This document shows, one piece after another, positions 1 to 64,000 of a stretch of DNA of 64,000 nt. The stretch comes from Psammoneis japonica (lineage: Eukaryota): contig QPGO01000035.1 in assembly GCA_008632985.1 (NCBI GenBank), positions 49,899 to 113,898 of the forward strand, in the 5' to 3' direction. Within the stretch, counting starts at the first letter, position 1. Every line of letters starts with the position of its first letter. The notes under the pieces were generated by a model. It saw only the letters and a list, made by a program, of their open reading frames with translations. It had not been told where the DNA came from and made no database searches. The position numbers and the translations under genes are program-made.

Positions 1-1653
1 CACGAGGCCATGCGCAGCGATGAATCCGAAGAGTGGGCCAAGGCTGTGAAAATCGAAATTGACGCGCTGCTCCACCGACGTGCATGGGAAATGGTGCCAA
101 GAACGGCAGATGTGAATGTGCTGCCCGGCACATGGGCTTTCAAACTCAAACGACTCCCGGATGGCACGCCCTTGAAGTGCAAGGCACGACATTGCGTTCG
201 CGGCGATTTTCAGAAACACGGGATCGATTTTTTCGAGACCTACGCGCCGGTGGTGCAATGGTCGTCCATGCGCCTTCTCCTCACCACGGTGCTCAAGGAA
301 GGTTGGACTGCACGTCAAGTGGACTGCACTGCAGCCTTCTGCCAAGCTGATGTCAAGGAGAAGGTCTGTGTAGAGCCTCCCAAGGGTTTCCAACCAAAAT
401 CGGGCGCCGATCTGGCACTAAAATTGTTGAAAGGCCCACATGGCCTACGCCAGTCTCCCAAGTGCTTCCATGAAAAGCTGAGGGACGGATTGCTCGAAAG
501 AGGATGGATTCAATCCGCCATTGACCCTTGTCTTTATTTCAAAAAGGGTGTGTTGTGTGTGGTGCATGTTGATGACACCGTGTTCGCCGGCGCATCGGCC
601 CAAGCCTTGGAAGCAGAGATTGCCAAGTTGGGCATTTCTGACGATGAGCAACGCCATGTCTTTGATCTACGTGATGAAGGCGAAGTCGGCAACTTTCCAG
701 GTATCAAGATTCAAAAGCTCGAAGACGGCCGATTCCTCCTGACCCAACCCGGCCTAATTGAGAAAGTTCTCCGCACCGCACAGATGACTGAGTGCAACGG
801 CGCACCCACTCCTGCCTTGCCCACTCCTGCTGGCAGCGACACCGAAGGGCCACCGTTCGAAGAGCCTTATGACTGCCGTTCCGTGGTCGGCATGCTGATG
901 CATCTAGCGTCCAACAGCTGCCCGGACATTGCTCACGCGACCCATCAAGTCGCACGGTTCTCCTGCGCACCCAAGGCCTCCCACGCTGCGGCCATCAAGC
1001 GCATTCTTCGTCACCTGAAGGATGCGGCCGATAAAGGACTTATCCTAACTCCAACCGCCGATCAACGACTCGACTGCTATGTTGATGCTGATTTCGCGGG
1101 ACTCTTCAGTGTTGAAGATGGACAAGATCCCACGTCTGTCAAGTCACGTGCGGGACATGTCATTTATTGTGCTGGATGTCCGATTGTCTGGGTGTCCAAG
1201 TTGCAGACCCTCGTCGCACTCTCTACCATGGAAGCCGAGCGTGTCGCCCTCTCCCAAGCGATGCGTGATCTCATCCCCCTTCGCGAGATCGTGAAGGAAA
1301 TCAACGCGCTCGTTTTCGGACAGCCGGACAGACAGACCGACATTTCGACACATTCGAAGGCTTTCCGACACGCCAACGACGGAACTGAGGATTCTCCCAT
1401 TGACTCCACTAACCTCCCAGCATCCGTTGTGTACGAAGATAATGCTGCCTGCCTCCAATTCGCCCGTATGCCAAAATTATCCCCACGAACCAAGCACATC
1501 GGCATTCCCCACCATTGGTTTCGCACTAAAGTTGAGGCTTTGGAGATCAAAATTGAGCCTGTGAGCTCAGCTGCACAGCTTGCTGACCAGTTTGCTAAAG
1601 GATTGACTGTTGATCTATTCCGTACTGGTCGCAAAGCCCTCATGGGCTGGTGA
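1..1653 (+). mobile_element. Ty1/copia LTR retrotransposon pol, 3' part (RT + RNase H); open ORF but hypermutated
   Basis: Copia RT/RNaseH motifs: WAFKLKRLPDG..KAR.CVRGD, ETYAPVV, GLRQSP, (Y>H)VDD, PDIA, YVDADFAG, STMEAE, YEDNAAC, RTKHI, QLADQF.KGL. Many canonical Tyr appear as Cys or His. Runs off the window start. Confidence 0.93.
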
Positions 1654-1679
1654 CTGATAGTTCTCCTTCTCTTTTCGGT

Positions 1680-1945
1680 TGAGAGGGAGAGTCACGAGTC
1701 AACAACCGAGTCTGATTCACGGATGACGCTCCCGGTCATGGATCTCTTCTTCCGGAAGAAATGTCCGTTGAGTCTTCTAGCGATAGTAATCGGAGTGACA
1801 CACACGACCGTTAGGTCATAATGTCATCTCCAATCCCTCGTGAGATCTTCTCACAATTCGTATCTTTAGCGTATCTTATTGTCCCAAAACCTACTTCTTA
1901 TCATCCTCTGTTGTATTGTACAACCTCAAGAGAGTCCTGAACTCT
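1680..1945 (+). repeat. Probable polypurine tract (gagagggaga, ~1681-1690) and 3' LTR of the first copia element
   Basis: Purine tract just after the pol stop. No partner LTR lies in the window, so the boundaries are approximate. Confidence 0.4.
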
Positions 1946-2455
1946 CCATCCTACACAGTGTATTGTTGTATCCCAAGTCTGTGAACTATCAAAGCGCGTG
2001 TGCGTGCGAACGCTCGTGTGCGAACGACACCGGACAATTTATGCACCTCTACCCGCCCGCCACGCCCCCCCCCCCCTCCAAGCAAAGATGCACCGTAACG
2101 TCTATCCTGACTGCAGACAATGGCGTTCGACACGTCGTCGCGAACAAAGTCGACACACCATATGCTGGTGTGGTCAATCAATGACGCATGTGCCCCTATA
2201 TGAGGATTTGATCTTTGGGGTGCTCATCTGTTTCGTTTGTCAGGCCGGTCGATTTTCACGACAATGTTAGAGTGTCGTCGGCAAGGCATAAACAGAAAAA
2301 AAAAGATTGCGATTGCGGAAACTCTGTGTCCATGCATCACTATAACATAATTCTATTGGAGACCATGGGACTTAATGTGCGCTTTGGATGACGTCTTTGC
2401 AGTGTTGGTTTGGCACAGCGCAAGCAGTTGACTCGTCGTTAAGGAGAAGTATCAA

Positions 2456-5400
2456 TCACCATCCAAGGCGACCACCTCCTTTGGAACGGTTGTTGTTTCG
2501 CGGTCGCCTGGTTATGCGATAGCGTGGAGTTGGACGCCGGGAGTAGTAGGTATTGCGTGGAGTTGGACGCCGGGAGTAGGAGTTATTGCGTGGAGTTGGA
2601 CGCCGGGAGTAGGAGTTATTGCGTGGAGTAGGAGTTCTTCCAAGAGACGGACACGCCCGCTTGTTGAGGCGCTGTAACAACAGTTTTGCTTCCTGATTGT
2701 TGCCGGTTTCGTACGCTTGTTTGACAAAGCGAATGACGTTTTTGGCGGATAGCCCATACGCAACCTTTCGATTGGCTGCATTCAGAAGCGCAGCGACAGC
2801 CTGTCGGCCGAGTGCCTCCTTTGCACCTGATCCGCCTTGCCTTAGCACAAAGAAAAGGCTCTTTCGAGGAAAGGCCCTCACTCCAAACACATTGTCAAAC
2901 ATATCGCTTTTTCGATAACGCTGCCAATTTCTTTTGGGTTGACTCCAAACGCTTGGTCGACAACCTTGTTCTGCTCCTCCAACAACACCAACATATGAAC
3001 TAAGGTCTTGATCGGACACCATCATGTCGTTGTAAGTGGCCGTGACAACGCCAATGCTTTCTTGCAGACCCGATATAGCAATCACAGTTGCTTGATAGAT
3101 AAAGGTTGCACCTGGTTTCAACAACGCAGTGCTACTCTTGTCACCTGGCAAGTCAGGATTTCTCAAGACAGGATTTACACCGGCCTTCAATTCGGTGACG
3201 GTGACGTCGGCCAAAGGGGCATCACCCGAATTATATACGTAATACTCAAAGATCAGCTCTTCTCCAACGGGAACAATCAAGCCATCATCTCCGTTAATGA
3301 CGGTGGTTATTTCCACTGCCGCATTCTGTGGCGGCGGAGGATCGGGTATATATGAAGGAGGAACAGCTGTGATTGGCGTGCCGCTTCCATTGCTGGCAGT
3401 TACAAGAATCGGCGCTTCCTCATCGCTCGCAATGCCTGCAGCCTCGTATACCCAAGTCTCATCCTCATCAAGTTCACCGTTGAAATTAAGGTCTCCCGAT
3501 ACCAATTGCGGTGGTCCCACGCCTTGCTTTGGGGTGAATTGTAAATCCGACAGCGCCGTATCTCCATTGTTTGTGACTTTGTACGTTGTAACATTGAGAG
3601 CATTGTTGGCTTCCTCTTCAATGCCGATTTCTGGTTCTGGGGTTATTCCGTAGTACAGGCTCGAGTCGACCACAGAAATGGATACTCCATTGTATTCTGC
3701 AGAAACCCTCCCCACGACACTAAACAAACCGATTTCGGCAACTCCAGCGGTTTCATATACCCAAGTTTCACCTGAATCGAGTTCATTATTGCCGTTTACA
3801 TCGCCAGATCCCAGTACAAGATTGGAGGAATCCGAGCCTCCAGTAACGACAACATTGGACAAGGCAACGTTGCCAGTGTTGGCGATTCGATAAGTCCATG
3901 TAATTGTATCACCTTGGCTAATAACCAGGATGTCAAAGCCGTTTGCGGTCGCTTGGATAGCCACTGATGGATCGGGGTCGACCGTGGGAAGAGGCGTTGG
4001 CTCACCCGTAGTTGGCAGCCGTGATGGCGAAATTGTGGGAGGAGCGGTCGTGGGAGCAGCTGTCGGTGCCTCGGTTCCGATGCCTTGGTAAGAGCTCGAG
4101 TCCTCGTCATTAACGACCACGTTACCAAAAAGACCCGACGCAAATCCCGTGTTGTTAAACTGACCCTGTTTAGCTATGCCGGGCTGTACGAATACCCACT
4201 GTTCATCAAGGTCGAGCAAATCATTTTTGTTGACGTCGCCTTGGATTCGATTTGGCGTCGCCCCCTTATTGTCAAAGGCTGTAATGTTGGAAAGTGGCAC
4301 GTCTCCGATATTGTCCACTAGGAAAATCCAAACTAAGTCGGTGCCAGTAGGAATCGGCCCTGCTTCATTCAAACCATTTGTCAACAGGGTGAGCTTGAGT
4401 GACGGAGACGCTCCAACGTAGGACGTTGAATATTGTGTCTCGAAAATCTCCCCGTTTAACTCGGCCGTGACCGTTCCTGTAATGTTTTGAGATCCAGACT
4501 GGGCGATTTCGATTACCTGGAATACCCACGTTTCTCCCTCATCAAGCTCTCCGTTACTGTTTGTATCCCCAGAAAGCAACGTTGGGGCCATGCCACGATT
4601 GTCCGTAATATCGATGTTGGATAAAGGAACGTTCCCTGTGTTGGTCACGGTATATGTTGTGTTGATTGGATCACCAACTCTCACTTTTGGATTTCCCTCG
4701 TCATTCGTCAACAGCTCAACGCTTAGCGATGGAACCCCTCCCAAGTATGAAGTTGAATATTGAGAAGTGAAGTTCTGTCCGTTTATGTCTGCAGTCACGA
4801 CCCCGGTGATTGTCTGCGGTCCAAGCTGGGCGACTTCTATTGCTTCGAAAACCCACGTTTCATTTTCATCTATCACTCCATCATTGTCAATGTCACCAGA
4901 AACGTAAGTGGGAGTTATGCCACGGGTGTCGGTGAGATTAATGTTCGATAGAGCAACATTACCGCTGTTGATGATGGTGTAGGTTGAGTTTATTGTTTCG
5001 CCGACTTTGATTATTGCGTTTTCAGTGCCGTTCGTTGTGATCTGAAATATCACCGAAGCATTTGGTTCCACTGTTGGCGAGCTTGACAGTAAACTGCTTG
5101 GGTGCGACGAAGGAGCTTGAGAGGGAGCTTCCGATGGTGTTTTGAACGGAGTAGTGCTTGGGGATGAGGTTGGAAGCGAGCTTGGCTCTTTGCTCGGAAA
5201 GGTAGAAGGCATAACGGAGGGAACAGAACTAGGACTGTCGGATGGCATTCTCGAGGGTGTCTGAGTCGGACCACCTGTTGGAACACTGGAAGACTCGAGT
5301 GAAGGTTGAATAGACGGAAACACACTTGGTACCGTTGATGGAATGATAGAAGGTGTCGCTGAAGGTGGTGATGAAGGAGCTTGGGACGGCGAAATACTGG

Positions 5401-8400
5401 GAACCAGCGATGGAGCCTCACTCGAGGTTGAACTTGGACTGTCGGATGGCATCATAGACGGGACACCGGTGGGGATGTTACTCGGCACGTTGGAGGGCAA
5501 ATTCGAAGGAGCGTCTGAAGGAGCTTTGCTAGGCTCACACGATGGCGTTTTCAAAGGTTCCGTTGATGGAGAGGCAGATGGCACACCACTTGGCAAATGG
5601 GATGGGGCCGAGGAAGGAATGCCGCTGGGAACTCCCGTCGGAACTATACTTGGTGTATCAGATGGCACCGCTGAAGGAACTGCAGACGGTCTGCCAGACG
5701 GATCAGAAGACGGGGAGCTTGAAGGATAAGCGCTTGGAGTAATAGATGGAGTTAAGGATGGAGTTGTGCTGGGGGGGCGTACTCGGAACAGATGATGGGT
5801 TTATTGAAGGTGCCGTTGATGGTGCAACAGAAGGTGCGTTGCTCGGCAGATCGGATGGACTAGTTGACGGGATGTCACTGGGAGCAGAGCTTGGAACTGC
5901 TGATGGGTTTGTTGAAGGAATCGTAGACGGTGGCACAGAAGGTACATCACTTGGTTGAGTGGATGGACTAGTCGATGGTCTGCTACTGGGTGCGGAACTT
6001 GGGACACTCGAAGGGGCGTCGCTAGGCTCATATGATGGAGTTATCGAAGGCATGTCACTGGGTAACGAGCTTGGAACCACCGAGGGAATAGCGGACGGGT
6101 TTGTTGAAGGCTTCAAGGATGGCGCGCTACTCGGTGCGGATGATGGTGTTGTCGATGGCGTGTTACTTGGAGCTGCACTTGGAATAGCGGAAGGGCCTGT
6201 GGAGGGCACATTACTTGGAGCCACACTTGGTCGGGATGAAGGAGCTGCAGAAGGCACACTACTTGGGGCAGCACTTGGTTGGGCCGAGGGACTTGCAGAT
6301 GGTGTGTCACTTGGGGCTGCACTCGGGACTGATGATGGAGCAGTAGAGGGCGCAGTAGATGGTGTCGTGGATGGCGTATCGCTTGGTTGAGACGACGGTA
6401 CCGTTGATGGCACACTACTAGGAGCTCCACTCGGGGCAGCTGATGGGGTTGTTGATGGTACAGTAGAGGGTGATTTGCTTGGCTGAGCGGAAGGACCGGT
6501 CGACGGAACCTCACTGGGAGCAAAACTTGGAAGTGCTGATGGTTGTGCTGAAGGCGCTGAGGACGGTGCAAGGGAAGGTGCGTCACTTGGCTGATTGGAT
6601 GGAGTCTTCGAAGGCATGTTGCTGGGTGCAGAACTTGGGACAGCGGATGGGCCCATTGAAGGCATAGTGGAAGGTGACAAGCTGGGAACGTCGCTGGGTT
6701 CGGTTGATGGATTTGTTGAAGGTACACTACTTGGGACCGAACTTGGAATTGAAGAAGGCGTTGTTGAGGGCGCACTACTTGGAGCTGCACTTGGTGCTGC
6801 GGATGGTGTTGTTGAAGGCATGTCACTAGGAGCTAAACTCGGCACCTCAGAAGGTGCAGTCGATGGAACTGTTGATGGCCTCGAGGACGGCATATCACTT
6901 GGTAGAGTGGATGGACTAGTCGACGGCATGATGCTGGGTGCAGCTGATGGGAGTGTCGATGGAACTGTAGACGGTGTAAGAGAAGGTGCGTTGCTCGGCA
7001 GATCGGATGGACTAGTTGACGGGATGTCACTGGGAGCAGAGCTTGGAACTGCTGATGGGTTTGTTGAAGGAATCGTAGACGGTGGCACAGAAGGTACATC
7101 ACTTGGTTGAGTGGATGGACTAGTCGATGGTCTGCTACTGGGTGCGGAACTTGGGACACTCGAAGGGGCGTCGCTAGGCTCATATGATGGAGTTATCGAA
7201 GGCATGTCACTGGGTAACGAGCTTGGAACCACCGAGGGAATAGCGGACGGGTTTGTTGAAGGCTTCAAGGATGGCGCGCTACTCGGTGCGGATGATGGTG
7301 TTGTCGATGGCGTGTTACTTGGAGCTGCACTTGGAATAGCGGAAGGGCCTGTGGAGGGCACATTACTTGGAGCCACACTTGGTCGGGATGAAGGAGCTGC
7401 AGAAGGCACACTACTTGGGGCAGCACTTGGTTGGGCCGAGGGACTTGCAGATGGTGTGTCACTTGGGGCTGCACTCGGGACTGATGATGGAGCAGTAGAG
7501 GGCGCAGTAGATGGTGTCGTGGATGGCGTATCGCTTGGTTGAGACGACGGTACCGTTGATGGCACGCTACTAGGAGCTCCACTCGGCGCAGCTGATGGGG
7601 TTGTTGATGGTACAGTAGAGGGTGATTCGCTTGGCTGAGCGGAAGGACCGGTCGACGGAACCTCACTGGGAGCAAAACTTGGAAGTACTGATGGTTGTGC
7701 TGAAGGCGCTGAGGACGGTGCAAGGGAAGGTGCGTCACTTGGCTGATTGGATGGAGTCTTCGAAGGCATGTTGCTGGGTGCAGAACTTGGGACAGCGGAT
7801 GGGCCCATTGAAGGCATAGTGGAAGGTGACAAGCTGGGAACGTCGCTGGGTTCGGTTGATGGATTTGTTGAAGGTACACTACTTGGGACCGAACTTGGAA
7901 TTGAAGAAGGCGTTGTTGAGGGCGCACTACTTGGAGCTGCACTTGGTGCTGCGGATGGTGTTGTTGAAGGCATGTCACTAGGAGCTAAACTCGGCACCTC
8001 AGAAGGTGCAGTCGATGGGACTGTTGATGGCCTCGAGGACGGCATATCACTTGGTAGAGTGGATGGACTAGTCGACGGCATGTTGCTGGGTGCAGCTGAT
8101 GGGAGTGTCGATGGAACTGTAGACGGTGTAAGAGAAGGTGCGTTGCTCGGCAGATCGGATGGACTAGTTGACGGGATGTCACTGGGAGCAGAGCTTGGAA
8201 CTGCTGATGGGTTTGTTGAAGGAATCGTAGACGGTGGCACAGAAGGTACATCACTTGGTTGAGTGGATGGACTGGTCGATGGTCTGCTACTGGGTGCGGA
8301 ACTTGGGACACTCGAAGGGGCATCGCTAGGCTCATATGATGGAGTTATCGAAGGCATGTCACTAGGTAACGAGCTTGGAACCACCGAGGGAATAGCGGAC

Positions 8401-11400
8401 GGGTTCGTTGAAGGCGTCACGGATGGCGCGCCACTTGGTGCGGATGATGGTGTTGTCGATGGAGTGTCACTTGGAGCTGCACTTGGATTAGCGGAAGGGC
8501 CTGTGGAGGGCACATTGCTTGGAGCCACACTTGGTTGGGAGGAAGGAACTGCAGAAGGCGCACTGCTTGGAGCAGCACTTGGTTGGGCCGAGGGATTTGC
8601 AGATGGTGTGTTACTTGGGGCTGCACTCGGGACTGATGATGGAGCAGTAGAGGGCGCAGTAGAAGGTGTCGTGGATGGCGTATCGCTTGGTTGGGATGAC
8701 GGTACCGTTGATGGCACACTACTGGGAGCTCCACTCGGCGCAGCTGATGGGGTTGTTGATGGTACAGTAGAGGGTGATTCGCTTGGCTGAGCGGAAGGAT
8801 TGGTCGACGGGACCTCACTGGGAGCAAAACTTGGAAGTGCTGATGGTTGTGTTGAAGGCGCTGAGGACGGTGCAAGGGAAGGTGCGTCACTTGGCTGATT
8901 GGATGGAGTCTTCGAAGGCATGTTGCTGGGTGCAGAACTTGGGACAGCGGATGGGCCCATTGAAGGCATAGTGGAAGGTGACAAGCTGGGGACGTCGCTG
9001 GGTTCGGTTGATGGACTTGTTGAAGGTTCACTACTTGGGACCGAACTTGGAATTGAAGAAGGCGTTGTAGAGGGCGCACTACTTGGAGCTGCACTTGGTG
9101 CTGCGGATGGTGTTGTTGAAGGCATGTCACTAGGAGCTAAACTCGGCACCTCAGAAGGTGCAGTCGATGGAACTGTTGATGGCCTCGAGGACGGCATATC
9201 ACTTGGTAGAGTGGATGGACTAGTCGACGGCATGATGCTGGGTGCAGCTGATGGGAGTGTCGATGGAACTGTAGACGGTGTAAGAGAAGGTGCGTTGCTC
9301 GGCAGATCGGATGGACTAGTTGACGGGATGTCACTGGGAGCAGAGCTTGGAACTGCTGATGGGTTTGTTGAAGGAATCATAGACGGTGGCACAGAAGGTA
9401 CATCACTTGGTTGAGTGGATGGACTAGTCGATGGTCTGCTACTGGGTGCGGAACTTGGGACACTCGAAGGGGCGTCGCTAGGCTCATATGATGGAGTTAT
9501 CGAAGGCATGTCACTGGGTAACGAGCTTGGAACCACCGAGGGAATAGCGGACGGGTTTGTTGAAGGCTTCAAGGATGGCGCGCTACTCGGTGCGGATGAT
9601 GGTGTTGTCGATGGCGTGTTACTTGGAGCTGCACTTGGAATAGCGGAAGGGCCTGTGGAGGGCACATTACTTGGAGCCACACTTGGTCGGGATGAAGGAG
9701 CTGCAGAAGGCACACTACTTGGGCAGCACTTGGTTGGGCCGAGGGACTTGCAGATGGTGTGTCACTTGGGGCTGCACTCGGGACTGATGATGGAGCAGTA
9801 GAGGGCGCAGTAGATGGTGTCGTGGATGGCGTATCGCTTGGTTGAGACGACGGTACCGTTGATGGCACACTACTAGGAGCTCCACTCGGGGCAGCTGATG
9901 GGGTTGTTGATGGTACAGTAGAGGGTGATTTGCTTGGCTGAGCGGAAGGACCGGTCGACGGAACCTCACTGGGAGCAAAACTTGGAAGTGCTGATGGTTG
10001 TGCTGAAGGCGCTGAGGACGGTGCAAGGGAAGGTGCGTCACTTGGCTGATTGGATGGAGTCTTCGAAGGCATGTTGCTGGGTGCAGAACTTGGGACAGCG
10101 GATGGGCCCATTGAAGGCATAGTGGAAGGTGACAAGCTGGGAACGTCGCTGGGTTCGGTTGATGGATTTGTTGAAGGTACACTACTTGGGACCGAACTTG
10201 GAATTGAAGAAGGCGTTGTAGAGGGCGCACTACTTGGAGCTGCACTTGGTGCTGCGGATGGTGTTGTTGAAGGCATGTCACTAGGAGCTAAACTCGGCAC
10301 CTCAGAAGGTGCAGTCGATGGAACTGTTGATGGCCTCGAGGACGGCATATCACTTGGTAGAGTGGATGGACTAGTCGACGGCATGTTGCTGGGTGCAGCT
10401 GATGGGAGTGTCGATGGAACTGTAGACGGTGTAAGAGAAGGTGCGTTGCTCGGCAGATCGGATGGACTAGTTGACGGGATGTCACTGGGAGCAGAGCTTG
10501 GAACTGCTGATGGGTTTGTTGAAGGAATCGTAGACGGTGGCACAGAAGGTACATCACTTGGTTGAGTGGATGGACTAGTCGATGGTCTGCTACTGGGTGC
10601 GGAACTTGGGACACTCGAAGGGGCGTCGCTAGGCTCATATGATGGAGTTATCGAAGGCATGTCACTGGGTAACGAGCTTGGAACCACCGAGGGAATAGCG
10701 GACGGGTTTGTTGAAGGCTTCAAGGATGGCGCGCTACTCGGTGCGGATGATGGTGTTGTCGATGGCGTGTTACTTGGAGCTGCACTTGGAATAGCGGAAG
10801 GGCCTGTGGAGGGCACATTACTTGGAGCCACACTTGGTCGGGATGAAGGAGCTGCAGAAGGCACACTACTTGGGGCAGCACTTGGTTGGGCCGAGGGACT
10901 TGCAGATGGTGTGTCACTTGGGGCTGCACTCGGGACTGATGATGGAGCAGTAGAGGGCGCAGTAGATGGTGTCGTGGATGGCGTATCGCTTGGTTGAGAC
11001 GACGGTACCGTTGATGGCACACTACTAGGAGCTCCACTCGGGGCAGCTGATGGGGTTGTTGATGGTACAGTAGAGGGTGATTTGCTTGGCTGAGCGGAAG
11101 GACCGGTCGACGGAACCTCACTGGGAGCAAAACTTGGAAGTGCTGATGGTTGTGCTGAAGGCGCTGAGGACGGTGCAAGGGAAGGTGCGTCACTTGGCTG
11201 ATTGGATGGAGTCTTCGAAGGCATGTTGCTGGGTGCAGAACTTGGGACAGCGGATGGGCCCATTGAAGGCATAGTGGAAGGTGACAAGCTGGGAACGTCG
11301 CTGGGTTCGGTTGATGGATTTGTTGAAGGTACACTACTTGGGACCGAACTTGGAATTGAAGAAGGCGTTGTAGAGGGCGCACTACTTGGAGCTGCACTTG

Positions 11401-14400
11401 GTGCTGCGGATGGTGTTGTTGAAGGCATGTCACTAGGAGCTAAACTCGGCACCTCAGAAGGTGCAGTCGATGGAACTGTTGATGGCCTCGAGGACGGCAT
11501 ATCACTTGGTAGAGTGGATGGACTAGTCGACGGCATGTTGCTGGGTGCAGCTGATGGGAGTGTCGATGGAACTGTAGACGGTGTAAGAGAAGGTGCGTTG
11601 CTCGGCAGATCGGATGGACTAGTTGACGGGATGTCACTGGGAGCAGAGCTTGGAACTGCTGATGGGTTTGTTGAAGGAATCGTAGACGGTGGCACAGAAG
11701 GTACATCACTTGGTTGAGTGGATGGACTAGTCGATGGTCTGCTACTGGGTGCGGAACTTGGGACACTCGAAGGGGCGTCGCTAGGCTCATATGATGGAGT
11801 TATCGAAGGCATGTCACTGGGTAACGAGCTTGGAACCACCGAGGGAATAGCGGACGGGTTCGTTGAAGGCGTCACGGATGGCGCGCCACTTGGTGCGGAT
11901 GATGGTGTTGTCGATGGAGTGTCACTTGGAGCTGCACTTGGATTAGCGGAAGGGCCTGTGGAGGGCACATTGCTTGGAGCCACACTTGGTTGGGAGGAAG
12001 GAACTGCAGAAGGCGCACTGCTTGGAGCAGCACTTGGTTGGGCCGAGGGATTTGCAGATGGTGTGTTACTTGGGGCTGCACTCGGGACTGATGATGGAGC
12101 AGTAGAGGGCGCAGTAGAAGGTGTCGTGGATGGCGTATCGCTTGGTTGGGACGACGGTACCGTTGATGGCACACTACTGGGAGCTCCACTCGGCGCAGCT
12201 GATGGGGTTGTTGATGGTACAGTAGAGGGTGATTCGCTTGGCTGAGCGGAAGGATTGGTCGACGGGACCTCACTGGGAGCAAAACTTGGAAGTGCTGATG
12301 GTTGTGTTGAAGGCGCTGAGGACGGTGCAAGGGAAGGTGCGTCACTTGGCTGATTGGATGGAGTCTTCGAAGGCATGTTGCTGGGTGCAGAACTTGGGAC
12401 AGCGGATGGGCCCATTGAAGGCATAGTGGAAGGTGACAAGCTGGGGACGTCGCTGGGTTCGGTTGATGGACTTGTTGAAGGTTCACTACTTGGGACCGAA
12501 CTTGGAATTGAAGAAGGCGTTGTAGAGGGCGCACTACTTGGAGCTGCACTTGGTGCTGCGGATGGTGTTGTTGAAGGCATGTCACTAGGAGCTAAACTCG
12601 GCACCTCAGAAGGTGCAGTCGATGGAACTGTTGATGGCCTCGAGGACGGCATATCACTTGGTAGAGTGGATGGACTAGTCGACGGCATGATGCTGGGTGC
12701 AGCTGATGGGAGTGTCGATGGAACTGTAGACGGTGTAAGAGAAGGTGCGTTGCTCGGCAGATCGGATGGACTAGTTGACGGGATGTCACTGGGAGCAGAG
12801 CTTGGAACTGCTGATGGGTTTGTTGAAGGAATCATAGACGGTGGCACAGAAGGTACATCACTTGGTTGAGTGGATGGACTAGTCGATGGTCTGCTACTGG
12901 GTGCGGAACTTGGGACACTCGAAGGGGCGTCGCTAGGCTCATATGATGGAGTTATCGAAGGCATGTCACTGGGTAACGAGCTTGGAACCACCGAGGGAAT
13001 AGCGGACGGGTTTGTTGAAGGCTTCAAGGATGGCGCGCTACTCGGTGCGGATGATGGTGTTGTCGATGGCGTGTTACTTGGAGCTGCACTTGGAATGGCG
13101 GAAGGGCCTGTGGAGGGCACATTACTTGGAGCCACACTTGGTCGGGATGAAGGAGCTGCAGAAGGCACACTACTTGGGGCAGCACTTGGTTGGGCCGAGG
13201 GACTTGCAGATGGTGTGTCACTTGGGGCTGCACTCGGGACTGATGATGGAGCAGTAGAGGGCGCAGTAGATGGTGTCGTGGATGGCGTATCGCTTGGTTG
13301 AGACGACGGTACCGTTGATGGCACACTACTAGGAGCTCCACTCGGGGCAGCTGATGGGGTTGTTGATGGTACAGTAGAGGGTGATTTGCTTGGCTGAGCG
13401 GAAGGACCGGTCGACGGAACCTCACTGGGAGCAAAACTTGGAAGAGCTGATGGTTGTGCTGAAGGCGCTGAGGACGGTGCAAGGGAAGGTGCGTCACTTG
13501 GCTGATTGGATGGAGTCTTCGAAGGCATGTTGCTGGGTGCAGAACTTGGGACAGCGGATGGGCCCATTGAAGGCATAGTGGAAGGTGACAAGCTGGGAAC
13601 GTCGCTGGGTTCGGTTGATGGATTTGTTGAAGGTACACTACTTGGGACCGAACTTGGAATTGAAGAAGGCGTTGTAGAGGGCGCACTACTTGGAGCTGCA
13701 CTTGGTGCTGCGGATGGTGTTGTTGAAGGCATGTCACTAGGAGCTAAACTCGGCACCTCAGAAGGTGCAGTCGATGGAACTGTTGATGGCCTCGAGGACG
13801 GCATATCACTTGGTAGAGTGGATGGACTAGTCGACGGCATGTTGCTGGGTGCAGCTGATGGGAGTGTCGATGGAACTGTAGACGGTGTAAGAGAAGGTGC
13901 GTTGCTCGGCAGATCGGATGGACTAGTTGACGGGATGTCACTGGGAGCAGAGCTTGGAACTGCTGATGGGTTTGTTGAAGGAATCGTAGACGGTGGCACA
14001 GAAGGTACATCACTTGGTTGAGTGGATGGACTAGTCGATGGTCTGCTACTGGGTGCGGAACTTGGGACACTCGAAGGGGCGTCGCTAGGCTCATATGATG
14101 GAGTTATCGAAGGCATGTCACTGGGTAACGAGCTTGGAACCACCGAGGGAATAGCGGACGGGTTTGTTGAAGGCTTCAAGGATGGCGCGCTACTCGGTGC
14201 GGATGATGGTGTTGTCGATGGCGTGTTACTTGGAGCTGCACTTGGAATAGCGGAAGGGCCTGTGGAGGGCACATTACTTGGAGCCACACTTGGTCGGGAT
14301 GAAGGAGCTGCAGAAGGCACACTACTTGGGGCAGCACTTGGTTGGGCCGAGGGACTTGCAGATGGTGTGTCACTTGGGGCTGCACTCGGGACTGATGATG

Positions 14401-17287
14401 GAGCAGTAGAGGGCGCAGTAGATGGTGTCGTGGATGGCGTATCGCTTGGTTGAGACGACGGTACCGTTGATGGCACACTACTGGGAGCTCCACTCGGGGC
14501 AGCTGATGGGGTTGTTGACGGTACAGTAGAGGGTGATTCGCTTGGCTGAGCGGAAGGACCGGTCGACGGAACTTCACTGGGAGCAAAACTTGGAACTGCT
14601 GATGGTTTTGTTGAGGGCGCTGAGGACGGTGCAAGGGAAGGTGCATCACTTGGCTTAGTGGATGGAGTCTTCGAAGGCATGTTGCTGGGTGCAGAACTTG
14701 GGACAGCGGATGGGCCAATTGAAGGCATATCGGAAGGTGACAAGCTGGGAACGTCGCTGGGTTCGGTTGATGGATTTGTTGAAGGTACATTACTTGGGAC
14801 CGAACTTGGAATTGAAGAAGGTGTTGTTGAGGGCGCACTACTTGGAGCTGCACTTGGTGCTGCGGATGGGTTTGTTGAAGGCATGTCACTAGGAGTAAAA
14901 CTCGGCACCTCAGAAGGTGCAGTCGATGGAACTGTTGATGGCCTCGAGGACGGCACATCACTTGGTAGAGTGGATGGACTAGTCGACGGCATGTTGCTGG
15001 GTGCAGCTGATGGGAGTGTCGATGGAACTGTAGACGGTGTAAGAGAAGGTGCGTTGCTCGGTAGATCGGATGGACTAGTTGACGGGGTGTCACTGGGAGC
15101 AGAGCTTGGAACTGCTGATGGGTTTGTCGAAGGGATCGTAGACGGTGGCACAGAAGGTACATCACTTGGTTGAGTGGATGGACTAGTCGACGGCGCATTA
15201 CTGGGTGCAGAACTTGGGGCACTCGAAGGGGCTTCGCTAGGCTCATAGCTAGGCTCAAAAGACGGAGCGGCCGATGGCATGTCGCTAGGTGTTTTACTCG
15301 GAGCTGTCGAAGGAGGGGCTGAGGGTGCTGCGGAAGGCATCAAAGATGGCGCACTGCTAGGCTGGGATGATGGAACTGCTGAAGGCGTGGTGCTTGGAGT
15401 TGCACTAGGAACCGCAGATGGAGTCATGGAGGGTGCAGCTGAAGGTGCAAGCGACGGAACAGCGCTGGGGCTTGATGATGGCGTTGTAGATGGTAGGTCA
15501 CTAGGAGCTGCACTTGGGACTGTAGATGGAGTTGCAGACGGAACACCAGAAGGCATGATAGACGGGACATCACTAGGTTGGGTCGAAGGCGTTGTCGAAG
15601 GAATGTCACTTGGAGCCGCACTGGGGATTCCAGAGGGAGTAGTTGAGGGTACCGCGGAAGGTTTCAAGGATGGGATATGGCTGGGTTCCGAGGATGGACT
15701 TGTTGAAGGTATGTCACTGGGAGCAGAACTCGGAACAGTCGAAGGTATAGTAGATGGCATGTTGCTCGGCTCAGCTGACGGTTCTGCTGACGGCGCGACA
15801 CTTGGAGCTGCACTTGGCACCGCCGATGGTTCTGTTGAGGGAGCAGCGGATGGTTTCAGGGACGGTGCACTGCTTGGTTGAGCTGAAGGGGCGGTCGACG
15901 GCACAAGACTTGGAGCGGCCGATGGACTGGACGAGGGCGCAGAACTTGGCATGTCGCTCGGAGCTACCGAGGGTGAGTCGCTGGGGGTGTCACTTGGGGC
16001 CGTAGTGATGGGAACGGGTTTCCAGATAAAGAGAAATGGTTGGTTTTCTCCTTCGCCTGTGTTTATTCCAAGTTTGTTCTCGCCTCCCCAATGCGTTCCA
16101 TTCCATTGGCGGAAGTCGACTTCAGCACTACTGTCTTGGACAGCCAGCATTATGTTGTCACTCTCTGGATCTGAATAAAGCATCATGGAATTCGAGTCCT
16201 CTACGATATAGGGACCTGGTTTCTTTGATGACCAGGATGTGTCGCCGGGTTGCCATGTTCTGTATATCACGGCTGTTTTCGTGGTTTCGTGGTACGTCGC
16301 CATAGCATGACCGGTAGTGCCCTCAAACGCTACAGCAATGCCCTTGAAGCTATTGCTTGCAGTGAAAGTACCAATTTCTTCGACAGCCTCCCAATTGCTA
16401 ATGCCATCCCAAATTGCTACCCAATGGTGCTTACCCTCCGTAGTGACTCCCACCGCAATTCGATCACTTGATGGATCTGAATTGATGGCAACATATCTAG
16501 GAACGCTAGAAACTGGCGATGTAACAGAGCCTGATCCAATCCAGTCTGTGCCATTCCATATATTATACTGTAAGTCGTTTACGGTGGAATCCCGATATAC
16601 CACCATTGCTCTCCCAGTTTGTTGCTCATACGCAACGTTTACATTTGATACATTGCTGTTGCCGGCATTTTGCAAGTCTTTGCCATTGCCCCATTCTGTT
16701 CCGTTCCACACCATTGCGTAGTCATTAGCACCATCAACACCAACAACAAGGACCATTTCATTGGACTTTGGGCTTGCTTCCAACTGCAGTTCGTTGTGAT
16801 TGCCAGTCGTGATTGGTTGGTCCGTGATCGTTTTTTCGTTGCTCCAGGTTTGGGAATCACCAGCAAAAGTTCTAAATTTCACCGTGCTCGAATTAGCAAC
16901 TGTCCACATCATCAATGCGTTGTCACTTATCCGTTCATATCTGACGTCAAAGCTCCACCAAGTCGGCTGTGTCGCCAAGTTGAGCGAAAAACTTGTAAAA
17001 TCCCAGTTGCTTCCATTGAAAACTTGGGCGGTAACGGAGTTGTCTTTTTGGACTCCCATGACAATGAGCTCGTCGCGTTTGGCAGAGTAGGCACCCTGAA
17101 TGATTCGCCAGCTACTGCTTTGTGAAGAGTCCATGTTGCTCACCGGAGTATCAAAACTGCTTCCGTTCCAGAAAGAATATTGCGTGGGAGCGGAATCACT
17201 TTTCTGAGACCAAATGGCAATTCCCTCAGTTTGTCCGGATGCCGGAATAATAAGCACAATTGCAACTAGGGCTAATGTCAACCACAT
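2456..17287 (-). CDS. Giant secreted Pro/Ser-rich mucin/adhesin-like protein (~4,940 aa once two homopolymer frameshifts are bridged)
   Basis: Three ORFs (9569..17287, 5703..9713, 2456..5668) join across a missing G near 9721 and an extra G in the G7 run at 5771-5777. Order of parts: signal peptide MWLTLALVAIVLIIPASG; ~400-aa Trp-rich domain with WNG.W repeats; ~3.6k aa of PSxx tetrapeptides; ~6 DUF11/DUF7507-like repeats (Y.VTNTGNV.LSN...GD.N.NG.LD.GETW.Y); a GC.P..W...ALGRQAVAALLNAA domain; an Arg-rich tail. Confidence 0.85.
2520..2632 (-). repeat. 33-bp coding tandem repeat x3 (RRPTPRNNSYS)
   Basis: gcgtggagttggacgccgggagtaggagttatt repeated at the 3' end of the giant gene. Confidence 0.85.
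5830..15240 (-). repeat. Coding tandem repeat, 1152-bp (384-aa) unit, ~8 near-identical copies
   Basis: Equivalent antisense ORFs start at 5959, 7111, 8263, 9415, 10566, 11718, 12870 and 14022 (spacing 1152, once 1151). Confidence 0.95.
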
Positions 17288-17799
17288 CTTGACATTCGTC
17301 GTTCTTTGTTGCCGCTTCGTTGTTTCATGTTTCGTAGAGTAGAGTATTTTACTTTTGTGTGTTGGTGTTTGTGTGTGATTACTTTTATTTTTTTGCGAAT
17401 GAATACAAATACCGTAGGTAGAGTACAGGCAGTATGTAGTAGTACAGTAAATGACTGATCAATGACCTTCCACCCAAAATTTAGTCAAGTGGCATAAATC
17501 TGCTTAGATTGAAATGACCACAATGCCAGCAAAAGTGAGTGTGTTTCGCTCGTGCGTGTGTACGTACAGTACGGTACTGCAGTAATTTCTCGGACGTTTT
17601 TGTTGCCTGTTTTGTCGAAGACAAGATCTAAAAATGTCAATTATTGGATCCAACAATTTTTTTTTCACTTTTTTTTTCACGTTGTGAAAACCAGCAAAAA
17701 CATACACTGGGGATCTTGCGAAGATGACCCGTGCGTAAAACGCACAGATTACTTTTGGACGTCCGTGGAAATCTTCTCCCACGGGTTTTTGTACAAGAA

Positions 17800-20700
17800 C
17801 TGTTCTTTTCTCACAATTTGTGCAAAAAAGGACTTTGCTGTTGTATGATCTGGTGCATTGTTGCAGACATGTGGAACAAAAATGCACCTGATTGGGCAAA
17901 ACAGTCAAGTTCTTTGTTTTTCACAAAGATGGAATTCACTCACACAGACAGATGAACACACAATTTCACAATTTTCTGCACACTGGCACTCGCAGCTTCA
18001 GTGTGACAACTCTTCAGAACAAAGAAAGATTGTTCCACTGAAGTGACAACCCTGATGGCTCAGCCAGAGAACCACCAAAGACCAAAGCCCCCCACTGGCA
18101 CAAGCTTGGCTCAGGTGCTTTTTTGTTGGCGCCCCAGAAAAGAGGACATGTGCAGGCTCGCCACATGGGGTGGCCTCAGCCACCAGACACCTGGCTCTTG
18201 GCACCAAAGCACATGAAAAAACAGCATGTGGCTCCATCACCACCACTTGTTTGTCAAGCACAAACAACCACTGAGTTGCTGAGACATGAGACAAATGTGA
18301 TCTTTGAGCACCTTGTTCACGCAGCTGCTTTGGCTTGACGGTTGCTTTTCCCATGTGCTGGCCCAGATGTGCTCAACTTGGCATCTTGTGGTGGGGAAGT
18401 CACAACCCAGCATGTTGTCATGAGGTTGTTGCAAATGAAAAGATCGTTGGCAGCCTGGCCAAAGCGACGCATGAGTGGTTGGATGGGGGCAGCTGCAAAT
18501 TCCAGCACTCAATGCAGAAATCTGCTGCCAGAGTTGGGAGGTGCCTCCATGAGCTTGTGGTCATGGTGGGAGGTCAAGACAATGTTGGATCACTTCATTT
18601 CAAGAGCACACGCCACAAAACTTCTTGCACTTTTTGAAAGCTCGCACATTGTTGTCACTCGTTGGTGATCACAGCCTCACAGACACAGACATCTTGGTCA
18701 ATCCATCTCACATGGGTGCACCACAATCAGGGAAGGGGGGGTTGGACAAAGATGCCACACAAGAGGTCCCAACTGCTCAGGTCTCTTTTGCCTGCTCACA
18801 TGTCATCATTGCTGGCCTGTGCAAGAGAAAAAGTGCCCAGTCTCTCAGCAGGATTAAAAGAAGCCAGCAACAAAAAAGAAACAAAGTTTTCTCTGGAGTC
18901 ACCAAGCTTTGTTAAGAACAATGCAGCTTGGCTCAAAACATCATTTGCAGTGTCAACAGAGCCACAAGTTTTTGATTTGCCAAACAACTGCACAACCAAT
19001 GAAATGTCTTTTTAGTGCAAATGTGCAAACAAGGGCCCTCACTTAAAAAGGTCCATCATGACCTGAGCTGCCAGAAATCCATGCATTGTGGAAAAAACAT
19101 GAGCACTGAGTGAAACATGGCTGCCAACCACTTGGATGCAAGCAACACAACAGAGCAAATGCAAAAAAGCTCCAGGTCATCAGGCTCCAGCTGAAGATGG
19201 CATGGATGCACCACTCCACACACACTCTTGCCAAGGCTTCAAAAAACAGCAAAACAAGCCATCTGCAGCAACTCTCTGTCTTGCTGCTGATGCCATTGGC
19301 ATGATTCATCATGTTAAATGGTGTGGTGTGCTCTGTCCCCAATGTTGCAGAAGATCTTCTTTCTCAGGGGGCTCCAAGGAGGAGGACTTTCCTGTGAGCT
19401 GGTTTGTGTGCAAGAATGAGAAAATTCCATGCCCAGCTCCTGCCCTGATTTTGATTTTGCATCTGCTTGACTTGCACCCATCTTGGTTTCATGCTGGCTC
19501 CAACAAGATGATGGGTGGAGACAGGAAACCCTTTCCTCTTCAAGTGCAGCATTTTGTTTCAGAGCCAGCTCTGGATTGTGCATCCTTCTTGTGGCCCTGG
19601 ATGGAATGTGTTCCAAGATTGAAGGTGTGACAACTTGCTGCACCATCCAATGGGAAACAAGTGCACTCAGCATTTGTTTCATTGATGGGTGGCAAGCACA
19701 GACAGCAAGATGAAAGGCCACTTGCACCAACTCCAACTTTTGATGTGAGTGGCACTGCTGATTGGGCAATGTCTGTAAACTCCAACTTTGTCATCCTGCA
19801 GACATGAAGTGTGCCAACAGCAACCCATCATTTCATTTGACCTTGCCAACAACCTGTGATGCACTGACCACTCCATTGAAAAGCACAGCAATGTCTGTGA
19901 CACACCCACCTTTTTGCATCAACAACAAGGGTGCAGCTTGTTTGATGGGGAAGAGCACAGCAATTTTTTGCAGTTGGTTGTTGATGCTGGTGTGCAACAA
20001 CCCTGTGGTGTCAGCATTTGAGGACCAGGTGAGCTGCTGTGGATCAACAAGATGACAAAACCAAAAGAGATCATGTTTGTGGCACCACACATGAGAGTCA
20101 GATCTTGCCAAGAATGTGCTGGTGACAATGCATGCAGCATGCCAGAGAAGTTCAGTTGGTTGGTTGTCATGTGCACTCCACATCAAACCGTGCTTTTGAC
20201 CAAATGAAAATTGCAGAGATGGGGAAGATTGGATGAGTGGTGCTGCAGTTGCACCAACCCATGAAGCAAAGACCCCAGCACCCATGACATGAAGCAATTT
20301 GCCCAATGTCCAAATGTGATGCCTTGTGTTCTCACTGCTCTGTTGTCTGCTTTGAAAAAGAAGAATGCTGGAAGCAAATTTTTTGGCATGGACATCACAC
20401 GTCAGCTTGGCCTTTGACACTGAACCAACCAAAATTTTTGCATGCTGCAGGCTGCTGCTCACATTGATCATCATTGCATGGAAACTGAAGAATTGGAAGA
20501 CTGCTGTGTGCAACACAGCGACAAATGTGTTGAGCATTTTTTGGAAACACCAGCTCCAGCTGTGCCCTCATTGATGCTCTCTGCCTTGTTGGAGTTTGTG
20601 AGAGCAACATGGGAACAAAAGAGCATCATCTCTGAACCAACAGCATGACAGCTGATGAGCATGCCAAGATTCTGCATGCCTCCCCACCTCTCTGAATTGT

Positions 20701-23700
20701 GGCCACCTTTTGACCACAATGACAAGCTGTCAAGAAAAGCCAGCACTGGACATCCTGCACATGAGAGCATCACAGAGCTGGTGCCAGACAATGGAGAGTG
20801 GAATTTTTGGCTTGTCCAAAAGAACTTGAACATTTGAGAGAGGAGCTCAAACCCAGGAAGGTGCCCACCTGCATGTCACAACCTCACAGCCTTCTTTTTT
20901 TGTTTTCTTTTTGATCAATCTGGAAGCACTTTTTGTTGATGTCCATGCTGTGCACACAACCTTGTCTCATCATTTGCAATGAGAGCTGATGAGCCCAACC
21001 CAAAGTGGGTCATGGCCTGTCCATTGTGGGGTTGTGGCTGTTGCTGAAGGGGTTGTGGCCAATGTGCTGAGGTGCTGTGACCATTGTGTTTTGAGTTCAT
21101 GCCCAAAGTGCAGAAAAAAGACACAATTTAAAAAAAAAACAACTCTGGCAGATGTTTGTGCAGCAAGTGCTGGCTGCAAAAAAAAACTGCACTCAACTCA
21201 TTTCAGTGCAACACCAGCTCTAGAAAACTCATGCATGAGAAAATCTAAGTTGCTGCAGAACAAGCATTTGAATTTGCAGGAAGTGGCAGTCTTGATGTGA
21301 CAGCCAGAGGACCAGCCACCAGCGCCAGCTGTGCCATCACCACCCATTTCCACATCACCTGCTGATTCCCACCAAACCACTTTGGACCAGTTTTGCCAAC
21401 AGTTTTTGGCTGTTGCAGATGCCACCAAATCTGCAGTCAGACCTGACTCAAAAATTCTGTTGTCCCCAAGCACAGGATCTTTGAACATTTCAAAAACAAA
21501 CACTGCTTGTTGGGGGTGGCTGCTCAAAAAGAAGAGCACATGACAACCATTGTTCTCTCAACAAAGCAGCATGTAAATGCAGGTGCATTGTCTGCATTGT
21601 CACTCCAGCCTGCAGTGTGCATTGCCTCAAGCTGGGGCCAAGATGGAGGATGGGAAGTGGGGTGCCAAATGTGAAGCCAGCCAAGCATCTTTCTGTGCAT
21701 GATGGGCTGATGTCCTCTGTTTTCAATGCCGGCTCCCAGCTTGCTGTTCTGCCCTTCAACCAGCCCCTGCACCCTGCTTGTGTGACCTGCTTTTAACCTC
21801 ACTCTCCGTGCCTGTTCTGCATGGTGCCCCTCTGGTGGGTGACATGATGCACGAGCTGCTTGTGTGCACTTTCCAGACAGTGAGCAACCTGCAAGAGTGC
21901 TGCAAGCTGCACTTGCTTCTCTCCTTGCTGCCTTTGCTGCCTTTCTTTCTCTCTTCTCTCTTGCTGCTGCAGCTCCCCCCTTCTTCTGGTGGCACCGCCC
22001 CCTGTTTCTGGCCCTGGAGAGAATTTCTGTCTTTTCAACTCCATTGTGCAGTGTGGAACATTGTCCAGAAGAGTGCACACAGAAAAATGTGTGTGCCTGG
22101 CATGCGGTGCATGACAAAAGAATGCACATGCCACATGACAAAGTGCAACACATGCCACAACCCAACAGCTCAAGGTTGAGGTCCCACCCAGAGCTGGAGC
22201 TCATTGGGCTGGCACACTGGCAAACTGGGGCATGCTGCACACTTGACTTTCCCTGCACAGAAGTGTTGGACTCTTGGGCTCTGCCCACCCACCAAGAGTC
22301 TGATTCTTCAGTGTGCTGGGTGTTGTTTTTTCTCAGTGATCATTTGTTTGGAGAAGCAGCTGGAGCCAGAACAACCTGGACACACAACATGGTTGGCATC
22401 ATTTTTTCACTCCAGAGCCATTGAGCCCCACATGATTTCTGTGTGTTTTTCACTGCATGAGCAGGAGTTGGTTTGACTGCAACTTCCAGCACAGAACCAG
22501 TTCCACAGGAGAAATGCACCTCAGTGTTGAACTGTCCCGCCATGGCTGTTGATTTCTTTGATCTTGGAGAAGTGTCTTTCACAACTTGCACGGCATGACA
22601 GGAGCGCAAAACATTCCTTGGAAATGAAAGGGATGCTTTCCATTGTTTGCATTCATGTGACAATTGATCTTTGGTCACATCTTGATGCACTTGGGATGGG
22701 AATGCAGCAACATCCTTTGCACAGTGAGACTGAAACAGCATTTCATTGCCTTGTTTTTTGAAACCACAGTGGCAGAAATGTCACCTGCTGGAGTGTTTCT
22801 TGTGCAGTGGTCTCAGACTGACAGGATGCAAACTGTGAGTTTCCTTTGGGATGTGATGTGCACGCAATTGTTGCAACAATCATTGCAGTTGCAAGCCTCA
22901 TTGGGAACCACATGTCAGTCACAACCTGATGGCTGTTCTTTCCACTGCATGCATTCTTGTGCACTGAAAGACTCTTCTTGGCACTGTCCAAGCAGCAAGG
23001 TTGCATCTCCTTCCTCCACAACAAGCACAACAGCCATTGCAGCTCAGTTCACCAATGAACATGTTGTCTGCATGGTTGTTGCCATCATTTCTAGCAGTGT
23101 GATTCCTTGCTGCAGCAAGACTTTGTCCTGATGACACAGGTTCCTGCATCTGCAGTGTGAATGAAGCAACTCTCTTTTCCCTGGCAAGAACAATCTGCAT
23201 CAGCTTTCCAATGTCCTCTCCTTTGTTCTCTGCTTGGGTGTGTGGAAACAGCACAAATTGCCAATGCAAGCTTTGTTGCCAAGCACAAAAGAGCTGGCTG
23301 AAACTGCAGCTGCAGTTTTTGACATGAGAGGCACTTCCATCACCACCACAACTGCAGGGCTGGTCACCAATGCAGCTTGAGCACCCTGCCCTGAGGTCAC
23401 TGCACAGCTCATGACAAGCATTTTTTGCTCTGACACAGGATCCATCTCTCTCAAAAAGTGTGCCCCCCACTGCCACACAGCAACTTTCTATTCCAGTGCA
23501 AGAGACATCTCTGTGCACCTTTGTGTGCTCATTTGTCTGGTTCACCTTTTGAACATGCTCCGTTGCCATTGCAGCTGTTGTCACCAACATTGATGTCCGC
23601 GGTGGTGCATCTTTCACCATTGCCTTTGCATGAGGCAAACAACCTGGCTGCAAGGTTTGAGCCAGTGCAAACTGGTGTTTGTCCTTGGCAGATGCTCAAG

Positions 23701-26700
23701 CTGTAAAATCAGGTGAGAAACTGGAGCTCAGGGCACGAGATTTGCACTGACTGCTGCTTCTTCCAAGGAGATGACTGCTGGCCTTACAAACAGCTGAACA
23801 ACCACTGTCAGGGGGTTGTTGTTCTTGATGCACTCCTTCATCTGAGACCAAGGTGCACGGGCAAAAAGCAACATGCCATGGCCAGCGTGGGGACACAAAA
23901 AGAGATCCCTCCCTGTGACACCCAAAACCAGGCTCTTTCTTCCCAAGCATGCATCTCATCAGCATTCATGGAATGTGAGAGAAGCTTCCTGGAGAAAACA
24001 AACAAGAGCAACTCTTGCCTTCACAACAATGGAAAAAAAAATGTGAAACAATTTTGACTGGCACAAGCCCAATGGACTTGTGAATGGCTGCACTGCACTG
24101 CAGCACCCATGACTTGCAAGTGTGGTGTCAGGGGAACCCCACACACGGAACTCAAAGTGTGCGACTCAATGTTTCACAAAGGGGCAACACATCCATGCAC
24201 AAAGATGCAGGCAAAGTTTAAACTTTTTACACAAAATGTTCATTGTCATGTGTTTTTGAAAGTTGATTTTGACATCATGTGGGTGGACAAAAGGAAAAGA
24301 GAAAAATGAGAGGGAAAATGGCTGTGGGTGCTCACACAAAAATCTCAATGGGAGAAGGGTGCCTCTTCATCACCCAACTCACTGCTGGTGAACTCAGTCT
24401 TGGTTTGGCTGTCATTTGGTCAAAGACAGCAGAGCAAAGTGTGCAAGTTGTTTGCTCCTTCTTTTGGGCATGTGCTGAAGCACCTCCTGCGGTCACTGCC
24501 ACTGCTCTGTTGAACCATCTTTTGCCCCTTACAACATTTTGTCACTTGCACATTGTCCCTTGCACCCTTTCCCTCTCTTCTTTTTACCCAGTGCACCCCT
24601 GCGCCTTTGCAAGCAGCTTGGCACCATGAGTTGCTGCTGAGATGAGAGTGGAGATGAGCACAGCCAGCAAAAGCAAGCTTTTGACAACATTGTCACAAGC
24701 ACTGGCATGGCAAGCCAGTGCTTTGTGGAACAAAGTTCTGTTCTGCAACTCACAAGCTTGCTCATTTCAAGAGTGTGCAAAGATCACAAGGTCTTGAAGG
24801 GTCACCACAGATGACCCCCTGGGGTTTTCCAGATCTGCCTGCATTGGCAAGACATGCTGAGCCTGCAACTTTGCATTCTTGGGATCTGTGCCTGCCAATC
24901 ATTGGCTCTCTGCTGCTTTGCCATTGTTTGTGCACTTGATGGACATCCTCTCCTTTCTGGGAGGTGTGGCAGCTTGACCACTTTTTCTGGAGGTGTGCCA
25001 AGAACAGGTCCGTGCCCCCCCCCCCCCCCCCAAAAAAAAAGCCAAAATCAATGCTGTTGCACTGAGCATCTCATGCAAAGTCCAGCTCCTCACAAAGCTG
25101 CTGCAATGACAAGATGCTGCCTCTCAGCTGCAAAACAGAGTGGCACACTGCTGCCTGCTCAACCATGAGAGTCTGTCCTGAGGTTTTAAGTGGAAGAGGG
25201 GGGGGGGAGCAGCAACAAACTGTTGAGAACAACACTTGGTGGAGTTGTCTGTGCACAAGTTGTGTGGACATGAAGCAAGACATTTGACCAGTGAAAACAC
25301 TCAAATTTCTCATCTCCAAGGAAGAAAAACTTTGGCCACCTAAATTGACCTTGGGGTTGTTCTCCAATGTGCACCAATGCACCCAGCAAAATGTTTTTCT
25401 CAGAACTTTCCTCCATCAGCCATGGCAGAGCCAGTGGCCCTGGTGGCACACACAGAATGTTTGCTCCAACAACCTGGGACACACCAGACAGCATTGTCAG
25501 GCAAGCTTTGGCTTGTCAGATTTGATGTTGCCTGGGTTGCAGTTTGCCTTTTCTTGCTGGTTGACTCCCCCCAGCAGAGATTAGAGTCTGGTTGTGCAGC
25601 CTGTCACAGAAGCAAGTGCCGGCACTGTTGGCTCCTTGAGGAGCCTGCCATTTGCCTTTCCTTTGGAAGAGAGATTTGATGTTTGCCCTCCCTGGCTGCC
25701 ATCCCCACCACCTGCACCAGCACCATGACACATTCATGCAAGAAAAGTGGCCCTCTGTTGTCTGTTTGGTGATGGCTTCCAAACCAAAATGGCAGCACTG
25801 TCTAGCTTGCAACTGTCTGGAGTTCAGTTGGACATTGAAACTTTGCAGGTGTGCACACTGCAGTGTCTTGCACATGCTGACAAATCAACAGCTGATGGTT
25901 GAAGGAGGAGACAGTGTCATCAGCCACCAGCCCACTGTCATCATCAGATGGAAAAGTCTCTCTCAGCTCATTTGTGTCAACACCTTTGTTTCACTTGGGG
26001 GACTGCCTCAACAAAATTCACCATCTGTTTTGGTGGGAAAATGATCACTTGTGGGGCCCACCAAAAATTGGTCTGTTGAAAAGACACCAAAGACTCAATG
26101 TTCACATTGTGATGAGATTGTTGGACCAACTGGAGGATGGTTGAGCCCACATGGAAGGCTGAGCATGTTGAGCAGGCTTCTGATGGAGCCAGCAGTGTGG
26201 ACTGAAAGCTGACTTGCCTGATGGCTCCCCACAGCAGACAAGTGAAGTGTGCTCTGAAGTGGAGCCTGACAGACAGGGATGGACCAGCAAATTGCAGAAG
26301 TGGTGCTGTGAGAGGCCAAAGGAGCAGAGACAGATGATCCCACCATGAAGGAGGTGCAACCACTGACACACCAAGCCTCTGCCATCTCTCACTTTGTCAT
26401 CACTGGCACTGGCCACTGCTTTGCTGGTGCTGGCTTCAGTTCCACCATGAGCAGGGGGGCACCCAACAGGGCATCCTGAATCTCAGTGTCAGTCAACAAA
26501 GGCTGTCACAGCAGTTCCTCTGCAAGCTTGTCTGCCTTTGGGGAGCACTGCTGAAGAAACAGCATGTTGGCAGAGGAGGCCAGGAAATGACTCAGGACAA
26601 GCACTTTGGCACCTGAAGCCTCTTCTCACTGATGAGACAATGATGCCAAAAATTGACACAGCTGCAAAGAGGTCACTGACCTGGGCAGCAGCATGGAAGA

Positions 26701-29700
26701 AAAGGGCCCTCAAATGCCTTTTCCTTGCAAAGCCAAAAATTTGTCATGGAGCTTGGGCATGAGCTTTGAGAGGGTGCAGTCCCTGTGCAGCTCATGTGAG
26801 ATCCCAGTCAAGGCCAGGGCAGAGACTGCCGGTTGCTGAGAGCAATCTCAAGTTCTGCTGCAAGATGATCACAAGGGGTGAGGTTGACTGCAAAGTCATC
26901 AGGGGAAGCAGATGTGTGGTTGAGAATGACTCCTTCAGATGGAGTGTGTCTGTTCCCATGCATCTGGCAGAAGCATGGCACCAGAGCTGACACCATCAAG
27001 AGCAATGCAGAACTTGTCAAAAGAGGTGTTGGGGGGCCACACCAGGCCAAGAGGAAGATCAAAGCATGGGGGCAGCAGGAAATCCTGGGGAGCAGTGCAG
27101 CATCACATGGAGGTGGCCTGTGCTGTGCACCAGGGTGGTTTTGCAACCCACTGCTTGATGCCATGGGACCTGCTTGGAGCCCAAAAGGACAACAAAGTCA
27201 GAGCCAAAACGGTGGCAAATCAGCAAATGGCACTGAACTTGGTGCTGCCACCCACAAGGCAAGATGGTGCTGACTGCAAAATGACCAAGCATTGAGTCCC
27301 TGACAAAACAGTCCCAAGGTCATGGGCTCCAATTCTTTTGCCAGAGCATCCTGAGCAAAAGACGCCACCGCAAACGGAAAAAGGGCAGATCAGGTGCTGG
27401 CACACCATGTGAGGCCAAGGCCACTGGCAGATGACTGTGACTTTGACAGAGAGACACCACAGCATCTCCTCATGCCACAACACTGGGGCCACTGACTGCA
27501 GAGTTGTCACAGGGTCAGAAAACAAAGGGGTCTCACCACCCAACAGCAACAGGACACAACAAAGTGGGTGCATGGCAGCACGCCACCAGAGGTGGAGGTG
27601 CTGTGGCTGCTGGCACAAGCACTGGGGGCACTGCAAAACATTGTGCCATCTGCTGCCACAGCCTGCACCCCACATGTGCTGAGACAATGGTGGTCAGACC
27701 ACTGGCATCCATGGCTGAGCTGCAAGCAACAGCAATGTCATCAGATGCCAATGCTGGCATGAAATCACCACAGCAGGAGACCAGAACAGCACCCCAGGAT
27801 GGAGCCAGTGCTGCTCATTGGGATGGCCAGAATGCTGATTGCCAGAAAGAAGGCACCAGATCCACAATGGAGAAAACAAACTGTGCCCAAAAAGAGACAC
27901 CAATGGCAGCACAGCAGCCGCTGCTGCCACCATGCTGGAGCATCCCCCCCACTGTGACTTGACATGGACATCAGAATGAAAGAGGAGAGGGCTCACAGAA
28001 CAAGAAAAAGTCACTCTCTGCTCATCAACATTTCATGCAACATTGTTGATGAAAAGAAAAAGCAAGGTTGCCATGGCTCATTCTGGTGCCTCACATTGCA
28101 TGCCGCTGCTTTTATGACAGCTCAACTGATGCACAAGCAGCCCACACACAGATGACCAGCACTCTCTCCCATTGGCCTCTAATCTGTGCTACATCAGCAT
28201 GGAATTTGTTCCTGGAAAAGATCTTTTCTTGCAAACTTCTTCTTTCACACAAGTGAAAAAAAGGCTCTTTGGGGGGTTGGTCAAACTTTGTCCATTTGCA
28301 AGACACTCTGCCAGGCAGAGTGCTTGCAGATGATGACTGCAGCAGATCATGGGGTCACAGCAAGTCAAAAGCTGGTTGTTGGCATTTCCTGGAAAGTTGC
28401 AGCTTGTCTCCCACAACAGCACCAACCCCAGCAGAAATTGGCAGTTTTGCCCACCCAAAGACTTGCCAAAGGTTGACAAGTGGCATTTGAAGCATCAAAT
28501 GTGCAGCTCTCATGGGGCCAGATGAACCCACCAGTGTTTGGGGGTGATTCAAGGCACATCAAAATGACACAAAGTGTGGGAAATGCGATCCATCCTTAAA
28601 AAGTTGCTGTGCCTTTAAGCATGTGCAGCATCAGAGAATGTCTGACCACTTTGCCCAAGGAACACACCACTCTGCAAGAAATTGGTCAAGACCACTGAGT
28701 GGAGTTCTTCACTTGCAGCTGTGAGTTGAGCCCAAACTTCAGCTTTCATGAAAAGCTGGTTGAGTCCAAGGTTTCTTTTCTCTGCAGTCAAGAAGCACAC
28801 CCTTCTTGGTGTGGTGAGTGTGTTGGTCTCTGGCTTGACCTTGTCCAACTTTGAGTGTGCCCAGATGGTAAACTCAGAGCAGACACAGTGCAAAAACAAT
28901 CACTGTTGCATCAGGCATTTAGAAATGACACATGCAGTGAAGAAAAGCACCCCACTCACAGTCCAGCACCTCATTGCAGGGTGCAAGCCAAGCCAGTGCA
29001 GTCACAAGAATGCACAAAGCAAAGCAAGTGACAAGCAAGGATAAAAAGAGAAGCCAGCTGTGAACATTTTTGCACAACAAGCCTTTTCAACAGCTTCAAG
29101 TGGAAAGTTGAGACACTGTCAACTGAGTTCAGTGCTGCAGGTTTGGCATCAACATTGTCATGACTCCTCCTTCCTTTGTGAACAAGAAGAGAACAGCAAA
29201 ACCTCAACTCCCCACCCCAACACCAATTTGCAGCCACTGGACAAGAGGTTCTTTGATTTCTTGCTGCTGCACAAAGCAATCTGGAAAGCACAATGGACAT
29301 TTCCAATCTTGCAGACCATGTGTTGTGGAGCATTGGATGAAGCCTGCCAGACAAATGGAGTGCAACCAAGTCAGGTCCATGGAGAACAGATGACATGCAA
29401 TTTGCTGCAAGCAACATGCCAGCACATTGGCAAAGCATGTGGTTCTCAAGGCCATTGTGTGCAAGACATCAGCTTTGCCATCACATGGTCAACTTGTGCA
29501 TTGGCTGTCATGTTGCGGTGCACAAACCACATGGTTTGGTCCTCCAAGAGCAGCCATCATGAAGTCAGCAATGGACATGTTGCCATCAGCATCTGTGCAG
29601 AACTCACAAAGCACATTTGAGCCCATTTCAGCACACCAACAAAAATGCCAGCTTCAGCCAAACATCCTCAAAGATGTCACATTGCATGAACTCAACAATG

Positions 29701-31100
29701 CCTCCACCAGATTGGCCTGTGCCAAAGCCAGAGCATGGATGGCAGCTCAGGTGGCCTGCCAACAGGTCTCTCACAATCTTTTGTGCTTTGGCACATTGAC
29801 TCTTTTTCAGCTCTGGAAAAAACACACACCTCAGAAACCACCACCAAATGCACAACAGAGCTCTTTCACTTTGTGAGACTCTGAAGCTGGGTGCCTCGCA
29901 ATTCTTCGTTGGGTGCTGCTCCCAGCTCAGGAATGGGCTCCCTTCCACTTGGGAAGATGTGCGGCACTGCCACCCAGACCTGTTTGGTCTGCATTCTCAA
30001 AAGTTGATCCACCCCAATGTCTTTAATCTGGAGATGCAACAATCATGGTGTGTGCAGCCAATCAACCAGACAGCTTGTTTTTGGGTCACAAGGCAGGGGA
30101 GCCTCAGCTGGCAATGTTTTTTCAGGCAGCATCTCTGTCTCAGCCTGTCCTTTCTCTGACAAGGAAAATTGAGTGTGATGACCACCGTTGCCATCAGCCA
30201 TGTGAAGAACATGTGCTGCAGTCTTGCCCTTCTGCAGAAGAAGCCTGGTTGTTGCAGAGAAGCAGCGCACAGCAGCAGAGTTGCTGGTGCCTGGTGCATG
30301 CCAACAACATTGCCTGGTTCCAAAAAAAACAATAAAACCACCCTAAAAACCAATCACATTTTGAGCAGAACCCATGTGTGGGTTGGGGGGCTGCACATCA
30401 TGTCCTTGATTTCATCATGCTCCAACTCAATGGTGATTTGGACATTGGCAAAAATTCCTTGAATCAATGGCACTGCAAATGGAGCAACCACAGTGTGAGA
30501 GGTGTGCTCTGAATTCTTGCCCTGCAGCAAAGCTTGCCATTCTGTGGACTCGTGTGACAAGTGCAAGAGACCTCACAAGATTTTGTGTGGTGCTTGCAAT
30601 GACGACAATCACTGGGAGTCTCAATGAAGACTTCATCAGTGTTTGCATTTCCACCACTGCAAACCCAAACCGAGCAGACAAAACCTTTTTCTCTTCGACA
30701 ATGCTCCCTGCAAGCACACCTTGGCAGCCTTTGTGGAGATTTGCACTTCAGGATGTAACCCAAGCTCCAATTTGGCTGTCAAGAACCCGATTGAGTCCGG
30801 AAAAGTGTCAAAGGTGAGTTTTGGCAGAGTTCTGTGATGTGATGGTGCTCGCACCTCAGTGGCGTTCAACAAAATGTTCCAAACGTTTTGCTCATTTAAG
30901 CAAACAAAACTTAGATTCTGGGAGCATGCATTGTTGCTCATTTTGGCTGCCAACAAAGAGACTGCATCCTTTCATTTGCCCTCCTTCAGATTGTGAGAAC
31001 TGCAGTTGGCGTGACACGCAGAACCGCAGCAGTGTGTGGTCGTTGAACAAGAGCCATGGTTGCGATCGGATCACGAGCTGACTTCCAAGTCAACACCGTA
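17800..31100. other. Highly degenerate repeat/transposon field depleted of both TpA and CpG and enriched in TG/CA
   Basis: TA and CG are very rare over ~13 kb. The many overlapping Cys/His/Gln-rich ORFs almost lack Tyr. Individual elements could not be identified by eye. Confidence 0.75.
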
Positions 31101-31297
31101 ACTGGCATGCATGGATGGATCATGGATCTATCTATCTATCGCTGTCTACTGCTCCAGCTCTCTACTCTAGAGGAGTGGCTCTCTCTAGAGTAGAAGCACA
31201 TCTACCGGCATCTGCGGTGCGACGTGTTGTCTGTCCTCTGGTCCTCCACCCTCATTCATTTTCAGTTGCAGTGTCATCGATCATCGCGCACCACATC

Positions 31298-31528
31298 CGA
31301 ATAAATCTCGATGCAACGAAAGAACAAGCACGATGCCTTAAGTCTAAATAGAAAGCAGCAACACTGTCAATGCGAACCTAAACCTGATTAGATTGTGAGC
31401 GTGTCGCTGCAGCACCACTCGATCCACACATCTCAACCAATCACCAATTGCAACATGGCCCTCCATCCAGATTTACTCGGTCCCCGCGAAACGGCAATGA
31501 CAATGCCGATTCGTCCAAACATGTAACA
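31298..31528 (-). repeat. 3' LTR of the copia element
   Basis: Starts with TG just after the PPT on the minus strand; 31298-31479 matches the other LTR with 9 substitutions. Confidence 0.85.
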
Positions 31529-31643
31529 TCCTCTCACAGAGAGGCAAACCACAAGAACCCAAATTAAACCACCAGATGTGCTGGCTTGGGAGGCCACGAT
31601 ACGTGGGCGCGAGCCACAGGTGCCTGGCCTTGGTGTCGGGACA

Positions 31644-33368
31644 TCACCAAAAAACACACGAGCAAAGCTTCCATCGCCGCTCTCCTGCAACCACCTTCGT
31701 AAGTAGATCGGCCAAGTTCGTTTCCGCATCCTCCTTGCCAACACGAACAATTCCCGCTGCGACCGCTTCTCGCACAACATGGCAGTTGATGGCATTGTGC
31801 TTCTTGTGCAAAACCGACTCGGGTGCACTTACATTCTTTACAACACCGCGATTGTCACAAAAGATGCTTGCCGGTCCTTCAAGGGGAACCCCAAACATGC
31901 GAAGCTTGTGACGCAAAGCAACAATCAATTCCTTACAAATCCGCATCGCAACCAATTCACTCCCAAACGTTGCCGATTCCACCGTGTTCTGCCGCTTGCT
32001 GAACCACACCACTGGCGCGTTGTTGACGAATGTCAGAATCCCGCCATGCGACCTGCGAGTGACAACATTCCCTGCATGGTTAGCATCAACAAATGCACAG
32101 ATGTTTGCCGGATTACCACGAGGCTTCGGTGCCCGTGGCGGCAGTTCCTCCTCGACGTCCCCGTAAAACTCGGTCCAGTCTGCGTTCAAATTGAAAATAG
32201 ATTCATCAATCACCGGTTCCTTTGGATCAAATCCGATGCATCCGACGTTCTGGTGTTTCTTCATGTGCGCAAATGCATGACACAATGCCTCAAGATGTCC
32301 TTTCCTCGGATTAGCTTGACATTGAGATGGGATTGAAACCTCATGCAAGACATCGATGCGACCCAACTCGATCGCCCAACGACAAATCCCCATCAGCTGC
32401 AAACACCTGTCCACCAAGTCGGGGCCTAACTCGTCCGTCACGTCCAGCTCCGGTTTGCATTTCGGGGGCAGTGGATCCTTTGCACTGTTCTTCAGAACCT
32501 CTCCATTGCTGTCTTCATCCAATGGGCCTTCCACAGTCTTGATCGTCGATTTGACACATGACCTCGGTGAACTCGCCCAGATTGTGCGCCCATCCTGAGT
32601 CTGAACCTTCTCAACGTTAGCTCCAAGATGAACTTCTGGTTCTCCTTCGCTGCCGGGCTTCACGGCACAGTGTTCACCTGTTGCAGTGACAATGGACTTC
32701 CCTTGATGGGAAATGATTGGTGTGTCATCGACATGAACCAAAAGCATTTCACAATGCTCGCGCCCATCCTCACGAGTCGCCGCACGCAAGTGGACATCTG
32801 GGTCCACTCTCGTCGATGCGAAGCCCAAGTCACGTAAGACCGATGACAGTGCAGACCTCCAAGAGCATCCCGAGCTCTTTAAGCCATGTGATGCCCGAGT
32901 GACAACAAGTGCCTTTCCTTCGCACTCGCCGCATTCCTTTCCACCTTCAAACCACATCTTTTCTGCGCACGGTGCATTGAGGTGAGCATTCTCCAGATCA
33001 ATCACCGTAATGTCGATGCCATTCAAGGCTGCCAACAAGAATCCAAGTCGCACACTGTCTCTGGAAACCACGCCAGAGCAAGTGATCGATGCCGGGGCCT
33101 CTGTCGTGTGTCCGCCAGCTGCAAACCTTGCCTTTCTGGTGAAATCCATTTTAATGTCGAATGCCATGTGGCACCTGATCTCCTGATGACCGCGCAAAGT
33201 TGCGCTCTTGCCTTCCCGGACGACTTGAGGGGTTTCAGCTTCGTGCTCGCGCCATGCCACCTTCACCTTTGCCATCTCCTTGTTGATTGCACGAGCCCAA
33301 CAATCTGTCCCCGTTTCCTGATCAATCTGCAAAGCGTCCTCCGTGGACTTGGGCAATCGGACCCCCAA
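31644..33368 (-). pseudogene. Copia reverse transcriptase / RNase H region
   Basis: FDIKMDFTRKARF.AGGH, VVSRDSVR, NA(Y>H)LNAP, (Y>H)GLKSSG, V(Y>H)VDD, FVDANHAG, WFSKRQNTVES.TFGSE, NLADLLTK. Only one Tyr in 574 aa. Confidence 0.9.
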
Positions 33369-35334
33369 ACTTGTGAGTCATGCGCCAGCACTTCTTCTTG
33401 ACCTTGGACACAACGCAATTCCGTTTGCGCAGGACATGTGTGACCCACCAAGCAAAAGCAGGTTCCTCCGTCAACCTGTTCGCAACAGCACACTCAGCAA
33501 CTTCAATGGGGTTGGAGTCCTTTAGATCTTTGAGTTTGACCCAAGATGAGCTGCCATCCTTCCATCCGACCAATGACTTCCATCCTTTTGTTGTGATCTT
33601 CTTCTTCTCCTTCCCGTCAGCGGTTTGTACGGTGCCGTCAGCAATTGACACCGCATGGGTCACTCCTCTCGTGGTCCTGCATCTCGTGTGAGATAGAACA
33701 CTGGTTGCCCTCGCTGTCGACCTGAGCAAACATGTTCTCGGCAATGACATTGGCTGCACACTTGTCTGTGGTTCCGTCGGTGTGTTCCACTTCGTGTTCG
33801 CGAGTGTCAAACAATGGGTTTTGATGCCGAGTCCCAATTGGATGCCCATCCTGTCCTCTTGCACGTTTCGTTACAACACCACGTCGCTCGCCGTCGGTTC
33901 CGATGTCAAACACAAGCTCCATTCCCAGGTGTTGATCGATTGCCTGCTCGTCGTTGTCGTCTGGTCATTCGTTGGGTGACAGCATGTTGCCATGTTCCTC
34001 GTCCTCTGGCGTGATGCTGCCCTCACATTCCACACCGAGGTTGCCGTCAATTGCAAGATCGTCCAACACGAATGCGGGTGCAGCTTCATCGCCCTTTAAG
34101 ACAAAGTCAGCATCGTCCAATCACTTCTCCAGCTGCTCATTAAAGTTGTCGACCTCAACGCGAATGTCCGGTTGCACCATGTCAGCCTGTGTCACGTGCT
34201 TGACCGATGTTTTGGAGACAATCTTCCTGCTTTCCGCAACAATCCAATGGCACATGTCCGAGCCAACTTTGTGTGAGACACCAAGCCACCGTCCAAGCCT
34301 TCGAGGATCGTCAGTTGCACTCAGCTTGTTGGGCCTGTCCCACCACCACACCATGTCGTGGAAACCAAAATCCAAATGCTCGCCCATCTCTGGTGTCTGC
34401 CCAGTGACCTCTTCATGTCCAGTCCTCTTGTCCCTGCCTCTTGCCATGCGCGACACTAATTCGACTCGCAAACAAGACCAAAATCCCACAATCGCTTTGG
34501 CACCTTCTTCTTCGTCATCCGCAGCCGCCAACATTTGGCTGAGAAACCAATTTCGCGCTCCGCTGCCTGGTTCTGGTTCTTCCGACCCTGCTCTGATGTT
34601 CTCAATTGCACTCTCATGCGTCGTGCGTGTCTCACAAATTCGGTGCTCCTTCCTGTGAACTCTCCTGCCCCGTCCGACATGAGACATTCTGGTGCACCCA
34701 TGTCGTCTGTGAATTCAACAAGAGACAAACCTGCCTCCGACCTGGCGGTCATCGGCACAACCTTCACGAATCTGCCCTGAGCACAAACATTGGCACACGT
34801 GTCACCGAGTGAAGACTTCACCTTGGATGTCAAAGTGTCAACAAACCATGTTCCTTTCAGACGCTTCCGATGCAAGTCAAGATGATCCACCCTCACTCTT
34901 CGTGACATCGGCTGGGTCGCCGTTCGCACACCGCGCTGAGTTGTTACATTGAGAGTGTCTTTTGCCGTTTCTAAACCGACACTCCATTTTCGGGCCAGCT
35001 CTTCAGCATCAACCTTCGAGTGCCGATCCTTGCTGCACAAATCTTTGACTGCCCTCTGCCTCTTGTCCACATCGTTGCGACATGTGCAAGCCACGTTCAC
35101 TGAGCTGATGAGCCTGTCGCAAAACGATTGAAGTTGACAGATGGGAGACACAGACGACAGTTGCATTTCGACCTCGCCCCAGCGTGCTGCTTGGGACTTT
35201 GCCTTCTCGCTCCTCAATTCCGAGACCTGTTCTTGTCGCATGCCAGAGGTTAATGATCGAACAGTGCGCATCTCCGCCTGCTCTCTAGTGCGCTCCGGTG
35301 AGCCCATGTCCATCTGTGCTGGATCCCATGTCAC
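33322..35334 (-). pseudogene. Copia integrase and linker region, frameshifted
   Basis: WFVDT...SDGAGE...EQGRKNQNQAAEREI DDE-like core; LGRWLGVSHKVGSDMC.W; TTKGW...WKDGSSSWV.LKDLKDSNPIEVAE, typical of diatom copia pol. Confidence 0.8.
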
Positions 35335-35870
35335 CTGTCAACAGCACAACCGGCAAGTTCTGCACTTCCCAATCCGTCGGAACACGAGACTTGAAAGACA
35401 CAATTGTCCCCGTGGTGTTGAAAGGGATGAAAGCTTCGTCAGCTTCAATGCCAAATCCGTTTCGGGTGTCGCAAGGGTTGTCATGTGCGGGCATGTTGCA
35501 CGCACGGAGTTGGTTAGGATTCAAAAGTGAGTGTTCCATGTCGGTCCCAAACCAGAGCATTTGATCACCAACCAGCAAATGTTCACGAGTCGTTTCCGGA
35601 TCTGTCCATGCGGTGCAACAACGTGCCACAGGAATCTGTTTGATCGGCTCACAAGAGTCCAGAAATGGATGTACCTCGCACACTTCATTTGTCATCTCCA
35701 TGAGCTTCCAGTTCGCCCCAGCGCAACAAGTGTCCGCGTGAGTGTCACATTCATTTCGAGCGACAAACCCAGGTGTCGTCAAATTTGTCATCTGTGCAGA
35801 ACTCGTCGATCGGATCACACGTTTTGATGTCACGGCAATGTGCCTCTTTGTCGCCTTTCCTTTGAAACGA
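35285..35870 (-). pseudogene. Copia aspartic protease region
   Basis: RNECDTHADTCCAGAN motif (diatom copia ELDSHADTCC-type) and SLLNPNQLR. Confidence 0.75.
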
Positions 35871-35974
35871 GACATTGGGTGGGGTTCAGTCAACAGCAAG
35901 AAGAGCAACACAAGCAAAAACGACAAGTGTGCCAAATGCGCCAATGCTCCAGCAGCTGTTGCCACCCCAAGGAG

Positions 35975-37565
35975 TCAGGTGGAACCATTGTAGGCTCCCT
36001 GACCGAAGGCGCATCCATTGCGTCCACCGCGATCCCGGTCAGCGCCGCGACCACGCCCGCTGCTCCTTTGCTCCTGATCCTGTTGTTGGGTTTGGCCTTG
36101 GCCATCTTGATGGACTTGGGCTTCAGCTGCATGCCTGCCGCCCCCATCGTGTCCTTGTCGACCTGCGGGAGACCCACGGCCACCACCGCGTCCATGACCC
36201 ATTCGTTCGCGAGCTTGGAACACGCAGCTCATGCCTCCGTTGCACTGTAACTTTTCCCATTCTTGAGCGCTAAAGCTCCTTGCAGGGTCGGATGCATCGA
36301 CTCCATTGATCATTGCAGTGTGGTCACCACCTCCACCTTGACGGCCACCACCGCATCCGCGTCCACCCCCACGTCCAAATCTTCCTCCGTGACCGCGACC
36401 TCGATAAAAACCGCGGCCACCGCGCCGCCACCACGGCTCATTTCAGAAATCTTGCGCTTCGAGCAGTGCCGGGCTTCCAACTGAGCACCTGCATGCAAAC
36501 GAGAGACTTTGGATGAGAAATGAGCACATGCCCCCACGAAGTCACGAGGGTGCTGACTGCCAATGACAGCCGTTGCTGCAACAAGACGAGTGTCATCCGT
36601 TCGGATCCCTTTTAGAAGAATGTCAACTTTCTGTCGTTCAGATTTGCGGTCGTCCGGTGATTTGTTCAAAGCAGCGAAAGCACTGGTGAGTTTCTCATTG
36701 AACTTTTCGAACGGGAGCGATCCTTCCTTTTTGTAAAACAAGGTTTCAATGGTTGCCGCAGCCAGATGGATGCACTTGCTCAACTCGCCCTGTCCATTGC
36801 AATGGTCAACCCATGCGTTGAATGCTCCACGTCCATCTTCTGTCGCGTCAAACGGTTCGATCCATGCCCATCCTGCCGTGTCGACCAAGTGTTCCTTCAA
36901 CATGCGGTGAACGCTGCGGTTGTCCTCGTCACATGTGGCGCCATTCAATGGCATCTGGCACATCGCTGTTGTTGAGCATCCGTGAATGCAGCCGGAGCTG
37001 GCATTGTCCTTGCAACATGGCGAAGGGGTTCTTTCAACACGCCAAATTTCTGTGCCAAGAGATTCAAGAAAGCATCTTCGCACACATCGAAGTCATCGGG
37101 CTCAAACTTTACGAGACCGCTTGCCGACGCGTCCGAATCCGTGCGCTCCTTTTCGATGCGCCTGCCATTCCAGGCCGCAGCCACAGCTGCTGCATTAAAG
37201 TCTGCCGCAACCAATGGCTGATTCCGTTTGAGCAAATCCTGGCACCACCATGCTAGCGCCTGTAAGTTCTTGATCTGAGTGGTCCCAAGAGTCACACGTC
37301 CGTCGGCCACCGTGCGACGAGACGCCCTCTGCGCCATGTCTTCCACATCGTGGTCACTCTCCATCACTGCGATGTTTTCCAAAGTCGCGAACCCTTCACA
37401 GAAGACCAACCTCGCCCTTGCGTTCTGGTCAGCAACACCACAAACTTGCAAAACTGCGTCAACGTCAGCTGCCGCGGCTGACGCCGCAAGTGCTGCTGCT
37501 GGTGCTGCCGCTGCTGCCATCCCATGACAGAGAAAGGGTGCAAAGGTCCCGCACCGGGAACACAC
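35975..37565 (-). pseudogene. Copia gag, frameshifted
   Basis: ORFs 36945..37565 and 36310..37083 (AWIEPFDATEDGRGAF, KVDILLKGI) plus a Gly/Arg-rich C-terminus, directly downstream of the 5' LTR/PBS. Confidence 0.75.
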
Positions 37566-37979
37566 AGCTGTGAGTCTGCATGGTCATGATGGCGCACTTT
37601 CTCTGTGTTGTGATGACGGGTTCACACAGCCACCCGACGTCAGGGTGATCAGTCCTGTGTCGTTCATGTCAACCGACATCATTGAGCACACGCTCGGGCA
37701 TGTCGCCCAATGCCGCAGTCCCTTCACACCCGTTGCACATGTGAGGATAGTGACTGTCTTTGCGAGTGTTACCATTGCAAGCTGTTTTTGTGGATGTTAT
37801 AATGAGCGACACGAGACGCATCATCGTGCGCATCAATCCGAATTCTGATGCATCGCGCACAGTTCAGCACCGTTTCTACAGCTGCACGTTCCATGCAAAC
37901 AACACAACAAACAATCGTCCATGACGAATTGTATTCGAAACCATTTCGCTCTGTCTTTTTCGTCTTGGCTCTGACAAAG

Positions 37980-38161
37980 CGAATAAATCTCGATGCAACG
38001 AAAGAACAAGCACGATACCTTAAGTCTAAATAGAAAGTAGTAACACTGTCAATGCGAACCTAAACCTGATTAGATTGTGAGCGTGTCGCTGCAGCACCAC
38101 TCGATCCATATATCTTAACCAATCACCAATTATAACATAGCCCTCCATCCAGATTTACTCG
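37980..38161 (-). repeat. 5' LTR of the copia element (lacks ~49 bp present at the start of the 3' LTR)
   Basis: Ungapped match to 31298-31479. Confidence 0.85.
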
Positions 38162-38199
38162 ATGGGACAGTACACAGGGAAAAATCTATCGAGAAAAGA

Positions 38200-39438
38200 T
38201 CCGAACACGCTGAAAGATCCATCATCCATAACATCAAGCGGTTACGAGAAAAGCAGGTGACAAGGTTGTTAGAGACCCACCGTCACAACGAGAATTGAAT
38301 GGCTTGACAAAGGAGGCGCTCGAGAGCGATGGATTTTTAAGTCTGATTGGAACCGCCGATGATCAAGTCTTGTCGAGTTCCATGCAAGTGTCACTCGAGT
38401 TCACTGATGTCAATGGCGCAACACACAACAAGATAACGGCAACGCAGGGAGCGGAAGCGATCGACAATACCATGATTGCCGTTATAGCATCGGTCTGTGC
38501 CGTGGTGGTGTGTTTGGTCGTTTTGGGCTTTGCGTTCGTGTCCCCGCATGAAGCGACGAGGACTGCACCGACCCAAGGCCGCCACTCCACAGACTGTGAC
38601 TGCCGAAGGATTCTTCGAGCTTCCAAGTGATTTGGATGCCTCGTATCAAAACGGTGCCAGTGGCAGTGAAGTCGAATTCACGTATACATACGGAAAGGGT
38701 GATTCGTCTGTGTCGATTGGCGCCTCTAATACGGAGCCTCCATGGTGGGTCCTCCTAGTTTGGCATGGTCCTTTATGATTCCAGAGAGTGACTCTGATGT
38801 GGCCGAACACCAAACAAGCGAAAGGACTTTGCTGCCTTTGACTGTGACGATAATGGAGCGATCAAGACCACAATTATAATGAAGATACCGAAGAGTCGGA
38901 TTACGAGCCGTCTCCGTTTGTTTGTCGGAAGCTGTATTGTTCTAATAATTTGAACAGCGAAAAAGACTCTGCTCCTGATGAACGTGGCGCTATTAGCAAT
39001 GATAATGGATTCAACAAGGTCGGAATAATATCGGAGCTATCACAATCCGCTCAAGCCTTGAGACGCTGAGGTTACCCTGAGAACAAAGCAGCGCCTTGCG
39101 GAAGACACACTTCATTGGAAAGAGAAGTTCGGCATCGACGACAGTCCCATTCGGAGCACCCATGATTTGTATTCACCAAGCAAGTTGACTGTGTAAGATA
39201 ATGACATGTCTCAAAGTGAGAGTTGAATCATTCCAACAGGTATCATAGTTCTCCAAGTGAGATGAATGCATCTGGTGATCATCATTCGTCAAGTCAGTCG
39301 AATATATCTGGAGATCTTTGTTCCCCGAGTCAGTTGAATACACATGTTGAATATCAGAAGCCGAGTCATCAGGTGAATACATCTGGTGAGTCTCTTGCCC
39401 CGATCAAGTTGAACGCATTTGGTGATGAAGTTGTGTGA
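38200..39438 (+). pseudogene. Fragmented gene for a single-pass membrane protein, 5' end replaced by the copia LTR
   Basis: Hydrophobic TM segment IAVIASVCAVVVCLVVLGFAFV followed by acidic low-complexity fragments in shifting frames; ~13-aa repeats near 39250-39390. Confidence 0.35.
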
Positions 39439-39669
39439 ACAGAAGCTCGCATTAGTGGAACGGATTTCGAGGACTAAGCTAGCGAGACCTAGTATTTGTT
39501 GTGGGTACTGGCAATTGTCTAATGCATACGCCTGGACTCGTATTGCCTTCTTCTCTATATGCCCGGTGGACGCTGCTCAACAAGCTACCAGCTTTGTGGT
39601 CTAGAGAAGACGACGACAAGTGGACCGCAGCACGGCTTAGGGATATCGATGCGTCCTATTGTCAGACCT

Positions 39670-40242
39670 CATTTCCAGCGCCAAAGTTGAGAGGGAACCT
39701 GTCACAAGGCACATTTCAAGAATGTCGTCGAGCTCCATGAATGCGTCGTGTGAATCAGAAAAGGCGGTTGAAACGGAGTCATAGAGTCTACCATGCACAG
39801 TGGCCAATACCACCGATATTCAGCCTCATCGTGTCGGCATAGGAAAGAGTATCATTAACAAATACCTTGAATTGCCGCTCCTCCGCATTCAAGGTCTATC
39901 TACTCACTCTCTAAATGGATTGTGGAGCTCAGCATCGAAAAGAATAGTTTTCTAACCACATTTCCAGCGCCATAGTTGAGAGGGAACCTATCACGAGACG
40001 CCTTTCAAAAACGTCGTCGGGCTCCATGAATGCGTATTATCAATCAGAAAAGGAGGTTGCGACGAACTCTTCCAGGCACAGTGGCCAATCCCAACGATAT
40101 ATCCAGCCTCATTGTGTCGGCATCGGAAAGAGTGCCATTAACGAATATCTTGAATAGCCACTCCTCCGCATTTCAAGGTTTAACTACTAACTCTCGAAGA
40201 GGAGTGTAGAGCTCAGCATCGAAAAGAGGAGATTTCTAACCA
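39670..40242. repeat. Diverged tandem duplication, ~289-bp unit x2
   Basis: catttccagcgcca..gttgagagggaacc...gagctcagcatcgaaaaga..ttctaacca occurs at 39670 and 39959. Confidence 0.85.
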
Positions 40243-40559
40243 ACTTTGTTTTGGGCCAAGTGAGTCAGTTGGAAATCCTCTGCATCATGCTTGGGCTTTG
40301 CACCCCAGACCCCGACTATGGCAAGGAAATTAGCGGGCATCTGGTGATTGCCTTTCATGGTGGTGATGGCCAGCTTGCGATTCCTCAGTGGCGTGGAACG
40401 AATGCAGATGTCGAAGGTTTCGAGATTCGTTTCATAAGATTTTGAGCCATCCATTGCTGGCAGTGGTAAAGTATCAACATCCTCCATCTGCTACTACGCT
40501 ATGCTTCTAAGTTCTACAAGTGCCCTTTCGTGACACTAAACTCTTCGGCCGCTGAGTCG

Positions 40560-41460
40560 TTACCCAGAAACCAAGTCGATAACAACAGGACGTCCAAGCG
40601 GGAAAATGAGATCGGTGAGCTTGAGCATTTGCCCCTTGTCGTTGTCTGTCAGATACTCCAAGAGTCCTGCTGCTTTCAAATGGAACAGGGCTCCTCGGAA
40701 GGTACTGGCAGCGCAACCAACTTTGGCTGCCACCTCACTGCGGGTGTGCTTCTGGCCGTCAATCAGGATTTCAAGAATCTTGCATTCAAAGCCTGTAAGC
40801 TTCTCTTTGACTCGTTCCTGCAGTTCTGCCGTTGTTTTCTTGTCACCGCCGCTGCCGACCTTCTCGATCCCAGCTTGAGTGAGACTGGCGGGCGCACCTT
40901 TGGGGCAGACCACGAGGCCTTGCTTATTGAGATTCGCCAACGCGTTCCGGAAGGTAGAAGATTTGGACGAAGTCGTCCTTTTTATAGTGCTTGAAAAAGC
41001 ACAACCTGTTGCCGCGGTGGTGACTTTAAGCCGAGGTCGTGGAGCTCTTTCAACGTCACCAGAATCTGTTGCTCAAGAGTGATAGGGATTTGCGAAGGAG
41101 CTTTGTGCTTGGCTACACGGGTCTTCCGGACCGCTTTCGGTTTTGCCGAATGACTGTTGGCTCCACATGAAGTTGTACAGGAGAGGCCGCAGTGGCGGGA
41201 AGGGAAGCGGCCTTCTTTGCGATCATGGCAGAGATGAACACATATCCTTTCTCTTTGTTACTCTGGATAGCATACTCAAGGCCTGCGGTGTTCTCAAAAT
41301 CCACCCAGCGACTGGCATGCGTTTCTTCCAGGTGATACTTGAACGTGCAGCTGCACTCCTCAACAGCACCATCGAATGAGCTCATTTGAAATACATGGCT
41401 TACTAGCGCTTCATATGTCGGCTTCTGGAGATCTTGAACCGTGAATTCCTTGGTTGGCAT
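40560..41460 (-). CDS. Unknown protein with PB1-like N-terminal region and winged-helix-like C-terminal region (copy A; interrupted)
   Basis: ORFs 41113..41460 and 40560..40940 are homologous to 41859..42410 and 42515..42955. The domain labels are inferred from sequence pattern only. Confidence 0.5.
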
Positions 41461-42039
41461 GGATACGAAAGACGGGGTTCATGGTGATGCTTGATGGCAC
41501 ACTGGGAGAGCTGAAGTTGTGCCATCGGCAGGGACACAAAATGGTGTCCCGAGTCTTGTTGGCGACAGTATGAAATTTTCGCACAAGTTTTGTGGGAAGA
41601 AGCTAGACATGCACATACAACACTTATTGCCCACATCCACAAGTATACTGTCTAAATATAGACCATTCTTTTCCGTTGTCGTTGGAGCCCGCCGCCACCA
41701 GACATAGAAAGATACTTACACCGACTGTAGTGCATTTCTGCCACAGTTTGAGTTTAGCTCGCGCCTCATTCTATGTTTTATGGCGGCGGGCTCCAACGAC
41801 AACGGACAAGAATCGCCCACATTTTAGACACCATGCTTGAAGGTACGGGCAATGAACGTTGCATGTGAGTGTCTCGTTTCTTCCCTCGAAAACTTGTGCG
41901 AAATTTTCATTCTGTCGCCAACAAGACTCGGAGTGCCACTTTGTGTCTACTGTGAATAGACACATTTCAGCTCTCACGAGAACATCACCAAGCATCACCA
42001 TTAACCCTCTCTTTCGCATTCAAGTACGCTTTGAGAACG

Positions 42040-43010
42040 AGCCAGGCAAGCCAACCAAGGAATTCACGGTTCAAGATCTCCAAGAGCCGACGTATGAAGC
42101 GCTGGTCAGTTATGCATTTCAAATGAGCTCATTTGATGGTGCTGTTGAGGGATTCAGCTTCTCATTCAAGTATCACTTGGATGAAAAGCATGCTAGTCGC
42201 TGGGTGGACTTCGACAGCACAGAAGGGCTTGGGTATGCTATCCAGAGCAATCAAGTGAGAGGATACGTGTTCGTCTCCGCCTTGATCTCAATGAAAGCTG
42301 CTACCCTCCCCAGCAACGCTGTCCCTTCTGCGCAAGTCCGCGAAGAATTGAAACCAAAAGAAGAAACGAAGACCCACGTCGCTACGCCACTCCTGCAAAA
42401 CTCCATGTAGCAGCCAGCCGTAACTCATCGAAGCCAAAAGCGGTCCGGAAGACCCACGTAGCTAAACACAAAGTTCCTGGGCAAGCCTCCGTCCCTCTCG
42501 AGGAACATCTGCTGGTGACGTTGAAAGAGCTGCATGAATTCGGCTTAAAGTCACCGCTACGGCAGCAGGTTGTGCTTTTCACGAGCGCTCTAAAATTGAC
42601 GGCTACTTCCAAGTCTTCCACCGTCAAAAACACATTGTCAAAACTCAAAACGCAAGGACTCGTGGACTACCCCAACAAAAACACAGTCAGTCTAACTCAA
42701 GCTGGGATCGAGAAGGTTGTTACAGGTGCTGCTAAGGTAACAACCAAAGCACTCCAGGAACGAGTCGTAAACAAGCTTGGAGGCTTGGCACTCAAGATTC
42801 TCAACGTCCTTTTTGACCGCCGCGTGCACACCCGTAGTGAGGTGGCGGCCCAAGTCGGTGACGCCAGCGAAAAAGAGAGTACCTTCAAAAACGCTAGGCC
42901 CTATGTCCAAGTTGAAGACATCAGGCCTGCTAGAGTATTTACCGGTAAAAGGTAGAAAAGTCTCTCAAGATCACCGATCTCATATTCCCGGTGGGGAGTC
43001 CTGTTCCTGA
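42040..43010 (+). CDS. Paralog of copy A in inverted orientation (copy B; frameshifted)
   Basis: Shared PTKEFTVQDLQ.PTYEALVS..FQMSSFDGAVE, RWVDF, SLTQAGIEKV and HTRSEVAA.VG. Confidence 0.5.
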
Positions 43011-43260
43011 AACCTCGGCTCTTGATACGGTCGAAGTCAAAGAAGAACCGAACAACTCGGCTCCTGATACGGTCAAAGTCAAAGAAGAAGAGCAATTTTA
43101 AGACGTAGAATCGCAAGAGTAGCCCTAGTAACAGAATGATGACATTGATCCTCTGTCAGTACTACTCACGCTTCAGTGCTCCTTTGGAGCATCACCATTA
43201 TGTTTTCACGCTTCCGTTAGTGACACTCTACTAGCGTAACGGATCTCCAACCGTTCAATC

Positions 43261-43458
43261 TCAGTATTCGTTCCGCGCCACTGACGTGTGCAAGCCCATG
43301 ACGGCGATTATACTACCAATTTGGTCGAGACTATCAAACCCCTTGGCCATATTATAGAGGTCACGTTCCGCCACCATTGCGGTATACAGCCGAGGCGCCA
43401 ACAATTTAAACTCGTGCATTTGCGATTCAATAATCTCCCTGGCCTTACTGCGCTCCAC
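43261..43458 (-). pseudogene. TraB-domain-like C-terminal fragment
   Basis: PRLYTAMVAERDLY.MA...IIAVMG.H resembles the TraB/PrgY ERD..MA..VVAVVG.GH motif; short and isolated. Confidence 0.4.
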
Positions 43459-44749
43459 TTTTGGTTTTCATTCCTCATCTCGCCACTACTTACCACATTG
43501 TGAGCCACACTGAAGAATCGAAGTTCTGGGAAGAACGCAACGAAGAGAAAGAAACGGAGACAATAATGCATGAAAATAACGAGGAATCGAAGACACCAGC
43601 TGTGGTGGACCTAGCCCTTTCGACGTCGTCAGCTCCTTGGACTGATTGGCGTCCTTACGGTACCTGCAGATCGTTTTACATTCTCTTCCTCTCCACTCTG
43701 TGTAGTTGTCGAGTTTGCGCAAACAATTGAGTGAAGCTGATACCGATTTTTGCTCAACTTTGTGACCGTAGTTGTAGAAAGCAAGAAGTGTTGGAAATCG
43801 CTCTCCAGATGTTACATATCACCAGAAGAAGTGATTTTGTAAAGGTTGACTCTCGAGTCCTTGAAACTAGACTACATGGCGACTTTCCGTCAGTGAGAGT
43901 GCGTCTAACAAAAATTAATCACTCTAGATTCCTTCGTTTCCGAGCTTACCTTGGTGATGAGTTTCTTGGTCCTCCTAATACAGTCGCAGTTACCAATATT
44001 CCAGATGCCGATAATTCATCATCTATACATTTCCTCAAACCAAAAAAACTCTGAATACTCTTTTCTTTGGGCGCTTCAAAAAATAACATTTCTGTGGTTG
44101 CAGCATCATTTCCTTTAGAACCATGAATAACGAATACTCTTGACGCCAAACCATGTTGCTGTCCTTGCCGAAAGGGTACGTGACGTTGATGAGAGCTAAT
44201 GACGAGAAATATGATGTACTACAGCACGTCTTGTTTGCGAAAGCAAAACAACTATAGACACAGCCCACGAAATCGAACAAACATTTCCATACGGTAGCAC
44301 GAAACGAGTCCAACGTCTGTGGACAGTAAAGAGGCGTAAAGATCAATGAGACTAGATCGGGAAACGTTGACGACAAGTGTCTGACTTGCCGTACTGCTGG
44401 CGTCTTTCTTCATTGTGAGCCTCTCATGCCACATACCGTACCGTCCTCGACGCTCGATGGTAGCTATCGTATCTCGGCTATTTTCTTCAAAAGTTGGCAT
44501 TGGCCTCTGGTACAAATTCCACGTACATTTCTACACACGTCCTCGCGAATTCTGCGCGTTGACTTGCTTCACACGGTGCTTTCCATCCACAGGAGAAGCT
44601 GTTATCTTCCGTGCCTCCTTCTGCTGTTCCCTTCAGTTCTCAACAGGCTCTTTATCTCTGTACCTAGTTTTAAAGGAGGATCACTTCTGCAAAAAATCGA
44701 CGCCATCGCGATCGACCATGACCCATGACGGAGATTTGTGATGGCAACC

Positions 44750-46500
44750 ACATTCCACGTGGGGAAATGGTTCCCAAGAAAAAATGCATTGAGAACGATG
44801 GCTTTTGCCTCTCAGCCAACTGGCCAGCAGACTGTGTGCGGGTGCTGCTTCATTCTGTCAGTTGCCAGTTTCATGCCAAGCAAGTGTGGAACCACTGCAT
44901 GAGTGGTTCAGGTGGACCCAGTTTGAAGTTCAGAAGACAGCACCAGCACAACTTTGCTGCCCAACCCCACCACCACGGGCGCCACCACATGCGGTCACAA
45001 AGCACCCGTTTTTTTCTGTCCTCAAGAGCCAGGCCTGACATCCAGATCATGGTGTCCTTCCTGTGTGCATTGGGGGGTGGCAAACCCTGATGAAGGTGGC
45101 TGGAAGAAATGCTGGCAGCAGCAGATCCAACAGAGTGCAAGGCTTGCAACAGGTGAGAAGATCTTTGGGTGTGCCCCCTTGTCACAGACACTGGTGCCCT
45201 GGCTGTGGCGCAGACAGAGCACCACAACCTGAGGCTTGTTGCGGCGCAGCTCCCCTGCAAATGCTCAGCTGGACACAGCCAGAGAGGGCTCCTCTGTCAT
45301 GCACCAAAGCCCATCAGCACAGGGGCAAGAGCTGCTCCAAGCAAGAGCACAAGGAACAGCATTTCCTGGGCCAGGGTCCTGCTCAGGGGCGGGGGCTTTG
45401 ACACAAAAGACACACGACATGTCTCTGCAAGCAAGGAGACATTGGTGTGTGGAGACAACCGGGGTCATCCCAGACTGTGATGCCAAAGAGGATGCATTGA
45501 CTTAGTGGACTTCAGGGCAGGACTGCTGAGGCAGGAGCTCAAGTGGGATGGCCAAGGGGCTGGGCCATCCAAGCCCTGCATGCAGCTGGGAAGTTGGCAC
45601 ACAAAATCTGTCAGGACAAGGAGCGGTCAATGGGAGGAAGAACCTCAACAGGGTGTTTGTCTTGATCTTTGGGCAGTGCTCCCAGCTTTTGCAGAATGAA
45701 GCCAAGGTCCACAAAGGCTGGGATGGCATTGACTTGATGGCAGATGTGATGCTTGGCCAGCTTGAATTGGCCCAAACCTGCCGCACAATGCAAAGGCAGA
45801 TGCAGTTCAGCCCTTCTCATCAGACCGCTGTTGATGCTGAGCTTGTGCCGCCAACACCATTTCATCAACCCATCACATGTCCATTGCAGAGGCTGCTGTG
45901 ACAAGGCCAGGGATTTGATGGGCATCACTGGGTGCATGAGACTCTGGTCAGATTGGAGCCCGCCCCCTGAGAGGGTGCAAAGAACAATGCCACAGGAGAT
46001 GGCAGCAGGCACCATGGCAAGGAACAAGTGCACTGGCACCCCATTTCTGTTTGAGGACAGCAAGAACCAAAGATGACTTGTGGGAGTCTGGCCACAGATG
46101 TCAAGAACAGGTGCGAAACAAGTGCACAGGGCTGATGAACAACCTGCCAAAGTTGCTTGGGGTGGCATGTGGAGGCTGTGTCATGAGCTGTGTTCCACCC
46201 AAGTGCCGCTTGGATGGGCACCAGACAAGACCAAGCTGACTTTTGCAGAGGGTGCTGAAAGAAGGTGTTGCCAGTCCCAGGCTGTTGTTGCCACCTGCAA
46301 CAAACCAAGCCTCAACAAGCAGTCAAGGAGCTGCCAGAAGATCTCATCCTCCCAGATGGCTGCTTTGCAGCATGTCTCATGAGTGACAAAAAGCTGCTCA
46401 GTGGAGTGCACAAGGCTGCACACAAGATGAGGGTGTGATGCAACAATGCTGTGGCCCAAGCCACCAACAACCCATGCAGGTGGCACCACAACTTCCCAGA
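44750..46500 (+). mobile_element. Degenerate copia relics (RT/RNaseH fragment followed by a gag-like fragment)
   Basis: RARPDIQIMVSFLC (copia RPDI..V.FLC) near 45025-45070; VFVLIFGQCSQLLQ (diatom copia gag GQC motif) near 45655; TA/CG depleted. Confidence 0.55.
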
Positions 46501-47069
46501 ACCAGCAGCACAGCATCAACAACACAACATTGCCAATGTTTTGTCATTGAACATGCCACAATCACACAGCAGGAGGGTTGCCTTCAACAATGGTCACAAG
46601 AGTGCACGCAAAACCCACATGCCTCTTTGAAGTTTGAAGAACAAGGCACAACTCTGCAGAGGACCAGCCGCTGTTGGCAAATCAAGTCATGAGCCTGGCC
46701 CAACAATGTGCAAAGAGGGCTGCACAGATGCTGTCCTCATTGTGCAAACTGCACAGAACATCATGATGCACTCACCTGACAAAGCTTTTTCAACAAAGTG
46801 GCAGAAAGGAGGAGCAAGCCTCTCCAACCAACCACACCACAGCATCACAAATGCATGATTTGGAGCCCAGCTTGTGGTCTCTGGCTTCTGTGCGCAAATC
46901 GCACCCACCAGCACCTGAAAAGCCACCTCACCTGTTTTGTTCCAAGCCTCGTGGAAGGTTTCTTCTTTGCTTGGTTTCATCATCATGATGCTGGTGGAGC
47001 TCTGTGAATGTGAGTTGGGCCTTGGCCCTGCCAACCACAAAACAAAGCCATGCTGGAATGCATGCACAG

Positions 47070-48544
47070 CAGGGACACAAATGTCCAGTCAGACGGGATG
47101 TGACATGCCCATGTGGCGGCTGCAGGGATCTTGTGCCCTTTGCATTGATTTTTTTAAGGTTTGTCCAACATGCACACACATGCAAAAATCAAATGTTAAA
47201 AATTGACATGGGCAATCCCTTTGACAGGCCAAAAGTGAGGGAAAACAAAAAATCAAACACCGCGCAAATGGCACACTTGGATTGGGGCTGCCAAACGTTC
47301 AGCCAAAAGTGCTCTGGCACCAGCAGTTGATTCCAAGAAGCCGCGGGATGACAAAGACAAAGGTGATGAGAAAGGTGCACCCAACCCAGTGTGGAGCTGC
47401 ACAGCTCACGAGTGCAAAGCAGCTTGAAACAACCTCTGGCATGGCAAGAAGGACAAGAAACAGCAGAGCCCACAACATTGGAATTACACTTTGTTCTTTT
47501 TCCTGTGCAAGAGCAAATTTGAATCTTCACAATGGACCCAAGTTCATGCTGGTGCTGCACTCCAATCAGTCTGATGTCGAGGTCTCTTCTCCAGCATTTG
47601 AGGGCTCCGCATTTGGAAAGACATGACTGCACGGAAGATCGCTTCTTCAACAAAGGGCGACTTGCTTTGGTGAAGAAATGGAGTTGAAATTTAGAACTGC
47701 ATTGGATGGGGTGCTGCAACAAAGAGATGCCAGACACGAAACATGCAAAGAACCTTGCCAATGTAAGTGCCAGCAGACAGATGCTGCCACTCGCCACAGA
47801 CACGGGAAACCAAGCCTGAGGAGAAGAAACAGAGCTAAAAAATTAGAAGTGCATTGCATGGGGTGTGGCAACAAATGAAAGAGACACCAGAGATGCACCC
47901 TCTTGCTTTAGTGCCGGTGCATGTCATGCATGCCACTCCTGTGATGGATGCTGAAAGTCGCTCGGACAGCTTTTTCACGACGCGGCATTTCTGAAGGAAC
48001 CAAATTGCGTTGTCGATTCAGTCGCTTTCACATGAGTTTCTTGCGCATGAGTTTCAATGAGCCACTGAAAAGAAAAAAAGGAGGACGATTGCAATGAGGG
48101 GCATGGCAAAATTTGACGCATCCAACACAATGAAATGCAGCAACACGACGAGAGGCGTTCAGCAAATGCTCGCACACCACAAGAAGCAACAAATTGGAGC
48201 AGCAAGAGGAGCACAATTGCATTTTCAAAATGCATTCACTCATGATGAGCCAACAGAGAAGTGAGTGCATCCGCGTGTGACCACGAGGGAGAGCAACAGC
48301 GGAATCACGAAGGAGAAAACAGCAGAACGAAGGCATGTGGCATCATGTCGGTGTGAGGTGTGAGGTGTGTGTGCATTTCAGTTTCCCTCACTTTTGGCCC
48401 ATCCAAGGGATTGCCTGTGTCAATTTTTAACATTGTGTGTTTGTTTGTACACCAACATGTGGACAAACCTCAAAATCAACACGAAGGGCCCATTTTTTTT
48501 GTGCTGCGTGTCACATCCCGTCTGACTGGACATTTGTGTCCCTG
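47070..48544. mobile_element. Non-autonomous TIR DNA transposon, ~1.47 kb, with ~175-bp imperfect terminal inverted repeats
   Basis: cagggacacaaatgtccagtcagacgggatgtgaca at 47070 is the reverse complement of the sequence ending at 48544. Similarity continues to aatgttaaaaattgaca..ggcaatccctt..ggccaaaagtgagggaaa. Confidence 0.85.
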
Positions 48545-50172
48545 ATGCACAGAAGCTCTTTTCATGATTGAAGAACAATGAACAACACCAATGTCAGAAC
48601 AAGGGGAAGTCTGTGAAACGTGAGCAGACAACCATTTGCAGTGCAGATTTGGACCAAAAAGTCTTGGACAAAATGCTGGCTTTGTGTTTCCCCACATCTC
48701 TCTCTCAAAAATTTTAAGTTGCGGTCTTGTCGGCAACAGGAGCTGCACTTGTGCAGCAGGATGTCTTCATGCAACAACCACAATTCTTTGAAGGGAGGTT
48801 GAGCCTCAACAAGTCTCTCTCTTTTTGCACTTCCAAATCACACAGGACAGAAACTGCAGAATTTTGAGTTTTGCTTGTGTGGGCATGTTGATCTAAAGCA
48901 GAGCTTGAAGCTCATTGTGTCACACCATGAGTTGGATGTGCGTGGCTTCATTTCTCAATGGCAGCTTGCAACAATGCTTTCAAAGGACCAAAACATGCCA
49001 ATCTGTGCCAGTTTGTTCAGTTTGACAAGACCGTGTCTTTCCTTTTTGCTGATGAATTTTTGGCGTGGACATCAGATGTCTCAAACAGCACAACGCCAGC
49101 TTCACAGTTGTGTGTGAATGAGAAGTTGTTGACCCAAATCATGTCCTCCCATGGGGTCAAAATGGCAACCCCACCATGGTCCAGGGTCACTCCCCCTGCA
49201 GGCCTGCCCATCTCTTCATCAGTCACATCAGCAACCTTCACATTGTCAACCCAGATTTCAGTGTGATTTCCCGCCACAACAATCTGGACAAAGCTCCCCG
49301 CCTCTCCATCAAGATCCTTGCATTCATGATTTTCTGCATGCAGTGCAAAGCCTTCCCAGAAAGCATTCCCCCAGCCACTGCCAAGATCATTGAACCAGTT
49401 GCAAGTTTTGGCACTTTTTGCTGATGGTGAGATTGTGCCCCGCTGAAGCCATGTTTGCTCCAGCCCTCTTTTGCATCAGTGACATGGAACCTGATTGAAA
49501 CAAACTTTGCTTCATGTTTCTGGGGAAGTCCAAATGGGTTGAATGAGTCATTGATGCCAGTCATCCCAACTCTGAAGCCAACACAGCAATCCTTCTGCTG
49601 TTTGCTGCCAATGTTTGTCACAAGCCAAGGCCCTTCACCACTGCAGCCATGGCTGCAATTAAATCCCGGCTGTTTTTTGGCAGAGATGCAAGCCAATCAC
49701 CTTGAATCTCAAAAGCTGTCCTCCAAGGATGTCACTGGATGTCACCAAAACAGTGTCAGTGTGGCCATGACCAATGACTCAAAACTTGTGAACACAGCTG
49801 AATTTTGCATCAAGTGCTCCCAGTGTCAACTCAAGCTTCATCAACTGAAGGTTGATTTGTGCTTTTGCTTTGTTTGTTGTGTTGCCCTTCTTTGCAATTG
49901 CCGCCATTGCACTCTCACTTTCTGACTCTTTCCTTGTGCAAAACAACATTCATCACTTCTGATGGAGGAACCACTTCCACAGTTGAATTTCCTGTGAGAA
50001 GTGAGCCATCAACAAGACTGGGCTTCACTTTGCACTTCTCCTTGGCCCAGGCTCCCCCAATCAGAAGGTTGGATGCCACAACAGTGACCAAAGCAATCAA
50101 AAAAACTCCTCATCTGTGTTCCTTTCATTGGATGCAGACTCTGTGAAATTTGTGTTGTGTGACTTCCTCCAG

Positions 50173-50198
50173 TGTTGTTGTTGTCATTGTCATTGTCG

Positions 50199-50245
<47 letters not shown>
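50173..50245. repeat. (TGT)n microsatellite
   Basis: About 24 tgt/tca triplets. Confidence 0.9.
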
Positions 50246-50246
<1 letters not shown>

Positions 50247-50849
50247 GCATGTCAAACCTCAAAAGGTTTCTCTGCAGTGTCCATTGGGGCTTCTCATTTT
50301 TTTCTTGGAGCCAATGAGTAAATTCCAGTGGAGCGGTTGGTTGGGTGCAGATCAGATTTGTGCGTGCATGGATCAAGTTGTGCAAACTGAGACCAACCAT
50401 GCAGCAAGGGCAAGGATGCTGTGGCAGGAGGAGCCACAGCTCCATGTCATCATTCATTGCTTTGTCAGAGCTGTTGTGAACAGCCAAGCATCTGATCACA
50501 ATGACTTTGAAATGGCGTGAAGAGAGATTGGAGTGTGGCGCGTGCAACCTTTTGTTGTTGCACAAAGCCACTTGGGTGTCAGCAGCAGAAAGAGCACTGG
50601 GTTCTGCACATGTGCATGGCAGCACCACACCAATCCAAAAAACAACAAATCATCTAAAAGAGTCACTGAGGTTGAGCCAGTGTCACACTTCTGGGCCCTT
50701 TTGTTTGCAACATGTGCGTTGGGTGTTGAGTGGTGCAGTGCAGGGTAGAGGGCAGCACGCCCAAGCATGTGCTTGCTTCAAACAAAACAGAGTGGGGATG
50801 GCCTGCCAGCGCTGGTTGACTGCATGGAGGGGCCCATTGCAATGGCATC

Positions 50850-52755
50850 TGAGTGACATTCAGTCTCCTGTCATTTGCTCAAGGTGTGGCTCACAACTGG
50901 GTCTGGCCCTGGTTGGCTTGGGCGCTGCTTTTGTGCTCACATCTTGCATTGCACGGGAGACATGGCACCAGCTCAAGCTCTGGCATCAGCACCAGCAGCA
51001 GCAGAGGTCAATGATGATGTGTTCCAGATGTGTGGCATTGTTGACATTTGTGCAGGGGCTTGTTTGGTGCTCCACGATGGGCTCGAGAGGACTCTGGGAA
51101 ATGCTGCAGTTGTGGAGAGCAACTCGGGTGTTGAAGAAATGGCAAACAGAGTGGGGCAGCATGTGGCAGCAGAGATGGAAGGATTGTCCTTGGCTCTTTC
51201 CAGATTAAGAACTTGCAGGCACTTGCATGGTGGCCACATGATTGTCAGAAACACAGTTGGCTGTTGGATGCTGTGGTGTTCACTGAGGCTGCAATGGACA
51301 TGGCACAAGAGCAGAAGCATGTGGAAAAGGATGGGGTTGAGTCTGATGCCATGGTTGGTGGCTTGCCAGCATTCAAGGCCAAAGATTCCTGTGTGATGGA
51401 AGATGCATTCTTGAATCTCTTGGCACAGATGGTTGGTGCACTTGGGGTGCCTTTGCAACATGTGGCAGCAAGACTGGTGGCAGCTCCGGCAGCATTTTCA
51501 GACACTGAAGAGGAAAGGATTTTTGAATCAAGTCTGGCTGGATGGAGAGGCTTTTGATGTGGACAATTGTGCTGTTTGTTGTCTGTTGAAAGAGCATTTG
51601 CTCAACACAAAAGGACAGACTTGGGTTGAAAGTTGTGACAACATGGAGAGTGAGAGCAATGTGTTCTGGGCATGGGCTGATCATTGCAATGGCCAATGGC
51701 CAAGGCGAGCTGAGCAAGTGCACACAACTCATGTTGGCAAATGTCAGAACATCACACTGCAAGAACTGTTGGTGCTTGTTGTTTGAGTGGCACACAGCAA
51801 AGTCAACCCAAGGCTTTTGCAACCCCTTGGACAAGGACAAGGATGAGTGCAACACAGAAAAGAAGAAATGTCCTGTCAAGTGGGGTCAAGACAGATGATG
51901 TTTGACTGCAGCCTTGAACATCCACTGTCAGTCAGCAGCATCCTTCTTGCAGCATTGCTGGTGCTTGTGCATTCTTCTCTGCATGACTTTCTCATTTGCA
52001 GCCATGGGCCAGCTCAGTGGGAGCAACAGCATTGCTTGAAGTGCAAGATCTCAAAAGCATGTTGCATTGGTGGACCAGGCAGGGGTTTTACAAGAGATGG
52101 TGGTTGCAGTTCTCAAGGCAGCAGAGGCCATGGACAGGGCCATCATGGTGGTGTCATTGAGGATGGAACCAAGGATGAGGCACCATGGTTGATGGTGTGG
52201 ACATGAGCAACCAGACTTGTGCATCTTCCTGGATGTGTGGCAAAAAAGTTAAGGTTCAATGGTGGTCAAGCTTGTGTCGTGCAAGCTCAGAAGCATGTGG
52301 GTGCATGCAGCCAAGGAAATGGTCATGGTGCACAGCATGACCCCCATGTGGCAGTCAAGGAAGCCCCAATGTGGCAGCTGGATCCCAGAACAACAGCAAC
52401 ATGGTTGACCAACAACAGCAGGCAACATGCAGCAGCAACAATGGCAGATGTGGCAGAGGAAATGAGAATGACAAAGGTGGCAGGCATGGAATGTTGTTTG
52501 GTCATGGAGCCCACAGGTGTGCAGGCATGTGACATCAGCAATGTTTGCTTGTTGTGTGCATGTTCTGGCATTGTCTTTTTGCCATTGTTGCCACTCTCAT
52601 CTCAACCCCACACCCAAACAGCACTCAAGTGAAAACTCACAAGGTCTCAATGTTTTCAAAGTGCACAACAAGATCTCTCAACGTGACACATGTCTTGAGC
52701 AACATGACACCAGGTCATGTGTCCCTGAAACAAATGTGACACCCATGCTGGTGCT
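50850..52755 (+). mobile_element. Old relic of the same copia family as 31298-38161 (gag to protease start)
   Basis: Translations VFQMCGIVD..NAAVVESNSGVEEMA, QALAWW, EDAFLNLLAQ..GAL..PLQHVA and CLLKEHL...G..W.E align with the gag at 36310-37565; tgtgacacccatgc (CDTHA) near 52740. Confidence 0.8.
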
Positions 52756-52769
52756 TGTCATCTCAAATG

Positions 52770-54650
52770 TGCTGTGATTGATGACCTCTCTCAAAGGTGT
52801 GCCACCTCACCCGGCAACACCTTGACTGCAAAAAGGGCACAATGCTTGAATCAGGAGCATGCACACAGGTTCATGAAAGGAGGAGTGCAACAGTCCAACA
52901 CTTGCCTGTGCGCTGCTGGGGGGCAATTTGTTTGGGATCAAACAAGGAGTGAGGCCACTGTTTCATGTCACCTCACCACCAGCAAAAGAGCCACAAGAAA
53001 CTGCTGGACAGCCATGCCCATGCTGCCCAATGCCACCCAACAAGCCAGGCAATTGGTGCCAACCAGTGTGTGCCATGCACTCTCATGTTTGCTTGCAGCT
53101 GCAGCCACACAAGCTGCCCAATCACCCTGCAGAAGTTGACAATGACCATGACCCAGATGACAACTCCTTCACCAACACCAGCTTGGGCAGCTGTGCATCT
53201 GATGACCCACCTGTGACTGACATTGCTGCTGAAAGCACTGGAGCAAGAAGCACCAAGAACCCAGGATTTGGGGCCACAGACAAAGAGAGCTTGGATCACT
53301 TGGCTGAAAAACCAGCAGATGAAAGCATTGTCATGGGTCCAGAAGCAAGCCAACAACAAGAGGCCAAGCAATGTGATGACATGGGCTGAGCTCCAAACCT
53401 CTTGTTCCTGGCCAGCCTTGAGCCAATCATAAAAGCCAGAGCACATTGATGACTTGGATGATGAGACAGCTCTTCACCAGATCTGCTGGAGGCGTGAAGC
53501 GCAAGAAGAACTCTGACTTGGATGACAAAGAAGAGGTTGGTGACAGACCAGACTTGTGGCTGAGGACATGGACCACAGATGCAGATGGTGGGATCACAAG
53601 ACTGCAGCCTTTGTGCCCACAAGAAGCATGATGACTGCAGCCGCAGATGTGGCACAAGGAGTTGGGTGGATGGCTCCATCTCATGGCACATCACACTTTG
53701 ATGACCCAGTGGGGGCCCTTTTCCACACTGAGCAGATGTCTGTGACAAAAAGACTGAAGCCATTTGGCAGAGGAGGTGTGGACAAAGCTGTGGTTACAAA
53801 AATGAAACAGCTGGGCTGCAGAAGTGCAGTCCAGCCCATGTTTGCCAGCAAGGATGTCACCAGAGAGCAAAACAGGGGCACAATTTGACACATCTGGTGT
53901 GCTCAGAGCAAAGGTGAGATGCGGCATCATTTTAAACATGGCAGGGGCTGTGCTGATGGGAGAAGCAGCCATTGCACAAGTTGAGGGACAAGACCTCAGC
54001 TCAAACAGCAAGTGATCACACCCAGTTCTTGACAGCTGCCACAGATGCCCAAGAGAACTGCAAGTGATGATGGCCAGTGCACATGGATGAGTTGACACAC
54101 ATGTGCCTGCAGGGTAAAATGGCAGAGAATTGCTGTGCTGAGTTGACCCAAGGAAATGTCAACAACTTGCAGCCATGTGGAAAAAGGAAAGCTTGTGCCT
54201 CATGTTTGACTCAAGAAGGGTCTGTGTGTCACCCACGTTTCTGTGCAAAACCTGGGATTCAAGACACAAACCCATGGCTGGCACACTGCAAACAAGACAA
54301 TCAAATGGCAACCAATGCACAATCATGTGGCACATGTCAATGACCTGAAACTGTCACATGCCAAACAACAAGCTCTGGAGAACTTCTTTGTGGAGGCCCT
54401 CTCAAAGAATCAAAGCAAACAAGCAAGGAGAGACACACCCATCACCATCCGTTGTGGCAAGGTCCATGGCTACCTTGAAATGACCTTGGGCTGCTCAGAG
54501 CATGGAAAGGTTGAGTTTGCCATGAAAGTCCATGCAGCCAGAGAGCCAGAGCACCAGAGGAGGCTCTGGAGGATGTGGGTGGCATTGCATCTGATCCTGC
54601 ATGCACTGGAATTTGTTTGTTGCAAGCAAGCAGTCTGCAGCTGAAGAAAT
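52770..54650 (+). mobile_element. Degenerate copia relic (IN-RT linker and RT)
   Basis: KRLKPFG..GVDKAVV..MKQL, HVNDLKLSH (HVDDLKISH) and RCGKVHGYLEMTL..SE.GKV resemble diatom copia RT. Confidence 0.65.
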
Positions 54651-54827
54651 TTCACGTCCTGTAGCCTGCCAGATGCCAGCTCATGCTGGAAGCCGCACAA
54701 TGATTTGTCATCGAGCTGCTGTATAGGCAACCGACTGTTTCCAGTGAGCATGATAAAGGAGAGCACAACTACAAAGAAAATCTGGTTTTATCTAATAAAA
54801 TGCTAAGTAGACACAGGCTGTCACAAA

Positions 54828-56342
54828 TTAATTGACATTGTGGTATTGCACATCCAACGACCGACCGTGGAAAGGAAGCCCGTCTTTCCTCGTCACATCA
54901 AACACATGACCAGTGTTTTGAAAGGCAAAGTACATGTGGTGCCCACCAGGACTAAACGCTAAAGCGGTCGTTTCTGACTTGTACAGCTCTTTGTCGCCTT
55001 CAAGTATCGTAAAAAAATGCCCTTCACTGTTTCGACCGTGAATCCCACCGTTGGTTCCCCCGATGCGTTCTTCGGTCATGTAAAGAATCTGATCGCCATC
55101 GTCATCCGCCAGAATCCGTTGAATCTGATCAGCTGAACCCTCAAACACGCCATGAACTGTCGATTGTCTCGTAAACGTCATGGCGTCAAGGTCGAGCATG
55201 TAGAGAACTTTTCGTTTCTTTGTTACAAAATAGAGCATGTTATCCACGCGATCAATCGCTTCGCTCTCTGGGAAATATAGGCGTGCACTCTCCTTTCCTT
55301 CCTCCCGATCCGAAACCCATTCGAACTTCCCCCCGGACATTGATGTATTGCTGGGATTGTCAGGATATAAGAACAAGAAATCTAAGTCACCTTCACCATG
55401 AAGAATGGACCACGGATCCTTCCACTTCGGACGTTTGGGTGTCCATCGCCTCAAGGCACCTAAAGGATGATCGACTGTTGCAAAGAAGCGAGGACGTTTT
55501 TTATCGCGATCATCATAGGCGAACGATTCAAACCGTTCTCCATCCAACCCCATGGTCATTTTTTCTGCCTTTCTGGCACCGGATGGATGCACTTGGTAGA
55601 TTTGTCCGCGGTATCCAGCCTCACCAGGTAAACACTCTTCGCATGAAGCCCATGTATCCCATGGCGTTCGACCGCCACCACAATTCATTGTAGTGCCAGA
55701 AAGCAAATTTTTATAATTGAGAATATTTCCATTTTTATCGAATGTAATGGCTCCGACTCCACCCTTTCCACTTTGCTTCATTTCAGAATTGATAACATAA
55801 TTCCACCCACCATTATTACCTTGCGAAGTGTCTTTAAACGTGGCTCCGAAATCTGGACGACCATGAAACGGAATCGAGGATTTGCCACCGTTATGAAAAT
55901 CGACAGGATCTCCGCTTTTGGCAATGATTTTCGCAGTGAGTCCTTGTGAAAGAAACAAACCAACCTCGTAACCATTCAAGAGTCCTGGGCGATAGGTAAT
56001 AGTTTCCGCTTCGTCGTCGGGAGGAGGGTCTGGCGGTTCTTCTTCTTCTTCTTGGCCAAGGCAAGCTGGAGATTGATGGTCTTTGCAATTACCCCAATCC
56101 TCATCGTCGGGACTCTTGATCATACACCACGTTGTGTGCCAGCCCGCCATTGTACAACCCGTGTACTCTACCCCCTCGTAGAAAAAAGGAAAGATACAGT
56201 CATACACAAAGTCGCCATTGCCACGGTTGTCGGCCTTGCATTGGGCTTGTGCACAAGAGACACAACATAATGCCAAGGACAAAACGAGAGAGAAACCACA
56301 AAAATGAGTTCGTAGCGGTGGTTGACGGTGTTTTGCCGCCAT
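54828..56342 (-). CDS. Secreted PhoX-like (DUF839) alkaline phosphatase family protein with an N-terminal fibronectin type II domain
   Basis: Signal peptide; CIFPFFYEGVEYTGCT..W..WC....WGNC (FN2); NCGGGRTPWDTWASCEE, NSE, and SETTALAFSPGG..MYFAFQ (PhoX-type propeller); intact 504-aa ORF. Confidence 0.8.
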   Translation of the reverse strand: MAAKHRQPPLRTHFCGFSLVLSLALCCVSCAQAQCKADNRGNGDFVYDCIFPFFYEGVEYTGCTMAGWHTTWCMIKSPDDEDWGNCKDHQSPACLGQEEEEEPPDPPPDDEAETITYRPGLLNGYEVGLFLSQGLTAKIIAKSGDPVDFHNGGKSSIPFHGRPDFGATFKDTSQGNNGGWNYVINSEMKQSGKGGVGAITFDKNGNILNYKNLLSGTTMNCGGGRTPWDTWASCEECLPGEAGYRGQIYQVHPSGARKAEKMTMGLDGERFESFAYDDRDKKRPRFFATVDHPLGALRRWTPKRPKWKDPWSILHGEGDLDFLFLYPDNPSNTSMSGGKFEWVSDREEGKESARLYFPESEAIDRVDNMLYFVTKKRKVLYMLDLDAMTFTRQSTVHGVFEGSADQIQRILADDDGDQILYMTEERIGGTNGGIHGRNSEGHFFTILEGDKELYKSETTALAFSPGGHHMYFAFQNTGHVFDVTRKDGLPFHGRSLDVQYHNVN

Positions 56343-56926
56343 TGCTCTTTCTAGACACGGTAGCTTCAGGTGCGGTGCAGCAATGTGGTAGGCAACAGGG
56401 TTGGATGGCGACTTGAATCCTTTGAATGCTGGTGGAGTGTGTGCGTGTTTTTGTTGTGTTGAATGTTGAATGCGATGAGTTCATGGTTCATGTTGGTGCT
56501 TCAGCTCGCGAAAAATTCAAAAAAAAAATCGGCAGTCTTACAATAGTATCATCTTCATGACGAAATAATTTAAAATAGGTTAAAATTTGTTATTCAGATC
56601 CTTATACAATATAAATGATGATTGATTCATTGCGATTTCGAAAAATTGGCCGATGGACGCACGTTTGCGCGCGCGCGCGAAGAACCGTATGTACCGTACG
56701 TCAGTCAGCCGGTCGCAGTCTGACCGCCACACCATCAAGCGCGATCCACCCATCACCACCCATCAACAACATCATCCCCATGATCCATGATCTTGCTTTG
56801 CACATGAGGACTGAGACGATACACCTCCCACCGAGAAATACATTAACAAGTCAACCTGAACCTTGTTGCTACGTTTGCAGTGCTACCTGTTGAAGAAATT
56901 CAAATCCTTTCTAAAAATCGAAAAAG

Positions 56927-58170
56927 ATGACGACGGATTTTTGTTTGTCACGCGTATTATCGGTGTTGTTGCTATTGGCTTTTCCAGTAGTCGCGGCGCG
57001 TTTATCCACCCACAGCCATTCGAACATAATCATGGGCTTTGTTTCGCCTCCACCCAGACGGGAACAACATCGAAACAAAGCAAAGCAATCACTGTTATTA
57101 TTTTCTTCGTCTCGAAACATGCCCGAAGATTTGTACGCTGCCGTTCATCGCAAAGAGTACGAAATGACCAAAGTCAAACAACAGCACAAGAGCACAACGG
57201 ATCCCGTCAATATGGCCCTGTCGTATGCACAAGAAACACAATCACCCATGAAACTCGCCAAGGCATTGCGGCGTGTGTATGAGGATCCCGATAAGAATCC
57301 AATCATCCACAACACAAACCCAAATCAACAAAGGATGTGGAACGTGAAAACAAGTTAAAGACATTGGCATGGCGGAATTGGGAATGCGACGGGGAAGTTT
57401 TATTGTCGATATCAAACGCAAATCACCGACACATCCGGGAGAGTTGTATGCAAATTTGATGACGCGGGCATGGTGGCACAAGCCATGGTGGGTTTGGGTG
57501 CCGATGTCGTGTTTGTCAATGTCGATTACCCCGGCTACGGTGGAGACATGACGGAACTCAAAGCTGCCGTACGGGCCGTCAAGAAGGTATCTAAAACGGC
57601 AGCCGTGGTAATGAAGGATATTGTTGTCGATGAAATCCAGCTTGGACTTGCCAAGGAAGCCGGAGCGGACGGGATCTTGTTGATTGCCAGTGTGTTGGGA
57701 CCGGCTCTGGATAACTTTTTGAATACGGCCACATTGATTGGATTGGAGACCATTGTGGAATGCCACACGCGAAATGAAGTGCAACGTGCCTTGGACGCCT
57801 TGGCCCCAACGATAATGGTGAATAACTACGATCGCTGACGGGAGAATGTCACGATCAACAAGCCATCAAATTGGCAGGCATGTTTCCCGGTTCGGGTGGT
57901 CCCATTATATGTATAGCGGGGGGCGGAATTGAAACGACGGACCAAATGAAGAAACACTTGCGGTTGGCTATGATGGCATTGTGGTGGGAAGGGCGTCATG
58001 GGCAGTCCCCGAGCACCCGAGTTTATCCGGGCAGTGCGGGATCGAACGCTCCTGCCGCCGAGTTTTCGCAGTGGGGATTGGATGATGTCGAGTTTGATAT
58101 GGATGGCAATGTCATGCCCGGACCCAAATCAGATACACCCAATCCAGATGATGCAAACGCATATCAATAA
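56927..58170 (+). CDS. Indole-3-glycerol-phosphate-synthase-like TIM-barrel protein, probably plastid targeted (several apparent frameshifts)
   Basis: FIVDIKRKSPT, KDIVVDEIQL..AKEAGADGILLIA, GLETIVECH..NEV.RAL; signal peptide plus transit-like segment; frame breaks at about 57350, 57450, 57835 and 57960-58060. Confidence 0.75.
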
Positions 58171-58249
58171 AACCACTAGTAGAGCTTCAGTACTTCGCAA
58201 CATATGCGTGTATGCCATTAAAATTGATCTGTTCTTTTTACTACACACG

Positions 58250-59231
58250 TCATGGCATGAGCATAGGTCCCAACCCTCCTTTGGAATCTTGTTTGTAAAT
58301 GTAAACACGAAATCCAAACCGTCCCAACTGTGTCTTTATTTCAGGATCAAAGTCCAAAACAACCTCCACCCGCGCCAGCTGTCGAACAAAGGCTACACGA
58401 CCTGTAATCGATCGTGACGCAACCACCCGGTGATCTGGCAACACTTCCATTGGTATATAGTTGTCCGCTGCATCCCTGGCATTGCCACGTAACTTTAATA
58501 CGGTATTCTTTAATAACTCTGCATCCATCTTGTTTTGTTCTTCTTGTGACAAGGTCCCATCATCGCTGTCGTTCTTGTCACCAAAATTCAACATGACCAT
58601 GAGATTGTAATAGGTTCCCAACAAGTACAAGACACGACGTAATTTGGAACAATCAACATTGTCTCGTTGTAAGGAAACCACCACAGTGCTACCTCTGGAT
58701 GGCGGTGATGATGATGCTGATGCATCGCTGCTCAGAGCCAAGAGTCGCGCCATGACTCGTGCTCGATCGCGCGGTTGGCTGCCACCACGTCTTGATTGTT
58801 GTTGAATAATTAGCAGCCCGTCCGTGACGAAAGGGTACCAAACCATCTACAAGTATACCGACACCACCCAATCCGGCTTGTCGCATCGAGTTGGGATTCA
58901 CATGAGATGGGCATTTGTCATTGCAAAGCGAAGCGAGAATACTGTCACCATCATCGTCGCGGCGGCTCGTGCTTGCTGCCACAGCAGCAGCACGTCCTGT
59001 TGCTTGCTGCGGCTGCGGACGGCGTGCATGACGAGCTGCGTCATTGTGATTTGCATTTCTCGGTGCCACTGTATTGTTGGTCTGTACTACTTGACGATCA
59101 CCACCGCCACCGACATTTAAAATGGGTTTGAGTAACAAGTAATAAATACCAGCAGAAATCAAACCGAAAACCGCGAGAGTTGTCAGAAGCGAGAAAAGGT
59201 CGCCTTGTTGTGTGGTCGATTCTTCTGTCAT
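58250..59231 (-). CDS. PEX22-like peroxisomal membrane protein (frameshift near 58800-58850)
   Basis: N-terminal TM LLTTLAVFGLISAGIYYLLL; C-terminal HRVVASRSITGRVAFVRQL....LDFDPEIKTQLGRF resembles plant PEX22 (GR.SFVRQL.P.WHID..PEI..QL.RF). Confidence 0.6.
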
Positions 59232-60315
59232 GTTAAAAAAGTGCCACAGCGTCACACGATGAATAGGAATACCAATGGCAGCAACAAAACACAGATGGAT
59301 GGGTATGGTAACCACAACACACAACACTCCCAAAACCCAAGAGGCCAACTTTGTTGTGTGTGCGTCGTTACTGTATTGTTCGGACATGTGCATGCGACTG
59401 ACGAAGCACGAACGAACACTTCGCTGCGGATGTACCGTACGATGGTCAGAAGTTCGACTTTTCGGTATGGTTGGGTCGAATGAGTCGATACGTCGAAATC
59501 CAAGAACAAAAGAAGAACGACGCGACGTCAGACCTTTGACGTCAGCAATTTTTCTGATCGTGGATAAGTTGAACTCCCTGATCGTGCATAAATTGAAGTT
59601 CCTGATCGTGCATTAGTTGAAGTTACGATTTCTGTAGGAAGCTACGGTTTCTCGGTACAAGCTCGCTTTGAGAACTCAAAGAACAATATCTGGATTGCAT
59701 CGGAGACAAGAACAATGATGTCATTTTTCCGATGGTCTTTTTCTAATTTAGGTTCACTTAACCCACAAATAATTCATTATTTGTTTTCTGTCAGAATCTT
59801 AAACATTTTGATCATACGTATTTAACTTCTTGAAAGAAAACCAAGTGCAACCAATTTAACGATTTATCTTTTTCAGTATGTGCAAATTATATTAAGTTTA
59901 TATATACTTGATAAGTAGATAACTTGTCTAAATCGCTATAATTGCCCTGACTAATATTGTCAGTCCGATGTCTGGTTCAGATATGACTCAATCCTACGTG
60001 TCATCGATGTATCATTTGTACGGCAAACTTATACGTCTTTTCTACGTGATGTCAATACGGAATGTGACATCCATCGGACTAACTCTGACAGAAGCTGGGG
60101 GCAATGGGAATGCCACCGGGTCTTCGATGATACTCGCGTCGTCGACTTTGTTGATGTCGTAATTTTTGTACTGGACGCTACGTAGGATGTTGTGTTTCTT
60201 CATGAAATTCTCACAGTCCCTGTCAAACCACTTCAATCGCACAAAACGCGCCTGTATCAAATCTTGCCCCGGTGTCATTTTCGCAAAGAAACGAACAAAG
60301 GTACACTCCGGATCC

Positions 60316-61958
60316 ATGTTACTGGCAATGCAAATAATGAACTCTCATCCTTCTTCTGGTATGAATGGCATGAACGATCAAGTACCTCCCGGCCTTCGAG
60401 CGAGTTATCCCGATCCTCAAGAAGGATCTTTTGTCGGAGCGTCACAAGGAGTTCTTTCGACTTCTGCAGTCATGCCACCCTCACCAGGTTCAACATCGGG
60501 CGCAGACTATGTTGCTCCTGTCGTTCCTCCAGCCATGTTGGCGGCTCCCACTCTCTACTTACCACAGCCACAGCAACTTCCGGCTCGTTATCGCGACTTC
60601 TCTCGTATGCCAATGGAGGCGATTGAAGCAGCTCAAGATGGGCAAGAAAAGAAGAGTTCGAACAACGACGGGAAAGAACCACCCTTCCCCATGAAGCTCT
60701 TCAAGATCCTCGAGAACGAAGCATATTCGGATATTATCACATGGCTTCCTCATGGTCGGTCGTGGCGTGTTCTCAAACCCAAAGCGTTCGAGGAGAAGGT
60801 CATCCCCAAGTATTTTCGTCACACCAAGTACGCTTCTTTCATGAGACAGGTATGTTCCGACACATCTATTGCTTCTTTTGTTTTTGATGATATCATCGAG
60901 ATTCTAACACGTACCTTTTGTCGCCATTGCCTTTAAAGGTGAACGGATGGGGCTTCAAACGCATGACTCAGGGACCTGATCACAACTCTTACTACCACGA
61001 GGTACGAAGAACAAGAGCTGATTTGTCGGGGTTCTCACGTTCCGAATGTCAGAATGGATATCTTTTCTTTTCTTACCACTTTCCTTGTTTCTTTACGATG
61101 TATTATAGATGTTCTTGCGTGGTCTTCCTCAAGTCTGTGCGAAGATGCGAAGGGCTACCAAAACCAAAATCGTCGTGTTGGATACTGGAAACCATCCTGA
61201 TTTCTACAAGCTCAGTATGTTTGCTCCGTTGCCAGGTCAAGGCGAAGACGGAGCATCGAGGGGTGTTGTGAACACAATGAATAACCAGGAAGTGACGGGT
61301 AAAGGGCCTTCCTTGGATGAGACTATGTTGCGTCAAGGAGCAAGCGTTCCCACCAACGTATTACCGATTCCCCGTCCTCTCCCACCTTCTGGTCCGATGA
61401 TGAAGAAGAGTACGTCTTCAACCAATTCCGACGACCTTGAGCAGAACGGTCTCACTCCAAGGTTTAATGAACCAGGCTTGCTTAGAAAGGAAATGGGCTC
61501 CGGAACCGGCACTCTGTCACCTGGCCTTGGTCCTCAGCTACTCACGCCGCAAACTGAGTCGTCTTATATGTTACCACAGCCACGAGGATTGCCCCCAAAG
61601 TGGTTGGCATGATGGCCGTCATCCAGGACTTGCATCCATGCCTCTTGGTGCTGGCGGTGGTGATCCCGTGCTTGCCACTCAAGCTGCCGCTCAGCTGCAA
61701 TACGAGCAGCAGCTCATGGCAGGACAGGGCATGCCCATGGCTTTGCCCCCCACGAACCCTGCTGTCATGGCTCAGCTCCAAAACCAACAAGCGCTTCTCG
61801 CTTCCCAGATTCATCAGCAAGTTCAAATGATGCAGCCATCGCGCCAGGCAGGACGCACATTGCGACCAACCGGAGTGGCACCCCTTCGATGCCTCTTGCG
61901 AGTGGCTCGAGGAATAGTCCTAGTCGTTCCAGTAGCGAGAATGAGAGGAACACGATGA
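60316..61958 (+). CDS. Heat-shock transcription factor (HSF DNA-binding domain), with introns at 60850-60938 and 61002-61108
   Basis: PFPMKLFKIL..IITWLPHGRSW...F...IPKYFRH.KYASFMRQ|VNGWGFKR...SYYHE|MFLRG.P.....MRR, joined in frame across GT..AG introns. Start and 3' end are approximate. Confidence 0.9.
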
Positions 61959-62583
61959 AGAGGAACACGATGACGATGATGAAGAACAGTGAGATACTGG
62001 TTTTGACCTTTTTCAAAACCGTGGTCGTCTTTGGGGCTAGAACGAGTTTTAGATAATTGCATAATTGCGTATTAACTTGATATTTTTGTTTCCAGTTACT
62101 GTATAATGTACCGTAGCGAAACTTTTTGCGCCTCGTCTCAAATCTCAAGAGTAGATATCGTCGAAAGTGCACCTGGGAGCCAAAGTTCTGCACGACTGTG
62201 AAATGGAAAACAATGAAGATGCACCAGCGTGTTCGAGACAGTTATGAGGCTGACGAATGCACAAGTTGACCAGACTAGACATGTAGCACGTGAACCTTTC
62301 TTGTGAATGGGTACATAACGGTTCTATTGCAACTTACGTGAATGAAAAACAAAATCCACACCAACACATGGCACATGTGTACAAAAGCACAACTCATTAG
62401 AGATTAACGCAAAGTAAGAAAGCCTACTTTGACAAATCTATCCTCTATTGTGTTAGAGTGCTACGATATCCATGAAGTTAAAGGGTGCTTATGAATTGAA
62501 AAGAATGAAAAGCCACACATCAATGGGCTCCCATTCCTTCACTAAAGTTCACCACACACAGAGAGAATCACCCATCACGATGC

Positions 62584-63096
62584 TTAGAGCTCCGCCGCAT
62601 CAGCCTGCTTTTGAAGGTAATCCAAAAGCACAGTCAGAGCGCGAGTCTCTTCGCCAAAGTCGGTAATGACGGCACACGAAGTCCTGACGGACTTCTTGAC
62701 GGAACCATCATCGTCGAGCTTGGCTAGACCGCACCAGGCACCCAAGTCCTTTCCAGATTCCACCATGACAACATGGACTTCACCCTCTGCGCAGAGAGCG
62801 CGAATCACTTTTTGTACTCCTCGTTTTCGCAGTCCTTGGCGAGGCAGCAGAGACGAGCGGAACGGCGATCAAGAGCCTTGGCACACTCATGCAAACCCTT
62901 TTTGAGACCATCGTGAATGAGAGCCTTTTTGAGAACCTAAGTTATACAGCAAAAACCAGCGATGTTAGCACGGAGTAGCTTTCTCGAATTTTCAACTTTT
63001 TTCGTTTGCAAAACTCACTTCCTTGAGAGCGTCAAGGACACTCATCTGGACGTCCTCCATCTCAGTGGTAACAGGTTCATCTCCGGCGTCAGACAT
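62584..63096 (-). CDS. RPS12: 40S ribosomal protein S12 (eS12), intron at 62937-63018
   Basis: [39 protein letters not shown]...CCLAKDC...EYKK.IRALC.E....LGAWCGL.KLD.DG...[13 protein letters not shown]; one base missing near 62808. Confidence 0.93.
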
Positions 63097-64000
63097 TGTG
63101 GCAAACGATGTAGTTTGATGACTCTCACACTGCAAAAAGGAAAGCAGGTTCCTCGAATGAGAGCAACGACAAGGTCGGCGGCATTTCAGCGCCGCACAAA
63201 ATTCAAATGGGTGCTGAGCTCATCTTTTAGTACGGCCGGTAACAACAAGAGACGGCTGGTGGACAGACCTTGATCGATACATGTTGTTAGTTTGGCTGTG
63301 TATTGTCAACATTGTGTGTTTTGGCCACGTTCCAGAAAACTCCCAAAACAAAAACGGCATTTATGACGTCATATTGACGTACGTCAGTCTCGATTGCGTC
63401 GTTCCTCCAATGAGATTGATTTGAATTTACTCTATCGTTCAAAGAGACCTTTGTCGCCTGCCTTCGCGCCAAAATTCACGTGGAACGTGGTAGACTTCTC
63501 GTAGTATTCCGTTGCAGTAGCTTTGTACCAGTCTTCTAACATTCATAAATATCAGGTATTGAAGAGTATCATTCGTGATGCGCCTCATACCAGTTCGATG
63601 CGCGCGCGCACGATATGCCTACGTAGCGCATGTACCACAGTTTACGAGAGCTCGGCCCAAGAGGGCATTTTTCTCGAGTACCGCAACCTACGCAAGTTCT
63701 ACGATGGTCATCGGTACCAAACGCACTTTTTCACGTTGAACTCGGGAGCATTTTTCTCGCGGAGGCATTGTGCTCTTGTTGTTGACGATAGCGTGCTTTC
63801 TTTGTCATTGATCAAAAAACGTTCGATACCCTTATTGCCAGTGTTGATCAATAGGAGCAAAATTCGAGAGAGGCGAATCCTTGAAACCGTGTCATTGTTG
63901 AAGTCTGCGCCTTTTTGATTCGGTTCATTCCCATAAAGGCAATACGGAAAGAGGCGTACGTGCTCCGTCGTAACAAGAGTACTGCAGCTTTGCGACAAGT

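Follow-up and report, generated by a model that had tools for sequence, protein, structure and literature searches.

The window, by which we mean the whole 64-kb stretch of DNA that was analyzed, contains two long blocks in which the dinucleotides TA and CG are nearly gone, lying among genes and copia retrotransposon sequences. At its left end there is the reverse-transcriptase end of one copia copy (1-1653, forward strand; RVT_2, 1.2e-35), which is only partly TA-depleted. A giant open frame on the reverse strand (5700-17,458) consists of 1,152-bp tandem units with a mutual identity of 95-100%. The first block, block A, occupies positions 17,793-31,098, the last part of it (30,550-31,098) being a distinct edge zone. 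Further to the right there are a second copia element on the reverse strand (31,298-38,161) and block B (44,672-54,655), which is absent from the earlier note on this DNA. For a flanking gene, all of the best named relatives belong to raphid pennate diatoms, so the host is a diatom. The palindrome at 40.56-43.03 kb was considered as a candidate for converted DNA and rejected, being an ordinary inverted duplication of ~75% identity with normal TA and CG, whose arms differ by 168 transitions and 126 transversions.

Composition, borders and content of block A

The core of block A (17,850-31,098; 13,249 bp) has 37 TA and 68 CG dinucleotides, as compared to ~525 and ~754 expected from the frequencies in the flanks (39.6 TA and 56.9 CG per kb); the Poisson log10 P of these deficits is -170 for TA and -228 for CG. 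In 1-kb bins between 18 and 31 kb the observed/expected (o/e) ratios are 0.00-0.10 for TA, 0.00-0.20 for CG and 1.64-2.39 for TG and CA, while in the flanks they are 0.5-0.7 for TA and 0.8-1.25 for CG. Hence the near-absence of both dinucleotides, noticed earlier, is confirmed by counts. The TA density is 2.8 per kb, TG and CA are increased by the missing amount, and 97% of pyrimidine-purine steps in the block are TG or CA. According to the dinucleotide counts, other dinucleotides, ApA and ApT among them, are not erased (ApA: 85 per kb, compared to 64-83 in the flanks). The block is complex sequence and not a satellite, with few tandem repeats and a zlib ratio of 0.288 (0.318 for shuffled sequence).

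The sum of the four dinucleotides TA, CG, TG and CA per kb is the same everywhere, being 240.1 in block A, 245.9 in block B, 253.0 in the copia element and 237.2-248.4 in the flanks, and thus only the split among them has changed. This agrees with the proposal of the earlier note that TA and CG both feed TG/CA.

Both blocks have sharp borders (17.8, 31.1, 44.67 and 54.66 kb, each to tens of bases), and the adjoining genes are normal. On the left side of block A the last dense TA is at 17,792 (with one more at 17,844) and the last dense CG at 17,782. On the right side TA is back at 31,099, so the coordinates given earlier are correct to ~50 bp, while CG is back between ~30,550 and 31,010. In the edge zone TA is therefore already absent and CG is partly kept: CG is present from 30,551 to 31,097, while TA occurs only at 30,756, 30,897 and 30,912, and the 500-bp bin at 30,501 has o/e 0.08 for TA and 0.33 for CG. 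The tandem-unit frame, which ends 340 bp from block A, has 29 TA and 51 CG per kb, both of them normal. As these near-identical units are spared, the change is not induced by repeats.

The loss of TAA and TAG stops had been thought to explain a mass of spurious Cys/His-rich open reading frames (ORFs). The effect exists in kind, though its size is modest: there are 26.0 stops per 1000 codons in block A, compared to 36-39 in the flanks, and 41-44 six-frame ORFs of at least 100 aa per 10 kb, compared to 20-32. Cys makes up 6.6% (3.4-3.8% in the flanks), His 5.4% (3.5-4.0%) and Tyr 0.1% (2.3-2.5%), and annotators should beware of such Cys/His-rich, Tyr-free phantom ORFs.

No recognizable gene or transposon domain was found in block A by Pfam, tblastn and self-comparison. 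In particular, the 115 ORFs of at least 70 aa gave only a chance-level match to zf-CCCH_3 in Pfam at E<=0.01, and 70 ORFs gave no transposon family at E<=1, but these blanks say little, because Pfam finds nothing in block B either, in spite of the copia relic there. The best block A score in the purine/pyrimidine self-comparison of the window is 45 (46-54 for shuffles), and tblastn with the copia ORFs of the window and with 120 public copia polyproteins gave nothing in the block at E<=0.01. A homology search after in-silico reversion, suggested earlier as a way to identify the buried elements, did not succeed: with ungapped alignment, where TG or CA may count as descended from TA or CG, forward queries score 75-91 and reversed queries 69-88, and even on known copia the procedure increased noise and signal alike. 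In the independent read set block A is single-copy at 90% likeness except for ~28.0-28.6 kb, where a short stretch repeated in the genome (27,973-28,639) has a summed contig depth of 402, as opposed to ~60, and holds contig loose ends at 28,413 and 28,510. We read block A as silent intergenic DNA that most likely consists of old mobile elements decayed beyond recognition; since no gene, domain or repeat family is recognizable in it, the mobile-element origin is suggested by its neighbours.

Direction, order and context of the changes

The element at 31,298-38,161 is of the Ty1/copia type, having two direct 182-bp LTRs (95% identical) around a copia-type reverse transcriptase (31,647-33,377; RVT_2, 1.2e-9; tblastn to public copia polyproteins, 3e-20); neither a target-site duplication nor canonical TG..CA ends could be made out in the LTR alignment. 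As the earlier note had claimed, this element has lost TA and kept CG (o/e 0.09-0.20 and 0.81-1.02, respectively). Its interior (31,480-37,979, reverse strand) has 7.4 TA and 63.7 CG per kb and a broken frame, and TA is kept in the last ~230 bp beside the 5' LTR. The family is high-copy, with a summed contig depth of ~1,460-2,360 over 31.3-37.3 kb (~60 in block A), and its copies differ mainly by transitions (190 of 207 among the places listed).

The 5' LTR (37,980-38,161, reverse strand) keeps all 16 TA sites, while the 3' LTR (31,298-31,479, reverse strand) has lost 9 of 16 to TG or CA (p = 0.004), with all nine CG kept and no other changes in 182 bp. All nine differences between the LTRs are thus TA in the 5' LTR and TG or CA in the 3' LTR, that is, A>G or T>C transitions if the TA state is ancestral, and once recoded as purines and pyrimidines the two LTRs are 100% identical (184 columns). 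TA-type changes affect 9 of 32 TA site-copies, while none of the 18 CG site-copies has changed (p = 0.018). As the two LTRs of one insertion are of equal age and have lost nine and no TA, respectively, the loss proceeds in patches or tracts.

The direction was determined with the copia copy at 1-1653, compared to 120 public relatives. In the 13 columns where at least 70% of relatives have Tyr, this copy has six His, three Cys, two Tyr, one Trp and one Arg, while it retains residues conserved elsewhere (Arg 16/17, Lys 12/12, Asp 15/15, Phe 15/17). The Tyr content is 3.05% in relatives (median), 1.09% in this copy and 0.17% in the reverse-transcriptase ORF of the element at 31-38 kb. For block A, the direction is taken from the copia copies and block B. 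Environmental copia loci (best 80 of 272) have a median TA o/e of 0.59 and a minimum of 0.37, and none of these 80 is TA-depleted; this set is biased against mutated copies, both by the conserved Tyr in the search patterns and by the restriction to the best matches. Two of the 80, L046 and L074, have low CG and normal TA.

Block B represents the same end state. TA is lost from 44,672 and CG from ~45,010, and on the right both resume at 54,655-54,662, ~170 bp from the frame end of a PhoX-like gene. Buried in it is a gag-side relic of the same copia family (50,927-52,767, forward strand), in which both CG and TA are lost. The relic was not seen by ordinary blastn or Pfam; in the purine/pyrimidine code it is 77.7% identical to the younger element over 1,880 columns (score 464, compared to 46-54 in five shuffles), and tblastn with the copia ORFs of the window gives 2e-28 and 6e-23. 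The 128 CG sites of the younger element are aligned with 38 TG, 31 CA, 3 CG and 56 other dinucleotides of the relic. Moreover, there are 189 sites with TG or CA in both copies, and at 60 of them TG stands opposite CA, as expected if each copy converted shared ancestral sites independently. Block B also contains a nested element (47,055-48,559) with more CG than its surroundings and ~200-bp inverted repeats at its ends (47.05 and 48.56 kb), whose arms differ by nine TG/CA double changes.

The loss of TA precedes that of CG. In 500-bp dinucleotide bins, 14 of 128 are TA-low and CG-normal, and none is TA-normal and CG-low. The same order is seen within one family, where a young copy keeps CG and a relic has lost it (3 of 128 sites kept).

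Both strands are affected equally. There are 1,492 TG and 1,584 CA in block A, their order along the block being random (runs test z = -0.49), and the same holds for block B (z = -1.73) and the copia element (z = +0.84; 535 TG and 603 CA in the interior), so that no strand-coordinated TG/CA clusters were found by runs tests in any of the three.

Survival of TA relative to the flanks depends on the base 3' of A, being 0.245 for TAA, 0.090 for TAG, 0.053 for TAC and 0.015 for TAT (chi-square 120, p = 8e-26), where the flanks are a stand-in for the ancestral composition, and some of the remaining TA may be new and not survivors. The order of loss, TAT>TAC>TAG>TAA, is equal in block A and the copia element, while in block B TAC and TAG are swapped, and a resistant tail of TAA sites is left. 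In the same analysis the loss of CG shows no 3'-neighbour effect. Natural before-and-after pairs (LTRs, family members, haplotypes) allow one to read such specificity.

Recent change in block A can be seen from independently assembled public reads (run X1), whose contigs, at depth ~60, cover 17,307-31,073; two further runs, X2 and X3, gave no such contigs. In block A they are 99.6% identical to the assembly and have the same lack of TA and CG; the run may share its culture with the assembly, and the 0.38% of differences indicates that it is not the same consensus. There are 52 differing letters, and the 36 listed correspond to 33 events: 17 CG versus TG or CA, three TA versus TG, three TG/CA double changes, five other transitions and five transversions. 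Between 17,850 and 28,100, none of the 23 TA kept in the assembly differs, while of the 51 sites with CG in at least one lineage 17 do, these differences being unpolarized, so that some could be new CG from CA or TG. The background is ~0.1% (10 other changes in ~10.25 kb), and two new-TA differences are seen, with ~2 expected from background transitions. CG is thus the faster-moving class in the end state and is not slow in absolute terms.

Therefore, of the scheme with fast TA conversion and slower CG decay, the order stands, while the slowness of CG decay does not. The idea that the two form steady clocks, whose TA:CG depletion ratio could date insertions, is not supported, since TA loss is patchy, context-dependent and stalling, and CG loss is still fast; CG survival once TA is saturated can at best put ages in rank order.

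Mechanism and alternative explanations

The observations made here comprise composition, direction, order of the processes, strand symmetry, context preference and sparing of identical gene repeats. They very probably reflect in-place conversion of DNA by two context-specific transition processes, this estimate applying to the conversion and not to the enzyme. The first process would turn TpA into TpG or CpA, an A:T-to-G:C change acting equally on both strands and at each site independently of its neighbours, with preference for TAT, then TAC, then TAG, and TAA least. It would work in tracts whose ends lie no more than a few hundred bases from active genes, and in young insertions it would run far ahead of all other change. 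The second process would turn CpG into TpG or CpA, later than the first, and would be still running in block A; its simplest reading is the deamination of methylated cytosine. As the four affected dinucleotides are all pyrimidine-purine and only transitions occur, the number of such steps would be conserved and they would end as TG/CA, the common fixed point, where any new TA or CG made by background mutation would be converted again.

We infer that the first process is enzymatic and aimed at silent chromatin, and that the second depends on 5mC. Substrates of TadA/ADAT enzymes have the U-A context, and the TAY preference observed here fits it. A DNA adenine deaminase of this kind, as proposed by the authors of the Bigelowiella study discussed below, is a tentative candidate for the first enzyme, with the balance of probability slightly against it. 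Deamination of 5mC as the cause of CG loss is plausible by analogy with CG methylation of transposons described for the diatom Phaeodactylum (Hoguin et al. 2023, PMC9998398).

Alternatively, one chromatin-targeted machinery (for example, a deaminase or a methyltransferase-like enzyme) could remove both TpA and CpG, the loss of CpG then not being passive 5mC decay. The two depletions do share borders within ~10-60 bp at 17.8 kb and 54.66 kb, and the CG loss in block A is very fast, 17 of 51 sites being several hundred times the per-site background. Still, the two losses are separable, as fourteen 500-bp bins and the 6.5-kb copia have lost TA with CG intact, TA loss extends 350-550 bp beyond CG loss at two edges, and the strong 3'-neighbour preference belongs to TA loss only; hence we consider a single machinery unlikely.

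The A:T phase of antibody hypermutation is due to polymerase eta, with the WA motif. By a similar repair route, deaminated 5mC or other lesions might lead to error-prone resynthesis of patches with G placed opposite T at TA. Such collateral change would explain why TA and CG are erased in the same domains, and faithful repair of the CG lesion combined with a badly copied patch would give TA loss without CG loss. However, an error of the WA type would affect ApA, which is not depleted, while the conversion is nearly complete and strand-symmetric, and in hypermutable regions of Bigelowiella natans all but one mutation are at TpA, according to the preprint of Mettrop et al. (bioRxiv 10.64898/2026.01.13.699255). 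All this makes the repair explanation quite improbable.

Less probable again is ADAR-like A-to-I editing of retroelement transcripts, with subsequent reverse transcription and insertion of TA-poor copies, and for the bulk of the signal it is already contradicted. The copia family is indeed high-copy with copies differing mostly by transitions, and the same preprint (10.64898/2026.01.13.699255) notes that ADAR enzymes usually prefer a uridine 5' of the A that they edit. But RNA editing predicts sense-only change of TA to TG, while TG and CA in the copia interior are similarly frequent and randomly ordered; LTRs copied from one template should match, yet they differ at nine TA sites; and the inverted-repeat arms, as well as borders ignoring the limits of elements, point to change in place.

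Errors of base calling or assembly at modified bases (5mC, modified A or T) would also concentrate in silent transposon DNA, and the library types of the assembly and X1 are unrecorded. This reading is largely contradicted, and we give it hardly any weight, as the independent X1 contigs reproduce block A with the same TA and CG lack, the Tyr to His/Cys footprint and broken frames fit real mutation, and the same change arises as real new mutations in Illumina-sequenced lines of B. natans, as reported in the preprint.

Finally, a fungal-type RIP or another repeat-triggered C-to-T process, in whose favour one could cite the affected repeated elements and the transitions within the CA/TG/TA set, has a negligible probability, being already contradicted by the direction of change, since RIP makes TpA from CpA, while here TA is erased and conserved Tyr becomes His or Cys.

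Comparison with known systems

RIP of Neurospora and other ascomycetes is a C:G>T:A change at CpA that makes TpA and needs duplication, as described in PMC2621366 and PMC7296669. Compared with these descriptions, the changes considered here are likewise defence-like, context-specific transitions that wreck transposons, blur their recognition by BLAST and shift CA, TG and TA frequencies. Unlike RIP, they erase TA and do not make it, spare the near-identical 1,152-bp tandem repeats and affect mostly single-copy DNA. The resulting loss of recognizability accounts for the difficulty of annotating repeats in much of the intergenic DNA of diatoms; the copia relic of block B was found only by transition-blind alignment.

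The second process resembles 5mC decay of CpG in methylated transposons, as CG becomes TG or CA in silent repeats while adjoining genes keep it. In contrast to the usual decay, the depletion is far deeper (CG o/e 0.00-0.20), CG loss here always comes after TA loss, and it is apparently very fast, about 1/3 of the remaining CG sites differing, compared to ~0.1% elsewhere.

Hardly anything is known so far of targeted A:T-to-G:C mutators acting on nuclear DNA: our literature search found one 2026 preprint, on B. natans, and none for diatoms. In that chlorarachniophyte, Mettrop et al. (10.64898/2026.01.13.699255) describe A:T>G:C hypermutation, restricted to TpA, in giant-virus and virophage DNA integrated into the genome. 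Of 231 new mutations that accumulation lines acquired in two such viral regions, 230 were A>G or T>C, all at TpA; the rate was ~1000-fold the baseline of the genome, and the process was active in some of the lines only. As far as the preprint's account goes, both systems convert TpA into TpG or CpA only, act on both strands and are limited to separate tracts of foreign or silent DNA, the genome around them staying at baseline. Moreover, TpA-poor, TG/CA-rich 1-kb windows are reported to cluster in B. natans, and reverse-transcriptase and DDE domains to be enriched among its TpA-poor genes.

The differences concern the host, a stramenopile here and a rhizarian there, and the targets, which are LTR retrotransposons and unidentifiable intergenic DNA here and viral inserts in the preprint. 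The loss of TA here is near-complete (o/e 0.00-0.10), whereas the preprint gives 0.45 for the NCLDV region of B. natans. Near-total CpG loss is coupled to it in space here, while CpG is absent from the preprint's main text; nor does that text give a preference comparable to TAT>TAC>TAG>TAA, though its Table S2 may hold one.

On a broader reading, which we regard as speculative and rather doubtful, diatoms have a chromatin-guided defence by A-to-G editing of double-stranded DNA, TAY-specific, shared with the rhizarian alga and maybe old in SAR, with very fast CpG erasure possibly belonging to the same programme. If so, silenced DNA would be pushed to the TG/CA fixed point, and invaders would be permanently inactivated in a time in which far fewer than 1% of ordinary sites change. 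For base-editing work, too, a natural DNA adenine editor specific to TpA would be of interest. Set beside the B. natans case, the diatom one, complete over tens of kb, suggests that such a system is widespread within one major group of ocean primary producers.

Two blocks depleted in TA and CG

The stretch at 17.8-31.1 kb of the window (block A, 17,793-31,098) is a real and striking feature, and, as the earlier note had stated, both TA and CG are nearly absent from about 13 kb of it. In 1-kb bins at 18-31 kb, the observed/expected (o/e) ratio is 0.00-0.10 for TA and 0.00-0.20 for CG, compared to 0.47-0.70 (TA; adjoining 2-18 kb and 38-45 kb) and 0.75-1.10 (CG) in the adjoining DNA, with the ratio for TG and CA reaching 1.64-2.39. 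The 13,249 bases at 17,850-31,098 contain 37 TA and 68 CG, whereas the flank frequencies predict 525 and 754, respectively (Poisson log10 P of -170 for TA and -228 for CG). The block is complex sequence rather than a satellite. Its borders are sharp: the left one (last dense TA at 17,792, last dense CG at 17,782) lies about 340 bases past the end of the adjoining giant open frame; at the right border TA is back at 31,099.

A second stretch of the same kind (block B, 44,672-54,655), absent from the earlier list, ends about 170 bases from the frame of a PhoX-like gene. Between the two blocks there are a copia element (31,298-38,161, minus strand), which has lost TA and kept CG as had been described, and a normal stretch of 6.5 kb. 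Each block has one edge (44,672-45,010 and 30,550-31,098) where the loss of TA outreaches that of CG by 350-550 bp, and at the remaining edges (17.8 kb and 54.66 kb) the two borders coincide within tens of bases. The proposal that the loss of TAA and TAG explains spurious Cys/His-rich open frames is right in kind, though the effect is modest in size.

Every pyrimidine-purine step is one of TA, CG, TG and CA, and a transition can only turn one of these four into another. Per kb they add up to 240.1 (block A), 245.9 (block B) and 253.0 (copia interior), compared to 237.2-248.4 in three flanks, so that the sum is conserved and only its split is altered, TG and CA making up 97% of it in block A. 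The view that both losses feed TG/CA thus holds, and the blocks arose by conversion rather than being another kind of DNA. The G+C content stays at 0.49, since the loss of TA raises it and the loss of CG lowers it.

The host is, judging by sequence, a diatom: among named organisms, the PhoX-like gene (54.8-56.5 kb) has all its best relatives in raphid pennate diatoms (Nitzschia, Seminavis, Cylindrotheca, Mayamaea), with at most 56% identity. Its PhoX/DUF839-like frame (54,828-56,480, minus strand) has a fibronectin type II domain on the N-terminal side, and another host frame of the right flank (60,163-60,936, plus strand) has an HSF-type DNA-binding domain (7.6e-15). Measured between stops, the giant open frames are 2,629 and 1,352 aa long (5,700-17,458 on the minus strand, with 2,456-5,800). 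They consist of 1,152-bp units in tandem that share 95-100% identity, and the GC skew is strong (+0.35 to +0.37); they have PT-repeat matches, and DUF7507/DUF11 domains are found in the adjoining 1,114-aa frame. These repetitive frames probably represent a gene of a very large surface or wall protein. An inverted duplication lies at 40,560-43,030; its arms are about 1.2 kb long with about 75% identity, each containing a small frame with a weak winged-helix/Mrr_N-like match (40,560-41,072, minus strand; 42,197-42,955, plus strand).

Direction and order of the losses

The direction of change was set by four comparisons within the window. Both LTRs of one insertion are copied from a single template. 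The LTRs of the copia element (3' LTR, 31,298-31,479; 5' LTR, 37,980-38,161) differ in 9 of 182 positions, and in all nine cases the 5' LTR has TA, against three TG and six CA in the 3' LTR. Both LTRs retain all 9 CG, and in the purine/pyrimidine code the two are 100% identical (184 columns).

Another copia fragment (1-1653, plus strand) was aligned with 120 public relatives. In the 13 columns where at least 70% of the relatives have Tyr, it has His (6), Cys (3), Tyr (2), Trp (1) and Arg (1); other residues are mostly retained (Arg 16/17, Lys 12/12, Asp 15/15, Pro 15/15, Phe 15/17). The Tyr content is 3.05% in the relatives (median), 1.09% in this fragment and 0.17% in the reverse transcriptase frame of the 31-38 kb copia, and the TA o/e ratio of environmental copia loci (best 80 of 272) has a median of 0.59 and a minimum of 0.37. 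Taken together, the Tyr columns, the Tyr content and the environmental TA ratios show the TA-poor state to be derived. Low CG is combined with ordinary TA in two of these 80 metagenome loci, L046 (CG 0.11, TA 0.50) and L074 (0.32 and 0.49), which indicates that CG decay without TA erasure occurs in some other hosts.

Among the 128 bins of 500 bp, 61 are normal in both dinucleotides, 42 are low in both, 14 are TA-low/CG-normal, 8 are TA-intermediate/CG-normal, 2 are TA-low/CG-intermediate, and one border bin is CG-intermediate, while none is TA-normal/CG-low. The order suggested earlier, with TA going first and CG later, is borne out by these data (14 bins vs 0). The related idea of using the TA:CG depletion ratio as two clocks for dating insertions fails: the loss of TA behaves like a switch that is fast, patchy and dependent on context, and becomes saturated. 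After TA saturation, only the survival of CG could rank ages, assuming equal methylation; an example is the nested element at 47-48.5 kb, which is richer in CG than its surroundings.

Transition-blind alignment, that is, alignment in the purine/pyrimidine code, uncovered within block B a copia relic of the same family as the 31-38 kb copy (50,927-52,767), with 77.7% identity in this code over 1,880 columns and a score of 464 (46-54 in five shuffles). The relic is missed by ordinary blastn and by Pfam, and is confirmed by tblastn (2e-28, 6e-23). Opposite the 128 CG of the younger copy it has 38 TG, 31 CA, 3 CG and 56 other dinucleotides. The window demonstrates that otherwise invisible relics can be recovered in this way. 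TG opposite CA, a two-base difference, is expected if two copies independently convert the same ancestral TA or CG; it is observed at 60 of the 189 sites reading TG or CA in both copia copies, at 9 sites between the arms of the nested inverted-repeat element (47.05/48.56 kb), and at 3 sites when the window is compared with X1, an independent read set.

As for block A, no transposon domain or family was recovered by Pfam, no family by transition-blind self-comparison of the window, and nothing by tblastn with 120 copia polyproteins. The search after in-silico reversion, proposed in the earlier note as a way to name the buried elements, was run with a purpose-written reversion-aware procedure and likewise recovered no transposon domain or family. 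Near 28.3 kb, a segment of about 0.5 kb occurs repeatedly in the genome. The analogy of block B suggests that block A most likely originated as a transposon graveyard.

Behaviour of the TA and CG processes

TG and CA are nearly equal in number in block A (1,492/1,584), block B (1,097/1,150) and the copia element (535/603), and they follow one another in random order (runs z = -0.49, -1.73 and +0.84, respectively). Strand symmetry together with random order therefore excludes editing of a single RNA strand, and processive single-strand deamination is ruled out by the same near-equal counts in random order.

The survival of TA relative to the flanks depends on the base 3' of A (both strands considered), being 0.245 for TAA, 0.090 for TAG, 0.053 for TAC and 0.015 for TAT (chi-square 120, p = 8e-26). 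Of the 104 remaining TA, 9 have TAT on either strand, compared to 400 of 782 in the flanks. The order of contexts is identical in block A and the young copia, with TAC and TAG swapped in block B; the same analysis shows no 3'-neighbour effect for CG. The target of tRNA adenosine deaminases is A34, which follows the invariant U33, and a YAC context was preferred by early TadA-derived base editors; these preferences fit TA with a 3' pyrimidine and may serve as a lead.

The loss of TA is patchy: 9 of 16 TA are lost in one copia LTR and none in its twin (p = 0.004), and the 230 bases adjoining the spared 5' LTR likewise retain TA. Moreover, the process has no repeat trigger, as the near-identical tandem units of the open frame beside block A (1,152 bp, 95-100% identity) are spared, retaining 29 TA and 51 CG per kb, and the old inverted duplication at 40.6-43.0 kb, being normal in TA and CG, is not a target of the mutator.

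X1, a public sequencing run of the same organism, contains 87% of words sampled from 18,001-28,000, and its contigs (depth about 60) span 17,307-31,073 with 52 differing letters (99.6% identity), showing the same scarcity of TA and CG over block A. These differences show that X1 is another haplotype or strain and not the window's own consensus; the base composition of block A is very probably not an artefact. The copia family is high-copy in X1, with a summed contig depth of about 1,460-2,360 over 31.3-37.3 kb vs about 60 in block A. In total, 1,936 X1 contigs aligned to the window, most presumably on copia; by far the greater part of the differences are transitions (190 of 207 among the places listed).

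Classification of 36 of the 52 differing letters, all at or before 28,096, yielded 33 events. Seventeen are CG vs TG/CA (CG in the window in 9, in X1 in 8), two have TG in the window against TA in X1, and the reverse is seen once, at 17,751, just outside block A; the remaining ones are three TG/CA double changes, five other transitions and five transversions. At 17,850-28,100 the window has 43 CG and 23 TA. The lineages differ at 17 of 51 sites having CG in either, compared to 2 of 25 such TA sites (p = 0.023), at a background difference of about 0.1% of positions. The two TA differences equal the number that we estimate from background transitions at about 2,400 TG/CA sites, and none of the 23 TA of the window is changed in X1. 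Therefore, in the end state the conversion of TA has stalled, having run out of usable substrate, while the loss of CG is ongoing, at a per-site rate several hundred times the background, although no polarity can be assigned to these differences. At three of the four places in the young copia where every X1 contig disagrees with the window, the contigs have CG and the window TG or CA, and thus CG decay has already begun there.

Comparison with known systems

The best reading of the feature is that, in silent diatom DNA, TpA hypermutation and then CpG erasure have led to this end state. Compared to fungal RIP (repeat-induced point mutation), the diatom case is a mirror image, and neither of the two defining features of RIP is observed.

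The sole description of a TpA-specific A:T>G:C mutator found in our literature search is that of Mettrop et al. (bioRxiv 10.64898/2026.01.13.699255). According to the main text of this preprint, accumulation lines of Bigelowiella natans gained 231 new mutations in an integrated giant virus and a virophage, of which 230 were A>G or T>C, every one of these at TpA; the mutation rate was about 6e-7, with mutations in only some lines, and an ADAT2-like DNA adenine deaminase was proposed. That main text has no mention of diatoms or CpG, and no occurrence of "trinucleotide", "context" or "neighbo". The points newly added by the window are the strand symmetry and the TAY preference, the mass balance among TA, CG, TG and CA, and the evidence for a TA stall alongside fast CG decay.

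As far as the preprint's main text describes it, the B. natans system shares with the diatom blocks the TpA signature and tract-like targeting. The diatom case differs in the host lineage, in its targets, which are retrotransposons and anonymous silent DNA, and in the almost complete conversion, followed by CpG erasure. The feature is of a kind already known from one preprint, the diatom case being a further member.

Follow-up and report, generated by a model that had tools for sequence, protein, structure and literature searches.

The DNA of an integrated Ty1/copia retrotransposon of the diatom Psammoneis japonica has very probably been hypermutated at the DNA level, on both strands, from TA to TG or CA. 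In the proposed process, A:T pairs at 5'-TA-3', a palindromic step, would be replaced by G:C pairs, yielding either of the two products, and flanking host sequence and every other dinucleotide would be spared. The evidence comes from a stretch of 64,000 nucleotides of contig QPGO01000035.1 (positions 49,899 to 113,898), here called the window, in which the changes have one direction, are strictly specific for TA, are balanced between strands and are confined to transposable elements with sharp borders.

The element (31298-38161) lies on the minus strand and is enclosed by a pair of LTRs. Its interior (31480-37979, minus strand) contains 48 TA and 414 CG in 6500 nt, with a TpA observed/expected ratio of 0.09-0.20 per kb, a TpA/ApT index in the same range (0.09-0.20) and a normal CpG ratio (0.81-1.02). 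A frame of 577 aa (31644-33377, minus strand) codes for RT and RNase H: it matches Pfam RVT_2 with E 1.2e-9 (38.6 bits, where the cut-off is 31.6) and has 1155 homologues, the best 68% identical and nearly all carrying PF07727. Further upstream, 33659-34752 (minus strand) matches by tblastn the N-terminal parts of homologous polyproteins, with no Pfam family, while open frames at 36310-37583 (minus strand), also free of Pfam families, are putative gag-side frames, assigned by position only. Neither integrase nor any other Pfam family was detected in the six open frames upstream of RT. The reading frame of the interior is split into at least seven overlapping ORFs, and these several breaks indicate that decay besides TA conversion has also occurred. 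The family has many copies, as judged from the summed word depth in read run X1, a rough guide only, which is 1250-2800 across the bins covering the element, with the lowest value in a bin that includes some flank; the flanks themselves are at about 60.

The LTR pair alone gives no direction of change; the coding interior does, and it supports a change from TA to CA or TG. A column was counted as conserved tyrosine (TAY) if Tyr made up 80% or more among 60 homologues. Tyrosine is kept at one of the 14 such columns in the RT frame and lost at the other 13, to Cys (TGY) in seven and His (CAY) in six, so that HVDD and SHGLK are read where the homologue consensus has YVDD and LYGLK; over the whole frame, Tyr accounts for 1 of 577 residues, against a homologue mean of 3.7%. 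Further codon changes are GTA>GCA and CTA>CCA (three each), ATA>ATG and ATA>ACA (two each) and TTA>TCA (one). Conserved His (9/10), Cys (3/3), Gln (3/3), Trp (8/8) and Arg (20/21) are kept, as are AA, AT and CG codons, and 0 of 24 conserved His, Cys, Gln and Trp columns changed in the direction of fungal RIP. The first-pass annotation, made from the letters alone, had proposed this same direction, opposite to RIP, and the tyrosine losses bear it out. Depletion of TpA does not characterise the family: related environmental elements have TpA observed/expected ratios of 0.53-1.05 in 80 of 80 metagenome loci, with none of their 1226 one-kb windows below 0.3.

In the Tyr and Ile codons the sense strand underwent A>G nine times and T>C eight times, interleaved along the gene. 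The equality of the two excludes editing of one-strand RNA or cDNA, and deamination of 5-methylcytosine is not the cause of the TA loss, since CpG in the copia element is intact; on both points the earlier reading holds.

TA is palindromic, and A>G on one strand is thus indistinguishable from T>C on the other; the window data favour neither adenine nor thymine as the target. A TadA/ADAT2-like deaminase, turning adenine into hypoxanthine in DNA, is put forward as a tentative candidate, at somewhat less than an even chance, the chief alternative to it being thymine oxidation followed by mispairing. A different chemistry, whether 5-hydroxymethyl- or 5-formyluracil produced by a JBP/TET-like enzyme and mispairing with G, or repair by Pol eta, is rather unlikely. 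Dinoflagellates carry 5hmU preferentially at TpA. Error-prone repair of the Pol eta type (WA to WG), one of the mechanisms first suggested, is disfavoured because AA steps are untouched (Lys to Arg at 0 of 17 conserved positions, Asn to AGY Ser at 0 of 12). In the sequence of normal composition at 38162-44700 and 54700-64000, a scan of 57 of the 75 open frames of at least 80 aa revealed no deaminase domain.

Survival of TA depends on the neighbouring bases. Relative to normal sequence it is 0.445 in TTAA, 0.26 in CTAA, 0.21 in GTAA, 0.13 in CTAG and at most 0.05 in other contexts; ATAT survives at 0 of 60 expected-scale sites and ATAC almost never. The ranking was identical with a second, independent baseline, and on the strength of this hierarchy the enzyme reads at least a trinucleotide. 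With 4-mer expectations taken from 51 related loci, the TA deficit was 69.7 against a CA plus TG excess of 45.4, too noisy to tie the flank to the TG or CA outcome, and for such an analysis 13 Tyr codons do not suffice.

The LTRs were recovered by a repeat search of the window as a two-copy direct repeat family of 182 nt (31298-31479 and 37980-38161, 95% identity, spacing 6682 nt), whose alignment is gapless and loses identity immediately beyond both ends. Alignment and script reproduced the nine mismatches claimed at the outset, and all the strings quoted for them match the sequence. The right LTR has TA at all nine, the left CA at six and TG at three; the other 173 of 182 positions are the same and no mismatch is of a non-TA type. 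The sites, given as left/right position and base, are 31335/38017 (G/A), 31356/38038 (C/T), 31359/38041 (C/T), 31427/38109 (C/T), 31429/38111 (C/T), 31434/38116 (C/T), 31450/38132 (G/A), 31451/38133 (C/T) and 31457/38139 (G/A). As the element is on the minus strand, the first description needs the correction that the right copy is the 5' LTR and the left copy the 3' LTR. The 5' LTR (37980-38161, minus strand), in the unconverted state, contains 16 TA, 15 CA, 8 TG and 9 CG, with a TpA observed/expected ratio of 1.04; the partly converted 3' LTR (31298-31479, minus strand) contains 7, 21, 11 and 9, respectively, with a ratio of 0.56. In element sense the 5' LTR, and only this copy, shows the TATA-like motifs TTATAAT and GATATATGG.

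Differences between the LTRs thus affect 9 of 16 TA sites and 0 of the 150 remaining positions. If 67% of substitutions are taken to be transitions, nine of nine random substitutions would all be the transition at one of the 32 TA positions (of 182) with a probability of about 4e-9; by simple arithmetic, a two-sided binomial gives about 0.004 for all nine falling in one LTR. Polarity at these sites is indicated only indirectly, by sequence context. Refractory contexts are more frequent around the seven TA common to both LTRs than around the nine mismatching ones (Mann-Whitney, one-sided p = 0.039; 5 of 7 against 2 of 9 as counts, Fisher p = 0.07), a distribution to be expected only with the left LTR as the converted copy. 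Conversion has left the 5' LTR entirely untouched though the adjoining interior is converted, and no model tried accounts fully for this; a transcription-coupled model was not adopted, since it agrees with 6 of the 9 sites only when the start site is placed after the TATA-like motifs.

No target-site duplication surrounds the pair (flanks in element sense CCCAT and GATGT), so that these two LTRs cannot be taken as proven to have been identical when the element integrated, and they may not be sisters. They could belong to a recombinant between two copies, a gene-conversion product or a chimeric join of the assembly, their differences being separate copy histories, and the restriction of all nine changes to one LTR beside a converted interior and the many copies suggested by word depth would agree with this. 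Such an origin is nevertheless unlikely, given the absence of any non-TA difference and a left-flank contig of run X1 that stops exactly at the 3' LTR border; and LTRs that were not sisters still reflect TA hypermutation, but give no clock since insertion. A third copy of the LTR was not found in the window by blastn, and a 31-nt invariant LTR stretch had 0 matches in a metagenome contig collection and 0 in a genome contig collection.

Hypermutation of resident DNA at TA is not limited to this element. Block A (about 17800-31050), free of TpA and CpG, contains 38 TA, 64 CG, 1582 CA and 1496 TG in 13251 nt and is sharply delimited, each border falling within about 100 nt. Block B (about 44700-54700), of the same kind, contains 26 TA and 112 CG in 10001 nt. 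Tyr is absent from all nine open frames listed, five of them in block A. In the blocks TpA/ApT is 0-0.15 and (CpA+TpG)/(ApC+GpT) 1.8-2.3. The region 50981-52073 of block B is a decayed relative of the copia gag-side region in opposite orientation, an assignment which rests only on blastn of purine/pyrimidine-recoded sequence (80.5% over 1105 columns) and one BLASTP (E 8e-10). Pfam families were found in 0 of 41 open frames of the blocks at E up to 0.01, and tblastn of 120 copia homologues against the window gave matches only at 4-1623 and 31647-34752, none in the blocks. The additional loss of CpG in the blocks would most simply be ordinary 5-methylcytosine decay in transposons silenced for longer.

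Composition changes sharply at about 17.8, 31.05, 44.7 and 54.7 kb. The TpA observed/expected ratio is about 0.1 in the copia interior, 0.5-0.65 in the window background and 0.5-0.7 in the sequence around the host genes (PhoX-like, HSF, IGPS and L7Ae): hypermutation is confined to mobile DNA, and neighbouring host DNA is normal. Block A and the 3' LTR, parts of two converted elements, are separated by an unconverted spacer of about 250 nt (31051-31297), with 10 TA within 31099-31203; a model of spreading chromatin is disfavoured by this TA-rich spacer. The process would instead be guided by sequence, through repeat pairing or small RNA, and its outcome would be inactivation of the element, as with RIP.

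A second copia element of a different family, cut by the window start (1-1653, plus strand; RVT_2, E 1.2e-35), is partly converted and also reads HVDD; at its 11 conserved Tyr columns it has His (4), Cys (3), Trp (1), Arg (1) and Tyr (2). The database homologue P0018 has eight His and four Cys at 15 conserved Tyr columns, whereas the control homologues P0001 and P0002 retain Tyr at 13 of 16 and 15 of 15.

The public run X1 yielded exact-31-mer contigs; the sequence occurs in only one sample of one study, possibly the source data of the assembly itself. Two of the contigs, of 2050 and 2594 nt, span 26456-31073 with 9 and 14 letters other than those of the window. They reproduce the depleted block at 0.4-0.5% difference and at a word depth of 60-66, like that of normal flank, and the depleted sequence is therefore present in accurate-read data; the differences listed do not cover the LTR sites. 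At four adjacent pairs (25562-3, 26965-6, 28700-1 and 29578-9) a TG of the window is matched by CA in the contig; single differences include TA/CA, TA/TG, CG/TG and CG/CA, and 8 of 22 differences in block A are CG against TG or CA. The TG/CA differences at one dinucleotide support change in place, independently of the LTR pair, and agree with the claim of a TA-specific mutator acting on integrated DNA. Runs X2 and X3 cover the copia element little or not at all and are uninformative either way.

The process would accordingly be placed after integration, at a rate that may lie far above background mutation, as the nine TA-type against no other LTR differences and, likewise indirectly, the TG/CA differences between window and contigs suggest. 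Editing before integration, by an ADAR-like enzyme on RNA or by deamination of single-stranded cDNA copied into new insertions, is very improbable. ADAR does prefer a 5' U, and spared LTRs with an interior peak of mutation resemble the APOBEC3G gradient on HIV cDNA; but such editing marks one strand, against the balance found here, the two LTRs of the element differ, old non-mobile blocks differ from the contigs by TG versus CA at one site, and repeated cycles are unlikely with an HVDD reverse transcriptase, which would be dead. The opposite polarity, with RIP-like or CpA-methylation-driven C>T (CA/TG to TA) striking the right LTR and the left one ancestral, draws on the impossibility of polarising two sequences and on the left LTR being at background for TpA and the right one above it, and is highly improbable given that none of the 24 conserved His, Cys, Gln and Trp columns has gained a stop or turned from His or Cys to Tyr, whereas 13 of 14 Tyr columns are lost, that the interior is poor rather than rich in TA, that the shared TA lie in conversion-resistant contexts, that related elements reach a TpA ratio of 1.05, and that TATA-like motifs are confined to the right LTR. 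Equally improbable is a base-calling or assembly artefact, in which modified TA (and CG) of silenced transposons is misread as CA or TG by the dominant strand: a majority vote among strand-specific miscalls could produce CA and TG but neither TA nor CG, and the only runs bearing the sequence may be the assembly's own, with library type not on record, but noisy long reads would presumably not yield exact-31-mer contigs at about 60x, which need accurate reads, CA and TG interleave site by site with no strand-majority runs, and in Bigelowiella natans Illumina sequencing has yielded this signature too.

In that chlorarachniophyte, TpA-restricted hypermutation of integrated viral DNA has been described by Mettrop et al. 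(bioRxiv 10.64898/2026.01.13.699255). According to the available part of the preprint, two viral inserts followed by Illumina sequencing in mutation-accumulation lines acquired 231 mutations, of which 230 were T>C or A>G and lay without exception at TpA, with a rate near 6e-7 per site per generation; RT and DDE domains were over-represented among coding sequences poor in TpA, and an ADAT2-like adenine deaminase was proposed as candidate. As far as this part goes, both systems strike only TpA, giving TpG or CpA by strand, and both keep to mobile or foreign DNA within sharply bounded regions, with TpA depletion and gain of CpA and TpG. The two characteristic features, changes only at TpA and confinement to mobile DNA, were both found in the diatom. 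The differences lie in the host (a rhizarian there, a stramenopile here), in the targets, which in the diatom are LTR retrotransposons near saturation (TpA observed/expected 0-0.1, against 0.45 in the B. natans NCLDV insert), in the neighbour-base hierarchy, visible only in the diatom data, and in the loss of CpG from the older diatom blocks, CpG going unmentioned in that part of the preprint; de novo events were measured in B. natans and are deduced in the diatom. The initial remark that no such system was known from diatoms still stands, literature searches having found no report of a TpA hypermutation signature in that group, but the phenomenon as such has now been described, in B. natans. 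The accessible text of two papers on diatom transposable elements (PMC2806351 and 10.1101/2025.10.24.684338) does not contain "hypermut" or "dinucleotide".

Fungal RIP, as in Neurospora, is likewise a dinucleotide-specific transition hypermutation on both strands of repeats and mobile DNA, with fairly sharp edges and loss of coding capacity. It makes TpA and stops from CpA/TpG, whereas in the diatom TpA is destroyed, TAA and TAG vanish and six frames open; C:G>T:A at CpA/TpG, high TpA/ApT and new stops were not observed, and the RIP indices of the blocks are inverted (TpA/ApT 0-0.15, the second index about 2). The chemistry must differ, cytosine being the target in RIP and A or T here. APOBEC3 and ADAR, which edit retroviruses and retrotransposons in animals, share the deaminase-type hypermutation of retroelements, but act on single-stranded cDNA or on RNA before integration and mark one strand, while in the diatom both strands are affected and resident DNA keeps changing. 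Decay of CpG through 5-methylcytosine would account for what blocks A and B have lost by CG>TG/CA, but cannot account for the loss of TA.

The fuller reading, that diatoms possess a sequence-guided defence which clears resident transposons of TpA through A:T>G:C editing of double-stranded DNA, with a trinucleotide preference (ATA/TAT best, TTAA worst), and that it is the same system as in Bigelowiella, would have a little better than an even chance, one estimate that covers jointly the SAR-wide defence and the Bigelowiella identity. If it is true, a recently described and mechanistically unexplained genome defence reaches from one chlorarachniophyte to diatoms, and would be an old, widespread counterpart of RIP in the SAR clade, run by a DNA adenine deaminase or a thymine modifier. 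As a group, diatoms are far larger than chlorarachniophytes, ecologically dominant and genetically tractable, which makes the question of an A:T-editing enzyme directly testable; a natural TA-specific A:T>G:C DNA editor, if such it is, would be relevant to base-editing research.

The end state of the process is on view in the window, as kilobases with almost no TA, and bears on annotation. Dating by LTR divergence is badly inflated, the 4.9% found here being made up entirely of hypermutation sites. Detection of transposons by protein profiles weakens or fails, as the RVT_2 match (E 1e-9) and the block frames, none of 41 with a Pfam family, illustrate. Loss of TAA and TAG opens long spurious frames in all six frames and may mislead gene callers; stop codons in the two blocks comprise 30 and 21 TAA plus TAG, against 314 and 244 TGA.

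The ratios of observed to expected TpA, CpG and CpA+TpG were computed per kb along the window. Conversion extends over about half of the 64 kb, with sharp borders, defined to within about 100 nt; outside the converted stretches TpA is 0.5-0.7. The interior of a copia element (31480-37979, minus strand) contains 48 TA and 414 CG in 6500 nt, corresponding to a TpA of 0.09-0.20 and a normal CpG of 0.81-1.02. Two further stretches, block A (17.8-31.05 kb; 38 TA and 64 CG in 13251 nt) and block B (44.7-54.7 kb; 26 TA and 112 CG in 10001 nt), feature TpA of 0-0.12, CpG of 0-0.47, mostly below 0.1, and CpA+TpG elevated to 1.7-2.1. The sliding TpA check proposed in the first-pass annotation thus revealed the depletion in the copia interior and in blocks A and B, none of which that annotation had reported. 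RIP indices are inverted. Block A and the 3' LTR of the copia element are separated by a spacer of 250 nt that retains 10 TA. No TE family was matched to block A by a Pfam search of its ORFs or by tblastn with copia homologues, while block B is, in part only, a decayed relative of the copia gag-side region. A short high-copy piece (28416-28476 and about 44607-44652; depth bin up to 590, 8 loose ends), with one contig linking 28416 to 44607, is probably a common TE terminus, located at an internal border of block A and at the left edge of block B.

Across 17800-54700, TAA and TAG are nearly gone in all six frames; block A contains 23 TAA and 7 TAG versus 314 TGA. As a consequence, long spurious ORFs are found on both strands, 64 frames of at least 60 aa being present within the 6.9-kb copia element, a pitfall for gene callers.

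The stretch was found in one public sample, sequenced in runs X1-X3. Contigs built from exact words of X1 over 26456-31073, within block A, are 2050 and 2594 nt long and differ by 9 and 14 letters, with a word depth of 60-66 over block A versus about 50-105 in normal flanks. Contigs of this kind would need accurate reads, which makes a base-calling artefact induced by modified bases unlikely; X1 is possibly the assembly's own source.

The ORFs located between the LTRs are on the minus strand, and the frame at 31644-33377 matches Pfam RVT_2 (E 1.2e-9; 1155 homologues, the best 68% identical), while a Pfam search of six other copia ORFs returned no family. On sequence grounds the element is of the Ty1/copia type, and its orientation makes the right repeat (37980-38161) the 5' LTR and the left one (31298-31479) the 3' LTR. 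The coding region is broken into at least seven overlapping frames; indels relative to other X1 copies are found at the ORF junctions (33362, 34461, 35329, 36421, 36963 and 37593), so that the breaks are either copy-specific indels or indel errors of the assembly. Summed word depth over the element in X1 is 1250-2800, a value which does not equal copy number and indicates a multi-copy family. Immediately past the 5' LTR, at 37930-37979 (minus strand), the element reads CTTTGTCAGAGCC, which we take to resemble the site where initiator tRNA-Met primes copia elements, except that a TG stands in place of one TA.

The LTRs were detected by a repeat search of the window as a direct repeat of 182 nt, 95% identical; the copies align free of gaps and similarity ends at both repeat borders. 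Alignment and site listing revealed nine differences, all transitions, in which TA in the right copy corresponds to CA (6) or TG (3) in the left one, exactly as the first-pass annotation had described. Differences affect 9 of 16 TA sites versus none of 150 other positions, and the chance probability of a fully TA-type pattern is about 4e-9. All nine changes fall on the 3' LTR; the 5' LTR, where alone TATA-like motifs are intact, is unchanged although the adjoining interior is converted. A target-site duplication was looked for in the flanks and not found; for this reason the pair may have arisen by recombination, gene conversion or an erroneous join, and comparing the two LTRs would then not cleanly measure the time since insertion.

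Differences between the window and X1 contigs, displayed for 25000-31073, amount to 22 events. Four are adjacent pairs, in which the same dinucleotide is TG in the window and CA in the contig; eight oppose CG to TG or CA, two TA to CA or TG, and eight are of other kinds. The TG/CA pairs point to a single ancestral dinucleotide, whose conversion took separate routes in two haplotypes, strains or copies, and hence to a process working on resident DNA. The proposed post-insertion action is supported by these pairs independently of the LTR comparison.

Since the two LTRs cannot be polarised by themselves, the direction of change was taken from the coding region, by aligning the copia RT frame with 60 homologues. 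At 14 columns with Tyr in at least 80% of these homologues the element has Cys in seven, His in six and Tyr in one, and its catalytic motif is HVDD versus the YVDD consensus of the homologues. Conserved columns also show GTA>GCA (3), CTA>CCA (3), ATA>ATG (2), ATA>ACA (2) and TTA>TCA (1). Conserved His (9/10), Cys (3/3), Gln (3/3), Trp (8/8) and Arg (20/21) are retained, so that this frame shows neither a CA/TG>TA change nor CpG decay. Within Tyr and Ile codons, nine A>G and eight T>C changes on the sense strand are interleaved along the gene, indicating that both DNA strands are affected. Both the TA to CA/TG direction and the double-stranded, DNA-level action put forward initially are supported.

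Neighboring bases influence the outcome. Surviving TA were compared by context between converted regions (112 TA in 29.8 kb) and normal sequence (754 TA in 19.1 kb): retention is 0.445 for TTAA, 0.26 for CTAA, 0.21 for GTAA, 0.13 for CTAG, at most 0.05 for other contexts and 0 for ATAT. With 51 related loci as the baseline the ranking is unchanged, the loss of TA being 100% where A precedes it, 97% where T follows and 47% where A follows. Refractory contexts account for five of the seven TA common to both LTRs versus two of the nine differing sites (Mann-Whitney one-sided p 0.039; Fisher p 0.07), a distribution that conversion of the left LTR would predict and the opposite polarity would not.

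A second copia element of another family (1-1653, plus strand), truncated by the window start, is partly converted and also carries HVDD; its 11 conserved Tyr columns contain 2 Tyr, 4 His, 3 Cys, 1 Trp and 1 Arg. The Arg codon is CGT, a double TA>CG change. P0018, a homologue of the RT frame from another assembly and one among the 120 listed, bears the same signature: 15 conserved Tyr columns are occupied by His (8), Cys (4), Phe (1) and Tyr (2), and it has an overall composition of 0.3% Tyr and 7.8% His+Cys. Control homologues retain the conserved Tyr (13/16 in P0001, 15/15 in P0002). All 80 related metagenome loci have TpA of 0.53-1.05, and none of their 1226 1-kb windows falls below 0.3; hence the depletion of TpA does not characterise the family as a whole.

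The hypermutation is real: it turns A:T into G:C specifically at TA, affects both strands, is restricted to TE sequence and has a trinucleotide preference. It would act after integration and far above the background rate, given the confinement of LTR differences to TA sites. Targeting may be guided by sequence, because the spacer, rich in TA and with a converted element on either side, was left intact, and TA conversion would come before a slower CpG decay of older blocks. The best guess for the chemistry is adenine deamination to hypoxanthine. Thymine oxidation is a possible alternative, since TA is palindromic and a thymine change is indistinguishable from an adenine one. The initially suggested Pol-eta-type WA>WG repair is disfavoured, as conserved Lys (16/17) and Asn (11/12) are retained in the RT frame, showing that AA is not targeted. 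5mC deamination, discounted from the start, is not behind the TA loss, CpG being normal in the copia interior.

A similar process has been described in a rhizarian alga, Bigelowiella natans. According to the accessible text of the preprint (bioRxiv 10.64898/2026.01.13.699255), 231 of 302 new nuclear mutations in Illumina-sequenced mutation-accumulation lines fell in integrated NCLDV and virophage sequences; 230 of these 231 were A>G or T>C changes, every one located at TpA. Their rate was about 6e-7 per site per generation, and they were confined to some of the lines. The same text reports 324 TpA-poor coding sequences, enriched in RT and DDE domains, and proposes an ADAT2-like protein as the enzyme; a term search of it returned no mention of CpG, LTRs or stramenopiles. 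Literature searches, including a term look-up in two diatom TE papers, retrieved no diatom report of TpA hypermutation. As far as these searches reach, the supposed novelty appears to hold for diatoms, but the phenomenon itself was already on record: the window provides a diatom case of a hypermutation whose first description dates from 2026, here affecting LTR retrotransposons and close to saturation.

A diatom host is a reasonable assumption, as the best named relatives of a PhoX-like frame (54828-56480, minus strand) are raphid pennate diatoms (Nitzschia, Seminavis, Cylindrotheca, Mayamaea; 46-52% identity); the window does not derive from Bigelowiella. HSF-type, IGPS and L7Ae frames are located in parts of normal composition. 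A giant repetitive ORF at 2456-17458 (minus strand), in three pieces of 1114, 1352 and 2629 aa with DUF7507/DUF11 and PT-repeat matches, has the appearance of a very large surface or adhesin-like gene made up of repeats; small frames recur in its region at 1152-nt intervals, and between 6 and 16 kb the GC skew amounts to 0.35-0.37. A 50-nt direct repeat (39659-39708 and 39948-39997; 86% identical, 289 nt apart) is contained within sequence of normal composition.

Follow-up and report, generated by a model that had tools for sequence, protein, structure and literature searches.

Can a reverse transcriptase gene lose nearly all of its tyrosines, the catalytic one included, and still read as a long open frame? 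This question is raised by a copia-type element in the window, the whole stretch of 64,000 nucleotides analysed here, in which the YVDD motif of the reverse transcriptase (RT) reads HVDD. The initial annotation had ascribed this state to a mutator that turns TA into CA or TG and kills by missense. The parts of the element, all on the minus strand, are as follows.

31298-38163, minus: copia-type LTR retrotransposon, from an RVT_2 match and an LTR pair
31298-31481, minus: 3' LTR, a direct repeat with 37980-38163; about half of the TA sites mutated, 7 TA
31644-33377, minus: RT-RNaseH frame, stop to stop, 577 codons, open, one Tyr
33364-35809, minus: protease and integrase region of Pol in four frame pieces lacking Tyr, in line with relatives of full length
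35975-37583, minus: presumed gag, overlapping open reading frames (ORFs) in shifted frames
37980-38163, minus: 5' LTR, TA sites unmutated, 16 TA

Tyrosine codons of the RT-RNaseH frame read as histidine and cysteine

The RT-RNaseH frame matches Pfam RVT_2 (PF07727) with an E-value of 1.2e-9 and 38.6 bits against a cut-off of 31.6. It has 1155 relatives at E<=0.001, and PF07727 is annotated on nearly all among the 120 matches listed. Only one Tyr (position 405) is left beside 23 His and 22 Cys, in agreement with the single Tyr counted earlier; the frame has 577 codons and extends to 33377, while the 574 residues and the limit at 33368 given before mark the start of homology. Its 1734 nt hold 16 TA, 138 CA and 164 TG dinucleotides. 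Over the same columns, 33 relatives (53-68% identity) have 15-27 Tyr. Where at least 70% of these relatives have Tyr (17 columns), the frame has Cys nine times (TGT/TGC), His seven times (CAT/CAC) and Tyr once. Moreover, all six motifs quoted for their His or Cys residues (GHQEI, ITCSG, NAHLNA, SHGLKSSG, EHCEMLLVHVDD and INCHVVRE) are found in the translation, and the consensus of the 33 relatives has Tyr at the corresponding places in all six.

The frame departs from its relatives at 62 of 347 conserved columns, 16 of these mismatches being Tyr to Cys or His; the L>P/S, V>A and I>T/M changes noted earlier occur as well. Back-mutation of CA/TG to TA, carried out against the relatives, restores 30 of the 62, whereas two control rules that offered 2-3 times more candidate sites restore 1 and 5. 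The claim that all changes are outcomes of TA>CA/TG was overstated, in that 32 of the 62 mismatches lie outside the rule. Its direction, with TA as the ancestral state, is borne out by the conserved Tyr, by the LTR pair described below and by two unmutated outgroup relatives. Among 16 TA steps common to these two relatives, the frame keeps one and has CA or TG at ten. The other dinucleotides that they share are mostly kept at 36-91%, with the exception of CT (1 of 10).

As had been argued, such a mutator cannot create stops: an exhaustive evaluation that combined each sense codon with all flanking contexts gave no case. By itself, however, an open frame of 574 codons is weak evidence, because an intact relative given 55 random transitions likewise stayed free of new stops in 497 of 2000 simulations.

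The remainder of the element is broken, and its LTRs differ at TA sites

Based on its RVT_2-type RT and flanking LTRs, the element is assigned to the Ty1/copia LTR retrotransposons. Relatives of 1331-1413 aa align collinearly with Pol, starting at their residue 2 and running to their last, and the RT corresponds to their C-terminal 570 residues. With seven relatives of this length, tblastn places frame changes near 35334, 34470, 33655 and 33366, and in-frame TGA stops lie at 34121-34123 and 33965-33967. With at least four frameshifts and two TGA stops in Pol, an open frame remains in the RT-RNaseH piece alone, and the prediction of long, intact-looking ORFs holds for no other part. Judged from these frameshifts and stops, the element is classed as a dead copy.

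The four protease-integrase frame pieces, which overlap slightly at their joins, contain no Tyr in 816 codons, and Pol as a whole has 48 His and 48 Cys. Among 12 distant relatives, Tyr is conserved in only five columns of the protease-integrase part, at which the element has two His, one Cys and two Phe, a sample too small to carry much weight. The gag-region ORFs (36945-37583, 36310-37092 and 35975-36442) are presumed to be gag by position only, and a Pfam scan of the gag, protease and integrase pieces gave no domain match. Roughly 30-45 other copies of the element are present in the Logan contigs of run X1, according to summary tables; these copies carry indels in Pol at 33362/3, 33657, 34461/2 and 35329, and in the gag region at 36421, 36963 and 37593. 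The frameshifts at 33362 (a C5 run) and 33657 (GGG) could be assembly errors.

The two LTRs, each of 184 nt and lying 6682 nt apart, are 95% identical and become 100% identical in purine/pyrimidine coding. Nine of their ten differences have CA or TG in the 3' LTR against TA in the 5' LTR. None of nine CpG in the pair has changed, against 9 of 16 TA. Like the 5' LTR, the 230-nt leader is unmutated. When the LTR flanks were compared, no target-site duplication was found, and the element lacks TG..CA ends, its ends reading CGAG...TTCG. Both features may reflect recombination between copies. With no such duplication, recombination could have brought together the LTRs of two separate insertions, in which case the 9:0 asymmetry between them would be weaker proof that the changes arose in place.

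TA depletion is confined to particular regions of the window

The depleted regions number four to five; two are copia elements, and one is bounded by an inverted repeat.

1-1653, plus: RT of a second copia element, unrelated to the first and truncated at the edge of the window, RVT_2 E 1.2e-35, partly TA-mutated
17900-30900, no strand: block A, 13 kb, TA and CpG almost erased
31482-37750, no strand: TA-depleted domain of the element with CpG kept, from dinucleotide densities
44800-54500, no strand: block B, 10 kb, TA erased, CpG mostly erased
47070-48544, no strand: insert between inverted repeats within block B, TA lost, part of the CpG kept

A 500-nt map gives observed/expected ratios (o/e) of 0.0-0.28 for TA and 1.3-2.6 for CA/TG inside the blocks, with TA at ~0.55 outside; TA is under-represented genome-wide. 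The edges of the depleted blocks fall within one or two 500-nt bins. In the element interior (31482-37750), TA density is 6.9 per kb against 39.5 in the background, while CG stands at 63.5 per kb against 55.9; the TA o/e per 500 nt is 0.07-0.28, with the minimum in the middle. The element retains ~17% of the background TA density, and blocks A and B ~7%. In block A, both dinucleotides have nearly gone (2.8 TA and 4.6 CG per kb; o/e 0-0.12 for TA, 0-0.34 for CG and 1.5-2.6 for CA/TG). Within the nested insert of block B, the CG o/e is 0.48-0.69 and the TA o/e 0.06-0.15 over 47501-48500; its arms (47070-47221 and 48405-48544) differ by six TG<->CA doubles in 160 nt.

The origin of blocks A and B from foreign or transposon DNA is an assumption, because no recognisable domain was found in them. 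Pfam gave nothing above the curated cut-off in 56 ORFs of at least 120 aa and in 150 of the 165 ORFs of 65-119 aa, a short-ORF scan that covered 46 ORFs of block B, up to 52248. Two Cys-rich matches below threshold were the only ones seen. Moreover, tblastn of copia Pol proteins against both blocks gave no match, and purine/pyrimidine recoding revealed no LTR-like repeats inside them, only the nested inverted repeat.

TA depletion spares the host genes and a tandem-repeat gene in the window; the named relatives of a host gene are all diatoms. The eight 1152-bp copies of a tandem array, at 97-99% identity, have a TA o/e of 0.4-0.78, and 12 of their 66 variable columns are of the TA type. Tandem repetition alone does not trigger TA loss.

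The loss acts on both strands and depends on flanking bases

CA and TG counts are similar in the element (603/535), block A (1557/1463) and block B (1164/1098). Local strand bias is mild, the strongest bin, at 28900, having 152 CA against 95 TG. Surviving TA steps lie mostly in TTA/TAA contexts (p ~1e-26); TTAA, CTAA or GTAA hold 81 of 104, against 218 of 869 in the background (Fisher p 7e-26). Survival follows the order ATA<GTA<CTA<TTA in all three blocks, ATA/TAT being the most mutable TA context and TTA/TAA the most resistant. In comparison, CpG depletion is strongest at TCG/CGA, and TA depletion at ATA/TAT. Between flanking base and outcome (CA or TG), trinucleotide gains were inconsistent, and the LTR cases split 2 versus 4 by eye. 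Collectively, dinucleotide specificity, both-strand action, direction, sharp block limits, recurrence and a flank preference are direct observations in these data.

The same signature occurs in independent copies and data sets

The second copia RT has the motif VVHVDD and contains 6 Tyr, 19 His and 16 Cys. Its 14 conserved-Tyr columns read His in six, Cys in three, Tyr in two and another residue in three, and of its 67 mismatches the TA rule restores 19, the control rules 4 and 10.

Similarly, two metagenome contigs, L042 and L044, have a TA o/e of 0.12 and 0.20, compared with 0.46-1.0 at 78 of 80 loci. At outgroup-conserved TA sites, L042 has CA or TG at 12 of 16 and keeps none, and L044 has CA or TG at 8 of 15 and keeps three. 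At the same Tyr codons the outcome in these contigs differs from that in the window, His standing in place of its Cys and vice versa, and both contigs carry CGA>TGA stops. Among 269 relatives, four are Tyr-less; they derive from ENA, Logan and JGI, so ORFs of this kind do reach public predicted-protein sets, as had been anticipated. A cluster look-up of the four returned no named protein.

Block A is reproduced by Logan contigs of run X1 at ~60x word depth, and its depth over 26000-31000 is that of a single-copy sequence. X1 is not fully independent, because it may be the sample behind the window assembly. Over 26456-31073 (4.6 kb), block A differs from these contigs at 23 positions, including three TG<->CA doubles, seven CG-type and two TA-type differences, against none in ~1.8 kb of normal flank, a hint of a possibly elevated de novo rate in the block.

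Discussion

We consider it highly probable that, in this diatom-like genome, transposon or foreign DNA in particular regions was hypermutated after integration, TpA being changed to CpA or TpG on both strands. The changes would be A:T>G:C transitions at TpA only, and the copia interior would have lost ~80-90% of its TA steps after it had integrated. Because these steps were lost, all Tyr codons but one are now His or Cys, and many TA-ending Leu, Ile and Val codons are altered. The catalytic YVDD would have become HVDD by TA>CA, and the TA hypermutation leaves no new stop because TA>CA/TG cannot make one. The neighbouring blocks may be older and further advanced, their additional loss of CpG being readable as the slower decay of methylated CpG. 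This second process, CpG>TpG, does make stops (CGA>TGA), as in L042 and L044. The apparent order of events is TA first and CpG later.

As for the chemistry, we infer, and hold at slightly less than even confidence, that adenine is deaminated to hypoxanthine at 5'-TpA in silenced chromatin by a polynucleotide deaminase of the ADAT2/TadA kind. A thymine-directed form of the same targeted, DNA-level process seems distinctly less probable, although it deserves serious consideration: T at TpA could be modified (hydroxymethyl-uracil or base-J-like) and mispaired or mis-repaired to C, or a TpA-specific nick could be followed by error-prone repair. Because TpA is palindromic, T>C on one strand is A>G on the other, so the two chemistries give identical outcomes and every count fits either equally well. 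The flank preference may even be read as a preference for the base before T in the order A>G>C>T, with purines leading. Nothing in the sequence counts against thymine; the one published candidate is an adenine deaminase. A bolder version of the deaminase reading, in which one promiscuous ADAT2-like enzyme makes both A>I at TpA and C>U at CpG, strikes us as improbable.

Explanations that place the cause elsewhere fare worse. Editing before integration, by ADAR/TAD-like A-to-I editing of RNA or by editing of cDNA, and fixed on insertion, would suit retroelements, which pass through RNA and single-stranded cDNA stages, and RNA adenosine deaminases prefer U before the edited A (bioRxiv 10.64898/2026.01.13.699255, available portion). 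However, sense-strand editing predicts only TA>TG, that is Tyr>Cys, as opposed to the 48 His and 48 Cys of Pol and the near-balance of CA and TG. Furthermore, the LTRs differ at nine TA sites, the signature extends to 10-13 kb blocks without retroelement features and to inverted-repeat arms, and block A, which has single-copy depth, is not identical to the X1 contigs; we regard this explanation as very unlikely. Selection of elements for TA (UpA) avoidance, whether to evade a TA/UpA-directed nuclease or to tune expression, is hardly credible. UpA avoidance is known in many genomes, and the background TA o/e is ~0.55, yet no benefit to the element can come from losing its catalytic Tyr and 15 further conserved ones, non-coding LTR sites have changed as well, and frameshifts and stops mark a dead copy. 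A technical origin, in which modified TpA or CpG sites were consistently miscalled or misassembled, appears just as remote. In its favour, TA falls to an extreme o/e of 0.00-0.12 in discrete blocks of a single assembly, and the two frameshifts in short C or G runs may be errors of that assembly; but the ~60x Logan contigs give the same sequence, L042, L044 and the Tyr-less proteins of three other sources share the pattern, flanking DNA of the same assembly has normal TA, and the changes obey codon and homology logic.

On a wider scale, we propose, with somewhat less assurance than for the deaminase itself, that diatoms, and perhaps SAR lineages, possess a chromatin-directed DNA-editing defence that would act as a mirror image of RIP, deaminating adenine at TpA and inactivating both transposons and integrated viruses through missense changes, with no stops made. 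In combination with CpG decay, this defence would leave old insertions without TA or CG, saturated with CA/TG and rich in ORFs. Mutated copies in unrelated public data sets suggest that it is common in the sea, and its flank code could identify the enzyme.

The only report of natural DNA hypermutation at adenine or TpA dates from 2026 and concerns a single chlorarachniophyte; our literature searches found none of TpA hypermutation in diatoms. With its signature close to saturation in a diatom-like genome and present in metagenome contigs, the process would count as a property of a major group of marine primary producers. Handles for finding the enzyme are the flank preference, the apparent event order and the absence of triggering by tandem repetition alone. 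If it exists, a natural editor of DNA adenine with TpA specificity would also be of interest for base editing. In practical terms, long spurious ORFs arise from TA-erased regions, and 'proteins' rich in His/Cys but free of Tyr have already entered public collections. TA loss also distorts transposon dating, since TA sites inflate LTR divergence, and hides old insertions from homology searches.

Comparison with known systems

Fungal RIP changes C:G to T:A mainly at CpA, makes TpA and stop codons, and is triggered by duplication. Like the process in the window, it acts after integration, is limited to regions, and kills transposons through dinucleotide-specific transitions on both strands. In contrast, the direction in the window is the opposite, TpA being lost and no stops made, and the eight-copy 1152-bp array at 97-99% identity, which is not hypermutated, does not fit a duplication trigger.

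APOBEC3 and ADAR act on cDNA or RNA before integration, with strand asymmetry, by C>U or at the RNA level. They resemble the process in the window in producing clustered transitions that disable retroelements, and ADAR favours U before the edited A; unlike their products, the changes in the window are symmetric and at the DNA level. Methylation and deamination of CpG would account for the second signature of blocks A and B (CG o/e 0.0-0.3 with TG/CA products) and for the CGA>TGA stops in L042 and L044. Diatoms are described as methylating transposons (PMC9998398, as far as the available portion goes). CpG decay, however, leaves TpA alone, has another flank order and is much slower here (0 of 9 LTR CpG against 9 of 16 TA).

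The closest system is Bigelowiella natans, a chlorarachniophyte, for which a preprint by Mettrop et al. (bioRxiv 10.64898/2026.01.13.699255) describes hypermutation of TpA to TpG/CpA in viral DNA that has integrated. Of the 231 mutations gained by mutation-accumulation lines, 230 were A>G/T>C, and all of these affected TpA steps of integrated viral DNA; an adenine deaminase of the ADAT2/TadA kind was proposed as the candidate (same source). The available preprint text does not contain the terms CpG, context, trinucleotide, tyrosine, stop codon, copia or diatom (10.64898/2026.01.13.699255). Both systems have exclusively A:T>G:C changes at TpA and share a long-term trace of low TpA with high CpA and TpG; the restriction to foreign-DNA blocks in B. 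natans may have its counterpart in the window, where two of the depleted regions are copia elements. Low-TpA coding sequences of B. natans are enriched in RT and DDE domains, a likeness to the copia RTs of the window. Mutations were seen in real time in the B. natans lines; those of the window are read from sequence comparison. The host here is diatom-like (a stramenopile), and the victims are LTR retrotransposons and blocks without a recognisable domain. Erosion is near saturation in the window (TA o/e 0.0-0.1), compared with the 0.45 given for the B. natans NCLDV region in the accessible text. The loss of CpG in old blocks, the flank preference and the erasure of Tyr also set the window apart from that account. 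Collectively, the signature in the window is, as read from its dinucleotides, of the TpA to TpG/CpA type recently described in B. natans, with a diatom-like host as the new setting.

Tyrosine codons are erased from an otherwise well-preserved frame

The RT-RNaseH frame of the Ty1/copia-type element, in which YVDD reads HVDD, lies on the minus strand.

31644-33377, minus: RT-RNaseH frame, 577 codons open, Pfam RVT_2 (E 1.2e-9)

A protein-collection search with this frame gave 1155 relatives, and 33 near-full-coverage sequences, picked from the 64 best-ranked, were aligned with it (53-68% identity). Each of the 33 has 15-27 Tyr over the columns of the frame, which itself contains one Tyr, 23 His, and 22 Cys; its Tyr frequency is 0.05 of theirs, while Cys is raised 2.8-fold and His 1.5-fold. 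Tyr is present in ≥70% of the 33 relatives at 17 columns, and at these the frame has Cys nine times, His seven times, and Tyr once, and all of these Cys and His codons are TGY or CAY. The frame retains only 16 TA dinucleotides, compared with 138 CA and 164 TG. Mismatches affect just 62 of the 347 conserved columns, so it is a well-preserved sequence minus one residue type. The erasure of Tyr is real and highly non-random.

The initial annotation had attributed this erasure to a mutator that converts TA to CA or TG and proposed reverting the change. For each of the 62 mismatches, CA or TG overlapping the codon was returned to TA, and recovery of the consensus residue was scored. This rule (301 candidate sites) restored 30/62 mismatches, against 1/62 for C>T or G>A in other contexts (609 sites) and 5/62 for T>C or A>G anywhere (821 sites). 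The restored mismatches comprise 16 Tyr columns together with V>A, L>P, L>S, I>T, I>M, I>V, and S>G changes. Two unmutated metagenome relatives served as outgroups. Of the 16 TA steps conserved between both, the window keeps one and has CA at seven and TG at three; other dinucleotides were mostly kept (36-91%), with CT (1/10 kept) as the sole exception. Thus, TA is ancestral and the change is TA-specific, and the proposed mutator holds in direction and specificity.

TA loss extends beyond the element

A dinucleotide map of the whole window in 500-nt bins indicates that TA loss is not confined to one gene; it also affects blocks A and B, two TA- and CpG-depleted stretches neighbouring the element.

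Table. Dinucleotide composition of window regions
Region; TA per kb; CG per kb; TA observed/expected (o/e)
Background; 39.5; 55.9; about 0.55
Element interior (31482-37750); 6.9; 63.5; 0.07-0.28
Block A (17.9-30.9 kb); 2.8; 4.6; 0-0.12
Block B (44.8-54.5 kb); 2.6; 10.6; 0-0.15

In blocks A and B, CA and TG o/e rise up to about 1.4-2.6, and the block edges are sharp, falling inside one or two bins. A 1.5-kb, inverted-repeat-bounded insert nested in block B has lost TA, with CG o/e still at 0.48-0.69. A second copia RT shows the same pattern: its 14 conserved Tyr columns include six His, three Cys, and two Tyr, and applying the TA rule corrects 19 of 67 mismatches (control rules, 4 and 10). Host-like genes and an eight-copy tandem array of 1152-bp units (97-99% identity) are without TA depletion, and only 12 of the 66 variable columns of the array are TA-type.

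1-1650: second copia RT, motif VVHVDD, about 22% identical to the first
5815-15247: tandem array, eight 1152-bp units, GC skew about +0.37, an unmutated control
54828-56480, minus: PhoX-like gene, intron-less 550-aa ORF, PhoX-like phosphatase region and N-terminal fibronectin type II domain
60163-60936, plus: ORF with HSF-type DNA-binding domain (E 7.6e-15)
40994-41570 and 41911-42580: inverted repeat, large but imperfect (about 75% identity), with normal DNA composition

The array sits in a giant minus-strand open frame (ORFs 2456-17458), parts of which match DUF7507, DUF11, and PT repeats and which probably encodes a very large, repeat-rich protein that is secreted or located at the surface. 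The PhoX-like gene has 292 relatives; among the best 120, every named one is a diatom (45-52% identity), including Nitzschia, Seminavis, Cylindrotheca, Mayamaea, and Extubocellulus. The best named relatives are pennate, and the top relative overall is an MMETSP transcript (56%). Judged by this one gene, the window is diatom-like and not from Bigelowiella, for which protein matches close to 100% would be expected. No Pfam domain was found in the ORFs in or beside the inverted repeat (40470-40994, 41856-42410, and 42197-42955).

The element is dead, and TA loss lengthens open frames

The RT-RNaseH frame is the 3′ part of a minus-strand LTR retrotransposon. Full-length relatives (1331-1413 aa) are collinear with the element from about 35810 to 31647, over five frame pieces.

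31298-31481 and 37980-38163: LTR pair, 184 nt each, element on minus
Near 35334, 34470, 33655, and 33366, minus: Pol frame shifts, from alignment to full-length relatives
34121 and 33965, minus: two in-frame TGA stops in Pol

Owing to these shifts and stops, this copy is dead several times over, and RT-RNaseH is the sole open piece; the earlier description of an intact-looking element was overstated. Other copies, in contigs of the public sequencing run X1, carry indels at exactly the Pol shift points and at three further places upstream, and only two of the indel sites are homopolymers. A target-site duplication was not found at the LTR flanks.

The accompanying claim that the mutator cannot create stops is correct. 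Full enumeration shows that TA>CA/TG yields zero stops from any sense codon in any flanking context, while TAA becomes CAA or TGA and TAG becomes CAG or TGG; CG>TG creates a stop only through CGA>TGA. TAA plus TAG amount to 2-5 per 1000 trinucleotides in the depleted blocks versus 15.7 in the background, and random ORFs average 38-41 codons there instead of 28, which explains the many overlapping ORFs in the window. However, when 55 random transitions were simulated on an intact relative, the frame stayed open in 497 of 2000 runs; thus, an open RT frame alone is weak evidence.

The change acts on both strands, and TA loss apparently precedes CpG loss

Comparison of the 184-nt LTRs gives 10 differences; at nine of them the 5′ LTR has TA and the 3′ LTR has CA or TG, which places the change at the DNA level and probably after integration. 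None of the nine CpG has changed, and the pair is 100% identical in purine/pyrimidine coding. Over all 1390 Pol codons there are one Tyr, 48 His, and 48 Cys (relatives' Tyr, 3.0-4.8%), and CA/TG counts are nearly equal in the element (603/535), block A (1557/1463), and block B (1164/1098), which indicates that the change is symmetric between strands. A one-sided result, as expected if sense RNA or a single cDNA strand had been edited, is not observed. TA loss is uneven along the element: the 5′ LTR and adjoining 230-nt leader (37750-38163) keep all TA, the 3′ LTR is half mutated (9/16 TA lost), and the centre is most depleted. Targeting linked to transcription could produce this pattern, as could outward spread from the centre or a recombinant origin of the element; given the absent target-site duplication, the two LTRs may have different histories.

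Among 104 surviving TAs in the three blocks, 81 lie in TTAA, CTAA, or GTAA, versus 218/869 in the background (Fisher p 7e-26); over ten flank classes, chi-square is 145.5 (p 8e-27). ATAT is absent from the survivors (0/104; background 8.2%), and ATAC accounts for 1% versus 17.7%. By strand-symmetrised 5′ flank, survival follows ATA < GTA < CTA < TTA in each block. The LTR sites agree on inspection, with resistant classes holding 5/7 unmutated versus 2/9 mutated TAs. The flank order of CpG loss is not that of TA loss, pointing to two distinct processes. TA is lost quickly and CpG slowly (9/16 TA versus 0/9 CpG changed in the LTR pair), as the following states illustrate.

Table. States of TA and CpG loss
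Youngest: copia element (LTR divergence outside TA, 1 of about 150); TA mostly gone; CpG intact
Intermediate: insert nested in block B; TA gone; CpG about half
Oldest: blocks A and B; TA gone; CpG gone

Some relatives in other collections carry the same signature

In X1, represented by Logan contigs, word depth is about 60x in single-copy flanks and 1600-2700x in the element, corresponding to roughly 30-45 related copies at ≥85% identity, which differ by 544 transitions and 73 transversions. Over 4.6 kb of block A, X1 contigs and the window show 23 differences, including three TG<->CA doubles, seven CG<->TG/CA, and two TA<->CA/TG; a TG<->CA double is one ancestral step resolved both ways. No differences occur in about 1.8 kb of normal flank. 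X1 is possibly the source sample of the window, so the match mainly argues against assembly error. At 28136-28669 in block A, summed X1 contig depth is about 640 versus about 60 around it, indicating a short segment repeated elsewhere in the genome; several contig joints lie at 28303-28533. Two X1 contigs cover 39753-40386: one matches the window exactly, the other shows 64 differences, and they represent divergent haplotypes or a recent duplicate.

Stronger independence comes from Tyr-poor relatives and metagenome loci in other collections. Tyr does not exceed 0.4% in four of 269 relatives (sources ENA, Logan, and JGI), whose His+Cys content is 7.8-9.6% (medians 3.9% for Tyr and 4.0% for His+Cys); one of the four carries CEMVLVHVDD. 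Among the best 80 of 564 metagenome stretches encoding a relative, 78 have TA o/e of 0.46-1.0. The remaining two, L042 and L044, are also those nearest to the window; their TA o/e falls to 0.12 and 0.20, and their CpG is normal. Comparison of individual Tyr codons shows His in these loci for Cys in the window and vice versa, and one of the set keeps a Tyr lost in the others. Such different resolutions indicate independent, recurrent hits. The in-frame stops of L042 and L044 are TGA where relatives have CGA. Separately, five environmental copia relatives (L064, L023, L021, L079, and L011) combine normal TA (0.55-0.65) with low CpG (0.22-0.38); hence there are also cases of CpG decay with TA retained, presumably from other hosts.

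Comparison with known TpA hypermutation

Full-text literature searching for the TpA signature returned one paper, a 2026 bioRxiv preprint on Bigelowiella natans, and no report in diatoms was found. According to the available preprint text, 231 of 302 mutations in mutation-accumulation lines fell inside integrated giant virus and virophage DNA; 230 of these 231 changed A>G or T>C, each time at TpA, with a TpA rate about 1000 times background in only some lines. RT and DDE domains were enriched among 324 low-TpA CDS, and an ADAT2 homologue was the proposed editor (10.64898/2026.01.13.699255). A term search of that same text found no mention of CpG, flank context, tyrosine, stop codons, copia, or diatoms. 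In diatoms, as described in the available part of PMC9998398, transposons are methylated and RID-related DNMT4 genes are present, their function not being known. For the window, we infer the chemistry behind the TA>CA/TG change. Collectively, the case is best filed as TpA hypermutation as in the chlorarachniophyte, now in a different major lineage; relative to B. natans, the window adds near-saturation, a flank code, the order of TA then CpG loss, and a tandem array that is spared.
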